A stretch of 64,000 nt of DNA. Source: Candidatus Omnitrophota bacterium. GTDB lineage: Bacteria > Omnitrophota > Gorgyraeia > Gygaellales > Profunditerraquicolaceae. Positions 1 through 64,000 of the stretch are shown piece after piece. The stretch spans positions 42,041-106,040 of the forward strand of contig JAKLGJ010000001.1 in the NCBI GenBank assembly GCA_022710715.1, read 5' to 3'. Below the pieces are notes generated by a model, which was not told where the DNA came from, did no database searches, and was given only the letters and a program-made list of their open reading frames with translations. Numbering within the stretch: the stretch's first letter is position 1; the number at the start of each line of letters is the position of its first letter. The translations under genes and the position numbers were made by a program.

Positions 1-488
1 TCCGCAAAGCCGCTTTTGACGCGGTGGGGGGGTATCGCCGGGAGTTCCCCGGCTGCCTGGATTATGATCTGGCGCTGCGGTTGTCTCAACGGTACGCCCT
101 GGCCAATCTGCCCGAGCGTCTGCTGCGTTACCGGGTCCATCCGCAGAGCATGAGCGCGGAAAAATCGGCGCGTATGGCTTTTGAAAGATCCCTGATCGTG
201 CTGGCATGGCAGAAACGCCGCCGCGGGGAATCGGATGCGGAAGTGCTCAAGACGCCGTTACCCCGGCTGAAAGAGGATCCCCGGAGGCTGCTCGCGGGTC
301 AGTATTACGGCTTCGCCGATTCGCTCTACGCCGGCGGAGACGCGCGCGCGGCGCGCAGATTCTCCTGGAAATCGCTTTGTTTATTCCCTTTTCACCGGCA
401 GGCGGCGGGTTTGCTGCTCCGGACCTGGCTTCCCGGCGCGGTCAGGAGCTGGTTGCGTAATCACAGGTCGACTCTATGCCGAAAGTAA
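1..488 (+). CDS. Family-2 glycosyltransferase, C-terminal part (5' end lies outside the window)
   Basis: Frame 3 reads ...FDAVGGYRREFPGCLDYDLALR..., the GT2 C-terminal motif region. No start is present in the window; the stop is at 488. Confidence 0.55.
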   Translation, partial: RKAAFDAVGGYRREFPGCLDYDLALRLSQRYALANLPERLLRYRVHPQSMSAEKSARMAFERSLIVLAWQKRRRGESDAEVLKTPLPRLKEDPRRLLAGQYYGFADSLYAGGDARAARRFSWKSLCLFPFHRQAAGLLLRTWLPGAVRSWLRNHRSTLCRK

Positions 489-1312
489 GTGTGGTTATTC
501 CTGTTTTTAACCGTGCGCAGCTTATCGGCAACTCTGCGCGCAGCGTGCTCGCACAATCGTTCACCGATCTCGAGCTGATCATTGTCGACGACGGCTCGAC
601 GGACGGGACTGCGGCCGCGCTCGAAGCGCTGCAGCGAACCGACGCGCGTATCAGGCTGGTCCGCCATGAGCGCAACCGCGGTGAAGCCGCTGCCCGCAAT
701 ACCGGGATCCGCGCCGCCTGCGGCGAGTTCATCGCGCACCATGATTCCGACGATATCTGGCTGCCGCAGAAGCTGGAGCGGCAGGTCCGTTTCCTGGAGT
801 CGGCGCCGGCCGAGACGGGGCTGGTTTATTGCAGTTTCCGTATCCATCGCGGCGCGACGGTGCTGGACTATCCTCCCGAACAGGTGAAGCAGCGTCAGGG
901 CAGGCTGCACGAGGTGTTGATCAAGGGTAATTTTATCGGCACGCCCACGGTGCTGATGCGCCGGGAATGTTTCGACAAAGCCGGGCTCTTTGACGAAGCC
1001 CTGCCGCATCTGGTGGACTGGGATCTGTGGCTGCGCGTTTCCAGAGAGTACAGCTTCGGGTTCGTCGCCGAACCGCTGGTAGAGGTGTACTACCAGCCGC
1101 AGAGCGTCACCGCGGATATGCGCGCCCGGCTGCGCGCCACGGAAATGGTGATACGTAAATATCCGGCGGATTTCTCCCGTCAGGGACGTCAGGGACGCAC
1201 GGAAAACATCCTGGCCGATACCTATCGTGGTATGGCCAGGAAAGCGCGGGAGCACGGCTACCCGTTTCTGGCTTTGAGGTATATGTGGAGATGGTTGAGT
1301 GCAGCGTTGTAA
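476..1312 (+). CDS. Glycosyltransferase family 2
   Basis: VSVVIPVFNRAQ...IIVDDGSTDGT...DSDDIWLPQKL: the classic GT2 N-terminal DxD/DDGS architecture. The ATG overlaps the upstream gene end. Confidence 0.85.
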   Translation: MPKVSVVIPVFNRAQLIGNSARSVLAQSFTDLELIIVDDGSTDGTAAALEALQRTDARIRLVRHERNRGEAAARNTGIRAACGEFIAHHDSDDIWLPQKLERQVRFLESAPAETGLVYCSFRIHRGATVLDYPPEQVKQRQGRLHEVLIKGNFIGTPTVLMRRECFDKAGLFDEALPHLVDWDLWLRVSREYSFGFVAEPLVEVYYQPQSVTADMRARLRATEMVIRKYPADFSRQGRQGRTENILADTYRGMARKAREHGYPFLALRYMWRWLSAAL

Positions 1313-2214
1313 TCGTTAACTGGAATACCCGCGACTGCCTGGAAGGCTGTCTGCGGTCGGTGTTCGGCAATCTCGCCGGCATCGCCGCGGAGGTGATCGT
1401 GGTGGATAACGGTTCTTCCGACGGCAGCGTGGAGATGGTGCGGCGGGATTTTTCGTCGGTGCGGCTGATCACCAATCCGCAGAATCTGGGTTTCAGCAAA
1501 GCGATCAATCAGGGCATTCGCGTCTGCCAGGGCAGTGCCATCCTGCTGCTGAACAGCGATATTGTGCTGGGCAAACAGGCGGTGCCGCTCATGCTGCGGA
1601 TCCTGCAGCAGCACGCGCAGGCCGCTGCGCTGGCCTGTCAGCTGCGTAATCCGGATAACTCGGTGCAGTTTTTCTGCCGCAGGTTCCCGGTCCTGCTGAC
1701 CGCGCTGTTCCAGAACACGTTCCTGGAGCGGCTCTTCCCGCGCAACCGCGTCCTGGATGCCTATTATATGCGGCAATGGCAGCACGATGATTTCCGGGTG
1801 GTGGAACAGCCGCCTGCCTGCTGTTTGCTGGTGCGCAAAGGAATATTCGATAAGGTCGGCCTGTTCGATGAGCGGATGTTCCTCTTCTTCAGCGACGTAG
1901 ACCTGTGCCTGCGCATAAAACAGGCCCGGTACAGTATTTACTTCAGCCCGCATGTTCAGGCGGTGCATTATCACGGCGTGGCGACCCGGCGGTTGCTTGC
2001 CGCCGATCCCGGCGCGGAGAGGATCTGGCATAAAGACCGGTTCACCTATTACCGCAAGCATTTCGGTTTCGCAGCGGTGCTGTGCATCAAGGCGGTCATG
2101 ATCCTGGATTTCTCTTTGCGTCTGGCGGAATCGCTCCGGCTGCGTCTGCAAGGTAAACTGCCCGCCGGAACGTTGCGCCGGCAATGCGCATTGTTCACGG
2201 TCATCTTGAGTTAA
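1285..2214 (+). CDS. Glycosyltransferase family 2
   Basis: CSVVIVNWNTRDCL...VIVVDNGSSDGS...LLLNSDIVL. GTG start at 1285, or ATG at 1291. Overlaps the previous gene. Confidence 0.85.
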   Translation: MEMVECSVVIVNWNTRDCLEGCLRSVFGNLAGIAAEVIVVDNGSSDGSVEMVRRDFSSVRLITNPQNLGFSKAINQGIRVCQGSAILLLNSDIVLGKQAVPLMLRILQQHAQAAALACQLRNPDNSVQFFCRRFPVLLTALFQNTFLERLFPRNRVLDAYYMRQWQHDDFRVVEQPPACCLLVRKGIFDKVGLFDERMFLFFSDVDLCLRIKQARYSIYFSPHVQAVHYHGVATRRLLAADPGAERIWHKDRFTYYRKHFGFAAVLCIKAVMILDFSLRLAESLRLRLQGKLPAGTLRRQCALFTVILS

Positions 2215-2215
2215 A

Positions 2216-3097
2216 ATGAACGCTCCCAGCGTGCCCATAGATCTGATCACGGTGAATTACAATAATCGTTCTTTCCTGGAGGAATTTATCGCCGGCCTGG
2301 AAGGGCAGACCTATCCTAAAGACAAGATGCGCCTGTTCTTCGTGGATAATGCCTCCCGGGACAGGTCGCTGGAACTGGTCAAAGGTTTGAGAACGTCATT
2401 TAAGCTTGAAGTGGTGGTGAACCGTCGCAACGAAGGGTTTGCCCGGGCCAATAACCGGGTATTCCCCCGTTGTACGGCTGAATATATCGCTCTGGTCAAT
2501 AATGACACCCGCCTGGATAAAGAATGGTTGAGCGCTCTGGTGGCGCGCATGCAGGCCGATGCGTCTATCGGCGCGGTTTGTTCAAAACGTATCCCGCAGG
2601 AGGCGCCCCGGTTCATTGATCCCGTCACCGGAGAGATCAGCTGGTGTTCCGCCGGCCATTGCCTGGTGCGTCGAGCGGCGCTGGAGAAGAGCGGGTATTT
2701 CGACGAGGCATTCTTCATGTACGGGGAGGACGTGGATCTGTCATGGCGGATGTGGCTGCGGGGTTTTCGCTGCGTGTATGTTCCGGAATCCATCTGCGAA
2801 CATCATTTCGGAAAGACGGAAAACTACCGGCTCAAACGGCTGTTCTACCATGCGCGCAATTCCATTCTCCTGCGGTACGCTTACGGCACCGGCAGGGATA
2901 TCCGCTCGGCGTTGTGGCGCTGGATCAAAGAAGCATTGTCTCTGGGGCTGAAACGGCTGCAGGCCGGTCAGGCAGCGGCGGTGCTGGCAGCGGTAATCTG
3001 CCACTGCGTAAAGATCCCGTATTTCCTGGGGAAGAAAAAATCCTTACAAGCGCTGCTCGCGCAGCGGCCTGATGCCGAAAAATGGATCCGATTGTGA
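2216..3097 (+). CDS. Glycosyltransferase family 2
   Basis: IDLITVNYNNRSFLEE...FFVDNASRDRS...LVNNDTRLD, a GT2 rhamnosyltransferase-like fold. Confidence 0.8.
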   Translation: MNAPSVPIDLITVNYNNRSFLEEFIAGLEGQTYPKDKMRLFFVDNASRDRSLELVKGLRTSFKLEVVVNRRNEGFARANNRVFPRCTAEYIALVNNDTRLDKEWLSALVARMQADASIGAVCSKRIPQEAPRFIDPVTGEISWCSAGHCLVRRAALEKSGYFDEAFFMYGEDVDLSWRMWLRGFRCVYVPESICEHHFGKTENYRLKRLFYHARNSILLRYAYGTGRDIRSALWRWIKEALSLGLKRLQAGQAAAVLAAVICHCVKIPYFLGKKKSLQALLAQRPDAEKWIRL

Positions 3098-3873
3098 CCC
3101 CGAAGATATCCGCGGTAGTGATGATCTATAACGAAGAGAAGCAGATCCGCGCCTGTCTCGAGACCATTCGATGGGTCGACGAGATAGTGATCTGTGATTC
3201 GTATTCCACCGATCGAACGGTGGAGATCTGCCGGGAATATACGGATAAGATATTTCAGAGGCGTTTCGATAATTTCGGCGCCCAGAAGAGCTGGACCCTG
3301 GATAAACCCGGTCATGAATGGGTGCTCTTTGTGGAAGCGGATGAGCGTTTTACGCCGGAACTCGCCCGGGAGATCCGCGACCGCATCGGCCGCGGCGAGG
3401 GATACGACGGATACTGGATGCCGTTCGAGAATTACGTTCTCGGCCGGCGGATGCAGAGTCCTTTCTGGGAGTTCAAGAAGATAAAGCTTTATCGTAAAGG
3501 CACGGGCCGCTGGCAGGAAAGAAGAGTGCATGCCCGATTTATCCTGGACGGTAAAGCCGGAGAACTGACGCATGCCGTCAGACATTATCCCTATGAACGG
3601 CTGGGGGATTTTGTGCGCAAATCCTGGCGGGCGACCACCCTGGAAGCGCAGGAGATCGCGGCAGGGAATAAGGCGCCGGGCTGGACGCAGCTGCCGAAGT
3701 CTTTCCTCGGCGCAGGTCTGACTTTTGCCCGGTTCTATTTCAGCCGGGGAGAATATAAGAACGGTTGGCGGGGATTCGTGTTTTCCTGTTTTGCCGCGCC
3801 GCAGGCGTTCTTGACCCGGATCAAAGCGATTACGTTCAAGGTGCGTGGGTATGGATACCGCCGGGCAGTTTGA
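3082..3873 (+). CDS. Glycosyltransferase family 2 (LPS-core WaaE/KdtX-like)
   Basis: ISAVVMIYNEEKQIRACLETIRWVDEIVICDSYSTDRT, the GT2 'glycosyl transferase family 2' core-biosynthesis type. ATG overlaps the upstream stop. Confidence 0.75.
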   Translation: MDPIVTPKISAVVMIYNEEKQIRACLETIRWVDEIVICDSYSTDRTVEICREYTDKIFQRRFDNFGAQKSWTLDKPGHEWVLFVEADERFTPELAREIRDRIGRGEGYDGYWMPFENYVLGRRMQSPFWEFKKIKLYRKGTGRWQERRVHARFILDGKAGELTHAVRHYPYERLGDFVRKSWRATTLEAQEIAAGNKAPGWTQLPKSFLGAGLTFARFYFSRGEYKNGWRGFVFSCFAAPQAFLTRIKAITFKVRGYGYRRAV

Positions 3874-4873
3874 ATATGTGCGGTGCAATCTTTGTGGCGC
3901 GGATGCGCCGGAGCCGTTCGCCGAAGGTACGGATCGGCTTTTAAAGCGCGGGGAGCGGTTCACGCTGGTTCGCTGCAGCCGCTGCGGGCTGGTCTATCTT
4001 AATCCCCGTCCGGCGCTCGCCGATCTGGCCCGGCATTATCCGCCGGAGTATGTCGCGTATAAGAAGATCGCCGCTGAACAGGTGGGCATTATGGGGCGGG
4101 GCACCGGTCGGTATGCCCGGCTCAAGAACCGGATCAAGCAGAGCATCCTGGAACGGTATTACGGATATCCTGCGGCGGATACGCGTGGGGGTCTCCCGCG
4201 CTGGCGGGTCCGGTTGTTCCTGGGAGTATTCCGCCGGATGTATTACCGGACTGTTCCCTGGGTGGCTGGCGGCAGGGTGCTGGATGTGGGGTGCGGCAAC
4301 GCCGCGTATCTGGCCTGGCTGAAGCAGCTGGGATGGCAGGTGCAGGGAGTGGAAATCGACCCGGGGTGCGTGCGGTATGCCCGGGAAGTCTTCGGTATCG
4401 ATGTCTTCGCAGGCCGGTTGCGGGACGCCGGGTTTGCCGACGAGTCGTTCGATTGCATTACCCTGTGGCATTCTCTGGAACATTGCGAGGATCCCAGCGG
4501 TATTCTAGCGGAATGCCGGCGCATCTTGAAAAAAGGCGGTTTACTGGTGATCTGTGTGCCCAATGTCGGTTCCTGGGAAGCCGCTCTGTTCAAACAGAGA
4601 AGCCTGTTGTGCGATCTTCCCAGGCATTTCTACGATTTTTCCGGGCGGACTCTTTCCCGGCTGCTGGAAAAGAATGCTTTAAGCCTGCGGCATATACGGT
4701 ATCTGGAGGATGTTCCCATCATCGACTGGACGCTCAACGGCTGGCTGGCAGAGAAGAACATCCCGTTGCGACTGCCGGCCGGGATGTGGCGCAGTCCTTT
4801 GCTGCGCCCGCTCTACGCGCTGATGGAACGGCTGCGGACGGCGAATGTGATGATCTGTTACGCGCGAAGATAA
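3845..4873 (+). CDS. Class I SAM-dependent methyltransferase with N-terminal Cys4 zinc ribbon
   Basis: CNLCG...CSRCGLVYLNP zinc ribbon, then LDVGCGNAAYLAWL (SAM motif I) and LWHSLEHCEDP/GGLLVICVPN. An alternative ATG at 3851 is possible. Confidence 0.75.
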   Translation: MGMDTAGQFEYVRCNLCGADAPEPFAEGTDRLLKRGERFTLVRCSRCGLVYLNPRPALADLARHYPPEYVAYKKIAAEQVGIMGRGTGRYARLKNRIKQSILERYYGYPAADTRGGLPRWRVRLFLGVFRRMYYRTVPWVAGGRVLDVGCGNAAYLAWLKQLGWQVQGVEIDPGCVRYAREVFGIDVFAGRLRDAGFADESFDCITLWHSLEHCEDPSGILAECRRILKKGGLLVICVPNVGSWEAALFKQRSLLCDLPRHFYDFSGRTLSRLLEKNALSLRHIRYLEDVPIIDWTLNGWLAEKNIPLRLPAGMWRSPLLRPLYALMERLRTANVMICYARR

Positions 4874-4882
4874 GGATTGAAA

Positions 4883-5833
4883 ATGGCTCTGGAGAAGTCG
4901 ACCTTGGTATCGGTGGTTGTTTTGAACCTTAACGGCTGCGAGTTGCTCAAAGTATGTTTGGCTGCGCTGGTCAGCCAGACCTACCAGCCGGTGGAAATAA
5001 TCGTGGTGGATAACGGTTCGCAGGATGATTCCGTGGACGTCCTGAAGAAAGAGTACCCGCAGATCAGGATCATTGAAAATAAACGCAACCTCGGCTATGC
5101 GCCGGCCGCGAATATCGGGATCAAACAGGCCCGCGGCGAGTATATCGCGGTGTTGAATAACGATACGCGTTGCGATCTGGACTGGCTGCAGAAGCTGATG
5201 GATATCATGGCTACCGATGAACGTATCGGCAGCTGTTCATCCAAGCAAATGAACTTTTTCCAGCCGGAGATCATCGATTCCGCGGGTATTCAGCTGCATC
5301 GGGGCGGATTTCCCTTGAACCGGGGCCGGGGGCAGAAAGACACCGGTCAGTTCTCCACGGTTGAACCGGTGCTGGGCGCTGCCGGGGCGTCGGCGTTATA
5401 CCGTCGCCGGATGCTTGAAGAGGCCGGGTTGTTCGATGAAGTTTTTTTTGCCTACAACGAAGAATTCGATCTGGCCTTGCGGCAGCTTCTCTGCGGCTGG
5501 AAATGCATGTTTGTGCCGGATGCCACGGTGTATCATATGAGCGGAGCTACCCGGGCTAAAAAAGATCAGCGGTTCCTGGTGTATTATATGGAGCGTAACC
5601 GGATCTTTACGCTGATCAAGGATTTCCCCTGGCCGGTGATCAGAGAGAACTTCCTTTTTCTGCTCAAATACGAATGGGACATCTTCCTGCGCGTGCTGCG
5701 TTTCGAGTTTGCGCCTCTCCGGGCCAGGCTGGCGGCGTTGAAATATATTCCGGCAATGATCAAGAAGCGTAAAGTCATTCAAAGCCGCAAAAAGATCGGC
5801 GCGGAAGAATTCCGAAGATGGATCATGCATTGA
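4883..5833 (+). CDS. Glycosyltransferase family 2
   Basis: VSVVVLNLNGCELL...IIVVDNGSQDDS...AVLNNDTRCD. ATG at 4883 sits behind AAGGA; the ORF track used TTG at 4877. Confidence 0.8.
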   Translation: MALEKSTLVSVVVLNLNGCELLKVCLAALVSQTYQPVEIIVVDNGSQDDSVDVLKKEYPQIRIIENKRNLGYAPAANIGIKQARGEYIAVLNNDTRCDLDWLQKLMDIMATDERIGSCSSKQMNFFQPEIIDSAGIQLHRGGFPLNRGRGQKDTGQFSTVEPVLGAAGASALYRRRMLEEAGLFDEVFFAYNEEFDLALRQLLCGWKCMFVPDATVYHMSGATRAKKDQRFLVYYMERNRIFTLIKDFPWPVIRENFLFLLKYEWDIFLRVLRFEFAPLRARLAALKYIPAMIKKRKVIQSRKKIGAEEFRRWIMH

Positions 5834-5851
5834 CGCTGAAGGAGCGAATGA

Positions 5852-6982
5852 GTGCGCATCGGTATTGATATCCGTCCGTTGATATTTACCCGGGCAGGGA
5901 TACACACGTATGTCCGTCAACTGGTCGAGCATTTATCCGCAGTGCCGGGCAATCAGCTTTTTTTGTTCACCAGCGCTGCCAGCGGCGTTGCCCGGGATGC
6001 GCGCACCGTCAAAGAAGTGAACCTGCGCCTGCCGCAGGTGCATCCCTGGTGTGAACGATTCTGGCAGAGCATACTGCTGCCGCCCGCAGCCAGAAGAGAG
6101 CGGCTGGCGGTTTTTCACGGCACGCGATTCTGGGTCCCGCACGGCGCCGGTTGTCCTTCGGTGGTAACGGTGCATGATCTCGCTTTTAAAAAGTTGAGCG
6201 GTCTGGTGGAAAAAAAGACCGCGGTTTTCTTCGATCGTCTGGTCAGGCAAAGCCTGCGGCGGGCTGATCGGGTCATCGTGCCTTCAGAGACCAGTAAAGC
6301 CGATCTGATCCAGCTCTATGCCGCCCGGCCGCAACAGATCGAGGTGGTTTACGAAGCGGCGGAAAAGCTTTTCGCGCCCCGCGAAAAAAAGACGGCGCAG
6401 GAGGAGTGCCGCCGGCGTTTCGGGATCACCCGGCCGTTTTTCCTCTTTGCCGGCACGCTGGAACCGCGCAAGAACCTGGTCCGGCTGCTGGAAGCATACG
6501 GCCTGATCCATGACCATAGTGAAACGGATTTAGTGATCGCCGGAGGCAAAGGATGGCAGTATCAGGATATGTTCGCCGCAGTCCGTCGACTGGGTCTGGA
6601 GTCGCGGGTGAGGTTCATCGGATATGTCCAGCCGCAGGAGCTGTGCGCTCTCTACAATGCCTGCGAGGTGTTTGTTTTTCCGTCTATCTATGAAGGTTTC
6701 GGTTTGCCGGTGCTCGAAGCCATTGCCTGCGGGGCTGTGGCGGTCACCGCAGCTAATTCCGCGCTGCGGGAATTGTTCGGGGAATGCACCTGCCAGGTCG
6801 ACGCCGGGTCGGCGGAATCCATCGCGGATGGTTTACGCCGGGCCGCCGCGGATACCGGGTTACGGCGCGCTTTGCGCGAGAAGGGATTACGCCGGGCAGG
6901 GGAGTTCTCCTGGGAAAAGACAGCTGCCCGGACTCTGGAAGTGTATCGCCAAGTGATCGGGGACGTTCCCATACTACCATGA
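5852..6982 (+). CDS. Glycosyltransferase family 4 (GT-B, GT1 superfamily)
   Basis: FLFAGTLEPRKNLVRL...EGFGLPVLEAIACGAVAV, the GT4 C-terminal domain. GTG start follows GGAGCG. Confidence 0.8.
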   Translation: MRIGIDIRPLIFTRAGIHTYVRQLVEHLSAVPGNQLFLFTSAASGVARDARTVKEVNLRLPQVHPWCERFWQSILLPPAARRERLAVFHGTRFWVPHGAGCPSVVTVHDLAFKKLSGLVEKKTAVFFDRLVRQSLRRADRVIVPSETSKADLIQLYAARPQQIEVVYEAAEKLFAPREKKTAQEECRRRFGITRPFFLFAGTLEPRKNLVRLLEAYGLIHDHSETDLVIAGGKGWQYQDMFAAVRRLGLESRVRFIGYVQPQELCALYNACEVFVFPSIYEGFGLPVLEAIACGAVAVTAANSALRELFGECTCQVDAGSAESIADGLRRAAADTGLRRALREKGLRRAGEFSWEKTAARTLEVYRQVIGDVPILP

Positions 6983-8103
6983 AAATTCTGATGATCGATG
7001 CCGGCGGATGGGGAGGGATCACCCATTACACCTATAATCTGATCCGGGCTTTGTCGCAGGACGCATCGCTGGAATGCGTGCTTTTGACCGACACCGCATA
7101 TGAGCTGGATTTCCTGCCGCGTAACTTCAGGATGATCAAAGCCGGATTCAACGGCCGGGCGTATCCGGTTCAGGTGTTGGGGTTGGTGAAAACGGTCCTG
7201 GCGGTGCGGCCGGCAGTGATCCATGTGCAGACGCTCTTTACCGCCAGAAAAGACTGGTTGTTGTTTTTGCTCTGCCGCTGGCTGGGGATAAAGATCATCC
7301 TTACCGCTCATAATGTCATGCCGCACGAGGAATTCGAGCAGAAGGCTTTTTTCATGCGCCGGGCGATGCGTATCATGTATGCTTCCTGCCGCGCGATCAT
7401 CGCGCATTCCGCGTTCTCCCGGGAGCAACTGATACGGTCTTTCGGACTTCCGGCCGGCAGGATCCGGATCATCCCGCACGGCAATTATCTTTTCGCGCGG
7501 ACAGCGGAGATCACCAGAGAACAGGCAAGGCAGCAGCTGGGGATCCCTCAAGGAAAAACCGTATTCCTGCATTTCGGCGCTTTGCGCCGGTATAAGGGGA
7601 TCGATGTCCTGCTGGAAGCGTTCAAGCAGCTGCGGCTTGCCAACGACGGCGTTTTTCTGGTGCTGGCAGGAAAACCCATGCATCTCGATGAAGAGTATTT
7701 CCTGCGTCTCATCGCCGGGCTGGGATTGCAGGAGGACGTGTTGTTCAAACCGGGGTACGTGCATTTCAAGGATATCGCGGCCTTTTTCTTTGCCAGCGAT
7801 GCGGCGGTATTTCCCTATATCCGCACCGATACCAGCGGATCGCTGCAACTGGCTTACGCTTTCGGCAAGCCGGTGATCGCCACTCAAGTCGGCGGTATCC
7901 CCGAAGACGTGGAGAATAATCGTAACGGGATCCTGGTCGCTCCCGGGGATCCGGTTACCCTGAAGCTGGGGATGGAGGTCCTCGTCTTTCATCCGCAGTC
8001 ATTGGTGGCGATGGGCCGGCGTTCCTTGGCTCTGGCGCAGGAACGTTTTTCCTGGACGCAGATCGCCGTTTCGACCGCCGCTTTGTATAGAGAAAGTATA
8101 TGA
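6979..8103 (+). CDS. Glycosyltransferase family 4
   Basis: MKILMIDAGGWGGITHYTYNL...FPYIRTDTSGSLQLAYAFGKPVIATQVGGIPE. ATGA overlap with the upstream stop; the longer ORF-track start at 6784 is rejected. Confidence 0.8.
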   Translation: MKILMIDAGGWGGITHYTYNLIRALSQDASLECVLLTDTAYELDFLPRNFRMIKAGFNGRAYPVQVLGLVKTVLAVRPAVIHVQTLFTARKDWLLFLLCRWLGIKIILTAHNVMPHEEFEQKAFFMRRAMRIMYASCRAIIAHSAFSREQLIRSFGLPAGRIRIIPHGNYLFARTAEITREQARQQLGIPQGKTVFLHFGALRRYKGIDVLLEAFKQLRLANDGVFLVLAGKPMHLDEEYFLRLIAGLGLQEDVLFKPGYVHFKDIAAFFFASDAAVFPYIRTDTSGSLQLAYAFGKPVIATQVGGIPEDVENNRNGILVAPGDPVTLKLGMEVLVFHPQSLVAMGRRSLALAQERFSWTQIAVSTAALYRESI

Positions 8104-9599
8104 TGCCGGAAAGAGCAGTTCTTCTGATCATCCTCTGCGTTGTGATCGTGCTTTCAACGCTGGGTTTTTCCGCTCTGCCTGCGCCGTACGGGGACAATGC
8201 CCGGTATATCATCGTGGCCCAGTCCCTGGCTGCGGGCAAAGGTATGGCGCTGGCCAACGCGCCCGAACAGCCGCAGGATACCAAGTATCCGCCGGGATAT
8301 CCGCTGCTGCTGGCAGGGTTGATCGGGATATTCGGGTATCACCTTGCCTTGCTCAACGCTTTGTCGTTGCTCTGCACGCTGGCAACGGTGGTGATTGCCT
8401 GGAAATTCACGCGGGTGCTCGGTTTTACCCGGGGAATGCGCATACTGCTGACAGGGATCTTCGCTTTGCATCCTTTGACTTTGGAATATTCCCGGGTAAC
8501 CCTGATCGAAGCGGCGTTTGTTCTGACTTTGTTAAGCACGCTGTATTGCCTGGCGCGTTTTGAGTCGGAGAACAAAGCAGGATGGCTCCGGGCAGCCGGG
8601 GCGTTGATGATCGGCGCATTCTGTATCCGCTATTCCGCGATCATCCTGACGGTCGCGTTTATCTTTGTCGTGCGGCGGAATAAAACGCGTGCCGGCTTGA
8701 TCGGTATCTGCGGCTTGACGCTGCTTCTCCTGGCGGCGGCTTTTTTCTACAGCGGCCGGAATTTTTCCGGGAGTTATTTCGCCGAGATCCTGGATGCGGG
8801 AAATTACCTGCGGCCGGGGAACGGGACGATCGGTCTGACGGGGTTCGCCGGACGGTACGCGTACAATGCCGCGGCGTATGCCGGAAATGTTTTGCCGGAA
8901 ACCATGCTGCCGGTCACCCGTTATATCCTTCCGCATACTTTCTGGTGGCCGGCGAAGATCCTGCTCGGTCTCGGGTGTTTGGCAGCGATGAGTGCGGGAT
9001 TCTTCAGGCTCCGGCGCAGGGAGGGCGCAAGGAATTCCCTGGTTTTTGTCCTGGTTTATGCGTTGCTGCTGCCGGCATTCCCGACGTATGGCAGCCGGTA
9101 TTTATTTGCGGCGTTATTCTTTGTGCTGGTCCTGGCATTTACCGGCATGGAGCGACTGTTCCGCCGGCGCGCGCCTGCGGTTCTTGCCGCCGCAGGAGCG
9201 ATCTTTGCGGCCGGAGCGATCTGTGCAACCGCGGATATCGGCATGATCAGGCAGGGGTTCGAGCCGCAGTGGCGTAATTTCTATCGCAGCCTCGATTTTA
9301 TCAAAGAGCACGCTCCGGCGCAGGCGGTGGTGGTCTGTCGAAAACCATTCCTGGCTTACCTGGTCGCTCAACGCAGGGCAGTGGGATTTCCCGCGACCGC
9401 AGATACCGGCCGGATGATGGAGTATCTTCGCCGCATAGCCGGGGCATACGTGATCGTGGATAGTATCGATATCGCCGGGATACAGTTCAGCCGGCGGTTT
9501 CTGGAACCGGCGGTGCGCGACTACGGCGATAATTTTGAACTGCTCTATCGTCTGGAAGCGCCGCAAACGGCAGTGTATAAAGTAAAGACCGAACCATGA
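8100..9599 (+). CDS. Polytopic membrane glycosyltransferase, PMT_2/ArnT-like (GT39/GT83 family)
   Basis: More than 10 predicted TM helices. N-terminal GDNARYIIVAQSLAAGKG resembles the DxxRY/DE motif of the ArnT/PMT family. ATGA overlap. Confidence 0.65.
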   Translation: MMPERAVLLIILCVVIVLSTLGFSALPAPYGDNARYIIVAQSLAAGKGMALANAPEQPQDTKYPPGYPLLLAGLIGIFGYHLALLNALSLLCTLATVVIAWKFTRVLGFTRGMRILLTGIFALHPLTLEYSRVTLIEAAFVLTLLSTLYCLARFESENKAGWLRAAGALMIGAFCIRYSAIILTVAFIFVVRRNKTRAGLIGICGLTLLLLAAAFFYSGRNFSGSYFAEILDAGNYLRPGNGTIGLTGFAGRYAYNAAAYAGNVLPETMLPVTRYILPHTFWWPAKILLGLGCLAAMSAGFFRLRRREGARNSLVFVLVYALLLPAFPTYGSRYLFAALFFVLVLAFTGMERLFRRRAPAVLAAAGAIFAAGAICATADIGMIRQGFEPQWRNFYRSLDFIKEHAPAQAVVVCRKPFLAYLVAQRRAVGFPATADTGRMMEYLRRIAGAYVIVDSIDIAGIQFSRRFLEPAVRDYGDNFELLYRLEAPQTAVYKVKTEP

Positions 9600-11620
9600 A
9601 TATACTGTATCTGACGGATACCGGGGATATTGTCGGCGGAGGAGAGATCAGTCTCTTGAACCTGCTCGAGCGCATTGACCGTTCGCGCTTCTCTCCGTTT
9701 CTGGCTGTTCCGTTCAAAGGCGAATTGACCGCCCAGGCGGAGTTCATGCATGTGCCGGTGAGCGTCATTCCGGTACGGAAAGTTTCCAATCCGCTGTACG
9801 GCCTGCAAACGTTCTACGCGCTTTTTCGCCTGACCCGCATCCTTAAACAAAAAGAGATTCATCTGATCCATACCAATTCCACCGGAGGGATCGTCGCGCT
9901 GGCCGGTATCGCTGCCCGCCTGGCCGGAATTCCTTTTGTTTCGCATGTCCGGATCATGGATAGCGGTAAAGTTTCGGATATCGCGCAGTCGATCCTTTCC
10001 ACCCGGGTGATCGCGATTTCGCGGGCCTGCCAGGCGCGTTTTCTGGAACTGCCCTGGCGCGGGAAAGTGGAGATGATCTATAATGCCGTGGATTGCGACC
10101 GGTTCGCCTCGGTTACCAACGGCAGCCAGATCAGGAAAGAGGCGCATTGCGACTCCGGCGAGCCGCTGGTCGGCATGGTCACGTCGTATTATCAGAACAA
10201 AGGGCTGGAGTATTTCATCGCCGCCGTCGGTCAGGTTGCCGCACGGGTTCCCAGAGCGCGGTTTGTCATTATCGGATTGGATAAAGCCAGGCACGGCGGG
10301 TATATCGATCATCTGCGCGGGCTTGCCGCGCGCGCTGGCCTGGGGGAGAAGCTGACCATTGCAGCGCGGAAAAAGGATATGCCGCAGGTAATGGCCGGAT
10401 TGGATGTTTTTGTATTTTCGACGTTGCGCGAATCGTTCGGCAGGGTGGCGGTGGAAGCTATGGCTTCCGGAAAACCGGTAGTGGCTTTTGCTACCGGCGG
10501 CGTCGCCGAGATCGTTGACGATGGACGAACCGGATACCTGGTCGCTCCGCGGGATGTGTCCGGTATGGCGGAGAAGATCGTTTATCTGCTGCAGCATAGA
10601 GAGACGCGCGAAGAGTTCGGTACGCAAGCCGCACTGCGGGCGCGCACCTTATTCGGTATCACCGGGCATGTCCGTAGCGTTCAGGATGTCTACGGGCGGC
10701 TTAAAGCGACGCATATCGTCGGTCCGGAGGAATGCTTTTTATGCGCCGGCACGTTATTCCGCAGGATCAACACCTGTATCATTACGCCTGAAGACGCCAA
10801 GATCAAAGAAAAACAATTGCATCTTGTCCGTTGCAAGCGTTGCGGTCTGGTATTCGTACATCCTTTGCCGGACGTTTTCAGCGAGCATCCCGAAGAGTTA
10901 TACGGCAAGGATTATTTTGAAGCCCAGTATATGCGGTTTTACGGAGAAGCCGCGTCCGGCGGGCTGCAATCCAATGAGCCTTTCGCTTCCCGGTTAGCCC
11001 TGCTCAACGAGTATGTCGTTGCCCGACAGGGCGGCAGGCGACTGCTGGATGTGGGGTGCGCCAACGGAACATTTTTACTGGATGCCCGCAGGCAGGGCTG
11101 GACGGTTACCGGCATCGATTTGTCCGACCAGGCTGTGCAAGCCTGCGCGCAGCAGGGGGTGCCGGTCAAACGGGGAGCGCTGGAAGAATTGTATTTTCCC
11201 GACGCTTCTTTCGATGCCGTGGTCTGCAGCGATAGCCTGGAGCATGTCGTAGACCCGAAGGTTTTTCTGCGGGAAGCCAGGCGCGTGCTTGATACCGACG
11301 GAGTCCTGTATCTGGCCTTGCCGGATTTCAACGGATTGCAGTACCGCCTGCTCCGGCTGATCAATACATTCAACCGCCGGAATTATTTCGTTCTTCCGCA
11401 CCATGTGTTCCATTTTACCCGGCGCAGCCTGCGTCATCTGTTGGAAGAAAGCGGGTTCGAGATCCGCCGGGAGATCTCTTCGGAGTCGGTGATCAGCCAG
11501 AAAGGCTGGGCCCGCTGGGCGATGAAATCGCTGTTTTTTATCGCCCGCCTTTTGAGGATGAAAGACCGGCTGGTCGTTATCGCGGTCAAGGGGAGAAGAA
11601 AGATACATTATGTCCGTTAA
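9596..11620 (+). CDS. Bifunctional fusion: GT4 glycosyltransferase (N) plus Zn-ribbon SAM methyltransferase (C, from about 10720)
   Basis: N-terminal half has the GT4 motif ESFGRVAVEAMASGKPVVAFATGGVAEIV. C-terminal half has CKRCGLVFVHP...LLDVGCANGTFLLD...DAVVCSDSLEHV, paralogous to the methyltransferase at 3845-4873. Confidence 0.75.
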   Translation: MNILYLTDTGDIVGGGEISLLNLLERIDRSRFSPFLAVPFKGELTAQAEFMHVPVSVIPVRKVSNPLYGLQTFYALFRLTRILKQKEIHLIHTNSTGGIVALAGIAARLAGIPFVSHVRIMDSGKVSDIAQSILSTRVIAISRACQARFLELPWRGKVEMIYNAVDCDRFASVTNGSQIRKEAHCDSGEPLVGMVTSYYQNKGLEYFIAAVGQVAARVPRARFVIIGLDKARHGGYIDHLRGLAARAGLGEKLTIAARKKDMPQVMAGLDVFVFSTLRESFGRVAVEAMASGKPVVAFATGGVAEIVDDGRTGYLVAPRDVSGMAEKIVYLLQHRETREEFGTQAALRARTLFGITGHVRSVQDVYGRLKATHIVGPEECFLCAGTLFRRINTCIITPEDAKIKEKQLHLVRCKRCGLVFVHPLPDVFSEHPEELYGKDYFEAQYMRFYGEAASGGLQSNEPFASRLALLNEYVVARQGGRRLLDVGCANGTFLLDARRQGWTVTGIDLSDQAVQACAQQGVPVKRGALEELYFPDASFDAVVCSDSLEHVVDPKVFLREARRVLDTDGVLYLALPDFNGLQYRLLRLINTFNRRNYFVLPHHVFHFTRRSLRHLLEESGFEIRREISSESVISQKGWARWAMKSLFFIARLLRMKDRLVVIAVKGRRKIHYVR

Positions 11621-12464
11621 GGTAGCCGCAGTGATCGTTACGTACAATAATGCCGCCGGGATAGAGCGGCTCCTGTCCGATCTTCACGGTCAGTCCCTGC
11701 GTCCGGATACGGTCTGGGTGATCGATAACGCGCGCGACGATGCCACGGCCCGGGTTATCGCTCAAAGTCCGCAGAAGGTCGAATACGTGCGTTTGCCGGA
11801 GAATTCCGGCAGCGCCGGCGGGTATGCCGAAGGATTGAGCCGTGCTCAAGCCGGCCATGACCTGATCTGGCTGCTTGACGATGACGTAGCTTTGAAGCCG
11901 GATAGCCTGGAGGCGCTGGTGCAGGCATATGTACAGCTCCAGAGCCGGATTGCGCCGGTCGCAGTGCGCAGCTGGTGCACGCAAGAGTGTCCTTTTCCCG
12001 CGGCTCGCGAAACGTCCAGTTTTGCCTGGCGCGGCACGATGATCCCGGCGGGTACCGTCGGGCAGGTGGGATTGCCCAGAAGAGACTATTTTCTCTATGC
12101 CGATGACGCAGAGTATGCTTTACGCATGCGCAAAGCCGGCTACAGGATATTCTGGATACCGCAGAGCCGGGTGATCGAACAGCGTCATGAGGATAAAACC
12201 CGCGTGCGCCTGGGGCGTATGGATGTTCAATTGTATCGCAGCCCGGCGAGATTATATTACGCTTTTCGCAACCAGCTGCATCTGGCGATCAGTCACCGGC
12301 AGCGGTGGTTGCTGGTTCGTACCCTCGGCTATGCTTTGAAACTGCTCGTTTTTTTGTCAGCGCGCGGCAGACTGACCGGGCCGTTGCGCCGGGCAGTATG
12401 GCTGGGGTTATGCGACGGTTGGGCGTCGAGACTGGGAAAACATCCGGAGTACGGGAATTTATGA
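11610..12464 (+). CDS. Glycosyltransferase family 2
   Basis: VAAVIVTYNNAAGIERLL...WVIDNARDDAT...WLLDDDVAL. Confidence 0.75.
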   Translation: MSVKVAAVIVTYNNAAGIERLLSDLHGQSLRPDTVWVIDNARDDATARVIAQSPQKVEYVRLPENSGSAGGYAEGLSRAQAGHDLIWLLDDDVALKPDSLEALVQAYVQLQSRIAPVAVRSWCTQECPFPAARETSSFAWRGTMIPAGTVGQVGLPRRDYFLYADDAEYALRMRKAGYRIFWIPQSRVIEQRHEDKTRVRLGRMDVQLYRSPARLYYAFRNQLHLAISHRQRWLLVRTLGYALKLLVFLSARGRLTGPLRRAVWLGLCDGWASRLGKHPEYGNL

Positions 12465-13534
12465 AGTTCAAACGCGTTTTACTGGAGTTGTATTACGGAT
12501 TGCGCTGGCTGCTCTTGTGGCCGCTGGTTTTGTTCGTGCGACCCAGGCCGCGCTCCGGCGCGCAGCACTGCCGGATACTGCTTATCCGGCCTGACCGGCT
12601 GGGAGATCTGGTGATGACGTTGCCGTTGATCATGAATCTTGACCAGGCCTACCCGCAGGCCCGGATCGATATCCTGGTTCGGCCGTATCTGGCAGGGATT
12701 GCCGGCACGATCCCGGGGATTGATGCGGTTCTGGAGTATACCGGAGCAAAGGCCGCGGTAAGAGAGATCCGGCAACGGTCATACGATATGGTCTTTGATC
12801 TGGTTTATGATTATACCCTGGAAAGCGGTCTTCTGGCGTTGTTCAGCCGGGCGCCGGTGCGGGTAGGATTCGCTTACGGCAGACGCGGTTGTCTTTTCAG
12901 CCATCCGGTGCATGTTCCGGAAAAGATGCGCGGGATGTCCGCTATTCTTCTGGAGCAGTTAAGAGCCGCAGGCGTGGCAGTGGGCGTGCGGCGGCCGATG
13001 CTGCGGGTACAATCCAAGTTCGACGGGACCGCGGATGTGATCGCGCTGCACCCCGGGGGTTTTTTCCCTTCGCAGCGCTGGCCGGCAGAGCAGTTCGCGG
13101 GACTGGGGAAATCGCTCTTAGCCCATTATCCGCAGGTTAAACTTTTAGTCATCGGCGGTCCTGCTCCCGCGGATAAACAGGCGGTCGATCTGATCGTCGC
13201 GGGACTGGCCAGCAGCCGGGTGCAGCCGGTTTTCCCGGAACTGGAGCAGCTGGCCGGGGTTTTGTCGGGATGCAAGATGCTTGTCTGTAATAATTCCGGT
13301 CCATTGCATCTGGCTGCGGCGGTGGGCATCCCTACGGTTTCGACTCTCGGTCCGACGGATGCGCGGCTGTGGTTCCCCGCAGGCGAGCACCAGCGGGTAG
13401 TGACCAGGAGTCTGCCCTGCAGTCCCTGTGCGCGACGGGTCTGCCGGCAGCATGAGTGTCTGGAGCAGATCAGCGTTGAAGAGATGTTCGGATGTATAAA
13501 AGCGGAGTTGAAGAAAATATATGGCCTTACCTGA
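12461..13534 (+). CDS. Glycosyltransferase family 9 (ADP-heptose:LPS heptosyltransferase-like)
   Basis: ILLIRPDRLGDLVMTLPLI...IALHPGGFFPSQRWP...LVCNNSGPLHLAAAVGIPTVSTLGPTD, the GT9 signature. Start chosen at the ATGA overlap (MKFKRV) rather than the ORF-track start 12305. C-terminal Cys cluster CSPCARRVCRQHEC. Confidence 0.75.
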   Translation: MKFKRVLLELYYGLRWLLLWPLVLFVRPRPRSGAQHCRILLIRPDRLGDLVMTLPLIMNLDQAYPQARIDILVRPYLAGIAGTIPGIDAVLEYTGAKAAVREIRQRSYDMVFDLVYDYTLESGLLALFSRAPVRVGFAYGRRGCLFSHPVHVPEKMRGMSAILLEQLRAAGVAVGVRRPMLRVQSKFDGTADVIALHPGGFFPSQRWPAEQFAGLGKSLLAHYPQVKLLVIGGPAPADKQAVDLIVAGLASSRVQPVFPELEQLAGVLSGCKMLVCNNSGPLHLAAAVGIPTVSTLGPTDARLWFPAGEHQRVVTRSLPCSPCARRVCRQHECLEQISVEEMFGCIKAELKKIYGLT

Positions 13535-14564
13535 ATTCCACTCGGTCCTGATCATTAATCTCGGAGGCATGGGAGATCTCTTGCTTTCCATTCCGGCGCT
13601 GCGCGCTTTAAAGCAGCGATATTCCGGCGCACGCTTTGATTTCCTGGTCAGCGACCGGACCCCGGGCTGGTTCGCCGGTTTTGATCTGGCAAACCATCTG
13701 TACGCCTGGCCGGGCAATCTTCTGGCTGCGCCGGCCTTGCTGCGGGAATTGCGCAGGAATCGCTATGATCTGGCGGTGAACATGCGTACCATGGTCAGCG
13801 GGATCAGCAGCTTGAAGATGCGTCTGCTTGCAGCGGGCGTAGCTGCCCGGATGACCTGCGGGCGGGATACCGACGGCAGGGGCGGTTTTTTCGATATCCG
13901 CATCCCTGAAACCAACGCCGGCGGGCAGCATGAAATGCTCTATGATTGCGATACCGCGCGGGCTTTGGGCGCGGAGGTTAAAGACATGCGGGTAGTTTTG
14001 TCGGCGGATCACGCGGCCAGGCTGGCTTTATCCGACGTGCTGGTATCCCGGGGAGGGAATCCCGATCTTGAGTTGATCGTGGTTCATCCCGGCGGTATGC
14101 CTTCGCGCCGCTGGCCGCTGGAGCGCTTTGCCCGGTTGATCGCTTTGCTCCGGGAAAAAGCCGACGCCGCCTGCGCGGTGGCGGTGACCGGGGATAGCAG
14201 GGAAAGGCTTTTGTGCCGGCAGCTGTGCCGCATGGCCGGTCCGGGCGTCAGTGATCTGTCCGGTTTGTTGTCGCCGCCGATGCTTTTTGCTTTAATGGAA
14301 AAAGCCAGGCTGGTCATCACCAATGATACCGGTCCCATGCACGTCGCGGCGATGATGCAGCGTCCGTTGATCGCGCTCTTCGGGCCGGGAGATCTTGTCC
14401 GGTATGACCCGCGGGTCATCCATCCCCGGGCCGTAGTCTTTTTCAAGGGCAGAGAGCTGCCTGTGTGCAACAAGAGGAACTGCCGCGGCAGAGAGTGCCT
14501 GAAGCGTATCGACGTTGACGAAGTGGCGCGGGCGGCCCTGCGGCTGCTGGAGGTAGACCTGTGA
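13521..14564 (+). CDS. Glycosyltransferase family 9 (heptosyltransferase-like), second paralog
   Basis: VLIINLGGMGDLLLSIPALRAL...VVHPGGMPSRRWP...ITNDTGPMHVAAMMQRPLIALFGPGD. C-terminal CNKRNCRGREC. Confidence 0.75.
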   Translation: MALPEFHSVLIINLGGMGDLLLSIPALRALKQRYSGARFDFLVSDRTPGWFAGFDLANHLYAWPGNLLAAPALLRELRRNRYDLAVNMRTMVSGISSLKMRLLAAGVAARMTCGRDTDGRGGFFDIRIPETNAGGQHEMLYDCDTARALGAEVKDMRVVLSADHAARLALSDVLVSRGGNPDLELIVVHPGGMPSRRWPLERFARLIALLREKADAACAVAVTGDSRERLLCRQLCRMAGPGVSDLSGLLSPPMLFALMEKARLVITNDTGPMHVAAMMQRPLIALFGPGDLVRYDPRVIHPRAVVFFKGRELPVCNKRNCRGRECLKRIDVDEVARAALRLLEVDL

Positions 14565-16090
14565 AAAATGCGCATCGGGCGGCATGGATAGCTGTCTGCG
14601 CGCTGCTGATGCTGGCGGTGCTGGTGCGCTGGCAGTTCATTTTTTCTTTTATCTCCGACGGCGATGATGCGGTTTTCGCCCTCATGGCCAGGCATATCTC
14701 TCAGGCCCGGGAATTTCCGCTGTACGTCTGGCAGGCGCATTATTCCGGGACGTTGAGTTTATACCTGGTTGCGGCGTTATTCCGTTTTGCCGGGCCGCAT
14801 GCCTGGGCGTATAATGTAACGGGAGTGTTCCTGTCCCTGTGCTGGGCGGTACTGACGTTGCTGCTGGCGCGCAGATGGTTAGGCCGCAGCGGGTATTGTG
14901 CGGCTTTTGCCCTGACCGCGGTGGCGCCGCTGCAGGTATTGACCCGGTCGCTGATCCTCTGCGGCTGGGCGGAAACGCTGCTTTTAGGGACGGTGATGTG
15001 CATAGTATTGTCGCGCTGGATGCAGCAGCCGGCGCAACGGCATTCCGGATCATACGCCTTGCTCGGGTTGATCTGCGGGATCGGTCAGTGGATCAGTCCC
15101 GGATATACTTTTTTGACCTTGACCGCATTGACCGTAGTGATCTTTACGGATCGCCGGCGATTCGTGCGTCAAGGCGGCATCTGGTTCATCCTGGGAGCGC
15201 TGGCAGGATATCTCCCGGCGCTGGTCTATGCGCTTCAGCATCCCGGCGCTTCGGCTATGCGCATGGCCGGCAGGATCCTTGATCTGGATCGCAGTGTTCT
15301 GGCTGCGGCGCATCCGGGGTTGACGGTGCTGCGCCAGCTCGTCTGGCGTTTGAGCACCGTGCCGGCGTCGTTGCTGCGTATTCCGTCGCTCATCCGGCAA
15401 TTGATGGGGCCGATCAACGCCGCAGTCTTCGGGGTTGCGTTAACGGCTCTGTGCCTGAAGGAGGTGCCGCTTTTTTTGAAAGAGCGGAAAATCACCGCCG
15501 GGATGGTCGTGATCATCGCCGCCGTTTGGTTTGTGCTGGTATATGTTTTCCTGGTGGGAGAAGCGGCCGCCCGGTATATGCATCCGTCGTATATGATATT
15601 TGCCCTGTGCGCGGGATGGGCGATTTCCGTTCTCTGGCAGCGCTGGAAGGCGGTCAGCCTGTTTCTGCTGTTGCTGCTGATCACTGCCAATATGTATTCC
15701 ATCGCTTATCCGTCCAGAACGGTTGATGCTTCAGCCTGGAAAGAACTGGTGGCCTGGCTGGAGAGCCGGGGATTCGACCGGGGGTACTCGGATTACTGGG
15801 CGGGATATCCGGTGGTTTTTGCCTCGAGAGAAAAGGTGATCATCTCGCCGACGTTGTTCCATCCGGATAACAGCGACAGGTATCCGGACTATACCCGGCA
15901 GGTGCGTTCGGCGCAGGCTGTTTTTCTGCTGGTGGATACCCGGCTCTATCCCCGGGCCAAACAGCAGATAGAAGAACGTTTGCAGGCGTTGAAGATCGCG
16001 TTCGGTTTCTTCCAGATCCGGCGTTTTGCGCTGTTCTATGATTTCTCACAACCGGTGACTCCGCAGTTACTGCAACTTAAAGGGCGTTGA
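14561..16090 (+). CDS. Polytopic membrane protein, PMT_2/GT39-like glycosyltransferase (second copy)
   Basis: GTG start in a GTGA overlap. About 12 TM helices. N-terminal SDGDDAVFALMARHISQ acidic motif and the large membrane topology are typical of the ArnT/PMT family. Confidence 0.55.
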   Translation: MKNAHRAAWIAVCALLMLAVLVRWQFIFSFISDGDDAVFALMARHISQAREFPLYVWQAHYSGTLSLYLVAALFRFAGPHAWAYNVTGVFLSLCWAVLTLLLARRWLGRSGYCAAFALTAVAPLQVLTRSLILCGWAETLLLGTVMCIVLSRWMQQPAQRHSGSYALLGLICGIGQWISPGYTFLTLTALTVVIFTDRRRFVRQGGIWFILGALAGYLPALVYALQHPGASAMRMAGRILDLDRSVLAAAHPGLTVLRQLVWRLSTVPASLLRIPSLIRQLMGPINAAVFGVALTALCLKEVPLFLKERKITAGMVVIIAAVWFVLVYVFLVGEAAARYMHPSYMIFALCAGWAISVLWQRWKAVSLFLLLLLITANMYSIAYPSRTVDASAWKELVAWLESRGFDRGYSDYWAGYPVVFASREKVIISPTLFHPDNSDRYPDYTRQVRSAQAVFLLVDTRLYPRAKQQIEERLQALKIAFGFFQIRRFALFYDFSQPVTPQLLQLKGR

Positions 16091-16093
16091 TCC

Positions 16094-16753
16094 ATGCTTA
16101 AGAAAATCTACTGTTTCCTGCATCGCCGGTTCTCTCCGGCGCAGCAACGCGGCGCTTACTCTGCCGGATACTGGCAGCAGCTGGTGCGTGCCGGGGCGAT
16201 GGAATTGTGCCTGAAGACAGAAGGCCGGTTGCTGGAAGTCGGCTGCGGCGAAGGGTTCCTGCTTGAGCAGCTGGCCCTCCGGCAGCCGCAAAGGGAGTTG
16301 TGGGGGATAGATGTGGACGCAGGCAGGATCGCCCAGGCCGCGCGCAGACTTGCCGCGCACGGGCAGGCGCATTGCGCGCGGGGCAGCGGCGCGCAACTGC
16401 CGTATGCCGACGGTAGTTTCGAAGCAGTGGTTTGCGTAAATGTTTTTTTTAACCTGGCTTCTCTGGCTGATGTGGCGGCGGTGCTCCGGGAGATAAAACG
16501 CGTATGTAAACCGGGAGGACGGATCATATTCGATTTTCGCAATGCCGCCAATCCTTTGCTGCGCCTGAAATACGCCTGGGCCGATTTTTATGACCCCACG
16601 GTCAAAACGCTGCCGCTCAAACCGTATACCGCGCAACAGATGCGCGGGATCGCGCAGGCTGCGGGTCTGGAAATAGCGGCAATGCGCGGTATCGGCGCTG
16701 CAGGTGTGCGCTGGGCCCCGGTTATTCTGGTGGAAGCGAGAAAAGTATGTTGA
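16094..16753 (+). CDS. Class I SAM-dependent methyltransferase
   Basis: LLEVGCGEGFLLEQL (motif I) ... DGSFEAVVCVNVFFNL ... CKPGGRIIF. Confidence 0.75.
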   Translation: MLKKIYCFLHRRFSPAQQRGAYSAGYWQQLVRAGAMELCLKTEGRLLEVGCGEGFLLEQLALRQPQRELWGIDVDAGRIAQAARRLAAHGQAHCARGSGAQLPYADGSFEAVVCVNVFFNLASLADVAAVLREIKRVCKPGGRIIFDFRNAANPLLRLKYAWADFYDPTVKTLPLKPYTAQQMRGIAQAAGLEIAAMRGIGAAGVRWAPVILVEARKVC

Positions 16754-17928
16754 GAACAGTTCCTGTAGTGGCGTTGCCCATCGGCCTCAACGATCTGGTT
16801 TATGGTCTCGGGCATGCTGCTTGCCCCCGGCAGATGCCGCGTTTCGAACTGGCGATGCAGCAGGCGTGCGGCTGCCGGTATGTGTTTACGGCTGATTCCG
16901 GGACCACGTCTTTTTATCTCGGGCTGCTGGCTTTGAAAAAAGTGTCCGGGCGTACCGAAGTGATTCTGCCGGCGTATACTGCGCAGACACTGGTGACTGC
17001 GGTGCTCGCGGCAGGGCTCAAGCCCGTCCTGTGCGACATTACCCTGGATGATTTCAATCCGGATATTCAGTCTTTGTTGTCTTCAGTCACCTCGCGCACC
17101 CTGGCGGTGGTCTGCGTGCACATGTTCGGCATCCCTGTGGCCCGGACCGCGGAACTTAAACAGCAATTGCCGCCGGAGGTTTTTTTGATCGAGGATTGTT
17201 GTCAGGCTCTGGGCAGTCAGATCCAGTCCAAGCCCGCGGGAAGCTGGGGGGATTTGAGTTTTTTCAGTTTTAATCGCGGCAAGAACATCTCGTTATTCGG
17301 CGGCGGGTGCCTGGCTACGAATTCCGACCGGCTGCGTCAATCCGTAGAGCAGATAGTGGCGGCCAACCCGCGCCGTTCCGGCTGGATACAGGAGATGCGC
17401 GTTTTAACCGGCTTGATCGGTCTGGCGGTCGCAGTGCGGCCGCGCATGTACGGTTTGCTTTATCCGCTGCTGTCGCGTTTACGTCAGCAGCCTGCGCCGC
17501 AACGGGTGCGCGTGGGAGCGATGAGCGGGGCGCAGGCAGGTACAGGAGAAGCGTTATTGAGAAAATTGCCGTTCTTCTCCGCGCAACGCCAGTCGCGGGT
17601 GCATGATCTGCTGGCGGGATTAAGTCAGTGTTCCGGCATACGTTTGCCGCGCATACAAACCCGGCTGTTGCCGGCGTGCAACCGGCTGCCGGTGCTTTTC
17701 GAGCAACCCGACCGGAGAGCGGTGGTCATGCGCGCTCTCCTGGCTCAAGGAATAGAGGCATCATTGATGTATCTGCAACCGCTGCACCGGGCGTTCGACC
17801 TGGGGTACAAGGCCGATGCGTTCCCGGCGAGCACGTATGCGGCAGAGCATCTTCTTACCCTCCCGGTGCATCCTCTGGTCAGCGGCGAGGATATGCGCCG
17901 GATGATCGATACGATAAAGGCACGATGA
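16747..17928 (+). CDS. DegT/DnrJ/EryC1/StrS-family PLP-dependent sugar aminotransferase/dehydratase-like
   Basis: FTADSGTTSFYLGLLAL...ILPAYTAQTLVTAVLAAGLKPVLCDI...FFSFNRGKNISLFGGGCLATN, with the conserved Lys in the SF(H/N)xxK context. Confidence 0.6.
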   Translation: MLRTVPVVALPIGLNDLVYGLGHAACPRQMPRFELAMQQACGCRYVFTADSGTTSFYLGLLALKKVSGRTEVILPAYTAQTLVTAVLAAGLKPVLCDITLDDFNPDIQSLLSSVTSRTLAVVCVHMFGIPVARTAELKQQLPPEVFLIEDCCQALGSQIQSKPAGSWGDLSFFSFNRGKNISLFGGGCLATNSDRLRQSVEQIVAANPRRSGWIQEMRVLTGLIGLAVAVRPRMYGLLYPLLSRLRQQPAPQRVRVGAMSGAQAGTGEALLRKLPFFSAQRQSRVHDLLAGLSQCSGIRLPRIQTRLLPACNRLPVLFEQPDRRAVVMRALLAQGIEASLMYLQPLHRAFDLGYKADAFPASTYAAEHLLTLPVHPLVSGEDMRRMIDTIKAR

Positions 17929-19115
17929 TACAAAAACGCAATCTGCGCAGATTTTTGCTCAAAACTTTCCGGCAGCCGGGGTACGCCCTGGGTGTCGCGC
18001 GCAAACGCGCTCTGGCCTATCTGATGTATCTGGGGGGCAGCGGCAGGAGCCGTTTGCCGGAATCGCTCACTCTTTTTCTGACCCATCGTTGTAACCTGCA
18101 GTGTAAAATGTGCGGGCAGTGGGGGGAGGCAGGGGTGACCCGCAAAAACCCGGCCGGAGCGTCCGGTAAGGAATTAAGTCTGGAAACGTACCGGCGTCTC
18201 CTGGAAGAAATCGGTCCGTATAAACCGAATATCACTTTGTTCGGAGGAGAGCCGCTGTTGTATCCGCACGCGGTGGAATTGATCGAACAGATCAAGCGGA
18301 AAAAGATGCACTGTTTGATGATTACTAACGGCGCGTTACTTTCCGGCTGCGCGCAAAAGCTGGTGGAAAGCGGCCTGGATGAATTGAACGTTTCGCTTGA
18401 TGGCGACCGGTCTGTTCACGACGGTATCCGGGGCATGCCCGGGTTGTTTGAAAAGATCATGGCCGGTTTACAGGCAATAGCCGAACATAAGAGCCGTCTG
18501 GGGCTGGCGCGCCCCCTGGTGCATCTGCAATGCACGATCAACAGCGGCAATTTTATGTATCTGGACGTCGTGCCGGCGGTGGCCAGGCGGGCCCGGGCCG
18601 ACGCTTTGACGTTCCATCATCTGATACATCTTGACCGTTCGGAGCTGGAGGCGCAGGAACGGCTGTGCGCGCAACTGGGTTGTTCTGGCGCGGGATGGCA
18701 GGGGTTTGTCTTCGGCCACGGCATAGACGTGGGTGTGCTGAAGGAACAGCTCGGCCGCGCAAGCGCGCAGGCGGCAGGACCGGCGATAGACGTGTATCCG
18801 GCTTTCTCGCCGGAGGAGATCGACCGTTATTACAATATATCCGGTAATTATTCCGAGTATAACAGTTATAGTAGTTACAGTAACTATTGTAAATCAATCG
18901 GCGCGCGCTGCTTGAGCCCCTGGATAGCGGGATATCTGTTCCCCGGGGGGGATCTGCGGCCGTGCTTGAACCTGGATTACAGCTTCGGGAATATAGGAGA
19001 GCAGCCCCTGCGGGCGGTCTGGAACAGTCCGTCGGCGCGGCGCTTCCGGAGATTCCTGAAAGTGCAGCGGTTGTTTCCCGCCTGCGCGCGGTGCACCGAA
19101 CTTTACCGGTATTAA
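17925..19115 (+). CDS. Radical SAM enzyme with C-terminal SPASM/twitch Cys cluster
   Basis: CNLQCKMCGQW (CxxxCxxC) ... LFGGEPLL ... C-terminal CKSIGARC...PC...PACARC. Start chosen at the ATGA overlap (MIQKRN), not the ORF-track start 17628. Contains the low-complexity stretch YNISGNYSEYNSYSSYSNY. Confidence 0.7.
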   Translation: MIQKRNLRRFLLKTFRQPGYALGVARKRALAYLMYLGGSGRSRLPESLTLFLTHRCNLQCKMCGQWGEAGVTRKNPAGASGKELSLETYRRLLEEIGPYKPNITLFGGEPLLYPHAVELIEQIKRKKMHCLMITNGALLSGCAQKLVESGLDELNVSLDGDRSVHDGIRGMPGLFEKIMAGLQAIAEHKSRLGLARPLVHLQCTINSGNFMYLDVVPAVARRARADALTFHHLIHLDRSELEAQERLCAQLGCSGAGWQGFVFGHGIDVGVLKEQLGRASAQAAGPAIDVYPAFSPEEIDRYYNISGNYSEYNSYSSYSNYCKSIGARCLSPWIAGYLFPGGDLRPCLNLDYSFGNIGEQPLRAVWNSPSARRFRRFLKVQRLFPACARCTELYRY

Positions 19116-19234
19116 GAAGCAGCGCCCGGAACCGGCGCCGTGTTGTGGTAACAATTATATGTATTGTATGTTTTATAGTTATTGTAGTTACTATAATTAT
19201 TAAATGTCTTGAGTGCAATCGGGAGGCGGGTCGG

Positions 19235-20371
19235 GTGCGTATCTCGCATATCATTACACGCATGGATTGGGGCGGCAGTCCGGATATCGTCAGGCTCCTG
19301 TTTCAGGGGCTCGAAGCGCAGGGGGCGCAGTGTACCCTGATCACCGGGCCTACGGAATATCCCGGCGTCAGGACCCGGGAATTTCTCGAGCGGATACGCG
19401 CCAGGCTGCTGGTAGTTGAGGAATTGCAGCGCCAGCCCCAGGGGTATAAGGATATCGTTGCCTGCCGGAAGCTGACCAGACTGTTGCGGCAGGGCGAGTT
19501 CGATATCGTGCATACCCATACCGCCAAGGCCGGCGCTCTGGGCAGGATCTCTGCCCGGCTGGCGGGAGTCAAACACGTGGTGCATTCGCCGCACGGCCAT
19601 AATTTCTACGGTTATTTTAACTTCGTATTCAGCCGCTGTATCGCTGTTACCGAGCGGGCCCTGGCGCCTTTGGCCGAGGTCCTGGTGGTGCAGACGCAGT
19701 TGGAAAAAGAGGATTATATCCGTTACGCGGGAGTAGACCCCGGCCGTATCCGGGTCATTCCGCAAGGGATCGAGCCGGTTTCCGGCAGTCCGGATATTCC
19801 GGCTATCAGGCGCAGTTTAGGCATCCCCGCCGGCAATCAGGTCGTGGGAACGGTCAGTCGTCTCGAGCCGGTTAAAGGAATCCAATTTTTGATCCTGGCT
19901 GCCGCCCGCCTGGTCAAGACGCGGCCGCAGGTTTCATTCGTGGTGGCGGGCGACGGAAGTCAGGCGGAGCTGCTGCGCGATATGGTCAGCCGCGACAATC
20001 TGGGCGCGTATTTCATTTTCACCGGCTGGCGGGAGGATGCGCGGCAATTGATGCCCGCGTTTGACCTGCTGGTCCAACCTTCTCTGAATGAGTCGGTGGG
20101 GATGGTTTTGCTTGAGGCCCAGGCCGCCGGCGTGCCGGTTATCGCCACCCGCGTCGGAGGGATACCGGAAACGATCGATGAGGGGCATACCGGGTTACTG
20201 GTCGCGCCTGCGGACGCGCACGGTCTGGCTCTTTCCATGCAGGAGCTGCTTTCCGATCCCGACCGGCGCGCGGCAATGGCCGCGCAGGCCCGATCCCGGG
20301 TGGCGCAGCGTTTTCTTGTTTCGCGGATGATCGAATCGCACGCGCATTTGTATCGGGATTTACTGCGTTGA
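19235..20371 (+). CDS. Glycosyltransferase family 4
   Basis: GTG start 8 nt after GGGAGG. N-terminus (V/M)RISHIITRMDWGGSPDIV is the canonical GT4 start. ...ESVGMVLLEAQAAGVPVIATRVGGIPETI. Confidence 0.8.
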   Translation: MRISHIITRMDWGGSPDIVRLLFQGLEAQGAQCTLITGPTEYPGVRTREFLERIRARLLVVEELQRQPQGYKDIVACRKLTRLLRQGEFDIVHTHTAKAGALGRISARLAGVKHVVHSPHGHNFYGYFNFVFSRCIAVTERALAPLAEVLVVQTQLEKEDYIRYAGVDPGRIRVIPQGIEPVSGSPDIPAIRRSLGIPAGNQVVGTVSRLEPVKGIQFLILAAARLVKTRPQVSFVVAGDGSQAELLRDMVSRDNLGAYFIFTGWREDARQLMPAFDLLVQPSLNESVGMVLLEAQAAGVPVIATRVGGIPETIDEGHTGLLVAPADAHGLALSMQELLSDPDRRAAMAAQARSRVAQRFLVSRMIESHAHLYRDLLR

Positions 20372-20437
20372 TCATCGCGCGCGCCGCTCAAAAGAAAATT
20401 AGTCGTTGCGATTTTTTTAAAAAGGGGTATAGTATAC

Positions 20438-21133
20438 ATGATTGTTTCCGTGCATCAGCCGCAATACATTCCCTGGCTGGGCTACATTGACAAGATTGCC
20501 CGCAGCGACCATTTCGTTTTTCTGGACTGCGTGCAATACAAAGAGCGCGAATTCCAGAACCGCAATCGTATCCGGACTGACCGGGGATGGATGTGGTTAA
20601 CCGTACCGGTAATCTCTACCGGTAAGGGCAGGCAGCTTTTCAGCGAAGTGCTCATTGATAACAGTTTCAGATGGAAACAGAAGCACTGGGACACCTGGCA
20701 GACTTTTTACGGCAAAGCTCCATTTTTTGAAGTTCATCGGCAATTTTTCGAAGATACCTACAGTCAAAAATGGGAGAAACTCATGGATTTGAATATTCAT
20801 GTTATTCGCCACATACTTAACTGTCTATCTATAAGCACCGCAATAAGTTTTGAGTCTGAACTGAAGACGTCCAGCACTAAAACCGAACGTATTATTGAAA
20901 TCTGCAAGAAACTCAAAGCCAGCACTTATTTATCCGGGAGCGGGGGCAAGGATTACCTGGATGAGTCGCGTTTTGAAGATGAGGCTATTGATCTGGAATA
21001 CCAGCATTTTACTCATCCGGTTTATCAGCAGCAGTTCATGAAAGATGAAGAGGATTTCCTGCCTTATTTATCTGTTCTGGACCTCTTATTGAACGAGGGG
21101 CCGGATAGCAGACAGGTGATGGGGTATAAATGA
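20438..21133 (+). CDS. WbqC-family protein (LPS/O-antigen cluster associated)
   Basis: MIVSVHQPQYIPWLGYIDKIARSDHFVFLDCVQYKEREFQNRNRI matches the WbqC family N-terminus. Visibly lower GC than the upstream genes. Confidence 0.65.
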   Translation: MIVSVHQPQYIPWLGYIDKIARSDHFVFLDCVQYKEREFQNRNRIRTDRGWMWLTVPVISTGKGRQLFSEVLIDNSFRWKQKHWDTWQTFYGKAPFFEVHRQFFEDTYSQKWEKLMDLNIHVIRHILNCLSISTAISFESELKTSSTKTERIIEICKKLKASTYLSGSGGKDYLDESRFEDEAIDLEYQHFTHPVYQQQFMKDEEDFLPYLSVLDLLLNEGPDSRQVMGYK

Positions 21134-21134
21134 G

Positions 21135-21758
21135 ATGAATATCCTGGCTATCGGGGCCCACCCTGATGATATAGAATTCGGTTGCGGGGGAGCTTTGATC
21201 AAATACGTCCAGGCCGGACACGCGGTCTGGCTTTTTATTTTGACCGACGGCAGTTACGGCGGCAAGCCCGAGATCCGCAAGCGCGAGCAGGAAAAAGCCG
21301 CGCGTTTTATCGGCGCCCGGCGGGTATTCTGGGGGCAGTACGTAGATACGGAGCTGGCGGAAGTCGGGGACAGGGAGTTGATCAAGAAAATGGATGAGGT
21401 TATCCATCAGGTCAAACCGGATATGGTCTTTCTGAATTTCCCCGAAGATGTGCATCAGGATCACCGCGCCGCCGCCCAGGCAGGCGTATCGGCTACCCGT
21501 TATATCAAGGAAGTGCTTTTTTACGAGGTGCCCACCACGCAGCATTTTGAACCCGACGTCTTTGTGGATATCAAAACCGTGCTTAAAAAGAAACAGCAGC
21601 TTTTGCAACTTCATACTTCACAGGTAGATAAGACCCGGGTGCAGAATCTGACTATCCTGGAAAGCGTGCAGTCCTGCGCGAATTTCCGCGGTTTCCAGGG
21701 CAGGGTTAAATACGCCGAAGGGTTCAAGGCTTTACGGTTATTGCGAGAGATCGCTTAA
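21135..21758 (+). CDS. PIG-L/LmbE-family N-acetylglucosaminyl deacetylase
   Basis: ILAIGAHPDDIEFGCGGALIKY...HQDHR: the AHPDD and HxDH zinc motifs of the PIG-L family. Confidence 0.8.
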   Translation: MNILAIGAHPDDIEFGCGGALIKYVQAGHAVWLFILTDGSYGGKPEIRKREQEKAARFIGARRVFWGQYVDTELAEVGDRELIKKMDEVIHQVKPDMVFLNFPEDVHQDHRAAAQAGVSATRYIKEVLFYEVPTTQHFEPDVFVDIKTVLKKKQQLLQLHTSQVDKTRVQNLTILESVQSCANFRGFQGRVKYAEGFKALRLLREIA

Positions 21759-21762
21759 GTCT

Positions 21763-22788
21763 ATGCCTATTATCGCCACTTTTCTGCTCACCTTTTTCGT
21801 CACCTTCCTACTTGTTTTTTTTCTAAGAAAAGTCGCCTGGAAATACAATATTGTGGATAATCCCGGAGGAAGAAAAGTTCACCTGCAAGCCACGCCGTTG
21901 CTGGGAGGCGTGGGCATTTATCTGGGGCTGGTTATCGGGTTGATGGTCAGTTCCACGGATATGGGGCCGTTCCTGCCGGTTATGGCTGGAGCTACGCTGA
22001 TTCTGGCTGTCGGGCTGGTAGAGGATATCCGGGGATTAAGCGCGCAGATACGGCTTATCTTCCAGTTGCTGGCGGCGACCATCATTGTCGGATCCGGGAT
22101 CAAGGTCAGCTTCCTGCCTAATGTTGTCTGGGGGGATATCGCCGAAATCCTGGTTACGGTGATCTGGTTGGTAGGGGTGACCAGCGCTTTCAATTACCTT
22201 GACGGTTTGGACGGGCTGGCTTCCGGTTCTGCGGTGATCAATCTTGCCGCTTTCAGCGTCATACTCTACAGCACCGGTCAGTACGCTCTGGGCAAGCTGT
22301 GCATCATCCTGATTGCCGCCTGCCTGGGGTTCCTGCCGCATAATTTCCGCATTCACCAAAAGATGTTCCTCGGCGAAGCAGGCAGCACTTTGCTGGGATT
22401 TATGCTGGCCAGTATAGCGCTGGTGGGTAACTGGGCCGAGGATAACACGGTCAAGCTCTTTATTCCTATACTTATTATCGCCGTTCCCATCTTTGACATG
22501 ATCTTTACCACGATTATGCGGGTGAGGGAAGGTAAGGTCAAGACGGTGGTGCAATGGCTGCGTTATGGCGGTCGGGACCATTTTCACCATTATCTGGTCT
22601 CTTTAGGGCTTCCCAACGTAGGAGCGGTGATTTTTATCTATTTTGTATCGATTTCTCTGGGAATTGCAGCTTATATGGTGAGCAATGATAAAGCGATCGA
22701 AGGCTTGCTTGCGCTAACCCAGACTGCCATAACTTTTTGCGTTATCGCCATCCTTATTCTTGCCCAGCGCAGGAATTTTCAGCCATAA
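21763..22788 (+). CDS. Polyprenyl-phosphate sugar-1-phosphate transferase (WecA/TagO/MraY family, GT4 membrane)
   Basis: About 10 TM helices; IVDNPGGRKVH...LDGLDGLASG (DGxDGLA motif) of the MraY/WecA superfamily. Confidence 0.8.
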   Translation: MPIIATFLLTFFVTFLLVFFLRKVAWKYNIVDNPGGRKVHLQATPLLGGVGIYLGLVIGLMVSSTDMGPFLPVMAGATLILAVGLVEDIRGLSAQIRLIFQLLAATIIVGSGIKVSFLPNVVWGDIAEILVTVIWLVGVTSAFNYLDGLDGLASGSAVINLAAFSVILYSTGQYALGKLCIILIAACLGFLPHNFRIHQKMFLGEAGSTLLGFMLASIALVGNWAEDNTVKLFIPILIIAVPIFDMIFTTIMRVREGKVKTVVQWLRYGGRDHFHHYLVSLGLPNVGAVIFIYFVSISLGIAAYMVSNDKAIEGLLALTQTAITFCVIAILILAQRRNFQP

Positions 22789-22825
22789 TCCGCGTTTAAA
22801 TTTTTAAACATTTTATTAAAAACTC

Positions 22826-22854
22826 TTGACAATTTAAGAAATTTATATAATAAT
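22826..22854 (+). promoter_or_regulatory. Sigma70-like promoter (TTGACA-N17-AATAAT)
   Basis: TTGACA at 22826-22831; AATAAT at 22849-22854 in an AT-rich island, with TATAAT alternatives at 22846. No CDS immediately downstream. Confidence 0.4.
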
Positions 22855-22951
22855 AAGCGCAACAAATAGATAGGAAGTTGAGGCTCCAAATAACCTTTGG
22901 GAAGTAAGTTTGCAACTCTTTCGTGGATGCCCTTGAAAAGGGGATATTTCT

Positions 22952-23086
22952 ATGGTATACTTGCTTCTGACAAATAGGTATTTGGGAAACCGAAATGGCA
23001 AACTCAGGGTGACCTGGGGACGCAAAGTCATGCATCCGCCCGATTGTAGAAGCGGACCGGCAGACTGCCGTAGTTCCTCACGTTAA
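22952..23086 (+). CDS. Hypothetical 44-aa small protein (MVYLLLTNRYLGNRNGKLRVTWGRKVMHPPDCRSGPADCRSSSR)
   Basis: Strong SD AAAAGGGGA 6-7 nt upstream of ATG 22952; stop at 23084-23086, immediately followed by the terminator hairpin. Lies between the promoter at 22826 and the terminator at 23088. Confidence 0.3.
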   Translation: MVYLLLTNRYLGNRNGKLRVTWGRKVMHPPDCRSGPADCRSSSR

Positions 23087-23087
23087 T

Positions 23088-23118
23088 CTCGGGTGTTGTT
23101 TGCCTGAGATTTTTTTTT
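23088..23118 (+). terminator. Rho-independent terminator
   Basis: CUCGGGU-guuguuu-GCCUGAG stem-loop (7 bp with G-U pairs) followed by AUUUUUUUUU. Confidence 0.55.
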
Positions 23119-23128
23119 GACTGGCGCA

Positions 23129-23173
23129 AAAGTGCCAGGCACATAAGGGTTAAGAACATGAAAGTGCCAGGCA
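23129..23173 (+). repeat. Two direct copies of AAAGTGCCAGGCA (13 bp) spaced 32 bp start-to-start
   Basis: Exact copies at 23129-23141 and 23161-23173, between the terminator and the ATG at 23205. Confidence 0.45.
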
Positions 23174-23204
23174 GAAGCCAAAAAAACACCTAGAAAACGA
23201 GAAA

Positions 23205-24401
23205 ATGCCGAGATTACCCAGAATACATATTGAAGGCGCGCTGTACTTCATTACCAGCAGGGGCGAGATCAACGAATCTATCTTCAAGGACGAAGGAGAT
23301 TATAAGATGTTTCTGGAGCTGATGAAAAGATACCAGGAGCAGTTTGGAGTGAAGATCTTCGCCTTTTGCCTGATGCCGGATCATTTTCATATTCTGGTGG
23401 AAATCGAAAAGTCGATCAAAGAGGATCAATCCTCCGCTCAAAAAACCCAGGAAATGTCGGATTTTATGCAATCATTGAATAACAATTATACCAAATATTA
23501 CAATGGCCGCTATAACCTCAAAGGCCATCTCTTCCGCGAACGCTACAAATCCGCGATTATTCAGAAAGAGAATAATCTTTTGAAAATGACCGCTTATCTG
23601 CATTTAAATCCGGAAAAGCTTGCCTTGGCGGAAGACGCCAAAGATTATCCTTACAGCAGCTATCAGCTTTACCTATATAATGACCCGGTCAAACAGGCGG
23701 ATCTGCAGTTCCTGCGGGATGCGGTGAATGAGGCTTTGAGTTTTCTGGGTAATCAGAGTTACGGCGAGTTTGTGCGCGGCCTGGACCCGGAAGAAGGGGC
23801 TTCCATTCACAAGCGGCTTAATCGCGGCGGGATCCTGGGATCGGAAGAATTCGTAGCCATGGTCAAATCCGAAGTGGAAGCATACCAGGCCGGCGGACTG
23901 GGCCAGAAACTGGAAATCAATGCCAAGAATTATTATAAATTGTTCTTTGTCCTGGGCAGCGTGGTTTTTGTGCTGGTGGCTACCCTGGGCGGGTTATATT
24001 TCGTTTCCCTGCGCAAGAAAGTGCAGACGCTCTCCAAAACCGAAGCGGCCGCGAAGGCTACCAATCATCAGCTCGATGCTTTGAATTCATCGGAATGGCA
24101 GGTAAAGATCATCGGCGGCCCCCAGAAACCCGAGGATGCGGATATCCTGACTTTTATCAACGGTAAATTTGTTTCCGCCAGGATGAATTCCCTGGGGTAT
24201 CCGGGGTCGAATTATTCCATCGCGGTGCAGGAAGACAATAAGGTGGTCTGGGAAACCATGCAAAGTTCCGCCAGCGGTATTGTTTCCTGGCACGGTGAAC
24301 TGGAACAGGACAAAATGACCGGAGTGATCAGCCTGCGGGAAAACGGGAAAGACCCGCAGGATTTTTCATTTGTGAGCATTGCCCACAGGAGGAAGAAATG
24401 A
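23205..24401 (+). CDS. RAYT/IS200-like HUH-Y1 (TnpA_REP-like) domain fused to a TM helix and an about 150-aa C-terminal extracytoplasmic domain
   Basis: N-terminal 150 aa carry GALYFITSR ... MPDHFHILVE (HUH) ... AYLHLNPEKL (catalytic-Tyr helix), alignable to E. coli RayT (LPEHMHCIW / DYIYINPVKHG). Then a TM segment LFFVLGSVVFVLVATLGGLYFVSL and a C-terminal domain of unknown function. Confidence 0.7.
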   Translation: MPRLPRIHIEGALYFITSRGEINESIFKDEGDYKMFLELMKRYQEQFGVKIFAFCLMPDHFHILVEIEKSIKEDQSSAQKTQEMSDFMQSLNNNYTKYYNGRYNLKGHLFRERYKSAIIQKENNLLKMTAYLHLNPEKLALAEDAKDYPYSSYQLYLYNDPVKQADLQFLRDAVNEALSFLGNQSYGEFVRGLDPEEGASIHKRLNRGGILGSEEFVAMVKSEVEAYQAGGLGQKLEINAKNYYKLFFVLGSVVFVLVATLGGLYFVSLRKKVQTLSKTEAAAKATNHQLDALNSSEWQVKIIGGPQKPEDADILTFINGKFVSARMNSLGYPGSNYSIAVQEDNKVVWETMQSSASGIVSWHGELEQDKMTGVISLRENGKDPQDFSFVSIAHRRKK

Positions 24402-24886
24402 GCGCAAGAACCGCTATTACCGCCGCGATTGCATGTATGACTTTATCATTCATCTGCAGCCAGCCTGTCCCGGCGCAGGAAGCGCCGCAGGCCGAGCAGC
24501 CGCAGGTGCAGGTTGCGATAAAACAGGTTTCCGGCGTTATCAGCGGTTTATCTTCCGGTTTCATCGCTATCGAGCTGGGCGGGGGCAGCGCTAAGGGCGC
24601 CCGTGAGTCGGCATTCAATCTGGACAAGAATGTCCGGATCGTGCATAAGAAAAGCCTGAAAGAACTTTCTGTCGGCGATACCGTTTCTCTGGATTACGAA
24701 GAAACGGTAACCAAGCAAGCGGACGGAAAGAAGATGCGAAAAACCCGCGTAATCGCGATTACATTCCTTAAAGCTGCGCCGCAAGGTTTGATTGCGCAGG
24801 AAGAGACCCAACCTCTTCAGAAAAGCGAGCCGAAAGCCGGCGAGCTTTCTCTGAAGGGAATTAAAGGGGAGGCCGGCAATGAATAA
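24398..24886 (+). CDS. Small secreted protein (signal peptide), unknown function
   Basis: ATGA overlap with the upstream gene. N-terminal MSARTAITAAIACMTLSFICSQPVPAQEA resembles a Sec signal peptide. Ends 8 nt inside the giant ORF start. Confidence 0.5.
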   Translation: MSARTAITAAIACMTLSFICSQPVPAQEAPQAEQPQVQVAIKQVSGVISGLSSGFIAIELGGGSAKGARESAFNLDKNVRIVHKKSLKELSVGDTVSLDYEETVTKQADGKKMRKTRVIAITFLKAAPQGLIAQEETQPLQKSEPKAGELSLKGIKGEAGNE

Positions 24887-27800
24887 AAAGACTATTATTT
24901 CGAGAACGAGCTTTGCGGCGATCGGTTTGGTTTTCGGTTTATTCTTGAGCCTGTTCTTCGCATTGCCGGAGGCCTCGGCGGTCCAGATCAAGAAGGTCCA
25001 GACCGGCGACGTCTATTTCGACACGGACGACATTTCCCAGACCGTGCCTATCCAGGCGGTGGACCAGACCAAGACGCTTATCCTGGTCTATCCCAATGTG
25101 GATTACAATACCAGCAACTACATCTATAATTCGCTGTTTACCGTGCAGTTCGAAGCGGATAACAGTATCGTGCTTAACCGCGACGGCGCCAACACCGGCG
25201 CGTATGTGCGTTATTATATCATTGAATTCACCGACGGCGTTTTCGTGCAGCGGGGGATCAGCTCTTTTATCTACGGCAACTATAATAACACCGCGTACCG
25301 GATCAAGGAAGTGATCCTACCGACTTCCATCGACCCGGAAAAGTCTTTTGCCGTGGTTAATACTCGTTTCAACTACACTTCAAGCGCCTATGATGAAATG
25401 ACCCTGGTCACCGGAGAAATATTCGATGAAGATACGATGATCCTGGAGAGGAGCTCTTCCTATGACGCCAACAGGACGGTGAACATCGTCTGGCAGGTGG
25501 TGGAATTCCAGACCGACGCGATCGTGCAGTCCGGCAACCTGACCATGCCCTGGAACGCAACGTCCGCCACGGTTTCGCTGACCGACGATCCCACCGATGG
25601 GACGTTCAGCAACCTGGACTATATTCCCGCGGGCAAAACCGACAAATGCTGGCTGTTCTATCAGACCCGCGCCCGAGCCAATATCAACGGCGTGGAAGGC
25701 CGCTACGCCATCCGCGGCGATATCAGCGCGGAAAACCAGTTGACCTTTACCCGGGCCCAGGGCGACGGTACGACGGTCAACGACGAAAACTATATCCGCT
25801 GGTATCTCATTCGTTTTACCGATGAAAGCACCAAAGTCCAGAAAGATTCAGTGACAGTCGCCGCAGCGAGCGATCTGGCCATGGAAACTATTCCTACGGC
25901 GGTCGATCCTTCGCGCGCTTTCCCGTTTATCGGGGTTTCCGGTCAGGCTAATACCACGGCCACGTATGAGGACGATATCAGGTTCCAGCCGGAATTCAAC
26001 GTAGCCAAAGGCGTGGCTTTTCAGCCTGACGGGACTACGCCGGCGATCTGGGTTGCCGGGTTCCATTCCAATAAAGTGTACAAGTTCAATGCGGATACCG
26101 GCGCGTATATCACTTCAGTCACCGTCGGCACCGAACCGGTGGCAGTCTGCTACGATTCCGAGAACGACGCCATCTGGGTGGCCAATTACGGCTCGAATAA
26201 CGTGACCAGGATCAATGCCGATAACGCCACGGTAGACGGCACGGTGGCAGTTGGTACCGGCCCTACGGATATCTGTTTCGAAACGATCACTAACTCCGTC
26301 TGGACCGCCAATTATGTTTCCGCCACGACCGGATCCGTGAGCAAAGTAGACGCTTCGGCGATGACTTTGACCAGCACCGGCACCGCCACCTACGGCCCCA
26401 CCAGCATCTGCTGGGACCAGAGTAATAATTATATATGGATCTGTTACTGGACAGGCACTAATACCGTCCAGCTGGGTTACTGGACCTGCGCGGATAATGA
26501 TTTGAGCAACGGCCTGACTGCCCGCGATATCGGCAACGGTTCTCAAGCCTATACCTGTATCCGCTACGCGCCCACCAACGGCATTGATGGACAGACTTAT
26601 AACAGTATCTGGGTGGCATCTTTGCGTTATAATTTCGTGATGAAGATCCGCTGCAATGCTCTGGGCACCTATTATCAGTATTATCCCGAACTGGCGCCCA
26701 GCGGCATGACCTGGGATCCTACTACCAACCGCATGTGGATTGCAAATTACGCGTCCAATAAGCTTACCAAGATGAAATCATCCGACGGTACGTCTGACGA
26801 AACCAACCCGGACACCGACACCAATCCTTTCTCGGTGTGCTACGCTGCGACCGCAACGCCGTATATCTGGGTTTCCAACGCTTCCGCCCGCACTCTGCAG
26901 AGATTCGATCCGACCGACAGTTCAAATGAAGGGACGTTCGCCATCAGCACCTCTGAAGATCAGCTGGCTCTCAAAAGAGCCAATACTGCCAATTCCAGCG
27001 ATATCAACTGGCAGGTCATCGAATTCGCGCCGATCACCGTGAAAAGCCCTAACGGCGGCGAAGTATGGCACGTGGGAGCGGATCCGGCGGATACCACCAT
27101 TACCTGGAAGCACGCGGATTCCCTGGCCGGATCGACCGTGGATATCCTGCTTTCTCAAAACGGAGGGACCACCTATCCGTTGACTATCACCACCGGAGTC
27201 AATGCTACCGCGGATGCGTTCGCCTGGACTATCGACAACGTCGAAGACGGCGCGAATCCTCTGCAGGACGACCTGCGGGTGAGGATCATCAAGACCGGCA
27301 CTACCACTACCGACCGGCAGTACGACGATTCCAACGGGAATTTCGAGATCAAAGGGACCATTGCGGTTACCCAGCCTAACGGCGGGCAGACCGATTGGTA
27401 CGTGGGGGATAAGGATAAGAAGATACAGTGGAGCAAGACCGGTGACTTCGATCCGGCCCACGATGCCGACTACAGTTTTAATATCTATCTTTCCGAGGAC
27501 GGAGGGGACAATTACAATTATACCGTAGTTACCGGCCTGCTTCAGGCGGATGTAGCCTGCGGCGTTGCGGACGATACCTGCGAGTGGACCTGGGATGAGA
27601 GCAATAACGGGATCCCGGACAAAATCGGCGCCGATCGTAAGATCAAGGTAGCCCTGAACGGGGAAGAATCTGCGGTCAATGACGTTTCGGACGCGGTTTT
27701 CTCCATTCGCGGCGTGGTTACCCTCACCGCGCCTAACGGCGGGCAGACCTGGCTGGCGACCGAATCCAACGATATCACCTGGACCAAGAAAGGTTCCATT

Positions 27801-30800
27801 GCGTCTTTTACCTTGAAATACTCTTTGAACAGCGGCGCGGATTATCTCGCGACTATCGACAGCAGCGTGGATGCGGCTACGTATTGTACCGGAGATACCT
27901 GCACCTATCCCTGGAATCCCACTCCAGAAGCGGCTATCGGCACTGCGGTGCGCATTAAAGTGATCAGCAATGAAGCGGTCGGTCTGCAGGTGGAAGATGC
28001 TTCGGACGCCAATCTCACCATCGCGGCTTCCGTGCAGCTGGATACGCCTACCGGCGTGGACGTCTGGACGGCTACCGAAGGAGCGGATATCACCTGGACC
28101 GTGCACGGCGTGATGGATTACGTGCATTTGTGGTGGTCGGCGGATAACGGGGTGAGCTGGACCCGGATCACCGGCGACGCGGGCACGGCTGCCGCAGCAG
28201 GCAGCTATCACTGGAACAGCGTGGCTGAAGGCCTGGTGGGCACTACCTGCAGGATCTGCGTTTCCAAGCGCAACGGTTCCGGAGAGACCGAGCCTTCGAC
28301 GGTCAAATCGGTTTCCGCGGCCTTTGTCTCGCGCGGCAAGCTGATTCTCTCGAGTTTCGACGGCGGCGAAATGTTCCTGGCCGGCTCCGCCCAGAATATC
28401 ACCTGGGACGCCAAAGGCATCGGGCTGGGCAATGTGCGCATTTATTATGCGGCGGACGGATCGGATTTCAGCAGCCTGCTGACGGATTCCACGCCTGCTT
28501 CCGATGAAACCTTCCCCTGGCCGGCGCTGCCTTTGACCACGACCAATACCGGCAAAGTCAAGATCGAGCTGTTCAACGAACCTCTGGTTAACGACACTTC
28601 GGCCGGCGCCTTCATTATCGGGACCCTGGTCATTACCACGCCGGACGGCGACGAAAGCTGGACCGTGGATGCCAGCGAAAATATCGTCTGGGATTCGGTG
28701 AAGTTCACCGGTAACGCGCACATCTATTACAGCGACGACGGCGGCACGGATAATTATCCGCATTCGATCACCACCGTTCCGGTCGCGCTTTCCGAAGAGA
28801 TCAAATCCTGGACCATTCCCGACGCCATCGGCACGAACCTGAAAGTCAAGATCGTTTCCGTGGATGCGCCGGCAGTGTTTGCGGTATCCCCGGGCACATT
28901 CGTCATCAAAGGCGGCTTCAATGTGAGCACGCCTGCGGGCACGGATAAATGGGAAGTGGGTACCCAGCATAACCTGGACTGGGTGACGCACGGCACGATC
29001 AATAACGTCGATCTGTACTGGAATACCAATAACGGCGCCTGGACCCAGTTCGGCAACGATCTTTCCAACGGTATCGGCTATGCCAACTGGACGGTTCCCG
29101 ACGCCATCGGGATCAACACCAAGATCAAGGTGACCAATGCCGACGGCACGGTTTCCGCGGAGTCCGCGGCGTTCACGGTCAAAGGTAAACTGCAGGTGAC
29201 CGCGCCGGTTTCCGGCGACGTCTGGTATAAAGGCGACACCAACCGGGTAGTTAGCTGGTTTGCCTGGGGCACGGTGACCAATGTCAAGATAGAGTACAAG
29301 ACTTCATTGGCCGGCGGGTATACCACGATCGTGGCCAATGATCCCAGTCATACTGCGGGCAATAACTCTTATACCTGGGCGGCAGGCGTGGCGGACGAGA
29401 AATCCGAAACGTGCTACATTCGTGTTTCCGATGCCAATAACGCCGAAGTGGAAGCGGTTTCCGATGCGTTCTCCATCCGGCCGAAGATCACGGTCAGCGC
29501 TCCGGTGGTCGGGACCGATTTCACCGTGGGTTCGGATAATGCCAATGCCGTGCAGTGGAGCATCAACGGCTCGACCAAAGTCAGCACGGTCAACGTGGTC
29601 TACAGCACTGCCGGCGCAGGCGGCCCGTTCGATAAGACCATCGCTTCCGGCGTCACTGCAGGCGACGGGCAATGTAACTGGGACGATGTCGGCGATTATA
29701 TCGGCAATAACGTGGTGGTGCGCGTGGTGGATACCGGCAACAGCAATGTCTGGGGCAATTCCGGCGTCCTGGGTATCAAAGGCAGCATCACCCTTTCCCA
29801 GCCGGTGGGCAGCGAAGACTGGAAAGTGGGAGAGACTACTCATAATATCGTCTGGGGCAAGACCGGAACCATCGGCACGGTGAAGATCTACGCGGATTAC
29901 GGCTCCGGATACGAAGCTGTCCCTGTGGGAACTGCGGATGCCGAAGCAGTCAGCCTCTGGAACTGGACTCCTATCCCGGACCATGTCTCCAATACGGTCA
30001 AAGTCAAGATCACCGACGGCGATAACGAGGCCAAGACCTTTATCGAATCCAACGTATTCCATATTGTCGGCGGTTTCACCATCTCTCAACCCGGAACCCT
30101 GTACGCCACCGATCCGTATACCATCAGCTGGACTGCTTCCGCTTCCGGTATTTCCAAGGTCAAAATAGATTTTTATAACGGCACCAGTTGGTCGCCCGTG
30201 GCTACCGACGTGAATAACGACGGCACCAACGGCGGTTCGTACGCCTGGACTGTGCCCGCGAACACCGATTCCACCGCCTGCAAGCTGCGCGTGACCTCTA
30301 CCACTCCGGATCAGCCGGCTTCCGCATCGGAAACCGCGGCGTTCACGGTCAAGGTGGGCAAGTTTACCGTTTCCCAGCCCAATACCCTGATCACCGGCGA
30401 TGCGTACACCGTTTCCTGGACCAGCGAGGCAGCCGGCGTTTCCAAGGTCAAGATCGAGTTCTATAACGGATCGGGCTGGTCGGATATCGCTACCAACCAG
30501 GATAATAGCGGCGTTGCCGGCGGTTCGTACGGGTGGACTGTGCCCGGGACCACCAATTCCGCGGCGTGTAAACTCCGGGTTACCGCCACTACACCCGCTC
30601 AAGCCGGGTCCGCTTCCGAAACCAACGCGTTCTGGGTGCACGGCAAGATCGAATTCACCGGCGTGACCACTCCTTCTCCGACTGTGGGAGAGATGTGGAC
30701 CGTGGGTCAGAGCGAGGATATCAATTTCAAGATCACCGGAAAGATCGACAACGTGGATATTCTTTACTCCAAGACCGGCGGAGAGCCGTATTCCTATCCC

Positions 30801-33800
30801 GTCACTTCCGGTTTGGCGGTGAGCTCCGGGGAGAACTCTCATTCCTGGAGTATTCCCACCAACCAGGATATATTGACCAAGACCCAGGCCCGGATCAAGA
30901 TCCAGGATTCCCTGCAGACTACCGTAGTGGCGCAATCGCCTCTGTTCGGGATCAAGGGAACGATCAGCGTTACTGCTCCCGTGGCCAGCGATATCTTCAC
31001 CTATGGCGGAGCTCCCACCAATATCACCTGGACCTATGCCGGTTTGATCCAGAATGTCAAAATGTCCTATTCCACCAACGGTTTGACCTATGATTTTACC
31101 ATCAACAGCGGTAATGCCGTGGCGGTAACGCCGTCGAGCTTCGCCTGGTCCATTCCCGACAAGATCCTGGGGGACGTGGTATCGGTAAAGGTCGAAGACG
31201 CGGATAACGATCAATGTTACGGCGTGTCCGGCACGTTCGAGATCGTCGGGCAGCTTACCCTGGTGGCTCCGGTAGGCGGAGAGAAGTGGTCGGTGGGTTC
31301 CACCCAGAATATACTCTGGACGCCCACGGGCACGTTCACCACCGTACGCATCGAAGCTTCAGCCGATGACTTCACCTCGCATATGCTCGACATCACCCGT
31401 CCTGCCGGCGCAACCGGCGTGCAGCAGAGTTACGGATGGGTCATTCCCAGCACTTTGAGCAACACGATGAAAGTGCGCGTCAGCGATCCGGATCACCATC
31501 CGGAAACGGTCAAAGACGTCTCCGACGCTACCTTTAAGATCCTGGGTTCCCTGGACGTGACTGCTCCGGAAGCCGGCCAGGCCTGGTATAAAGGCGAAAC
31601 GAACAAAGTGATCAGCTGGGATGCTTTCGGCACGGTAACCAATGTCAAGATCGAGTATAAGACTTCCGGCGGCGGCGCGTACACCACCATAGTGGCCAAT
31701 GACGGCAGCCATACTGCCGGCCCGAATACCTACACCTGGTCAGCGGGTGTAGCGGACGAAAATTCCGAAACCTGTTATATCCGCGTATCCGACGCCACTA
31801 ACTATGACGACGTATACAGCGTTTCCGCCGCGCCGTTTTCCATCCGGCCGGTGATCTCGGTCACTCATCCGCTGGTAGGCAGCAATATCGCGGTTGCCGC
31901 CAGTTACGCCAACGCGGTGAAATGGAGCCTCAACGGCTCGACCAAGGTCAGCAATGTGGACATCGTTTATTCCACCAACGGCACCGCCGGTCCGTTCGAT
32001 AAGACCATCGCCACCAGCGTAGAAGCTGCGCTGGGCCAGAAAGACTGGAATATCGTCAGCGATACCATCAGCGGCAACGTGGTGGTCAAGGTCATGGACA
32101 GCACCAATAACGCCGCGTTCGGTTATTCGCCGGTGTTCAATATCGTCGGCCAGATCGCGGTGCAGCAGCCTGCGGCCGGCGTGGACTGGTTTGTCGGCGC
32201 CACGGACAAGAACATCACCTGGACCAAGCAGGGGACCATCGGCACGGTCAATATCTATGCCGATTACAATGACGCGCAGGGATACCAGTCTATCGCCACC
32301 GGCGTGGATTCCGCAACGGGGTTATGGAACTGGCCCGCTATTCCCGATAAAGTCAATAACGCGGTAAAAGTCAAAGTCACCGACGCGGATAACGAAGCGG
32401 TTGTTTTCGGGGAATCCGCGGCATTCCATATCGCGGCTACTTTTGCGGTGACCGCTCCGGTTAACGGCAATGTCTGGAAGATCGGCGAGTCAAAATCGAT
32501 CACCTGGACCTGCGCCGGAACCGCGGTGAGCACGGTCAAGCTGGAATATTCCACCAACGGTTTTGTCAACGAAACCGCGACGGTCCTGATCGCCGCCGCC
32601 GCGCCGAACACCCTGACCTATTCCTGGCCGATTCCCGATGCTATTACTACCTCGGGTAAAGTGCGCGTATCCGATCCGGCGAACAGCAACGCCAATGCGC
32701 TGTCCGGCGGTCTGTTCAGCATTATGGGTACCTTGACCGTGACCAGCCCCAACGCCGGCACGGAATCCTGGGATGTGGGCTCGACGTATCCGGTGACCTG
32801 GACCAAGACCGGGTCTATTCCCACCATAGATGTGTATTATTCGCATAATAACGGCACCGACTGGGCCAAAGTCAATACGGTCGCCATCAACGCGGCTTTA
32901 GGGACCTGGAACTGGGCTATAGATGAAGCTACGGAATTGACCTCCGGGAAATCCGGTCTGGTCAGAGTGATGGATACCAGCTATGGCACCGTTTATGATG
33001 ACAGCAATCTGCCGTTCGAGCTCAAGGGGCAGGTGACGGTGAACACTCCTTCTTTGAACAATATCTCTATGCTCGTGGGAGACGCCTATAACATCACCTG
33101 GACCAAATACGGAGCGGTGAATAACGTGCAGCTGCATTATTCCATTAACGGCGGTATCGGCGGCGGCGGCAGTTACCTGGCCCCGAACCTGATCGCTACC
33201 GTAGTCTCGGAACCTTCGAGTTACTCCTGGACCGTTCCTGATGCTATCGGCACCAATTTGAGAGTCAGAGTGCGCGACGCGGCCAACGCCAATGTCTGGG
33301 ATGAATCCAACAATCCCTTCACCATCAGGGGCAAGGTGCACGTCGATTATCCCAACGGCGGAGAGACCTTCCTGGTCGGCGAGACCAAACAGGTTAAATG
33401 GACCCCCACCGGCACCTATTCGCAGGTGAAGCTGGAATATTCCACCAACGCTTTTGCCGATGAATCGCAGACTGTTGTCGTGGGCACGGTGGGTGCTGGC
33501 GACACCGGCGAGCAGCAAAGCTATGACTGGACCGTTCCCGACAAGATCTCCACCAGTTTGAAGATGCGTATTTCCGACGCCAACGACGCGTTGGTCAGCG
33601 ACGTCAGCGACGCCACTTTCACCATAAAGGGAGCATTGACTTTGACCAGCCCGACTACCGGGGTGACCTGGATCGTGGGCGAATCGCAGAATATCACCTG
33701 GACCCGCAACGGTTCTGTGGCTCTGGTGAAACTGGAATACTCCACTGACGGCGGCGGCAACTATACCCAGACTATCGCGGAAAACGTGGCCGGCGGTTCC

Positions 33801-36800
33801 AGTCCCTATCCCTGGACCATTCCCGACGCCATCGACAGCGATATCCGCGTGCGCGTCAGCGATATGAGCGACGGGACCGTCAAGTCAGAATCGGGCGATT
33901 TCACCATCAAGGGCAAGCTTACCCTGACTGCGCCTAACGGCGGGGAAGTCTTGACTGTGGACGATAATTTCGACATTACCTGGACCCGGGCGGGAAGTAT
34001 CGCCAATGTCAAGCTGGAATACTCCACCAACGGCTTCTCCAGCGAAGCCGAAACCGTGGAAATCGTGGCTTCCACCAATGCTACCGGAACGCCTCCGGCC
34101 AGCTATAAATACACCTGGGCTGTTCCCGACGCGATCGACGCCTCGGTAAAGGTGCGTATTTCCAACGCCGCGGATCCCACGGTTACCGACGTCTCCAATA
34201 ACCTGTTCAAGATCCAGGGTTCTTTCACCCTGACCGCTCCTAACGGCGCGGAGAAGTGGTCGGTGGGCAGCGGCCAGTCCGTGACCTGGACCAAACACGG
34301 CAGCATTGTCAATGCCAAGCTGGAATTGTCCAAAAATTCCGGTTCCTCCTATCCGATCATCATCACCAACTCTACTCCTGCCGGCGGTTTGAGCTACAGC
34401 TGGACTATTCCCGACCAGATCGCCACGCAGTGCCGGGTCAGGATCTCCGACGCGGACGACGCGACGGTCCTGGACGCCTCGAACGCGGATTTCGTGATCA
34501 TGGGTACCTTTACCGTGACTGCGCCCAACGGCAGCGAGGTCTGGGTGGTGAATACCCAGCAGAACATCGCCTGGTCGGTAGTGGGTACTGTTTCCAACGT
34601 CAAACTTTCCTACTCCACCGACGGCGGAGGGACGTATCCTCACGTGATCATCGCCAGCACGGAAAACAGCAGCCCGTACAACTGGACCATTCCCGACGCT
34701 ATTTACAATACCTGCAGGGTGCGCGTGGCTGACGCGGCCAATGACGACGCCTTCGACATTTCCAACGGGAACTTCAAGATCAAAGGCGTCCTGACCGTGG
34801 TTTCTCCCAACGGCACGGAAGTCTGGCCGATCAATTCCGGACATAACATTACCTGGAGCCGGGTCGGTTCCGTAGCCAACGTCAAGATCGAGTATTCCAC
34901 CAACGGTTTCACCGATGAATTGCAGACCTACACCATCATCGCTTCCACGCCCGGAGTGGATTTGAGCTATCTCTGGACGGTGGAAGATACCCCGAGTTCG
35001 AACTGCAAAGTGCGTATTACCGATGTGACCGACGCGACCGTTTTCGATGTTTCCAACGCCGCTTTCCGCATCACCGGTAACCTGACCGTGACCTATCCCA
35101 ACGGCGGGGAAGAGCTGATCGTCAATGAAGTGAAAAATATCACCTGGACCAAATTCGGTTCGATCGCCAGTGTCAAAGTGCAGTATTCCACCGACGGCGG
35201 CAGCACCTATCCCGTGGGCAAGGTGATCATCGCTTCCACTTCCGCGTCTAACTTGAGCTATTCCTGGACGCTGCCGGACGATATCTCCAGCCAGTGCCGG
35301 GTCAAGATCTCCGACGTGGGCGATGATTCGGTCGCCGACCAGTCCGACGCCAATTTCACCATCAAAGGTTCGGTCACCCTGACCGCTCCCAACGGCGGGC
35401 AGAACTGGATCGTGGGCGCCAACGAAGACATCACCTGGACCCGTAACGGTTCGTTTGCCAACGTCAAACTCGAATATTCCATCGACAATTTCACCACCCC
35501 GGTGGTGATCACCGCGTCCACCAATGCCACCGGTACGCCGGCAGATACCTATAAATATACCTGGTCGGTTGCGGACGCCATTTCCACCAATGTCAAGGTG
35601 CGCATTTCCGACGCATTGAATTCCTCGGTGAGCGACGTTTCCGACGCCGCATTTACCATCAAGGGCGCTTTGTCTCTGACCAGCCCGACTACCGCGGTGA
35701 CCTGGCTGGTAGGAGAGAGCCGTAACATTACCTGGACCAGGACCGGTTCCATCGCCAACGTCAAACTCGAATATTCCATTAACGGCGGCGGCGCCTATCC
35801 CAACGTGATCATCGCTTCCACGCCTGCCGGTACGGGTTCCTACGGCTGGACGGTCGCCGACGCCATCGGCGGCGATGTGCGGGTGAGGGTTTCCGACGCG
35901 CTCGACGCTACGGTGAAGGATGAATCCGACGTCAGCTTTACCATCAAGGGGGTGCTTACGCTGACCGCTCCCAATACCAGCGTCAGCCTGGTGGTGGATG
36001 ATCCGTATACGATCACCTGGACCAGGGCCGGAAGCATCTCCACGGTCAAGCTCGAGTATTCCACCAACGCTTTTGCCGATGAAGCCCAGGTCACGGTTAT
36101 CGCCGCATCGACCGACGCTACTACCGGCTCCTATGCCTGGACCGTTCCCGACGCCATCGGTACGACTTTGAAAGTGCGCGTGACCAACACCGCCGACGAT
36201 ACGGTCAAGGATGTTTCGGATACCACCTTCAGTATTATCGGATCCGTGCTCCTGACCGCGCCCAACGGTACGGAACAATGGGTGGTCGGCGATGAGAACA
36301 ATGTGACCTGGACCAAGCACGGTTCGATCACGGCGGTCAAACTGGAATTGTCCAAGGACGGCGGCACGACCTGGCCGGTCTCGATCACCAATTCCACGCC
36401 TGGCGGCGGCTTGAGCTATGCCTGGACCATTCCCGACCAGATATCCACACAGTGCCGGGTGAGGATTTCCGATACTTCCAACGTCAACGTGGTTGATACC
36501 TCCGACGCCAATTTCGCCATTCGCGGCGGGTTCACCGTGACCAGCCCTACTACCGGTTCGGAAGTCTGGGTGGTAGCCGAGGTGCATGACATTACCTGGA
36601 GCTCCAACGGCACTATTTCCAACGTCAAGCTCGATTATTCCACCAACGGCGGCACGACCTACGATTACACTATCATCGCTTCTACTCCGAACACCAACTC
36701 CTATTCCTGGACCATTCCCGACGCCATCGCCATTACCTGCAAGGTCAGGGTTTCGGACGCCTCCAACGCCAACGCTTTCGACGAATCCAACAATAATTTC

Positions 36801-39800
36801 AAGATCAAAGGCGCTTTGCGCGTGACCAGCCCCAACGCGGGTACGGAATCCTGGAGCGTCGGATACAGCCATCCGATCACCTGGGAACGGACCGGTCAGG
36901 TGCAGTCGATCAATATTTATTATTCCGCCAACGCCGGCGGTGACTGGACCAAGATCAACGGCGCGGTAGTAGACGCGGCTCTGGGCACCTGGTCCTGGGA
37001 TATGTCTGCCGATACCGAATTGTCCACTACGGCGTTGATCCGGATTATCGACGCTTCCGATGCTACGGTCACCGACACTTCGAACAATCAGTTCACGGTA
37101 AAGGGTGGCTTGCGCGTGGAAACACCCAGCGCTGCCGGGATTTCCCTGCAGGTAGGTAACAGCTATAACATTACCTGGTCGAAATTCGGCAACATCGCCC
37201 AGGTCAAGATACATTATTCCACCAACGGCGGCGATATCGGTGAAGGCACCTATCCGGATCCGGCCAATCTTATCGCCATTGTCGACGCGGACGAGCTGGA
37301 ATCTCTCTGGGCGGTGCCCGACCGCATCGGCACCAATCTGCGCATCCGCGTGATGCAGTCGGATAACGCCAATGTCTGGGATGAATCCGATAACGCCTTC
37401 GAGATCAAAGGCAAGCTGCAGGTCTTGCAGCCTAACGGCGGAGAGATCTGGTTCGTGGGTGACGCCAACGATCTGCAATGGCGGCCGTACGGTACGTTCA
37501 CTTCGCAGGTGAAACTGGAATATTCCACCAACGGTTTTGCCAACGAAGCCGCAACCACCCTGATCGCTACGGTTCCCGCGGGCGCCAGCGAAGGGACCAG
37601 CACCTACAGCTGGACCATTCCCAACGCCATCGGCAGCGGCCTGAAGGTCAGGACTACCGACGCCAATAACGCCACGGTTACCGATGTTTCCGACAGCACC
37701 TTTACCATCAAAGGTAAACTTCTGCTGCAGACGCCTAACGGCGGAGAGACCTGGGTGGTGGGTACCGTTCAGAATATCACCTGGCAGACCACTGGAACCA
37801 TCGCCAATGTGAAGCTGGAATATTCCATTAACAACGGCGCGACCTATCCCAATGTCATCGTGGCTTCCACCGACGGATCTACGGGCAGCTACCCCTGGAC
37901 CATTCCCAGCGCTATTGGTACCAACCTGCGCGTGCGCATTTCCGATGTTTCCGACGCCACAGTCGAAGATGTTTCCAACGCCACCTTTACCGTCAAAGGC
38001 GCATTACTTCTGACCGCGCCTAACGGAGCGGAAGCCTGGCAGATCGGCTCCACGCATAACATCACCTGGACCCGCACCGGCGCCATCGCCAACGTCAAAC
38101 TGTCGCTTTCCATCGACGGTATTACCTATCCGACGACCATCGTCGCCACTACCGACGCTTCCACCGGTAGCTATGCGTGGCTGATCCCGGATAACCCGGG
38201 CAATACCACCAAAGTCAAGGTGGAGGATGTTTCCGACAGCACGGTATTCGATATTTCCGACGCTAACTTCAAGATCATCGGTTCGTTCACCCTTACCGAA
38301 CCTAACGGCGGCGAGGCCTTCGGCATCGGGACCAACAGGTATGTCCGCTGGACCAAGACCGGTTCCATCGCCAACGCCAAAATACAGTATTCCACCAACG
38401 GCGGCGCCAACTATGACAATACCATCATCGCTTCCACGCCTGCCGGCGGTCTGGAATATGAATGGACCGTTGCGGACACTCCGACCACTACCGCCAGAGT
38501 GAAGATCTCCGACGCATCCGACGTGACCGTATTCGATACCTCGGACGCCAATTTCCGGATCCAGGGCGTGTTCGGCGTGACTGCGCCCAACGGTTCGGAA
38601 GTTCTGACCGTGGGCGGAACGCAGACCATTACCTGGAGCTGCGTGGGCTCGGTCACCAACGTCAAGCTGCAGTATTCCACTAATGGCGGCTCCACCTACG
38701 ATTACACTATCGCAGATTCCATCGCCAACTCGCTGGAATATTCCTGGACCGTGCCGGATTCCATTTCCACACAGGTGCGCGTGCGGGTGGCGGATGTCAA
38801 CGACGATACCGCAGCCGACGCCTCCAACGGTAATTTCAAGATCAAGGGCGCGGTGCTTTTGACCAGCCCCAACGGTACCGAGAACTGGATCGTGGGTTCG
38901 TCGCATGATATCACCTGGACCCGTACGGGTTCCGTGGCGACGGTGCGCCTGGACTATTCCAAGAACGGCGGCTCTACTTATGTCGACGCCATCACCGCTT
39001 CAGTGAACGGCACCGGCGATCCGGCAGGAACCTATAAGTATGCCTGGACTATTCCCGACGCCATCGGCACCCAGTTGAGAGTCAGGATCATGGATACCTC
39101 GGATTCCACGGTGCTCGACCAGTCCGACGCCAATTTCAACATCAAAGGCGCTCTGACCGTGACCAGCCCGAACGGCGGCCAGAACTGGATCGTATCTTCG
39201 GCGTACCCGATCACCTGGACCAGGACCGGCGCCATCGCCGCGGTCAAAATCGACTATTCCAAGAACTCCGGATCCACCTTCCCTAACCCAGTGGTCGCTT
39301 CTACCGACGCTTCCACCGGTACCTATAGCTGGACTATCCCGGATGATCTGTCTACGGCAGTGAGAGTGCGGGTGATGGACGCCGCGGACAGCTCGGTATT
39401 CGACGCGTCCGACGCGGATTTCGCCATCGGCGGCGCGGTTACCCTGAACGCGCCTAACGGCGGACAGATCTGGTATGTCGGCGCGGCGCAGAACGTTACC
39501 TGGACCCGTTTCGGCTCTATCCCGCAGGTGAAACTGGAGTATTCCATCAACGGCGGGTTCAGCTACACTAATACGATCATCGCGGCTACGGACGCAGCGG
39601 CGCAAACCTATGCCTGGGCAGTGGCCGACGCTATCGGCGACCAGGTCAGGGTGCGCGTTACCGATACCACCAACGCCGCAGTTACCGACGAGTCCGATGC
39701 CAATTTCACCATCAAGGGTATTCTGTTGTTGACTTCGCCTAACGGCGCGGAAACCTGGATCGTGGGCGAAGCCCGCAACGTGGTCTGGTCCCGCACCGGC

Positions 39801-42800
39801 AGCATCGCCAATGTCAAGCTCGAGTACTCCACGGATAACGGTACCACCTATCCCAATACCATCGTCGCTTCTACCGACGCTTCCACCGGCGCCTATCTGT
39901 GGACCGTGCCGGATTCCATCGGCGCCAACCGCAAGGTCAAAGTGTCCGATGTTCTGGATGCCAGCGTGTTCGACGTTTCCGACGCCGGGTTTACCGTCAA
40001 AGGTTCGGTGACCGTCACCGCGCCTAACGGAGGAGAAGCCTGGGGAGTGGGCACGCAGCATGCCGTTACCTGGACCAGGACCGGCAGCTTCCTTAACGTA
40101 AAGATCGAGTATTCCACGGACGGCGGCGTGACCTATCCTTCCACCATCGCAGCTTCTACCGATGCCGCAGCCGGGACCTATAACTGGACTATCCCGGACG
40201 ATATCTCTTCCGGTTGCAAGGTCCGGGTAAGCAATGTCCTGGATAGCACCGTGGCCGATGTTTCAGATACCAACTTCAAGATCGTGGGGATCCTGAACTT
40301 GACCTCTCCTGTAGGCGGGGAGCGCTGGATCGTGGCTACCAACCATAACATCACCTGGACCCGCAGCGGCACCATCGCCAATGTCAAGCTGGAGTATTCC
40401 ATCAACGGCGGCGGCACGTATCCCAACACTATCGTGGCTTCTACACCCGGCGGATCGTTGAGCTTTACCTGGCCCGTGCCGGACAATATCACCAAGACCG
40501 CCCGGGTGAGGATATCCGACGTACTGGATTCCACGGTATTGGATACCTCGGACGCCAATTTCGTCATCTCTGCAGGTTTCACTCTTTCCAGCCCTAACGG
40601 CGGAGAAGTTCTGCCTGTGGCCGGTACGCACAATATCGCCTGGGCTCCGGTGGGTTCCGCTACTACCGTGCGGCTCGACTATTCTACGGACGGCGGTTCG
40701 AGTTACGATAAGAATATTTCCACTTCTACCGCCAACTCCGGGTCGTTCTCCTGGACCGTGCCGGATACCGTGTCCGCGCAGTGCAAGGTCATGGTCAGCG
40801 ACTACAACGATATAGACGCTTTCGACGTTTCGGACGCCAATTTCAAGATCCGCGGCGACTTAGTGGTCACCGCGCCTAACGGCGGCGAAGCCTGGGCTGT
40901 AGGTACGGCTTATAACATCACCTGGACCAAAGCCGGTTCCATCGCCAACATCAAGATCGAGTACTCCACCGACGGCGGCACCACGTATCCGAATCTGATC
41001 GTCGCCAGCACCAACGCCAGTGCGCTTACGTACAGCTGGACGGTCCCGGATACATTGTCTACCAACTGTCGTGTCAGGATCACCGATACCGGAGACGCCG
41101 CGGTATTCGATTCTTCGAATGCCAGCTTCAAGATCAGAGGCGCCTTTACCCTTACCGCTCCCAACGGAGGGGAGATCTGGGAGGTGGGTACGGTCCAGAA
41201 CGTTACCTGGACCATGGTCGGCTCGATCGTCAACGCCAAACTGGAATATTCCACGGACGGCGGCTCGAGCTACGTTACCACCATCGTCGCCACTACCGAC
41301 GCTTCGGCGATGAGCTATCCCTGGTTGATCCCCAACGAGATCACCACGCAGTTGCGCGTGCGCATTTCCGATGTTTCCGACGCCTCGGTGTATGACGCTT
41401 CCAACGCCAATTTCAAGATCAAGGGCGTGCTGCGCATTACCGCGCCTAACGGCGGCGAAGACTGGGATGTGGGGGTGAGCAACAATATTACCTGGGTGAC
41501 CACCGGTTCAGTGACCTCGGTGCGCCTGGATTATTCCACGGACAGCGGGACTACTTTCCCGGGCGTGATCGTGGCATCCACGCCTGCGGCAGCCGGCACC
41601 TATGCCTGGACCGTGCCCGACGCGATCTCCGTTGATGTTCGGGTCAAGATCACCAATCTTTCCGACGCTACGGTCAACGACGTCTCCGACGCGGATTTCA
41701 AGATCAAAGGCCGCCTGACCGTGACCGCTCCTAACGGCGGAGAGGTCTGGGGAGTCGGTTCCACGGAAACGGTCGGCTGGTCGCGCATCGGCTCGTTCTC
41801 CAATGTGAAGATCGACTACTCCGTGGATTCCGGCGGTTCCTTCCCCAATCCGATCGTCGCTTCCACGCCTGCGGCAGCCGGCGGATACTCCTGGACTATT
41901 CCGGACAACATCAAGACCACGGTAAGGGTCCGGGTCAGCGACGCGGCGGATTCCACGGTTTTCGATATTTCCAACGCCGATTTCAAGATCAGAGGCAACC
42001 TGCTTTTGACCGCTCCCAACGGAACGGAAGTGTGGCTGATCAGTTCCAGCCAGGCGATCACCTGGGTGCGCTACGGCTCGATCTCCAAAGTCAGACTGGA
42101 TTATTCCAAAGACGGCGGATCGAACTATTCCTTTAATATCTGCACCTCGCAGGATGCCGGACCGCAGACCTATAACTGGTCTATTCCGGATAATCCCGGT
42201 ACGGCGGTAAGGGTCAAGATCACCGATGAAGGGGATAACACCGTTTACGATTCCTCCAACGCGAATTTCACCATCCGCGGCGGTTTCCAGATCCTGGCGC
42301 CGAACGGCGGGGAAGCCTGGACGGTCAATTCCAGCCATGGTATTGCCTGGACCACATTCGGTTCCTACGCCAACGTCAAGATCTGGTATTCCAAGGATAA
42401 CGGTTCGACCTGGGATATCGTCAACGGCAACACGCTTAACTCCAGTCCGTATGTCTGGACCATTCCCGACGCCATATCCACCCAGTGCCTGGTCAAGATC
42501 GCCGACGTCATCGACGTGGACGCGGTGGATACTTCCGACGCGGCGTTCATCATCCGCGGTCAGGTGAATATAACCTCTCCCAACGGAGGCGAGGCCTGGG
42601 GCGTGGGGTCTTCGCAGACGATCACCTGGAACAAGACCGGCACTATTCCCAGTTTCAAGCTGGAATATTCCACCAACGCTTTTGCCGATGAGTCGCAGAC
42701 CCATCTGATCAACGGCGGCATCCCCGGAGCCAGCGTTTCCTATTCCTGGACCGTTCCGGATGTCATCGGCACTAACTTGAAGATCAGGGTCAGCGACGCC

Positions 42801-45800
42801 ACGGACACGGCGGTTACCGATGTGTCCGACAACCCGTTCCGGGTGCGCGGCGCTTTGACCGTGACCGCTCCCAACGGCGGCGAAGCCTGGATCGTCGGTT
42901 CCAGTCACAGTATTACCTGGAACACCGGCGGTACCATCGCCAATGTCAAGGTCGAGTATTCTACCGACGCGGGGAGTTCCTGGACCATCATTGCCGCTTC
43001 CGCGCCGAATATCAACAGCTATGCCTGGACCGTTCCCGACGCCATTTCCAGCCAGTGCCGGGTCAGGGTATCGGATTTTACCGATTCCGACGCCAGTGAT
43101 ACTTCGAATGCCAACTTCAAGATCCGCGGCGATCTGGTCATTACCGCTCCCAACGGAGGAGAGAAATGGGCGGTCGGCACCACCAAGACCATCACCTGGA
43201 CCAGGACCGGCTCCATCTCCAACATGCGTCTGGAATATTCCGATAACGGCGGAACCACCTATGCTCCGATCGTGGCTTCCACTACCGGCAGCAACTATTC
43301 CTGGACCGTGCCTGACGCCATCACCATTCAGGCTCTGGTCAGGATCTATGATGTCAGCGACATGACGGTTACCGACGTTTCGGACGCGACGTTCAAGATC
43401 CAGGGTTCTTTCACCGTGACTTCTCCCAACGGCGGCGAAGCCTGGCAGGCGGCTACCGAGAACACGATCACCTGGACCTCCAACGGTTCGGTTAACTTCG
43501 TGCGCGTGGATTACTCCAAGGACAGCGGCGTTACCTGGAACGAGATCGTGGCGTCCACCGCTAACGACGGAGAGCAGACCTGGTTCATCCCGGTGGAGGC
43601 GGTTTCCGTGAATAACCGCATCCGCGTGGCCGACGCCGGAGACGTGGAAGCGTTCGATATGTCCAATAACGATTTCCGCGTGCGTTGTTCCTTCACCCTG
43701 ACCGCGCCTAACGGCGGCGAGAAGTGGAGGGTAGGACGAGCGTATAATATTGCCTGGACCAAGGTGGGTAACCCGGCGAACGTGAAGCTGGAATTCTCCC
43801 GCGATAACTTCGTCACCGATTTCAACACCATCGCGGCTGTGGCTTCCCCGGTCAGCCCGTATTCCTGGACTATCCCAGACTATATCCATCCCGGAGTGAA
43901 AGTGAGGATCTCCGACGCTGCCGATTACGGCGCCCGCGATGATTCGGATGCCGTGTTCGCTATTGTCGGCGACGTTACCGTGACCGCGCCCGTGGGCGGG
44001 GAACAGTGGATCGTCGATTCCCAGCAGACGATCACCTGGACCAGCGCCGGCTCGATCACCGACGTGAAGATCGAGTATTCCACTACCGGCGGCGCTTCCT
44101 ACAATCTGATCGAAGGCGTGCCGAACAGCCACTCGTATTTGTGGACCATCCCGGACACGATCAGCGCTTCCTGCAGGATACGCGTTTCCGATCTGACCTA
44201 TCCCGACGGCAACGGTGTATCCACCGCCAATTTCAAGATCAAAGCCGGGTTCACGTTGAGCGCGCCTAACGGCGGCGAGATCTGGACGGTCGGCGATGCG
44301 CATAACATCACCTGGACCAATATCGGTACGGTCAACAACGCGCGCCTGGATTATTCCACTGACGGCGGCACGACCTATCCCAGCGTGATCGCGGCATCCA
44401 CTGCCAACACCGGCACCTATGCCTGGACCGTTCCCGACGCTATTTCGACGCAGGTCAGGGTCAGGGTCGGCAGCGCTACGGACGTCGACGCGTATGACGT
44501 CTCCAACGCCAACTTCAAGATCCGCGGCGCTTTCCAGGTCACCGCTCCCAACGGCGGGGAACTCTGGCGGATCGCGCTGGATTATCCCATCCAGTGGAAT
44601 ACCATCGGCACCATAGCTAACGTGCGCATTCTCTATTCCACCGACGGCGGGACGACCTATCCGAATACCATCGTCAACTCGGTCGCCAACATCAACTCCT
44701 ACACCTGGCATTTACCTGACACCAGGACGCCTACAGCCAAAGTGCAGGTGGTCAATCCCGCGGATACCACGGTGCTCGATGAATCCGACGCCACGTTCCG
44801 TATTCAGGGATCATTGACCATGACCGCGCCCAACGGCGGAGAAGAGTGGATTTCCGGCGACGTGCACAATATCACCTGGAACTGGGGCGGCACGCTGCCT
44901 ACGGTGAAGCTGACCTATTCCATCAACAGCGGCGTCACCTATCCTTACACCATCAACGCGGCGGCGGCTAACGGCGCCGGCGGAGAAGGCGCGCATTCCT
45001 ACGCCTGGACCGTTCCGGATACCGTTGCCTCTACCTGCAGAGTGAAGATCGAGGATCCCGACGACTCGACCGTTGCCAGCGCTTCGGCGGCCGATTTCAA
45101 GATCCGCGGCGGCATCAGCATCACGTCGCCGGCAGGCGGGGAACGCTGGGTGACCAATGAAGTGCATAACATCACCTGGACGGATCGCGGCGAGATCCCC
45201 ACGGTCAAGATCCAGTATTCCAAGGATAACTTCGTTGCCGACGTGCATACCATAGCGGCTGCGGCGGAGAATACCAACAGCTACGCCTGGACCATTCCCG
45301 ATGACCGTTCCACCACGGTCAAGGTGCGCGTCACGGATACCCGCGACGATACTATCTCCGGCACTTCCGCCGGCAACGTGCATATCGACTACTACACCAT
45401 CACCTGGGTGCTCAAGGATCTGTTGACCAACGTCGGCCTGACCAACCTGGGCGTTACCGAAAAAGCCACCGGCACCGAGAACGTGCGCTGGTCGCAGACC
45501 GGATTGACTTCTCCGATCGTGACCCAGGCCCCGTACGGGTTCTGGACCACTACCTGGAGCGCTACCGGTTACGGCGACAAGGGCCAGAATTATACTGCGG
45601 ACAGCGATCAGAGCTTCGAGCTCTACATGGAAACGACCGCAGTGCATATCTGGCGCGCGGAAGCCCGTTTCAGCTGGAACGCGGATACCCGGGAACTCAA
45701 CGCTACTTCCTGGCTGGAAAGAGACGGTTCCATCGTTACCGGCGTCAAGAGCGTGCTTATCACCATCTACGATGAAGACGGCACGGTCATCACCACGATG

Positions 45801-47708
45801 AACGCTCCGACCACTTCCGCCGAAGGTTACTTCACCATGGTCTGGAAGGATACCACCAACAAGCTGCAAGCCGGCGTGGTTTACGCGGCGCTGGTCGATC
45901 TGATGAACTTGAGCGACGCGCATTTCAAGACGCCGACGTCCTTCTCGATCACCGAGACGGAGCGTTTGAAGAATACCGAAGAAGCGGTGAACAACATGGT
46001 CAATGTCACTTTGCCTTCGTTCCAGGCCACGGTACAGGGCACCTTGAATACGGGTCTGGCCGAGCAGAAGGATCTGATCGAGGAAAAGATGACCGAGCAG
46101 ACCGGTTTGCTCGTCGGTGACAAGACCAAAGCGGAGATCCTGGCGGCCGGCGGCATGGTAGGTATGGTGCAGCAGTCGCTGACCAGTTTCGAAAGCTCAT
46201 CCAATGAAGCCATACAGCGGCTGCAGTCCGGAGCCGATACGGCGGTCGAAGCAGGCCAGGAACTCGAAGCTACGGCCAAGAAGTATTCCTGGGATGCCTC
46301 TGCGGCTCCCAACCCGGCGCTTGCCGGAGACCGCGTTACGCTTTCCGTGCAGGGCCAGCCGGGCTGTCTGCCGATGTTGAGCGTATATACCTGGAACAAC
46401 AAGCCGGTCATGACCGATGTGATCCTGACCGAGTCGCGTCCGGGTTTCTACACCTATGAATTCAACGCCGATTCGCGGTTCGACGTAGGTAAGGCCTATA
46501 CCTATATCGTCAGCGAACAGTCGACCGGCGGTCTGGTATCCGGTTCGGCCATGGTCGAGTCCATGGGTATCTCCACGGTCGCCGGCCTTGCCGCGGCCGC
46601 TCCGGAAGCGGAACGCGCAGCCAAGAAGGCGCTGGACGCTATCCAGGCTGTAGAAGCGGTGCTGGTGTCCAAGGACAACATCAATATTGCCTCGACACTG
46701 CAGAGCCTGAAGTCGTCGGTGGATGAATTGCCGGCGCAGATAGCCAAGGAAGGGCCGAATACCCAGCTTACCGGCGCGGTCAACGATATCTCCGACAAGT
46801 TGAACAAGTTGCTCGGAGACGAAGGCGTTGATCTGGGCACGATGCTGGAGGAGAAACTGGGCGGTGAGTCGACGCTCAAAGAAATGCGCAATAAGACCGA
46901 TACCATCCAGGCAGTGGTAGACCTGCTGCTGCAGATCATGGAATCCAAGCTCGGCGGCGTGGATGAGCCGATCATCTCGGAATCCCTGCAGGCGGGGTCG
47001 GTGAAGTTCCGCATCGTCGTGGTCAACCCGTCGAAGATCAAGGTGCAGACGGTGAAGATCAAGAAGTATCTGCCTGAAGAAGTGCAGCTCAAGGATATCA
47101 TGGATGCCGGCGGATTGGACCTGGAGTACGATTCCGAGAAAGGCATCTATTACGCCTATAAGAACGATGTTGCGCTGCAACCCGGCGAATCCAGGGTGTT
47201 CGAGGTGGAAGTGGAAGACGTCTGGATCATTCCCGAAACCAAGATCACCGACCTGAAGAAGCAGGTGGAGAACGCCCTGCCGCGGTTCAAGAATACCGAA
47301 TTCGCCGCGCGCGTGGAAGAGATGGCCAGGACCGTTCCCGCGGTGCTCGAAGAGATGCTCAAGACCCAGCTGGACGAGACGGTCAGCCGCGAGCAGCATA
47401 TCGGCATCTATCGCCAGAACCTGCAGACGATCAAGCGGGTAACGGAGGAACTGGCGCGTCTGGATGCGATGATCAATCCGATGAAAGGCACTGCTACGCC
47501 GGAAGTGCTGGAGAAGAGCAAGTTCAAGATTAATCTCCCCGGCAAGAGCACCACCTGGTTGATCATTCTGGTGATCATCGTTTTTCTGGGATTGCTCGCC
47601 GGCGTGTTTTTCTTCGTCTGGCAGGCGCAGATGAAATCCGGCCAGGACGCGATCAAGGCTGCGGCCAAAGACGCGTTCCCCGGGCAGAAGCCTCCGGAAA
47701 AGAAATAA
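24879..47708 (+). CDS. Giant (7609 aa) cell-surface repeat protein: signal peptide, N-terminal modules, YVTN-type beta-propeller, about 70 tandem Ig-like (Kre9/KNH-like) repeats, coiled-coil region, C-terminal TM anchor
   Basis: SD GGGGAGG 8 nt before the ATG. Uninterrupted 22.8-kb ORF. The repeat consensus recurs every roughly 88 aa: TLTAPNGGExWxVGxxxxITWTxxGSIANVKLEYSTDGGxTYPxxIxASTDASTGSYxWTVPDAISTxCRVRISDxxDATVxDVSDANFKIKG. C-terminal TM LIILVIIVFLGLLAGVFFFVW, then a short tail. Confidence 0.85.
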   Translation: MNKKTIISRTSFAAIGLVFGLFLSLFFALPEASAVQIKKVQTGDVYFDTDDISQTVPIQAVDQTKTLILVYPNVDYNTSNYIYNSLFTVQFEADNSIVLNRDGANTGAYVRYYIIEFTDGVFVQRGISSFIYGNYNNTAYRIKEVILPTSIDPEKSFAVVNTRFNYTSSAYDEMTLVTGEIFDEDTMILERSSSYDANRTVNIVWQVVEFQTDAIVQSGNLTMPWNATSATVSLTDDPTDGTFSNLDYIPAGKTDKCWLFYQTRARANINGVEGRYAIRGDISAENQLTFTRAQGDGTTVNDENYIRWYLIRFTDESTKVQKDSVTVAAASDLAMETIPTAVDPSRAFPFIGVSGQANTTATYEDDIRFQPEFNVAKGVAFQPDGTTPAIWVAGFHSNKVYKFNADTGAYITSVTVGTEPVAVCYDSENDAIWVANYGSNNVTRINADNATVDGTVAVGTGPTDICFETITNSVWTANYVSATTGSVSKVDASAMTLTSTGTATYGPTSICWDQSNNYIWICYWTGTNTVQLGYWTCADNDLSNGLTARDIGNGSQAYTCIRYAPTNGIDGQTYNSIWVASLRYNFVMKIRCNALGTYYQYYPELAPSGMTWDPTTNRMWIANYASNKLTKMKSSDGTSDETNPDTDTNPFSVCYAATATPYIWVSNASARTLQRFDPTDSSNEGTFAISTSEDQLALKRANTANSSDINWQVIEFAPITVKSPNGGEVWHVGADPADTTITWKHADSLAGSTVDILLSQNGGTTYPLTITTGVNATADAFAWTIDNVEDGANPLQDDLRVRIIKTGTTTTDRQYDDSNGNFEIKGTIAVTQPNGGQTDWYVGDKDKKIQWSKTGDFDPAHDADYSFNIYLSEDGGDNYNYTVVTGLLQADVACGVADDTCEWTWDESNNGIPDKIGADRKIKVALNGEESAVNDVSDAVFSIRGVVTLTAPNGGQTWLATESNDITWTKKGSIASFTLKYSLNSGADYLATIDSSVDAATYCTGDTCTYPWNPTPEAAIGTAVRIKVISNEAVGLQVEDASDANLTIAASVQLDTPTGVDVWTATEGADITWTVHGVMDYVHLWWSADNGVSWTRITGDAGTAAAAGSYHWNSVAEGLVGTTCRICVSKRNGSGETEPSTVKSVSAAFVSRGKLILSSFDGGEMFLAGSAQNITWDAKGIGLGNVRIYYAADGSDFSSLLTDSTPASDETFPWPALPLTTTNTGKVKIELFNEPLVNDTSAGAFIIGTLVITTPDGDESWTVDASENIVWDSVKFTGNAHIYYSDDGGTDNYPHSITTVPVALSEEIKSWTIPDAIGTNLKVKIVSVDAPAVFAVSPGTFVIKGGFNVSTPAGTDKWEVGTQHNLDWVTHGTINNVDLYWNTNNGAWTQFGNDLSNGIGYANWTVPDAIGINTKIKVTNADGTVSAESAAFTVKGKLQVTAPVSGDVWYKGDTNRVVSWFAWGTVTNVKIEYKTSLAGGYTTIVANDPSHTAGNNSYTWAAGVADEKSETCYIRVSDANNAEVEAVSDAFSIRPKITVSAPVVGTDFTVGSDNANAVQWSINGSTKVSTVNVVYSTAGAGGPFDKTIASGVTAGDGQCNWDDVGDYIGNNVVVRVVDTGNSNVWGNSGVLGIKGSITLSQPVGSEDWKVGETTHNIVWGKTGTIGTVKIYADYGSGYEAVPVGTADAEAVSLWNWTPIPDHVSNTVKVKITDGDNEAKTFIESNVFHIVGGFTISQPGTLYATDPYTISWTASASGISKVKIDFYNGTSWSPVATDVNNDGTNGGSYAWTVPANTDSTACKLRVTSTTPDQPASASETAAFTVKVGKFTVSQPNTLITGDAYTVSWTSEAAGVSKVKIEFYNGSGWSDIATNQDNSGVAGGSYGWTVPGTTNSAACKLRVTATTPAQAGSASETNAFWVHGKIEFTGVTTPSPTVGEMWTVGQSEDINFKITGKIDNVDILYSKTGGEPYSYPVTSGLAVSSGENSHSWSIPTNQDILTKTQARIKIQDSLQTTVVAQSPLFGIKGTISVTAPVASDIFTYGGAPTNITWTYAGLIQNVKMSYSTNGLTYDFTINSGNAVAVTPSSFAWSIPDKILGDVVSVKVEDADNDQCYGVSGTFEIVGQLTLVAPVGGEKWSVGSTQNILWTPTGTFTTVRIEASADDFTSHMLDITRPAGATGVQQSYGWVIPSTLSNTMKVRVSDPDHHPETVKDVSDATFKILGSLDVTAPEAGQAWYKGETNKVISWDAFGTVTNVKIEYKTSGGGAYTTIVANDGSHTAGPNTYTWSAGVADENSETCYIRVSDATNYDDVYSVSAAPFSIRPVISVTHPLVGSNIAVAASYANAVKWSLNGSTKVSNVDIVYSTNGTAGPFDKTIATSVEAALGQKDWNIVSDTISGNVVVKVMDSTNNAAFGYSPVFNIVGQIAVQQPAAGVDWFVGATDKNITWTKQGTIGTVNIYADYNDAQGYQSIATGVDSATGLWNWPAIPDKVNNAVKVKVTDADNEAVVFGESAAFHIAATFAVTAPVNGNVWKIGESKSITWTCAGTAVSTVKLEYSTNGFVNETATVLIAAAAPNTLTYSWPIPDAITTSGKVRVSDPANSNANALSGGLFSIMGTLTVTSPNAGTESWDVGSTYPVTWTKTGSIPTIDVYYSHNNGTDWAKVNTVAINAALGTWNWAIDEATELTSGKSGLVRVMDTSYGTVYDDSNLPFELKGQVTVNTPSLNNISMLVGDAYNITWTKYGAVNNVQLHYSINGGIGGGGSYLAPNLIATVVSEPSSYSWTVPDAIGTNLRVRVRDAANANVWDESNNPFTIRGKVHVDYPNGGETFLVGETKQVKWTPTGTYSQVKLEYSTNAFADESQTVVVGTVGAGDTGEQQSYDWTVPDKISTSLKMRISDANDALVSDVSDATFTIKGALTLTSPTTGVTWIVGESQNITWTRNGSVALVKLEYSTDGGGNYTQTIAENVAGGSSPYPWTIPDAIDSDIRVRVSDMSDGTVKSESGDFTIKGKLTLTAPNGGEVLTVDDNFDITWTRAGSIANVKLEYSTNGFSSEAETVEIVASTNATGTPPASYKYTWAVPDAIDASVKVRISNAADPTVTDVSNNLFKIQGSFTLTAPNGAEKWSVGSGQSVTWTKHGSIVNAKLELSKNSGSSYPIIITNSTPAGGLSYSWTIPDQIATQCRVRISDADDATVLDASNADFVIMGTFTVTAPNGSEVWVVNTQQNIAWSVVGTVSNVKLSYSTDGGGTYPHVIIASTENSSPYNWTIPDAIYNTCRVRVADAANDDAFDISNGNFKIKGVLTVVSPNGTEVWPINSGHNITWSRVGSVANVKIEYSTNGFTDELQTYTIIASTPGVDLSYLWTVEDTPSSNCKVRITDVTDATVFDVSNAAFRITGNLTVTYPNGGEELIVNEVKNITWTKFGSIASVKVQYSTDGGSTYPVGKVIIASTSASNLSYSWTLPDDISSQCRVKISDVGDDSVADQSDANFTIKGSVTLTAPNGGQNWIVGANEDITWTRNGSFANVKLEYSIDNFTTPVVITASTNATGTPADTYKYTWSVADAISTNVKVRISDALNSSVSDVSDAAFTIKGALSLTSPTTAVTWLVGESRNITWTRTGSIANVKLEYSINGGGAYPNVIIASTPAGTGSYGWTVADAIGGDVRVRVSDALDATVKDESDVSFTIKGVLTLTAPNTSVSLVVDDPYTITWTRAGSISTVKLEYSTNAFADEAQVTVIAASTDATTGSYAWTVPDAIGTTLKVRVTNTADDTVKDVSDTTFSIIGSVLLTAPNGTEQWVVGDENNVTWTKHGSITAVKLELSKDGGTTWPVSITNSTPGGGLSYAWTIPDQISTQCRVRISDTSNVNVVDTSDANFAIRGGFTVTSPTTGSEVWVVAEVHDITWSSNGTISNVKLDYSTNGGTTYDYTIIASTPNTNSYSWTIPDAIAITCKVRVSDASNANAFDESNNNFKIKGALRVTSPNAGTESWSVGYSHPITWERTGQVQSINIYYSANAGGDWTKINGAVVDAALGTWSWDMSADTELSTTALIRIIDASDATVTDTSNNQFTVKGGLRVETPSAAGISLQVGNSYNITWSKFGNIAQVKIHYSTNGGDIGEGTYPDPANLIAIVDADELESLWAVPDRIGTNLRIRVMQSDNANVWDESDNAFEIKGKLQVLQPNGGEIWFVGDANDLQWRPYGTFTSQVKLEYSTNGFANEAATTLIATVPAGASEGTSTYSWTIPNAIGSGLKVRTTDANNATVTDVSDSTFTIKGKLLLQTPNGGETWVVGTVQNITWQTTGTIANVKLEYSINNGATYPNVIVASTDGSTGSYPWTIPSAIGTNLRVRISDVSDATVEDVSNATFTVKGALLLTAPNGAEAWQIGSTHNITWTRTGAIANVKLSLSIDGITYPTTIVATTDASTGSYAWLIPDNPGNTTKVKVEDVSDSTVFDISDANFKIIGSFTLTEPNGGEAFGIGTNRYVRWTKTGSIANAKIQYSTNGGANYDNTIIASTPAGGLEYEWTVADTPTTTARVKISDASDVTVFDTSDANFRIQGVFGVTAPNGSEVLTVGGTQTITWSCVGSVTNVKLQYSTNGGSTYDYTIADSIANSLEYSWTVPDSISTQVRVRVADVNDDTAADASNGNFKIKGAVLLTSPNGTENWIVGSSHDITWTRTGSVATVRLDYSKNGGSTYVDAITASVNGTGDPAGTYKYAWTIPDAIGTQLRVRIMDTSDSTVLDQSDANFNIKGALTVTSPNGGQNWIVSSAYPITWTRTGAIAAVKIDYSKNSGSTFPNPVVASTDASTGTYSWTIPDDLSTAVRVRVMDAADSSVFDASDADFAIGGAVTLNAPNGGQIWYVGAAQNVTWTRFGSIPQVKLEYSINGGFSYTNTIIAATDAAAQTYAWAVADAIGDQVRVRVTDTTNAAVTDESDANFTIKGILLLTSPNGAETWIVGEARNVVWSRTGSIANVKLEYSTDNGTTYPNTIVASTDASTGAYLWTVPDSIGANRKVKVSDVLDASVFDVSDAGFTVKGSVTVTAPNGGEAWGVGTQHAVTWTRTGSFLNVKIEYSTDGGVTYPSTIAASTDAAAGTYNWTIPDDISSGCKVRVSNVLDSTVADVSDTNFKIVGILNLTSPVGGERWIVATNHNITWTRSGTIANVKLEYSINGGGTYPNTIVASTPGGSLSFTWPVPDNITKTARVRISDVLDSTVLDTSDANFVISAGFTLSSPNGGEVLPVAGTHNIAWAPVGSATTVRLDYSTDGGSSYDKNISTSTANSGSFSWTVPDTVSAQCKVMVSDYNDIDAFDVSDANFKIRGDLVVTAPNGGEAWAVGTAYNITWTKAGSIANIKIEYSTDGGTTYPNLIVASTNASALTYSWTVPDTLSTNCRVRITDTGDAAVFDSSNASFKIRGAFTLTAPNGGEIWEVGTVQNVTWTMVGSIVNAKLEYSTDGGSSYVTTIVATTDASAMSYPWLIPNEITTQLRVRISDVSDASVYDASNANFKIKGVLRITAPNGGEDWDVGVSNNITWVTTGSVTSVRLDYSTDSGTTFPGVIVASTPAAAGTYAWTVPDAISVDVRVKITNLSDATVNDVSDADFKIKGRLTVTAPNGGEVWGVGSTETVGWSRIGSFSNVKIDYSVDSGGSFPNPIVASTPAAAGGYSWTIPDNIKTTVRVRVSDAADSTVFDISNADFKIRGNLLLTAPNGTEVWLISSSQAITWVRYGSISKVRLDYSKDGGSNYSFNICTSQDAGPQTYNWSIPDNPGTAVRVKITDEGDNTVYDSSNANFTIRGGFQILAPNGGEAWTVNSSHGIAWTTFGSYANVKIWYSKDNGSTWDIVNGNTLNSSPYVWTIPDAISTQCLVKIADVIDVDAVDTSDAAFIIRGQVNITSPNGGEAWGVGSSQTITWNKTGTIPSFKLEYSTNAFADESQTHLINGGIPGASVSYSWTVPDVIGTNLKIRVSDATDTAVTDVSDNPFRVRGALTVTAPNGGEAWIVGSSHSITWNTGGTIANVKVEYSTDAGSSWTIIAASAPNINSYAWTVPDAISSQCRVRVSDFTDSDASDTSNANFKIRGDLVITAPNGGEKWAVGTTKTITWTRTGSISNMRLEYSDNGGTTYAPIVASTTGSNYSWTVPDAITIQALVRIYDVSDMTVTDVSDATFKIQGSFTVTSPNGGEAWQAATENTITWTSNGSVNFVRVDYSKDSGVTWNEIVASTANDGEQTWFIPVEAVSVNNRIRVADAGDVEAFDMSNNDFRVRCSFTLTAPNGGEKWRVGRAYNIAWTKVGNPANVKLEFSRDNFVTDFNTIAAVASPVSPYSWTIPDYIHPGVKVRISDAADYGARDDSDAVFAIVGDVTVTAPVGGEQWIVDSQQTITWTSAGSITDVKIEYSTTGGASYNLIEGVPNSHSYLWTIPDTISASCRIRVSDLTYPDGNGVSTANFKIKAGFTLSAPNGGEIWTVGDAHNITWTNIGTVNNARLDYSTDGGTTYPSVIAASTANTGTYAWTVPDAISTQVRVRVGSATDVDAYDVSNANFKIRGAFQVTAPNGGELWRIALDYPIQWNTIGTIANVRILYSTDGGTTYPNTIVNSVANINSYTWHLPDTRTPTAKVQVVNPADTTVLDESDATFRIQGSLTMTAPNGGEEWISGDVHNITWNWGGTLPTVKLTYSINSGVTYPYTINAAAANGAGGEGAHSYAWTVPDTVASTCRVKIEDPDDSTVASASAADFKIRGGISITSPAGGERWVTNEVHNITWTDRGEIPTVKIQYSKDNFVADVHTIAAAAENTNSYAWTIPDDRSTTVKVRVTDTRDDTISGTSAGNVHIDYYTITWVLKDLLTNVGLTNLGVTEKATGTENVRWSQTGLTSPIVTQAPYGFWTTTWSATGYGDKGQNYTADSDQSFELYMETTAVHIWRAEARFSWNADTRELNATSWLERDGSIVTGVKSVLITIYDEDGTVITTMNAPTTSAEGYFTMVWKDTTNKLQAGVVYAALVDLMNLSDAHFKTPTSFSITETERLKNTEEAVNNMVNVTLPSFQATVQGTLNTGLAEQKDLIEEKMTEQTGLLVGDKTKAEILAAGGMVGMVQQSLTSFESSSNEAIQRLQSGADTAVEAGQELEATAKKYSWDASAAPNPALAGDRVTLSVQGQPGCLPMLSVYTWNNKPVMTDVILTESRPGFYTYEFNADSRFDVGKAYTYIVSEQSTGGLVSGSAMVESMGISTVAGLAAAAPEAERAAKKALDAIQAVEAVLVSKDNINIASTLQSLKSSVDELPAQIAKEGPNTQLTGAVNDISDKLNKLLGDEGVDLGTMLEEKLGGESTLKEMRNKTDTIQAVVDLLLQIMESKLGGVDEPIISESLQAGSVKFRIVVVNPSKIKVQTVKIKKYLPEEVQLKDIMDAGGLDLEYDSEKGIYYAYKNDVALQPGESRVFEVEVEDVWIIPETKITDLKKQVENALPRFKNTEFAARVEEMARTVPAVLEEMLKTQLDETVSREQHIGIYRQNLQTIKRVTEELARLDAMINPMKGTATPEVLEKSKFKINLPGKSTTWLIILVIIVFLGLLAGVFFFVWQAQMKSGQDAIKAAAKDAFPGQKPPEKK

Positions 47709-47718
47709 ACTTCCGCTG

Positions 47719-47757
47719 CGGAACCGTGTTGCACCGCGCAGGTGTAACACGGTTCCG
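47719..47757 (+). terminator. Long hairpin downstream of the giant gene (putative terminator or processing site)
   Basis: CGGAACCGTGTT...AACACGGTTCCG forms a perfect 12-bp stem, extendable to about 16 bp. No U-tract follows. Confidence 0.4.
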
Positions 47758-47878
47758 TAGTAAGCGTTCCGGACCCTGGATATGACCGCGTAACGTCGTT
47801 ATTCCGCAGCGAATATCTGCAGTTCTCCTGCCGTCGTAATTTTCTTTTTCTTTTTGCTTGCGTAGCGGCAAAAAAACG

Positions 47879-47887
47879 TGATATAAT
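47879..47887 (+). promoter_or_regulatory. Extended -10 promoter element (TGaTATAAT) upstream of the atp operon
   Basis: TGATATAAT at 47879-47887, about 58 nt upstream of the atpC ATG. A weak -35 (TTGCTT) lies 22 nt upstream. Confidence 0.35.
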
Positions 47888-47944
47888 AACTCCAACTTAT
47901 TGTTTGTTATAGAGTTAGCAAATAAACCCGAGGATATCTCGACG

Positions 47945-48178
47945 ATGTTCGAAATAGTCATGATCAGCCCGGAAGAAATCCTCTACCAGGGTAAAGCCGA
48001 GAGCGCGATCTTTCCCGGAGAGTCGGGAGTTTTTGAGACGCTTTCCTATCATCGTCCGGTGGTCAGCCGTCTGGTGGGGGGGAGCGTGTTCATCGATAAC
48101 CGGGAATATCCCATCCGGCGGGGATTAATGGGTTTCAGTAATAATAAAGCCACCGTCATCGTGGAGAGAAACGCATAA
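47945..48178 (+). CDS. atpC: F-type ATP synthase epsilon subunit, beta-sandwich domain only
   Basis: MFEIVMISPEEILYQGKAESAIFPGESGVFETLSYHRPVVSRLVGGSVFI matches the AtpC N-domain. About 77 aa, with no C-terminal helical hairpin. The ORF-track TTG start at 47900 is rejected. Confidence 0.7.
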   Translation: MFEIVMISPEEILYQGKAESAIFPGESGVFETLSYHRPVVSRLVGGSVFIDNREYPIRRGLMGFSNNKATVIVERNA

Positions 48179-48396
48179 TGGATAAAAACCTGGCATTGCT
48201 CCTGATCTTTCTGGCGTGTATCGCGGTGCCTTCCTGGGTTTTCGCGCAGTGCGGTAAGTCGAGTATCGCGGCCCTGGGAAGAAATCCTTCGGCGGCGCCG
48301 AAGGTCTTTACCGCGATGATCTTTGTGATGGTTTTCGCCGAAGCCGCGGCGATCATTTCCATGCTGGTGGTGTTTCAGCTGTTTTCAGGGCAATAA
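48178..48396 (+). CDS. atpE: F-type ATP synthase c subunit (atypical helix 1)
   Basis: 72 aa, two TM helices. ALGRNPSAAPKVFTAMIFVMVFAEAAAIISMLVVF resembles the RQPE loop and helix 2 with the conserved carboxylate (E). Helix 1 lacks the GxGxGxG motif. Confidence 0.65.
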   Translation: MDKNLALLLIFLACIAVPSWVFAQCGKSSIAALGRNPSAAPKVFTAMIFVMVFAEAAAIISMLVVFQLFSGQ

Positions 48397-48488
48397 CAAC
48401 GTGAAACTATACACCTTGCGCAAATTGCACCTAACGCTAATAAGGAATTGCGTTAGTGTGCCCTGTGGTCAAATTGCGCAAGTGTTTC

Positions 48489-48509
48489 GTCCCGCGGCTG
48501 CCGCGGGAC
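48489..48509 (+). promoter_or_regulatory. Perfect 9-bp stem / 3-nt loop hairpin immediately upstream of the atpF SD
   Basis: GTCCCGCGG-ctg-CCGCGGGAC, 3 nt before AAGGAG (48512-48517). Confidence 0.45.
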
Positions 48510-48524
48510 TCAAGGAGTTCTAAG

Positions 48525-49244
48525 ATGAATATTCTGATCCCGATGCTGGTGGTGCTGGTGGTGCTGTTCTTCATTATGATGCATTTTATGTCGAAAATGA
48601 TCAAAGGCGATGTGGTTTCTGCGACCGCGCATCTTGACCAGCAGGCCCAGGAATATGCCAAGAAAGACGCTGATCTTGCCAAAAAATTCGAAGAGCTCAA
48701 GCGTCAGGGCCAGGAGATCGTCGCCAATGCCCAGAAGGAAGCGCAGCAGAAGAGCGAAGAGCTTTTAAAGGAAGCGGCGCAGGAGAAGGAAAAGGTCATT
48801 GCCGCCGCCCACCTTCAGGCGGATGAAGTGATCAAGCAGGCGGACGCCGCCCGGCTGGCGCTTCTGGCGGACATGGACAAGAAAGTCGATGAACGCGCCG
48901 TGGTTAAGGCGGTAGAATTGCTTTCCCAATCCTTGCCGGAATCGGTGCGCAGCCACATGCATGAGCGCTGGGTCGCGGATCTGATCGGCACCAGTTTCGA
49001 ACAACTCGACCGTCTGAAGATCCCCGGGGATGTGCATATCGCGGAAGTGGTCAGCGCTTTCGCTTTAAGCCCCGAGCAGCGGGAAATGCTTGCTGCCAAA
49101 CTTTCCGAGAAGATCGGCAGACAGATGGAAGTGCAGGAAAAAGTCGATCCTGCGATCATCGCCGGATTGATCGTGACTATCGGCAGTCTCTTTTTCGACG
49201 GAAGCGTGCGGTTCAAGATCCAGGAGGTAGCGCGTGCCGAATAA
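48525..49244 (+). CDS. atpF: F-type ATP synthase b subunit fused to the delta (OSCP) C-terminal domain
   Basis: N-terminal TM helix MNILIPMLVVLVVLFFIMM, a long charged coiled-coil, and a C-terminus ...LSPEQREMLAAKLSEKIGRQMEVQEKVDPAIIAGLIVTIGSLFFDGSVRFKI resembling the delta C-domain. SD AAGGAG sits 7 nt before the ATG. Confidence 0.65.
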   Translation: MNILIPMLVVLVVLFFIMMHFMSKMIKGDVVSATAHLDQQAQEYAKKDADLAKKFEELKRQGQEIVANAQKEAQQKSEELLKEAAQEKEKVIAAAHLQADEVIKQADAARLALLADMDKKVDERAVVKAVELLSQSLPESVRSHMHERWVADLIGTSFEQLDRLKIPGDVHIAEVVSAFALSPEQREMLAAKLSEKIGRQMEVQEKVDPAIIAGLIVTIGSLFFDGSVRFKIQEVARAE

Positions 49245-50715
49245 CCAGACCGTCCCTGAAACCGGCCAGGCGGCTTTCCAGATCCATGAAGCCGGCGTGA
49301 TTGTAACGGTCCGCGAGTGTATTGCCAGGGTAGAAGGTTTGCCGTCGGTTATCAACGGTCAGATCGTGGAATTCGAACAGGGCGGCCGCGGTATCGTGAT
49401 GGGATTCAATGAAAAGGACGTGCAGGTCCTGGTGATCAGTTCGAAAGGACCGCTGCATGTCGGTGAACGGGTATTGAGCACCGGCGAATTCCTGCGCCTG
49501 CCGGTGGGCGACGGTTTTCTGGGGCGTATCGTCAATGCCCTGTGCGAGCCGGTGGATCAGGACGGGCCGATCCAGTCGAGCGATATGTACCCGGTCTTCG
49601 CCGAGGCGCCCGGGGTTATGGACCGCGCGCCCGTACGCGAAACGCTTGAGACCGGCACGCTGGTGCTCGATGCGGTCATCCCTATCGCCAAAGGCCAGAG
49701 GCAGCTGTTGATCGGAGATCGCCTTACCGGCAAATCCACCGTGGCTCTGGACGCGATCATCAACCAGAAGGGCCACGACGTCATCTGCATTTACTGCTGT
49801 ATCGGCAAACCCAATTCCAGCCTGCTGAAAGTCCTGAATCTCTTTAATGAAAAAAACGTCATGCCCTATACCATCGTGGTCAGCGCGGTGGCTTCCTGTT
49901 CCATGGGCGAACAGTATATCGCGCCCTACACCGCCTGCACGCTGGGCGAATATTTCATGAAAAACGGCAAGGACGTTCTTTTGATACACGACGATCTGAC
50001 CAAGCACGCCTGGGTGTACCGCCAGATATCGCTTTTGATGGAACGCGCCCCGGGCCGCGAAGCCTATCCCGGAGACATTTTCTATACCCATTCCCAGTTG
50101 ATGGAACGCGCGGGCTACTTCAAACCCGAACTCGGCGGCGGATCCATGACCTTCCTGCCTATCGTGGAGATCCTGCAGGGCGACGTTACCGGGTATGTTT
50201 CTTCCAATCTCATCTCCATGACCGACGGCCAGATATATTTCTCCACCGCGTTGTTCAACAAAGGCGTGCGCCCGGCTATCGATTTCGGTTTGTCCGTGTC
50301 GCGTATCGGGAACAAAGCGCAGTGGCCGGCGATGAAGGCGCTTTCCGGGCAGATGCGTCTGGAATACATCCAGTACCAGGAATTGCTGCAGATGACCCAG
50401 TTGCGCACTACCGGCCTTTCCCGGGAAGCGGAAGACCGGATGAAGCGCGGCCAGGCGATCACCCAGCTGCTCGTCCAGGATAAGAACAAACCCTTATCCA
50501 TGGAAGCCGAAGTCATGTACCTGTTCGCGTTGAGCATGGGCGTTCTGGATACCCTGGCGCCGGCTGATATCAAGAAATTCAAAGACAATTTCGTCGGGCT
50601 GGTGTCGCGCGAATTCCCCGACCTGTTTACGGAGATCCGCACCAGCATGATCCTTAACGATACCAGCATCGAAATGCTCTATGAGGCGTTGAACCACTAT
50701 TTTGCCCAGGGATAA
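49234..50715 (+). CDS. atpA: F-type ATP synthase alpha subunit
   Basis: GDRLTGKSTVALDAIINQK (P-loop) ... LLIHDDLTKHAWVYRQISLLMERAPGREAYPGDIFYTHSQLMERAG. Confidence 0.85.
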   Translation: MPNNQTVPETGQAAFQIHEAGVIVTVRECIARVEGLPSVINGQIVEFEQGGRGIVMGFNEKDVQVLVISSKGPLHVGERVLSTGEFLRLPVGDGFLGRIVNALCEPVDQDGPIQSSDMYPVFAEAPGVMDRAPVRETLETGTLVLDAVIPIAKGQRQLLIGDRLTGKSTVALDAIINQKGHDVICIYCCIGKPNSSLLKVLNLFNEKNVMPYTIVVSAVASCSMGEQYIAPYTACTLGEYFMKNGKDVLLIHDDLTKHAWVYRQISLLMERAPGREAYPGDIFYTHSQLMERAGYFKPELGGGSMTFLPIVEILQGDVTGYVSSNLISMTDGQIYFSTALFNKGVRPAIDFGLSVSRIGNKAQWPAMKALSGQMRLEYIQYQELLQMTQLRTTGLSREAEDRMKRGQAITQLLVQDKNKPLSMEAEVMYLFALSMGVLDTLAPADIKKFKDNFVGLVSREFPDLFTEIRTSMILNDTSIEMLYEALNHYFAQG

Positions 50716-51566
50716 ATGAGACTGCTTTCGGCGATCAAAAAGGATATGGATTTCAATCTCAACCTCTATAATCTCATCGAGGTGCTCAAAGAGATCGCCA
50801 TTGCCCAGTATAAGATCCTGGAAAAGAAGCTCAAGACTTTTGACGAAGTGTTCAACCATCTGGGGACCATTTTCGACCTGTTGCAGGTGGGAAATACCGG
50901 GCATCCGTTGCTGAATCCCGCCGGCCGCCAGGCGGGCGTTATCGCGCTTACTTCCGACGCCGGGCTTCTGGGTGGTTTGAACATGAGCGTGATGAGCCAG
51001 GCGATCAAGGAAGCGGACAAGGTCAAGGGCCGCTTGATCATTGTCGGCGAGAAAGGGCAGATGTACGCTCAAGAAACGGATCTGCCGTTCATCGTTTTTA
51101 AAGGCGTCAAAGACGAGACGCGGTTCGAGCAGGCGCAGCAGTTGCGCGATTACGTGCTGGCCGAGGAATTAAGCGGTAAATTAGGCCAGCTCAAGATCGT
51201 CTATCCGGTGGCGCTGTCTATCGTTTCGCAGCAGGTCAAGACGCTGCAGTTGTTCCCTTTTTCCACCGCGGAACATTTGCAGCGCAGGCCGGCGCCCGCG
51301 ATCGCCGCCAACGGCGTGATCCTGGAATCGGCGGTCGGCGATATCCTGGAATACTGGATACATCTGTTCCTGGCGCAGAAATTCTATCAGATCTTCGGGC
51401 TTTCCCGGCTGGCGGAGTTATCGGCCCGGTACAATCACCTGGAGACCAGCAAGGGCAAGATCGATAACCTGAACAAAGAGTTGAAGCTGCAGTATTTCCG
51501 GCAGCGCCATGAAATGATCGATAAGAATATCCGCGAGCTTTTCTGCGCGCGGCTGGCGTTTAAATA

Positions 51567-51567
<1 letters not shown>
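50716..51567 (+). CDS. atpG: F-type ATP synthase gamma subunit
   Basis: VIALTSDAGLLGGLN (ITSDRGLCGGxN motif) and a C-terminal helix. Confidence 0.8.
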
Positions 51568-53022
<1,455 letters not shown>

Positions 53023-53078
53023 TAGTGGAAGCACCTATTACTGCGGCCGCAGACGCATACAACGGGAGGAAGAGGAGC

Positions 53079-53603
53079 ATGGCCGATAATCCGGAGGGCT
53101 CAATGGAAAAAGGCTCGAAACGCATAGGAGAAATCCTCATCGAGAAAGGGTTTATTACCGAAGCCCAGCTTAATGACGCGCTCCTGGACCAGAAAGTCAC
53201 CGATAAATTCCTGGGGATGATACTCAAAGAAAAGGGAGTGATCACCGACAAAGAGCTTATGCAGGCGCTGGCCGAACAGTTCGGCATCCAGCTGGTCGAT
53301 ATCAAGACGTATTATATCGATATGGAACTGGCCAGCAAGTTCACCACTTCGTTGATCATGGATCATAAATGCTTTCCGCTCAAAGAGGACGAGTATACCC
53401 TGACCATGGCTATCGTTAATCCCCTGAACGCGGTGGCCATCGCCAAGATCGAAGAGGAAGCCAGCCCGCGCCAGGTGGAGCTGGTCCTGGTCCTGGAATC
53501 GGATCTGCAGGAAATCCTGCAGCAGTATAAGCAGTACAGCGGCCAGCGTATCCAGCGGCTCTTAAAACGCAACAAGCCTGCAGAGGGGGGCCCGACTGCA
53601 TGA
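53079..53603 (+). CDS. Standalone T2SS/T4P GspE N-terminal (T2SSE_N) domain protein
   Basis: IGEILIEKGFITEAQLNDALLDQ...LGMILKEKGVITDKELMQALAEQFG, the T2SSE_N fold, with no ATPase domain. ATG at 53079 behind GGGAGGAAGAGGAG; the ORF-track start 53025 is less likely. Confidence 0.6.
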   Translation: MADNPEGSMEKGSKRIGEILIEKGFITEAQLNDALLDQKVTDKFLGMILKEKGVITDKELMQALAEQFGIQLVDIKTYYIDMELASKFTTSLIMDHKCFPLKEDEYTLTMAIVNPLNAVAIAKIEEEASPRQVELVLVLESDLQEILQQYKQYSGQRIQRLLKRNKPAEGGPTA

Positions 53604-55759
53604 ACAAAATCGACTCGGTTATTTTCCAGAGTCTGGCGGGTTCGAATCTTGTCCCGCGCGATTCTCTCGATCGCTATGTCAAAGAATCCGAGCAGACCGG
53701 ACAGACCCTGGTGTCGCTGCTGCTGCAGCATGCGTTGCTGACCGAACACGAATTCCTGGATATCCTTTCCGAAAAACTCAAGATTCCCCGCCTGGATCTG
53801 AAACATATACCGATCGATAAGAGCCTTATCGATAAAATCCCCTCCAAGATCGCGCATTATTACAAATTCTTCCCGGTCAAGGTTATCGACCGGACGCTGA
53901 CTCTCGCGGTCTCCCAGCCGCTGGATATCAAAACGCAGGATGAAATCCGCACCCAGCTGGGATTCGACGTGGAAATGGTGCTTTCCGCCAGCGCGGATAT
54001 TTCCGAACAGCAGCGTAAACATTACGGTTTTGCCGCCGATACCCTGGGCAAGATGAATTCTGCCACCGGGCAGGAACAGCAGTCGTCCGACCAGGACGCC
54101 GCCGGCCCGGAGAAAGTGGAAGATATCGAGAAGCTGGCGGAGGATGCTTCGGTCATCCAACTGGTCAACCAGCTCATTCTGGAGGCGTTCCGCAAGAGGG
54201 CTACCGATATCCACATCGAGCCGTATCGCGATGCCGTGAGCATGCGCTATCGCATCGACGGTATCCTCTATGACGCCAATGTCCCCGTGGATATCAGGAA
54301 CTACATTTCTGCGATCATCTCCCGCATCAAGATCATGTCGAATCTCAACATCGTCGAGCGGCGTCTACCCCAGGACGGACGCGCGGTGGTCAAGGTGGGA
54401 GAGCAGGTGCTGGATCTGCGCATTTCGACCATTCCCACTCCGTTCGGCGAGAGCGTGGTTATCCGTATCCTGCCGACAAAGATGCTTTTCAATCTGGAGA
54501 AACTGGGATTGAGCCAGCGCGATCTGTTGCTTTTCGAAGAGATGCTTTCCAAACCGCACGGGATCATTTTCGTTACCGGCCCGACGGGCAGCGGCAAGAC
54601 CACGACATTGTATGCCTGTTTAAGCAAGCTCAATACCAAGGACCGCAAGATCATCACCATCGAAGATCCCATTGAATACGAGATGTCCGGGATTACCCAG
54701 ATACAGGTGATGCCGGAGATCGGCCTTGATTTTTCCCGCGGTTTGCGCAGTATCCTGCGCCATGACCCGGACGTGATCATGGTCGGCGAGGTGCGCGACC
54801 TGGAGACCGCGGAAATCGCTATTCGCGTGGCATTGACCGGGCATCTGGTTTTTTCCACGCTGCATACCAACGATGCCGCCAGCGGCATTACCAGGCTGGT
54901 GGATATCGGTCTGGAACCCTATCTGGTATCTTCGAGCGTGGAATCGTTCATCGCGCAGCGGTTGATCCGTTTGATCTGTCCGGCCTGCAAGCAGGAAGAC
55001 AAGGAGTGTCCCAGGGAATTGAAAGAATTGATCGCCCGCGAATCGGGATTGAGTTCTTCCGCGGGGGTGCGGACATTCCGCGGCACCGGATGTCCCAACT
55101 GCAACGGGACCGGATTCCTGGGGAGAACCGCGATTTACGAGATCCTGATGGTTAATCAGACGATCAAAGATATGATCGTGAAAAAGTGTCCTTCCAACGT
55201 GATAAAGAATTCCGCGGTTTCGAGCGGCATGCGTACGCTGCGCCAGGACGGCTGGCAGAAGGTTCTGGCGGGATTGACTACGCCTGAAGAAGTAATGAAG
55301 GTCAGCCCGCTTGAAGAACAGGTCAATCCGGCAGCATCCGATCAGATGTACGTCCCGCAGATGGTCGCTGCCGGCACTCCGGCGGCAGAGGGGGAGGCGA
55401 ACAAGCGGATTTACAAGCGTCTGCAGAGCCGGGTCAATGTGCGTTATGTCATTTTCAAGACGCCGGATGATTTTACCCGGCGCGGTTTGAACGCCGAGAC
55501 ATTGAGCGCAACCAAGAATATCGGCGCCGGCGGGCTTCTGTTCATGGCCAAAGAACGGTTGACTGTAGGCGACATCCTGGAGATGAAGATCGAACTGCCT
55601 AACGGGCAGGGGCCGGTGGATTGTCTTTCGCGGGTCGTCCGGGTAGAGGAGATGGAGGGGCAGGATGTGTACGACATCGCCGTCTGTTTCCTGGATCTGA
55701 CCGGAGGTCAGCGCAACCGGCTTGAACATTACGTGGAAGCGCGCAGCGAGCAAGGATAA
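53600..55759 (+). CDS. gspE: Type II secretion / type IV pilus assembly ATPase (GspE/PilB family) with C-terminal PilZ domain
   Basis: N-terminal T2SSE_N domain; GPTGSGKTTTL (Walker A); FSTLHTND; the tetracysteine CPAC...CPNC; then an extra about 160 aa with RLQSRVNVR (RxxxR) and NIGAGG (a D/NxSxGG-like PilZ signature). Confidence 0.8.
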   Translation: MNKIDSVIFQSLAGSNLVPRDSLDRYVKESEQTGQTLVSLLLQHALLTEHEFLDILSEKLKIPRLDLKHIPIDKSLIDKIPSKIAHYYKFFPVKVIDRTLTLAVSQPLDIKTQDEIRTQLGFDVEMVLSASADISEQQRKHYGFAADTLGKMNSATGQEQQSSDQDAAGPEKVEDIEKLAEDASVIQLVNQLILEAFRKRATDIHIEPYRDAVSMRYRIDGILYDANVPVDIRNYISAIISRIKIMSNLNIVERRLPQDGRAVVKVGEQVLDLRISTIPTPFGESVVIRILPTKMLFNLEKLGLSQRDLLLFEEMLSKPHGIIFVTGPTGSGKTTTLYACLSKLNTKDRKIITIEDPIEYEMSGITQIQVMPEIGLDFSRGLRSILRHDPDVIMVGEVRDLETAEIAIRVALTGHLVFSTLHTNDAASGITRLVDIGLEPYLVSSSVESFIAQRLIRLICPACKQEDKECPRELKELIARESGLSSSAGVRTFRGTGCPNCNGTGFLGRTAIYEILMVNQTIKDMIVKKCPSNVIKNSAVSSGMRTLRQDGWQKVLAGLTTPEEVMKVSPLEEQVNPAASDQMYVPQMVAAGTPAAEGEANKRIYKRLQSRVNVRYVIFKTPDDFTRRGLNAETLSATKNIGAGGLLFMAKERLTVGDILEMKIELPNGQGPVDCLSRVVRVEEMEGQDVYDIAVCFLDLTGGQRNRLEHYVEARSEQG

Positions 55760-55764
55760 CCCGT

Positions 55765-56988
55765 ATGCTATACCGATTTAAAGCCAAGAAGGGGCCGGGC
55801 AGTATCGTCGAATCCGAGCTGGAGGCTTTGTCCGAGCGCGAAGCGATCGATCGTATCAGCGCGATGGGGTATGTGCCCATCCATATAGAACTTGCCGAGC
55901 AGCCCGGCCAGGCGGCATCGGGTTCGGTGCAGGCGGCCAAGACTACCTTGGTGCGCGTCGGTTCGCGCGATCTGACGTTATTCACCCGTCAGCTCGCCAG
56001 TCTTTTGAAATCCGGGGTGCCTATCCTGCGGGCTTTGAGCATTATCGCCGAGCAGACCGGCAGCCTGCAGTTGCGCAGTATTCTCTACACCGTGCATCGG
56101 GCGGTCAAGGAAGGCGCTCCTTTTTCTTCGGTGCTCGCCCGGTATCCCGGAGTATTTTCCTCGTTGTACATCGCGATGATCCGCACCGGGGAAGACAGCG
56201 GCGCATTGCCGGAGGTGCTTTTCCGGATCGCCGAATACCGGACTAAACAGGAAGAGGCGATCAGGCGCTTCCGCATGGGGATGGTCTATCCGCTCCTGAT
56301 GGTTCTGGTCGGTATCGGTACCGTGGTCTTCATGCTGACCTATGTCATGCCCCGGCTGATGGGCGTGTATACCACGCTGGGCCGGCAATTACCCCTGCCT
56401 ACCCAGATCCTGATCGGCATAAGCGCTTTTTTACGCCAGTGGGGAGGATGGATCGTCGGGGTGCTGATAGTCGGGGCCGCGCTGGCAAAACAGCAGTCCC
56501 AGACCAAGCCCGGCAAGACGGCGATGAGCGCGTTCATTCTGCATCTTCCGGTGTTCGGCGCGCTGGTCCAGAAGGCCGAACTGGCGCGGTTCTCGCGCAC
56601 CCTGGAATTGCTCCTGCACAGCGGGCTGCCGATCCTCAAAGCAATCACCATTACCATCCCCGTGCTGGAAAATGAGATCATCAAGTCTCAATTGACCAGC
56701 AGTTATAAATCCCTGGAACAGGGCGGGTCTTTTTCCGCAAGTTTGAAAAATTCCCGCGTTATCCCGCCATTTATGAGCAATCTGATCAACGTGGGTGAGG
56801 AATCCGGAAAGATCGACGATTCGCTCAAGGAAGTAGCCGATGCCTATGAACGCGACACCGATGAAGCTCTGCAAATGCTTAACAGCCTGCTTGAACCGGT
56901 AATGATTATCGGTATGGGTGTGATCGTCGGGTTCATTGTCATGGCGATGCTTCTGCCGATTTTCGAGATGAATCTGATGGTTCAGTGA
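55765..56988 (+). CDS. gspF: GspF/PilC-family inner-membrane platform protein
   Basis: Two T2SSF repeats (LTLFTRQLASLLKSGVPILRAL... and ...LLHSGLPILKAIT) with 3 TM segments. Confidence 0.85.
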   Translation: MLYRFKAKKGPGSIVESELEALSEREAIDRISAMGYVPIHIELAEQPGQAASGSVQAAKTTLVRVGSRDLTLFTRQLASLLKSGVPILRALSIIAEQTGSLQLRSILYTVHRAVKEGAPFSSVLARYPGVFSSLYIAMIRTGEDSGALPEVLFRIAEYRTKQEEAIRRFRMGMVYPLLMVLVGIGTVVFMLTYVMPRLMGVYTTLGRQLPLPTQILIGISAFLRQWGGWIVGVLIVGAALAKQQSQTKPGKTAMSAFILHLPVFGALVQKAELARFSRTLELLLHSGLPILKAITITIPVLENEIIKSQLTSSYKSLEQGGSFSASLKNSRVIPPFMSNLINVGEESGKIDDSLKEVADAYERDTDEALQMLNSLLEPVMIIGMGVIVGFIVMAMLLPIFEMNLMVQ

Positions 56989-57001
56989 GGGAGTGCGGTA
57001 G

Positions 57002-57865
57002 ATGCGGATCTTGAATCGGATAGCGATGCTGACGATATGTCTGGCGGCAGGCGTTTCTTTGTGCCGTGCCGAAGACTGGCAGGAAATCAAGGGAGAGCAT
57101 TTTATCGTTCGCTATCTTAAAGCAGACGCGTCCAACGCCGAAGGATTCGCTCAAGATGTGGCCGGCAAAGCCGAGACGTATTACCGGCGGATCGCCGAGG
57201 ATCTGGGGTATCCGCGTTATTCCGAATTCTGGACCTGGGATAACCGGGTGAAGATCTATCTGTATCCCGACCAGGCCAGTTATGTCAGATCCGGCAATCA
57301 TCCGCAGTGGTCTGCGGGTATGGCGGATTACGAGAAAAAACAGATTATCAGTTTTTCGGGGAGCACGCGTTTTAGCGAACATGTCCTTCCTCACGAGATC
57401 GCGCATTTGATTTTTCGCGATTTTGTCGGGTTTACCGGCGAGATCCCGCTCTGGCTCGATGAGGGGGTGGCGCAGTGGGAGGAAGAGTCGCTGCGGCCGG
57501 ATATCAAACGGGTAAGCAAGTTGATGTTCGAGAAGGATTCCCTGTTGACGCTGGACGATATGATGACGCTGGATGTGCGCACGATCAATCCGGGCAGCGT
57601 GTATCAGCGGCCGACGGTGACCCGCAGCGGGCAGAAAGCGGTGATCGTTCTGTCCGGTGACGCGCTGGTGAACCATTTTTACGTTGAAGCGTCTTCGCTG
57701 GTGGGGTTTTTTATCGAGCGTTTCGGTTCTCTCGAATTTGCCAAGTTCTGCCGGCAGCTGCGCGACGGCAATAGTTTCGAACAGGCGGTGCAGGCGGTGT
57801 ATTCCGGGCTGCGCAGTCTGGCGGATGTGGAAAAAGAATGGAAGCGTTATCTTGAAGCAGGTTAA
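57002..57865 (+). CDS. Secreted HExxH protein (Peptidase_MA-like putative zinc metallopeptidase)
   Basis: Signal peptide MRILNRIAMLTICLAAGVSLCRA; HEIAHLIF (HExxH) and a downstream LWLDEGVAQWEE (third Zn-ligand Glu region). Confidence 0.45.
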   Translation: MRILNRIAMLTICLAAGVSLCRAEDWQEIKGEHFIVRYLKADASNAEGFAQDVAGKAETYYRRIAEDLGYPRYSEFWTWDNRVKIYLYPDQASYVRSGNHPQWSAGMADYEKKQIISFSGSTRFSEHVLPHEIAHLIFRDFVGFTGEIPLWLDEGVAQWEEESLRPDIKRVSKLMFEKDSLLTLDDMMTLDVRTINPGSVYQRPTVTRSGQKAVIVLSGDALVNHFYVEASSLVGFFIERFGSLEFAKFCRQLRDGNSFEQAVQAVYSGLRSLADVEKEWKRYLEAG

Positions 57866-57883
57866 CCGTGGACGGAGGGGACG

Positions 57884-58288
57884 ATGAGAAAAGCATTTAC
57901 TCTGATTGAATTGATGCTGGTGGTGGTGATTATCGGCGCGCTGGTGGCAATGGTGATGCCGCGATTGACCGGCAGGGGAGAGCAGGCCCGCGGCACTGCG
58001 GCTAAGGCCGATATCGACGCGAATATCGCCACAGCGCTGAAACTCTATGAGCTCGATAACGGGGAATTTCCTTCGACCAGCGAAGGGTTGAGCGCTCTGG
58101 TGACGAAATCTTCCAGCGCCAATAACTGGAAGGGGCCGTATCTGGAAAAGGGCAAAGTCCCCCTTGATCCCTGGGGCAGGGAATACAAATACAAATCTCC
58201 CGGCGATCATCGCACGCAGGATTACGATCTGTATTCCCTGGGCAAAGACGGAGTGGAAAGCGCGGATGATATCAAGAACTGGGAATAA
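57884..58288 (+). CDS. gspG: Major pseudopilin GspG
   Basis: MRKAFTLIELMLVVVIIGAL prepilin cleavage/methylation motif; the GspG-typical body ...LYELDNGEFPS...PWGREYKY. Confidence 0.85.
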   Translation: MRKAFTLIELMLVVVIIGALVAMVMPRLTGRGEQARGTAAKADIDANIATALKLYELDNGEFPSTSEGLSALVTKSSSANNWKGPYLEKGKVPLDPWGREYKYKSPGDHRTQDYDLYSLGKDGVESADDIKNWE

Positions 58289-58691
58289 GAAAGGTTTTAC
58301 CCTCGTCGAGATCATGGTCGCCACGGCGGTTCTGTCTCTGGGGATAGTCGCCATCTATCAGGCGTTGTTCATTACCCTGGACGCGTTTAATTATTGCGCG
58401 AATTATCTCGAAGTGGTTTCTCAAGTCAACGAGCGGATCTGGCAAACGCAGGAAGAATTGCGGCGGTTCGGCCCCGAGGCGAAAATAACCACCGCCGGGA
58501 CGTTTCCGCTGGAAGCGAAACGGCTGGACTGGGAGCTGTCTTATGTGATCGTGGACATTGCCAGCGACCTGTATAAGATCGACCTGACCACCAGCTGGAA
58601 ATCGGGACGGAGGATCGCGCAGATTACCCGCACCGCCTACGCATTATCCAAGAATGAAGAATCCGAAGGATCGGAAGGGACCGATGAGTAG
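58266..58691 (+). CDS. Minor pseudopilin (GspI/GspH-like)
   Basis: Leader MISRTGNKKG followed by FTLVEIMVATAV; 141 aa. Overlaps the gspG 3' end by 23 nt. Confidence 0.6.
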   Translation: MISRTGNKKGFTLVEIMVATAVLSLGIVAIYQALFITLDAFNYCANYLEVVSQVNERIWQTQEELRRFGPEAKITTAGTFPLEAKRLDWELSYVIVDIASDLYKIDLTTSWKSGRRIAQITRTAYALSKNEESEGSEGTDE

Positions 58692-59277
58692 ATCCCGGGC
58701 CGGTTTTACCCTCATTGAGCTGCTGGTGGTGACGGTGATGCTGGGGATCATCTCCCTGGCTCTGTATTCCACGTTTTCCGCGGGCGCCACGATCTGGAAA
58801 CGCACGCAGGCTCTGGTCATCGAAGAAGATGTCAATCTCTTCCTCGAGCATTTTGCCCAGGATGTGAGCACCACCTTTTTATTCACCGGTATCGATTTTA
58901 TCGGCAAAAAGGACCGTCTGGAGTTTCCCATCCTGCTGCAGAGCCGCGATCTGCAGAAACGGACCGTAGGCAAAGTCGTCTATGTGTTCAATCCCGAGGC
59001 GATGACGGTCGGCCGGGCGCAACTCGATTATTCCGCGCTCTTCCGGACGGAGGAGCCGGTGTTCGCCCGCGCCCTGCCGCGGGTGATCCAGTGCGTTTTT
59101 TCCTTTTATATGATCGATCCCCAGACCAAAGAAACCTACTGGGCGGATGATTTTTCCGCAGAGAAAGGGATGTCCCTGCCCCTGGCAATACGCATAGAGC
59201 TGGAAGTGCATCACGGGGAGTCGGTCCAGCGGTTCGTCAGGACCGTTTCCATACCGGTGAGTCAGACTGATGACTAA
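58684..59277 (+). CDS. Minor pseudopilin (GspJ-like)
   Basis: MSRSRAGFTLIELLVVTVMLGI prepilin motif; about 197 aa. 8-nt overlap with the upstream gene. Confidence 0.6.
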   Translation: MSRSRAGFTLIELLVVTVMLGIISLALYSTFSAGATIWKRTQALVIEEDVNLFLEHFAQDVSTTFLFTGIDFIGKKDRLEFPILLQSRDLQKRTVGKVVYVFNPEAMTVGRAQLDYSALFRTEEPVFARALPRVIQCVFSFYMIDPQTKETYWADDFSAEKGMSLPLAIRIELEVHHGESVQRFVRTVSIPVSQTDD

Positions 59278-60268
59278 AAAAGCAAGTATCCTTTTGATCG
59301 CGTTGTGGACGCTGGCGACATTATCGGCGTTCGCGGTGATTTTGAGCAACCAGGTCAGGCAGAAGCTGGAACTGGTCCGCAGCCTGGAGGCGCGCAATAA
59401 ACTTCACTATATCGCGGAAGCCGGCGTTCTGCAGGCCAAGGCGGAGATCGTCAAGCTCAAAGACAAGCCGGCGCTTGCGCTGAAAGACGAGTGGAGCGTG
59501 AATGATATGCTCTTCAAGAACCGTGCGGTGGGTGAGGGTATTGTCAGCATTGTTTACGAGACCGTCGATGAGCAGGCGCAGCGGGTCGAACGGTACGGGT
59601 TGATCGATGAAGAACGCAAGATCAATATCAATAAAGCTTCACGCGAAGTGCTGGAGCGGTTGTTCCGGGCGGCACTCGGCGCGGACGACACGGAAGCGCA
59701 GAACCTGGCAGCCGCGATCATCGACTGGCGCGATAGCGACAGCGAGCTGACCGTTCCCCTGGGCAGCGCGGAGGATCCGTATTACCGGACCAGTTCCAGT
59801 TCGTATGAAGCCAAAGATGCCCCGTTCGAGATTGTAGAAGAATTGCTTCTGGTCAAGGGTTTTTCACAAAACATCTTTGATAAACTCAAAGATTATATTA
59901 CAATTTATGGTAGCGGCAAGGTGAATCTCAATACCGCTTCCCGGCCGGTGTTACTGGCAGTGGGACTGGATACCACGCTTACGGATCAGCTTGAACAGAT
60001 ACGCGGGGGTAAAGACGGTATTGAAGCCACGGCAGACGATTTTGTTTTTGAGAATGCCGCGGACCTGTCCAGTCAGATGAGTCAGGTATTTTCTTTGTCT
60101 CCCGCGCAGCTTACGTTGCTCAATAACGTAGCCGCGCAATCCCTGGTGGCTGTTTCCAAGCATTTCCGCGTTCACAGTGTCGCCCGTTTGCATAAAGGCC
60201 GGGGCAGCCGCGAGATTTCCTGTATAATCAACGTTAAAGGCGAAATACTGTCTTATCAGGAACTGTAA
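59270..60268 (+). CDS. gspK: GspK-like minor pseudopilin
   Basis: N-terminal TM; the ININKASREVLERL helix-hairpin-helix motif characteristic of GspK; about 330 aa. Confidence 0.65.
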   Translation: MTKKASILLIALWTLATLSAFAVILSNQVRQKLELVRSLEARNKLHYIAEAGVLQAKAEIVKLKDKPALALKDEWSVNDMLFKNRAVGEGIVSIVYETVDEQAQRVERYGLIDEERKININKASREVLERLFRAALGADDTEAQNLAAAIIDWRDSDSELTVPLGSAEDPYYRTSSSSYEAKDAPFEIVEELLLVKGFSQNIFDKLKDYITIYGSGKVNLNTASRPVLLAVGLDTTLTDQLEQIRGGKDGIEATADDFVFENAADLSSQMSQVFSLSPAQLTLLNNVAAQSLVAVSKHFRVHSVARLHKGRGSREISCIINVKGEILSYQEL

Positions 60269-60271
60269 ACT

Positions 60272-61750
60272 ATGTGGAATTCTCTGATTCAACAGATGTT
60301 CGGTTCCGCTTCCCGCGACAGCGTGGCCATTGAAATCGGCACGACTGCCGTCAAACTGGCGTATGTGAAGGCCGCCGGTTCGAAAAAGGAATTAGCCGGG
60401 CTGCTTAGCCGTCCCGTGCAGGGGTTATCGGATGCGGACCTGGGAAAATTCATCCTCGACTTTATCGCTTCCTATAAGATCAAAAGTCCCGAACTCTTCC
60501 TGGTCGTTCCTTCGGCGGGGGTCATCACCAAGAATATCGAGGTTCCTTCCACCAATCCGCGGGAAATCAAGGAGATTATCAGTCTGCAAGCCGGCAGGCA
60601 TACGCCGTATTCCCGGGAAGAGGTGATCGTCGATTTCGTCAATCTGGGTACGCATAAGAAGAATTATACCAAGATCCTGATGGTTATCGTCACCACCAAG
60701 CAGGTCAAGAAACATCTGGAGATCATCGAGAAGAACGGTTTGCGGGTTCAGAAGGTGTTTTTTGCACCCGAAGCCATGGCCTGGGTATCGGTACGCGCCC
60801 TGCGTATGGATCCGGTCGATCCGTTCGGGTTCATCCATATTGATTCCGATAGCACCGATTTCATGGTCATGCATAAGGGCAGAATCCTGTTCCTGCGTTC
60901 GGTGCCGGTCGGTAAACAGCAGTTGACCGCGGATAAGGAGAAAGCGCAAGCCAAATTCACCGAGGAGATCAAAAAATCGCTGGAAGCGTACCAGGGTGAG
61001 GATATCGAGAAGACCCCGACAGCGCTCTATGTGGGGGGCGCGTCCGCAGGGCTGACGTATCTGGAATTGCTGCTTAATTCCACCTTGCATCTGCCGGTAA
61101 AACCGGTGGAGTATGCCCGTGGCGTCACCGCGGGCCGGCAGGCGGCGGAGTATCTGACGCAAGAGTCAACGTTCTCCTTTTTTGCCCCGGTCGCCGGCCT
61201 GTTGGCCAGGAAAGAGACGCGGGTGGACTTGATCCCGGAGGAGATCAAACTCAAGAAGATCCTTCAGCAGCGGGGCAGGGATCTGATCGCGATGGGATTT
61301 TTGTGCATGAGCATTTTTGTCCTGGTGATGTTTATCCTGACGGTTAAATGGTATTTCAAGAGCAGCTATCTGGAGACCCTCGATAAGAAATACCAGTCAC
61401 TGCATAAGGATGCGCAGGTCCTGGAGAATGATTTCAACAAGATCAGCCTGGTCAAGAATTATCAGTCCGGCCAGGGGTATCCCTTGAATGTCCTGGGGGA
61501 ACTGGTGGAGCAGGTTCCCATGGATCTGGAGATCAACGAGATCCGCTATGACAGTCAGGGAAAATTCTCCACTAAAGGCACCGCCGCTTCGATGTCCACG
61601 GTTTTTTCTTTTGTGGATAATCTGAATAAGTCGAAATATTTCAAGGAAGTTAAAACCAAGTATACCACCAAACGTAAAGAAGAAGGCAAGGATGTGGTTG
61701 ATTTCGAGATCACCAGCCTGTTGAATACCAAGGTGCAGGGGCAGCCATGA
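60272..61750 (+). CDS. GspL-like assembly protein (PilM actin-like domain plus TM plus PilN-like domain)
   Basis: N-terminal about 330 aa PilM-like (IGTTAVKLAYV...); the TM LIAMGFLCMSIFVLVMFILTV; then a periplasmic PilN/GspL-C-like tail. Confidence 0.65.
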   Translation: MWNSLIQQMFGSASRDSVAIEIGTTAVKLAYVKAAGSKKELAGLLSRPVQGLSDADLGKFILDFIASYKIKSPELFLVVPSAGVITKNIEVPSTNPREIKEIISLQAGRHTPYSREEVIVDFVNLGTHKKNYTKILMVIVTTKQVKKHLEIIEKNGLRVQKVFFAPEAMAWVSVRALRMDPVDPFGFIHIDSDSTDFMVMHKGRILFLRSVPVGKQQLTADKEKAQAKFTEEIKKSLEAYQGEDIEKTPTALYVGGASAGLTYLELLLNSTLHLPVKPVEYARGVTAGRQAAEYLTQESTFSFFAPVAGLLARKETRVDLIPEEIKLKKILQQRGRDLIAMGFLCMSIFVLVMFILTVKWYFKSSYLETLDKKYQSLHKDAQVLENDFNKISLVKNYQSGQGYPLNVLGELVEQVPMDLEINEIRYDSQGKFSTKGTAASMSTVFSFVDNLNKSKYFKEVKTKYTTKRKEEGKDVVDFEITSLLNTKVQGQP

Positions 61751-62310
61751 TCAAGCTGAACGCGTTGATAGGATTCGTCAAGAAGCTTTCCAAACGGGAA
61801 CGGATCGTTTTTTACTCGGCGGTTGCCGTTGTTTCTTTGATGCTGCTCGATCGGCTGGTGGTCGGACCGGTTTTCGGGAAATTGAAGTCGCTGGATGAAC
61901 AGATTGCTGCCACGACCGAAGGAATCAACCGGGATGTGCGGATCCTGGCGCAGAAGGACCGGATCGCCCTTCAGTTGACCGCCTATAAAGGTATGCTGGT
62001 GCCGGAAGGCACCAAGGAAGAGGAATTCTCGGATTTAATGAAGGAGGTGGAGACCCTGGCGAATAAGAACGGGGTATCGCTTCTGGATATGAAACCGGGC
62101 GATATCCGGGTTCTGGAAGGGGCGAAGCAATACCTGGTCAGCTTGAACTGCGAAGCGCCGTTCAACAAGCTGGTGGATTTCCTTTACGGCATTGAATCGT
62201 CCAAAAAGATGCTTAAGACCGACAGGTTCCAGCTGTCTTTGAAGAGTAAACAGGACCCCAGCATTAAATGCAGCATAACTATCGTGAAAATAATTTTGCC
62301 AAATTCGTAA
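61747..62310 (+). CDS. GspM/PilO-like protein
   Basis: ATGA overlap; a single N-terminal TM (IVFYSAVAVVSLMLL) and an about 150-aa periplasmic domain. Position after the GspL-like gene. Confidence 0.5.
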   Translation: MIKLNALIGFVKKLSKRERIVFYSAVAVVSLMLLDRLVVGPVFGKLKSLDEQIAATTEGINRDVRILAQKDRIALQLTAYKGMLVPEGTKEEEFSDLMKEVETLANKNGVSLLDMKPGDIRVLEGAKQYLVSLNCEAPFNKLVDFLYGIESSKKMLKTDRFQLSLKSKQDPSIKCSITIVKIILPNS

Positions 62311-62367
62311 TAATGTGGTATACTCTTTTCCCTATCCCGTGTAACGGTCCTCGAAGAAAACATAATG

Positions 62368-62396
62368 TTGACTTCACACCGAAATTACACTATAAT
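62368..62396 (+). promoter_or_regulatory. Sigma70 promoter for rpsO (TTGACT-N17-TATAAT)
   Basis: TTGACT at 62368-62373; TATAAT at 62391-62396; exact 17-nt spacer. Confidence 0.55.
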
Positions 62397-62431
62397 AAAA
62401 AAATAACGATGAAGAAAGGGAGGTGAATAGC

Positions 62432-62701
62432 TTGGCTTTAGTTACTACCCAAAAAAAGGAAATCATTGAGTCGTTCAAGACTCATAATCAGGATACCGGT
62501 TCTGCCCAGGTGCAGATAGCTCTTTTGACCGAGAGGATCAACCTTTTAACCGACCATTTCAAAAACCACAAAAAGGATTTTCATTCTCGCCGGGGACTCC
62601 TGATGCTTGTTGGAAAGCGCCGGAGACTTCTCAACTATCTTAAGAAAAAAGATATTGGCACGTATCAGGGGCTTTTAGATAAGCTGAAGCTGCGCAAATA
62701 A
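62432..62701 (+). CDS. rpsO: 30S ribosomal protein S15
   Basis: ...[54 protein letters not shown], the near-universal S15 core. TTG start 8 nt after AAAGGGAGG gives 89 aa; the ORF-track GTG at 62423 is an alternative. Confidence 0.9.
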
Positions 62702-62761
62702 GCCGGCTTGATGTTCCCTTTCAGGAAAACCCCATCCATATAAAAAGGAGTCAGTGTCCTT

Positions 62762-64000
62762 ATGCAGGATAACGAGCAGAAAATTCGAATCGGCAAAGAA
62801 GATATTATTTTCGGCACCGGAAAGATCGCCAAACAGGCTAATGGCGCGGTAACCGTTCAGTATGGCGGGACGGTGGTGCTGGTAACCGCCTGTATGTCCG
62901 AACAGATCAGACCGGGACAGGGCTGGTTTCCGCTGACAGTGGAATACCAGGAGAAGACCTATGCGGCCGGCCGGATTCCCGGAGGATTTTTCAAACGCGA
63001 AGGCAAACCTTCGGAGAGCGAGATCCTGACCGCGCGTCTCATTGATCGTCCGATTCGTCCACTTTTCCCCAAAGGCTTTCTTAATGATGTGCAGATCGTC
63101 GCCGTGGTCCTCTCAAGCGACGGAGAGAACGATCCGGATGTGCTGGCCGTTAACGGCGCTTCCGCGGCACTGACCATTTCCGATATTCCTTTCAGCGGTC
63201 CGCTGGCCTGTTGCCGCGTGGGCAGGGTCGACGGGCAGTTTATCGTCAATCCCACCTATGCCGAGCTGGAGAAATCCGAGCTCGATGTGGTAGTCGCCGG
63301 CAACAAGCACGGCGTAGATATGCTTGAAGCCAAGTCCAGAGAAGTTTCCGAAGAGGTGTTCTGGGAAGCGGTACAATTCGGTTATGAGCAGGTTAAACAG
63401 CTGATCGCTTTCCAGGAAGGGTTCGCCAAGACGTTCGGCAAGCCCAAGGCGGAAGTGACCTTGAGCGAGATCGATCCCGCGCTGCTGAAGAAGGTGCGGG
63501 AAATGGGATTGTCCCGGTTGCGCGAGATATATTCCTTAAGCAAAAAAGAAGACCGGGAAGAAGGGGTGAACAAATTATTCAAGGAGATCGAGACCTCTCT
63601 GGTATCCGAGGAATGTCCTCCGGAGAGCATCAAAGCCGCCCTGGTTGAGGCTGAAGAGGTTGAAGTCCGGCGTAAAGTGCTCGAAGAGCATGTGCGCGTG
63701 GATGGCCGCGGTTTCAAGGATATCCGTCAGATCAGTTGCGAAGTCGCAATTCTGCCGCGTACGCACGGCTCCAGCCTGTTTACCCGGGGCCAGACCCAGA
63801 GTTTAGCGGTGACCACGCTGGGCACGGGCGAAGACGAACAGATGATCGAAGCGCTGGAAGGCGAACGGTACAAGACTTTTATGCTGCATTACAGTTTTCC
63901 GCCGTTCAGCGTAGGCGAAACCGGCCCCATGCGCGGTCCCGGTCGCAGGGAGATCGGACACGGCGCTCTGGCAGAACGCGCGCTTTTAGCCGTGATGCCG
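62762..64000 (+). CDS. pnp: Polyribonucleotide nucleotidyltransferase (PNPase), N-terminal 413 aa; 3' end outside the window
   Basis: SD AAAAGGAG; MQDNEQKIRIGKEDIIFGTGKIAKQANGAVTVQYGGTVVLVTA...YAAGRIPGGFFKREGKPSE...RVDGRGFKDIRQISCEVAILPRTHGSSLFTRGQTQ; the conserved rpsO-pnp synteny. Confidence 0.9.
   Translation, partial: MQDNEQKIRIGKEDIIFGTGKIAKQANGAVTVQYGGTVVLVTACMSEQIRPGQGWFPLTVEYQEKTYAAGRIPGGFFKREGKPSESEILTARLIDRPIRPLFPKGFLNDVQIVAVVLSSDGENDPDVLAVNGASAALTISDIPFSGPLACCRVGRVDGQFIVNPTYAELEKSELDVVVAGNKHGVDMLEAKSREVSEEVFWEAVQFGYEQVKQLIAFQEGFAKTFGKPKAEVTLSEIDPALLKKVREMGLSRLREIYSLSKKEDREEGVNKLFKEIETSLVSEECPPESIKAALVEAEEVEVRRKVLEEHVRVDGRGFKDIRQISCEVAILPRTHGSSLFTRGQTQSLAVTTLGTGEDEQMIEALEGERYKTFMLHYSFPPFSVGETGPMRGPGRREIGHGALAERALLAVMP

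Follow-up and report, generated by a model that had tools for sequence, protein, structure and literature searches.

The window, i.e., the whole 64-kb stretch of DNA analyzed here, contains an operon whose gene order, atpAGB-[MshEN]-gspE~pilZ-gspF-peptidase-gspGJK-pilMN-gspM, is fixed across loci. All features located below by coordinates are on the plus strand. A continuous frame of 719 aa (53600..55759) encodes a GspE/PilB-family ATPase whose C-terminus bears a PilZ domain, as the first-pass annotation, made from the sequence alone, had proposed; this reading is borne out by the T2SSE match (431 bits), the PilZ match (45.1 bits) and the fold (TM 0.75). The frame is preceded by the gene of a stand-alone MshEN protein (53079..53603) and followed by genes for a GspF/PilC platform protein (55765..56988; two Pfam T2SSF matches, 198.7 bits; syntenic in 56 of 59 loci), a secreted or periplasmic Peptidase_MA_2 metalloprotease with the motif HEIAH (57002..57865; inside the operon in 44 of 55 loci), a GspG-type major pseudopilin (57884..58288; Pfam T2SSG, 113.6 bits, and N_methyl), a minor pseudopilin with an N-methyl motif (58266..58691), a GspJ-like minor pseudopilin (58684..59277; N_methyl, with T2SSJ at 24.9 bits, below the cut-off of 28), a GspK-like minor pseudopilin (59270..60268; T2SSK_1st, 66.3 bits), a PilM-PilN fusion that is the GspL analogue (60272..61750; PilM_2 and PilN) and a GspM (type b)-like protein (61747..62310; T2SSM_b, 29.7 bits).

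The T2SS operon set present in this locus thus comprises GspE, GspF, GspG, the minor pseudopilins J/K and an L/M-like assembly platform. By analogy with the GspE-GspL and PilB-PilM pairs, the PilM-PilN fusion is likely to be a docking partner of the ATPase N-terminus. No gene for the secretin GspD, for GspC or for the prepilin peptidase GspO was found among the ORFs of the window and its 10-kb extensions, and these genes may be located elsewhere in the genome. A consensus scan for promoters and terminators from the ATP synthase genes to the MshEN gene, a weak type of scan, gave no convincing signal, which is compatible with co-transcription with the ATP synthase genes.

The ATPase core and the type of machine

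The T2SSE core of the ATPase, consisting of the N2 and C-terminal domains (residues 180-566, 54137..55297; Pfam PF00437, 431 bits), has the complete set of Walker A, Walker B/catalytic Glu, His box and tetracysteine elements. In translation, Walker A reads GPTGSGKT (54578..54601), and the tetracysteine (zinc-binding) region CPAC...CPNC (54977..55102) supplies the CxxC pairs C460/C463 and C498/C501. All of the motifs GPTGSGKT, DPDVIMVGEVRD, TGHLVFSTLHTNDA, CPAC and CPNC, including the four cysteines, are invariant in an alignment of 59 orthologues, indicating that the motor is catalytically intact. Public data contain the identical protein on 13 contigs, which come from at least four samples (JGI, ENA, Logan). 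The public name of these proteins is only "ATPase, T2SS/T4P/T4SS family", although routine Pfam annotation detects the architecture.

The nearest solved relatives of the core are Geobacter PilB (5zfr/5tsg), Myxococcus PilB (3jc8) and Vibrio GspE (4ksr). When scored against the equivalog models, the ATPase reaches 585.7 bits for GspE (TIGR02533; NCBIfam cut-off 630.25) and 570.3 bits for PilB (TIGR02538; cut-off 675.65); by these sequence scores it is a superfamily member assignable to neither equivalog. The machine could be read as a type IV pilus, i.e., a PilB-driven device for adhesion, motility or prey contact, in which the PilZ domain would gate pilus extension. Such a reading is in line with the ranking of the PilB structures ahead of GspE (5zfr, 451 bits, and 3jc8, compared to 387 bits over a shorter span for 4ksr), the PilM-PilN fusion in the operon, the lack of secretin, GspC and GspO genes within the window, and the score below the GspE cut-off. 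However, the major pilin is clearly GspG and is followed by GspJ-like, GspK-like and GspM_b-like genes, the locus contains no PilT retraction ATPase, and the shortfall is wider for the PilB equivalog than for the GspE one. We consider a type IV pilus a real possibility, albeit a rather unlikely one, and refer to the machine as T2SS-like.

Two MshEN-fold proteins, one with an intact motif

Control of T2SS/T4P ATPases by c-di-GMP through an N-terminal MshEN domain is established (Roelofs 2015, PMC4624772; Wang 2016, PMC5013675). The ATPase studied here has an N-terminal MshEN-fold domain of its own (53600..54034; ND0 helices, residues 1-60, and ND1, residues 61-145; Pfam MshEN, 62 bits), with a degenerate motif that lacks Arg, Gly and Gln at the motif positions. 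The c-di-GMP motif model NF053729 gives 17.6 bits for this N-terminus, below the cut-off of 38, and matches none of the 59 orthologous ATPases at E<=1e-8; a relaxed motif regular expression finds a match in one of ~70 loci. Because this domain fails the motif model, the PilZ tail is the only recognizable c-di-GMP site on the motor itself.

Public assemblies call the stand-alone MshEN protein at a length of 174 aa (Pfam MshEN, 59.7 bits), and its open frame reaches a GTG at 53025 (192 aa). Its stop codon and the ATPase start codon overlap in an ATGA, i.e., the two genes are translationally coupled. NF053729 matches this protein at 62.6 bits (cut-off 38), covering model positions 1-53, and the c-di-GMP-binding motif of 53 residues, a tandem of 24-residue motifs that reads RIGEILIEKGFITEAQLNDALLDQ-KVTDK-FLGMILKEKGVITDKELMQALAEQ in translation, lies at 53121..53279. 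The protein has the MshEN_C subdomain as well. Across 51 orthologues and the protein of the window, the signature residues are nearly invariant (G35 50/52, Q56 50/52, G64 51/52, Q85 50/52). The PDB relatives are the c-di-GMP-binding GSPII domains of PilF, which give the best sequence match, and MshE-N (5htl). As paralogues, the stand-alone protein and the ATPase N-domain align collinearly (28% identity, E 2e-12). The first-pass annotation missed both the N-terminal MshEN-fold domain and the separate upstream gene.

This gene is syntenic in 45 of 58 loci; the other 13 lack it and still keep an intact PilZ tail, so that the stand-alone protein is not an obligatory partner. The PilZ domain had initially been proposed as an alternative wiring to MshEN. 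The proposal holds insofar as the MshEN-fold domain of the motor fails the motif model, but PilZ is no simple replacement, given the intact MshEN gene upstream in most loci.

The PilZ tail

The extension past the ATPase domain, previously put at about 160 aa, does exist, but it spans ~150 aa (residues 570-719), of which ~30-40 aa are a disordered linker. The Pro/Ala/acidic linker proper (residues 570-600, 55307..55399) is predicted to be disordered and varies freely in length and sequence among the 120 best homologues. In the full-length AlphaFold2 model, pLDDT is ~30 across residues 570-609 and the linkers are disordered; the pTM of this model is 0.38, and therefore it gives no reliable geometry for docking of the PilZ domain. 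The predicted disorder of the linker and of the loop that carries the RxxxR motif is as expected for the tether of an apo PilZ domain.

The PilZ domain itself covers residues 601-715 (55400..55744). A search with PF07238, suggested as a check in the first-pass annotation, matches residues 606-713 of the full protein at 45.1 bits (E 1.3e-11), compared to the gathering score of 22.5 bits, and the tail alone at 48.3 bits. A sequence-profile search of the PDB with the tail yields MotI/YpfA at a marginal E of 0.003, and for this reason fold comparison was required. When modeled with AlphaFold2 (pLDDT 75), the tail contains six strands (16-22, 37-44, 48-53, 62-68, 76-88 and 93-102, in tail numbering) and a C-terminal helix (105-121). 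Foldseek aligns this model with the c-di-GMP-bound PilZ structures 5vx6, 4xrn, 4rt0, 3kyf and 5y6g at TM 0.6-0.75; the top match is MotI/DgrA (5vx6, TM 0.75), and BcsA (4p00), Alg44 (4rt0), PP4397 and YcgR are also among the top matches, each with a probability of 1.00. All of the best matches are canonical c-di-GMP-binding PilZ domains, with the non-binding PilZ of Xanthomonas (7lkm chain C) only at rank 50 (E 0.11). Judged from the predicted model, this similarity is far beyond chance, and we conclude that the tail contains a true PilZ domain of the canonical type, fused to a GspE/PilB-type motor.

The first ligand motif, K602-R603-I-Y-K-R607 (55403..55420), is of the RRxxxR type and is located on the loop ahead of the first strand; its family form is [K/R]602-R603-x-Y-x-R607, in which R603 is kept by 120/120 homologues and R607 by 119/120. 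The earlier placement of RxxxR at RLQSR (R607-R611) is off register and was rejected because R611 is Arg in only 25 of 120 homologues, whereas R603 and R607 are near-invariant. The second motif, N640-I-G642-A-G-G (55517..55534), is a variant of [D/N]hSxxG in which Asn, the hydrophobic residue and the final Gly are kept and Ser, the residue that contacts the ligand, is replaced by Gly; in this respect the window protein does not match the canonical pattern. Although N-x-G-x-GG had been taken to mark PilZ, members of the family have N-I-S-A-G-G: among the 120 homologues, position 640 is N/D in 120, position 642 is Ser in 117 and G645 is present in 120, and Ser is found in 160 of 164 non-redundant fused tails.

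Among these 120 homologues, the window protein alone has Gly at this position. Since the identical protein was assembled in at least four samples, NIGAGG is a real allele. NIGAGG occurs in 3/164 non-redundant fused tails; in this PilZ clade, the low-frequency recurrence of Gly at the Ser position (3/164 and 7/133) suggests a tolerated variant rather than decay. The three Ser-to-Gly lineages (the window, L010 and L041) all keep the stand-alone MshEN gene. From motif conservation and fold, we infer that the PilZ tail family binds c-di-GMP. Judging by the motif, the window protein may bind it weakly or not at all, and the substitution may weaken the PilZ input in this species.

Genes of c-di-GMP turnover

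We searched for turnover genes using motif regular expressions on all window ORFs, Pfam on both halves of a 7609-aa ORF, and the annotated 10-kb extensions. No GGDEF, EAL or HD-GYP gene was detected in the 64-kb window plus 10 kb on each side (~84 kb of the 1.62-Mb contig); because this coverage is only ~5% of the contig, this negative result is weak evidence either way. In the flanks of 80 related loci, ~1 Mb in all, regular expressions detected no GGDEF or EAL. HD...GYP matches, at the regular-expression level, were seen in the flanks of two related loci (L021 and L057).

A proposed mechanism and its alternatives

We consider it reasonably probable that the T2SS-like motor is gated by c-di-GMP via the tethered PilZ domain, with a second receptor in trans. 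Domain identities, motif states, fold, conservation and synteny were computed; binding of the ligand, docking and the effect on regulation are what we infer, with the steps of the mechanism drawn by analogy with BcsA, YcgR and MotI. In the apo state, the tether bearing RxxxR would be flexible. With c-di-GMP bound between the loop that carries RxxxR and the strand that carries [D/N]hSxxG, the tether would become ordered and shorter, and the ligand-bound barrel could then dock on the motor or on a partner. The candidate surfaces, which are guesses, are the non-binding N-domain of MshEN fold in the motor itself, GspF, and the PilM-PilN/GspL-like protein. Docking would act as a switch, in one direction or the other, for pseudopilus assembly and thereby for secretion or attachment. 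By analogy with MshE, activation by high c-di-GMP is somewhat more likely than inhibition, the sign being a guess. The translationally coupled, paralogous MshEN protein probably supplies a second c-di-GMP input, of higher affinity, in trans.

The PilZ tail could instead be, at least in the window species, a ligand-independent protein-protein adaptor that constitutively tethers the motor to a partner, much like the PilZ of Pseudomonas and Xanthomonas, which binds PilB but not c-di-GMP. The NIGAGG motif in place of NISAGG is consistent with such a role, as is the lack of c-di-GMP turnover genes nearby (none in ~84 kb), and there is an established precedent in Xanthomonas, where PilZ binds PilB without c-di-GMP and the MshEN-like N-domain of PilB is motif-less as well (PMC8389850). 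However, the near-invariant RxxxR and [D/N]hSxxG motifs in the family are hard to account for without a ligand, the structural neighbors of the tail bind ligand while the non-binding Xanthomonas domain ranks far below them, and the recurrence of Gly at the Ser position, with the other motif residues of the window protein intact, suggests a tolerated variant. We therefore regard a pure adaptor as unlikely.

Alternatively, the effective input could come in trans from the stand-alone MshEN protein, with either the motor or PilM-PilN as its target, and the PilZ domain would be secondary, of lower affinity or vestigial. The near-perfect tandem motif of the MshEN protein (62.6 bits), its translational coupling to the ATPase gene, its retention by all three Ser-to-Gly lineages and the roughly 10-fold higher affinity of MshEN compared to PilZ (PMC5013675) all point in this direction. 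Conversely, the gene is absent from 13/58 loci in which the PilZ tail is intact, and conservation of the tail equals that of the ATPase core (mean column identity of 64% for the tail vs 66% for the whole protein), so that the tail is not vestigial; moreover, both inputs can coexist. This alternative appears decidedly improbable.

Returning to gating through the tethered PilZ domain, a more specific form would be a two-receptor logic, in which a high-affinity MshEN protein acts in trans and a lower-affinity PilZ domain acts in cis by docking on the motor's ligand-blind MshEN-fold domain. Such docking would be the covalent and ligand-dependent equivalent of the contact between PilB and PilZ in Xanthomonas, and the whole unit would be co-transcribed with the F1Fo ATP synthase. 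We offer this as speculation that is unlikely to be correct as it stands; if true, it would couple secretion or attachment to both the second-messenger level and the energy supply.

Comparison with known systems

The known c-di-GMP routes to T2SS/T4P motors are N-terminal MshEN domains and free PilZ/FimX cofactors. Like MshE and PA14_29490, the motor described here belongs to the same ATPase family, has an N-domain of the same fold, and would have c-di-GMP read by the motor polypeptide or an operon partner. Unlike in those proteins, its MshEN-fold domain lacks the 53-residue motif, which is intact on a separate 174-aa protein, and the putative receptor is the C-terminal PilZ domain.

In Xanthomonas, PilZ acts on a PilB whose N-domain is motif-less (Llontop 2021, PMC8389850). 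The fusion resembles a covalent counterpart of the Xanthomonas/Pseudomonas PilB-PilZ(-FimX) system, in that a PilZ fold accompanies a PilB-type motor with motif-less ND0/ND1. The PilZ of that system is divergent and non-binding, lacks RxxxR and works in trans, and c-di-GMP is sensed via FimX (PMC8389850), whereas the PilZ domain here is canonical, contains RxxxR and is joined in cis at the C-terminus. No FimX-like, GGDEF or EAL gene was found in the ATPase locus, which in this respect differs from a Xanthomonas-type PilB-PilZ-FimX system.

BcsA and Alg44 likewise have a canonical PilZ domain in cis on a catalytic or export component, with RxxxR on the linker that enters the barrel. Their outputs are a glycosyltransferase or a membrane-fusion protein rather than a hexameric secretion ATPase, and the tether here is long and disordered, compared to a short gating-loop contact. 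Thermus thermophilus PilF contains three GSPII/MshEN domains, two of which bind c-di-GMP, and small motif deviations abolish binding (PMC12002112). A deviant-motif copy next to one with an intact motif is a shared feature; in PilF, however, all copies are in one polypeptide without PilZ, whereas here the putatively competent copy is a separate gene and PilZ is added. Finally, in YcgR and MotI (DgrA), the latter (5vx6) being the closest solved PilZ, a c-di-GMP-bound PilZ domain acts on a rotary or reciprocating nanomachine; these are free two-domain proteins working on the flagellar stator/rotor instead of a pseudopilus ATPase.

Neither the surveys of PilZ, nor the MshEN paper, nor the review on PilB cofactors, nor other openly searchable literature describes a T2SSE-PilZ fusion, and the architecture is apparently new to the literature. 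With one polypeptide combining a tethered PilZ and a ligand-blind MshEN domain, plus a separate competent paralogue, it is a compact system for studies of coupling by biochemistry and cryo-EM.

Distribution of the fusion

At least 120 species-level genomes, nearly all from Omnitrophota, carry the fusion, and in species-representative genomes it is intact in 69 of the 69 loci with a complete gene. Judged by sequence conservation, it is kept under purifying selection across a phylum. The Omnitrophota are an uncultured group of ultra-small bacteria with giant surface proteins, suspected of predatory, epibiotic or host-dependent lifestyles. The distribution marks c-di-GMP signaling as a putative core, phylum-wide part of their secretion/attachment machinery.

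That the fusion is an artefact of assembly or gene calling, with an ATPase gene joined to a separate pilZ gene, can be dismissed with near certainty: the frame is continuous without a stop, the identical protein is found on 13 contigs, the architecture is shared by all of the best 120 homologues and the 69 complete genes, and even the few lineages with an extra, separate PilZ gene after the ATPase gene retain the fused tail. A tail-profile search of a representative library, whose matches carry no taxonomy and whose best-ranked entries are for the most part fragmentary genes and PilZ proteins of small size, returned 4525 matches, 438 of them at E<=1e-10, and confirmed further T2SSE-PilZ clusters.

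Domain Architecture of the Fused ATPase

The secretion ATPase encoded at 53600..55759 (+) continues into a C-terminal PilZ domain within one uninterrupted frame of 719 aa, as the first-pass annotation had claimed. Pfam assigns residues 61-145 to MshEN (62.4 bits), residues 180-566 to T2SSE (431.3 bits) and residues 606-713 to PilZ; the profile search proposed there as a check gave 45.1 bits, exceeding the gathering score of 22.5, and 48.3 bits when only the last 179 residues were searched. The ATPase motifs, i.e., GPTGSGKT, DPDVIMVGEVRD, the His box and two CxxC pairs, are complete and show no variation in a 59-sequence alignment, and the motor is catalytically intact by motif content. Using an alignment of 30 diverse orthologues as input, AlphaFold2 modelled the tail (mean pLDDT 75) as a flexible N-terminal loop followed by six beta-strands and a C-terminal helix. 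In a Foldseek comparison of this model with the PDB, the best matches were all canonical c-di-GMP-binding PilZ domains with a probability of 1.00 each (MotI/DgrA 5vx6, TM 0.75; BcsA 4p00; PA PilZ 4xrn; Alg44 4rt0; PP4397 3kyf; YcgR 5y6g), and the non-binding PilZ that serves as PilB cofactor in Xanthomonas (7lkm chain C) appeared only at rank 50 (E 0.11). The domain identity of the fused protein is near certain. The full-length AlphaFold2 model contains the folded modules N1, N2-CTD and PilZ, with residues 154-180 and 570-609 forming disordered joins; at a pTM of 0.38, it defines no fixed inter-domain geometry. The RxxxR motif falls within a predicted disordered segment, which is the usual condition of an unliganded PilZ domain.

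Distribution and Gene Neighborhood

The window comes from a Candidatus Omnitrophota bacterium. Scanning species-representative genomes with a PilZ-tail profile yielded at least 120 confirmed loci, 80 of which were retrieved. Nearly all carry the Omnitrophota label; a few are labelled Planctomycetales, Deltaproteobacteria, Patescibacteria or Margulisiibacteriota, and have the same gene order, and we infer that submitters gave these labels to Omnitrophota bins. In each of the 69 loci with a complete gene, the tail is joined in one protein to a Walker-motif ATPase of ~700-760 aa. The order is fixed: atpA-atpG-atpB-[MshEN]-gspE~pilZ-gspF-Peptidase_MA-gspG-pseudopilin-gspJ-gspK-pilM/pilN fusion-gspM_b. 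The atpB gene lies immediately 5' in 58 loci, 45 of which have a gene for a stand-alone MshEN protein between atpB and the ATPase gene; gspF lies 3' of the ATPase gene in 56 of 59 loci.

The pseudopilus components (GspG, T2SSG 113.6 bits; GspJ-like; GspK; GspM_b) are, as judged by their sequences, those of a type II secretion-like machine. Neither a secretin, GspC, a prepilin peptidase nor PilT was found in the 64-kb window or its 10-kb extensions. The PilM-PilN fusion, a GspL analogue, is a single 492-aa protein (60272..61750 (+)) and is followed by a T2SSM_b protein (61747..62310 (+)); thus, the operon combines platform parts of the type IV pilus (T4P) and those of a type II secretion system (T2SS). 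The ATPase itself scores below the cut-offs of both the GspE and the PilB equivalog models and is placed between the two, and the solved structures closest to it are those of PilB proteins. That the machine is a T4P and not a T2SS is, in our estimate, a minority possibility, which would alter the output of the system and not its wiring. A zinc metalloprotease of the Peptidase_MA_2 family with a signal peptide and HEIAH (57002..57865 (+)) may be either a substrate of the machine or a processing factor for it; its gene is kept between gspF and gspG in 44 of 55 related loci.

The F-type ATP synthase operon (47900..53022 (+)), which lies directly 5' of the T2SS-like operon in 58/69 related loci, has the unusual order epsilon, c, b/delta-like fusion, alpha, gamma, beta and contains no a-subunit gene. 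Its epsilon subunit, of 92 aa, consists of the N-domain only, and the b/delta-like fusion has an OSCP domain after an N-terminal membrane segment. No terminator-like site was found between the beta gene and the MshEN gene. In one sub-lineage, three related loci (L077, 2326..2811; L078, 4659..5144; and L080) have an extra 161-aa gene between gspE~pilZ and gspF, in the product of which 45 residues similar to the GspF N-terminus (27% identity, E 3e-5) are joined to another canonical PilZ domain; the best match of the representative-library search (P0121) was a protein of this type.

Conservation of the PilZ Motifs

Motifs were examined in the best 120 homologues, which are 61-69% identical, have 700-737 aa each and all contain PF05157, PF00437 and PF07238. 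The first motif, [K/R]602-R603-x-Y605-x-R607, is the classical RRxxxR; R603 is present in 120/120 sequences and R607 in 119/120. The RLQSR segment initially taken for RxxxR begins only at R607, and just 25/120 sequences have Arg at the position of its second Arg (R611), so that this assignment is withdrawn. The second motif of the family, N/D640-I-S642-A-G-G645, corresponds in sequence to the canonical [D/N]hSxxG, where h is a conserved hydrophobic residue (Galperin and Chou, 10.1101/814665). The N-x-G-x-GG box described at first is present in the window protein, which has Gly642, and does not hold as a family pattern, in which position 642 is Ser. Gly642 is the sole Gly at this position among the best 120 homologues; NIGAGG occurs in 3 of 164 non-redundant fused tails (the window protein and two distantly related loci, L010 and L041), and Gly replaces Ser in 7/133 motif instances of wider PilZ relatives. 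Since 13 contigs from JGI, ENA and Logan samples encode the identical 719-aa protein, Gly642 is a real allele, not an error.

PilZ residues at ligand-contact positions match the ATPase core in their degree of conservation, with a variable linker between PilZ and the core. We consider binding of c-di-GMP by the PilZ family likely, and binding by the Gly642 allele only slightly favored. A ligand-independent adaptor role of the tail, conceivable for the Gly642 allele, is unlikely, being disfavored both by the motif conservation and by the structural neighbors of the tail.

Stand-Alone and Predicted Ligand-Blind MshEN Domains

The first-pass annotation set the PilZ tail against the known control through an N-terminal MshEN domain. 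The ATPase does have an MshEN-fold N-terminus; what survives of that contrast is that this domain fails the MshE-type c-di-GMP motif model of NCBIfam, NF053729 (17.6 bits, cut-off 38). None of 59 ATPase orthologues matches NF053729 at E<=1e-8, and the relaxed 24-residue pattern of Wang et al. (PMC5013675) matches the ATPase in 1 of ~70 loci. The expected Arg, Gly and Gln are replaced by Ile/Leu, Ser/Tyr/Ala and Ala, and the N-domain is predicted to be ligand-blind.

The stand-alone MshEN gene (53079..53603 (+), 174 aa; the open frame extends back to 53025) overlaps the ATPase start codon with its stop codon (ATGA). Its product scores 59.7 bits with Pfam and 62.6 bits with NF053729 across the whole 53-residue model; the tandem motif is RIGEILIEKGFITEAQLNDALLDQ-KVTDK-FLGMILKEKGVITDKELMQALAEQ, and across the window protein and 51 orthologues the signature Gly/Gln show at least 96% conservation. 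Among solved structures, the product is closest to MshE-N (5htl) and to the GSPII domains of Thermus PilF that bind c-di-GMP. It is collinear with the first 142 ATPase residues (28% identity, E 2e-12); the two domains are paralogues, only one of which retained a predicted ligand site. The stand-alone paralogue appears to be translationally coupled to the ATPase and is predicted to be ligand-competent.

Proposed Gating of the Motor

Overall, we consider it fairly probable that c-di-GMP gates the motor through the tethered PilZ domain, with a second input from MshEN. By analogy with BcsA, YcgR and MotI, c-di-GMP would clamp the RxxxR loop onto the PilZ barrel, making the tether rigid and shorter and forming a docking surface that would engage the motor or a partner, the result being gating of pseudopilus assembly. 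The motor's own ND0/ND1 domain is an attractive candidate docking site, because the free PilZ of Xanthomonas binds exactly this domain of a PilB that also lacks the c-di-GMP motif (PMC8389850). The Xanthomonas PilB resembles the window ATPase in lacking the motif; its PilZ acts as a free protein, whereas the window PilZ is fused. The second input, from the stand-alone MshEN protein, would probably be of higher affinity, since MshEN binding is ~10-fold tighter than that of PilZ (PMC5013675). That MshEN is the dominant input and PilZ a secondary one is compatible with dual gating of the motor and is quite unlikely, given that the 13 loci without the MshEN gene keep PilZ. An artefactual fusion is excluded by the same architecture in the best 120 homologues and 69 complete loci, and by the identical protein on 13 contigs.

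No GGDEF or EAL gene and no confirmed HD-GYP gene was found in ~1 Mb of sequence flanking related loci, and none of the three in the ~84 kb examined of the 1.62-Mb contig Ga0116241_10000002, a span that is uninformative for the whole genome. That two independent c-di-GMP receptor motifs are nearly invariant is an indirect argument for production of the ligand. Omnitrophota giant proteins with GGDEF domains have been reported, as have small pilZ genes adjoining giant genes (10.1101/2023.11.21.568195).

Both c-di-GMP regulation of this GspE/PilB-type ATPase family and fusion of PilZ to varied outputs are already well known. The combination of a predicted ligand-blind MshEN fold, T2SSE and PilZ with a split-off MshEN receptor was not found in the PilZ surveys (10.1101/814665, 10.1101/2020.02.11.943704), the MshEN paper (PMC5013675), the review of PilB cofactors (PMC11656802), the Xanthomonas PilB-PilZ paper (PMC8389850) or the Omnitrophota giant-gene preprint (10.1101/2023.11.21.568195). 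Targeted searches of openly accessible full texts also returned no description. Standard Pfam annotation reveals the fusion, and the proteins bear generic names. It is a solid, experimentally tractable wiring variant across Omnitrophota and, in principle, no surprise.

Other Features of the Window and Wider PilZ Relatives

For a giant ORF of 7609 aa (24879..47708 (+)), the Pfam matches are confined to Kre9_KNH Ig-like and Reelin_subrepeat-B repeats; a GGDEF domain is not among them. It fits the giant genes described from Omnitrophota, for which proximity to T2SS-like loci and pilZ genes has been reported (10.1101/2023.11.21.568195). The segment 20001..24401 has a GC content of 0.47-0.51, compared to ~0.57 elsewhere, and may have been acquired; a 398-aa protein with an IS200-like Y1_Tnp domain (23205..24401) closes it just upstream of the giant gene. 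A large polysaccharide cluster with many GT2/GT4 glycosyltransferases and methyltransferases occupies 1..20000 of the window and 1..10000 of the 10-kb flank just upstream (L086); Poly_export, GNVR/tyrosine-kinase-like, Wzy_C and ABC transporter genes lie just upstream of the window, and the cluster contains no PilZ or GGDEF gene.

Among the proteins matched by the PilZ-tail profile, P0206 (3205 aa, ten ubiquitin C-terminal hydrolase (UCH) repeats) has no PilZ domain by Pfam; its match (E 5.7e-21), confined to profile positions 59-107, is probably repeat-driven and spurious. Two others belong to the same PilZ subfamily: P0224 (939 aa, labelled Deltaproteobacteria) combines three PilZ domains with Hsp70, and P0261 (414 aa, labelled Hydrogenedentota) has the arrangement GAF-HD_5 (HD-GYP-like)-PilZ.
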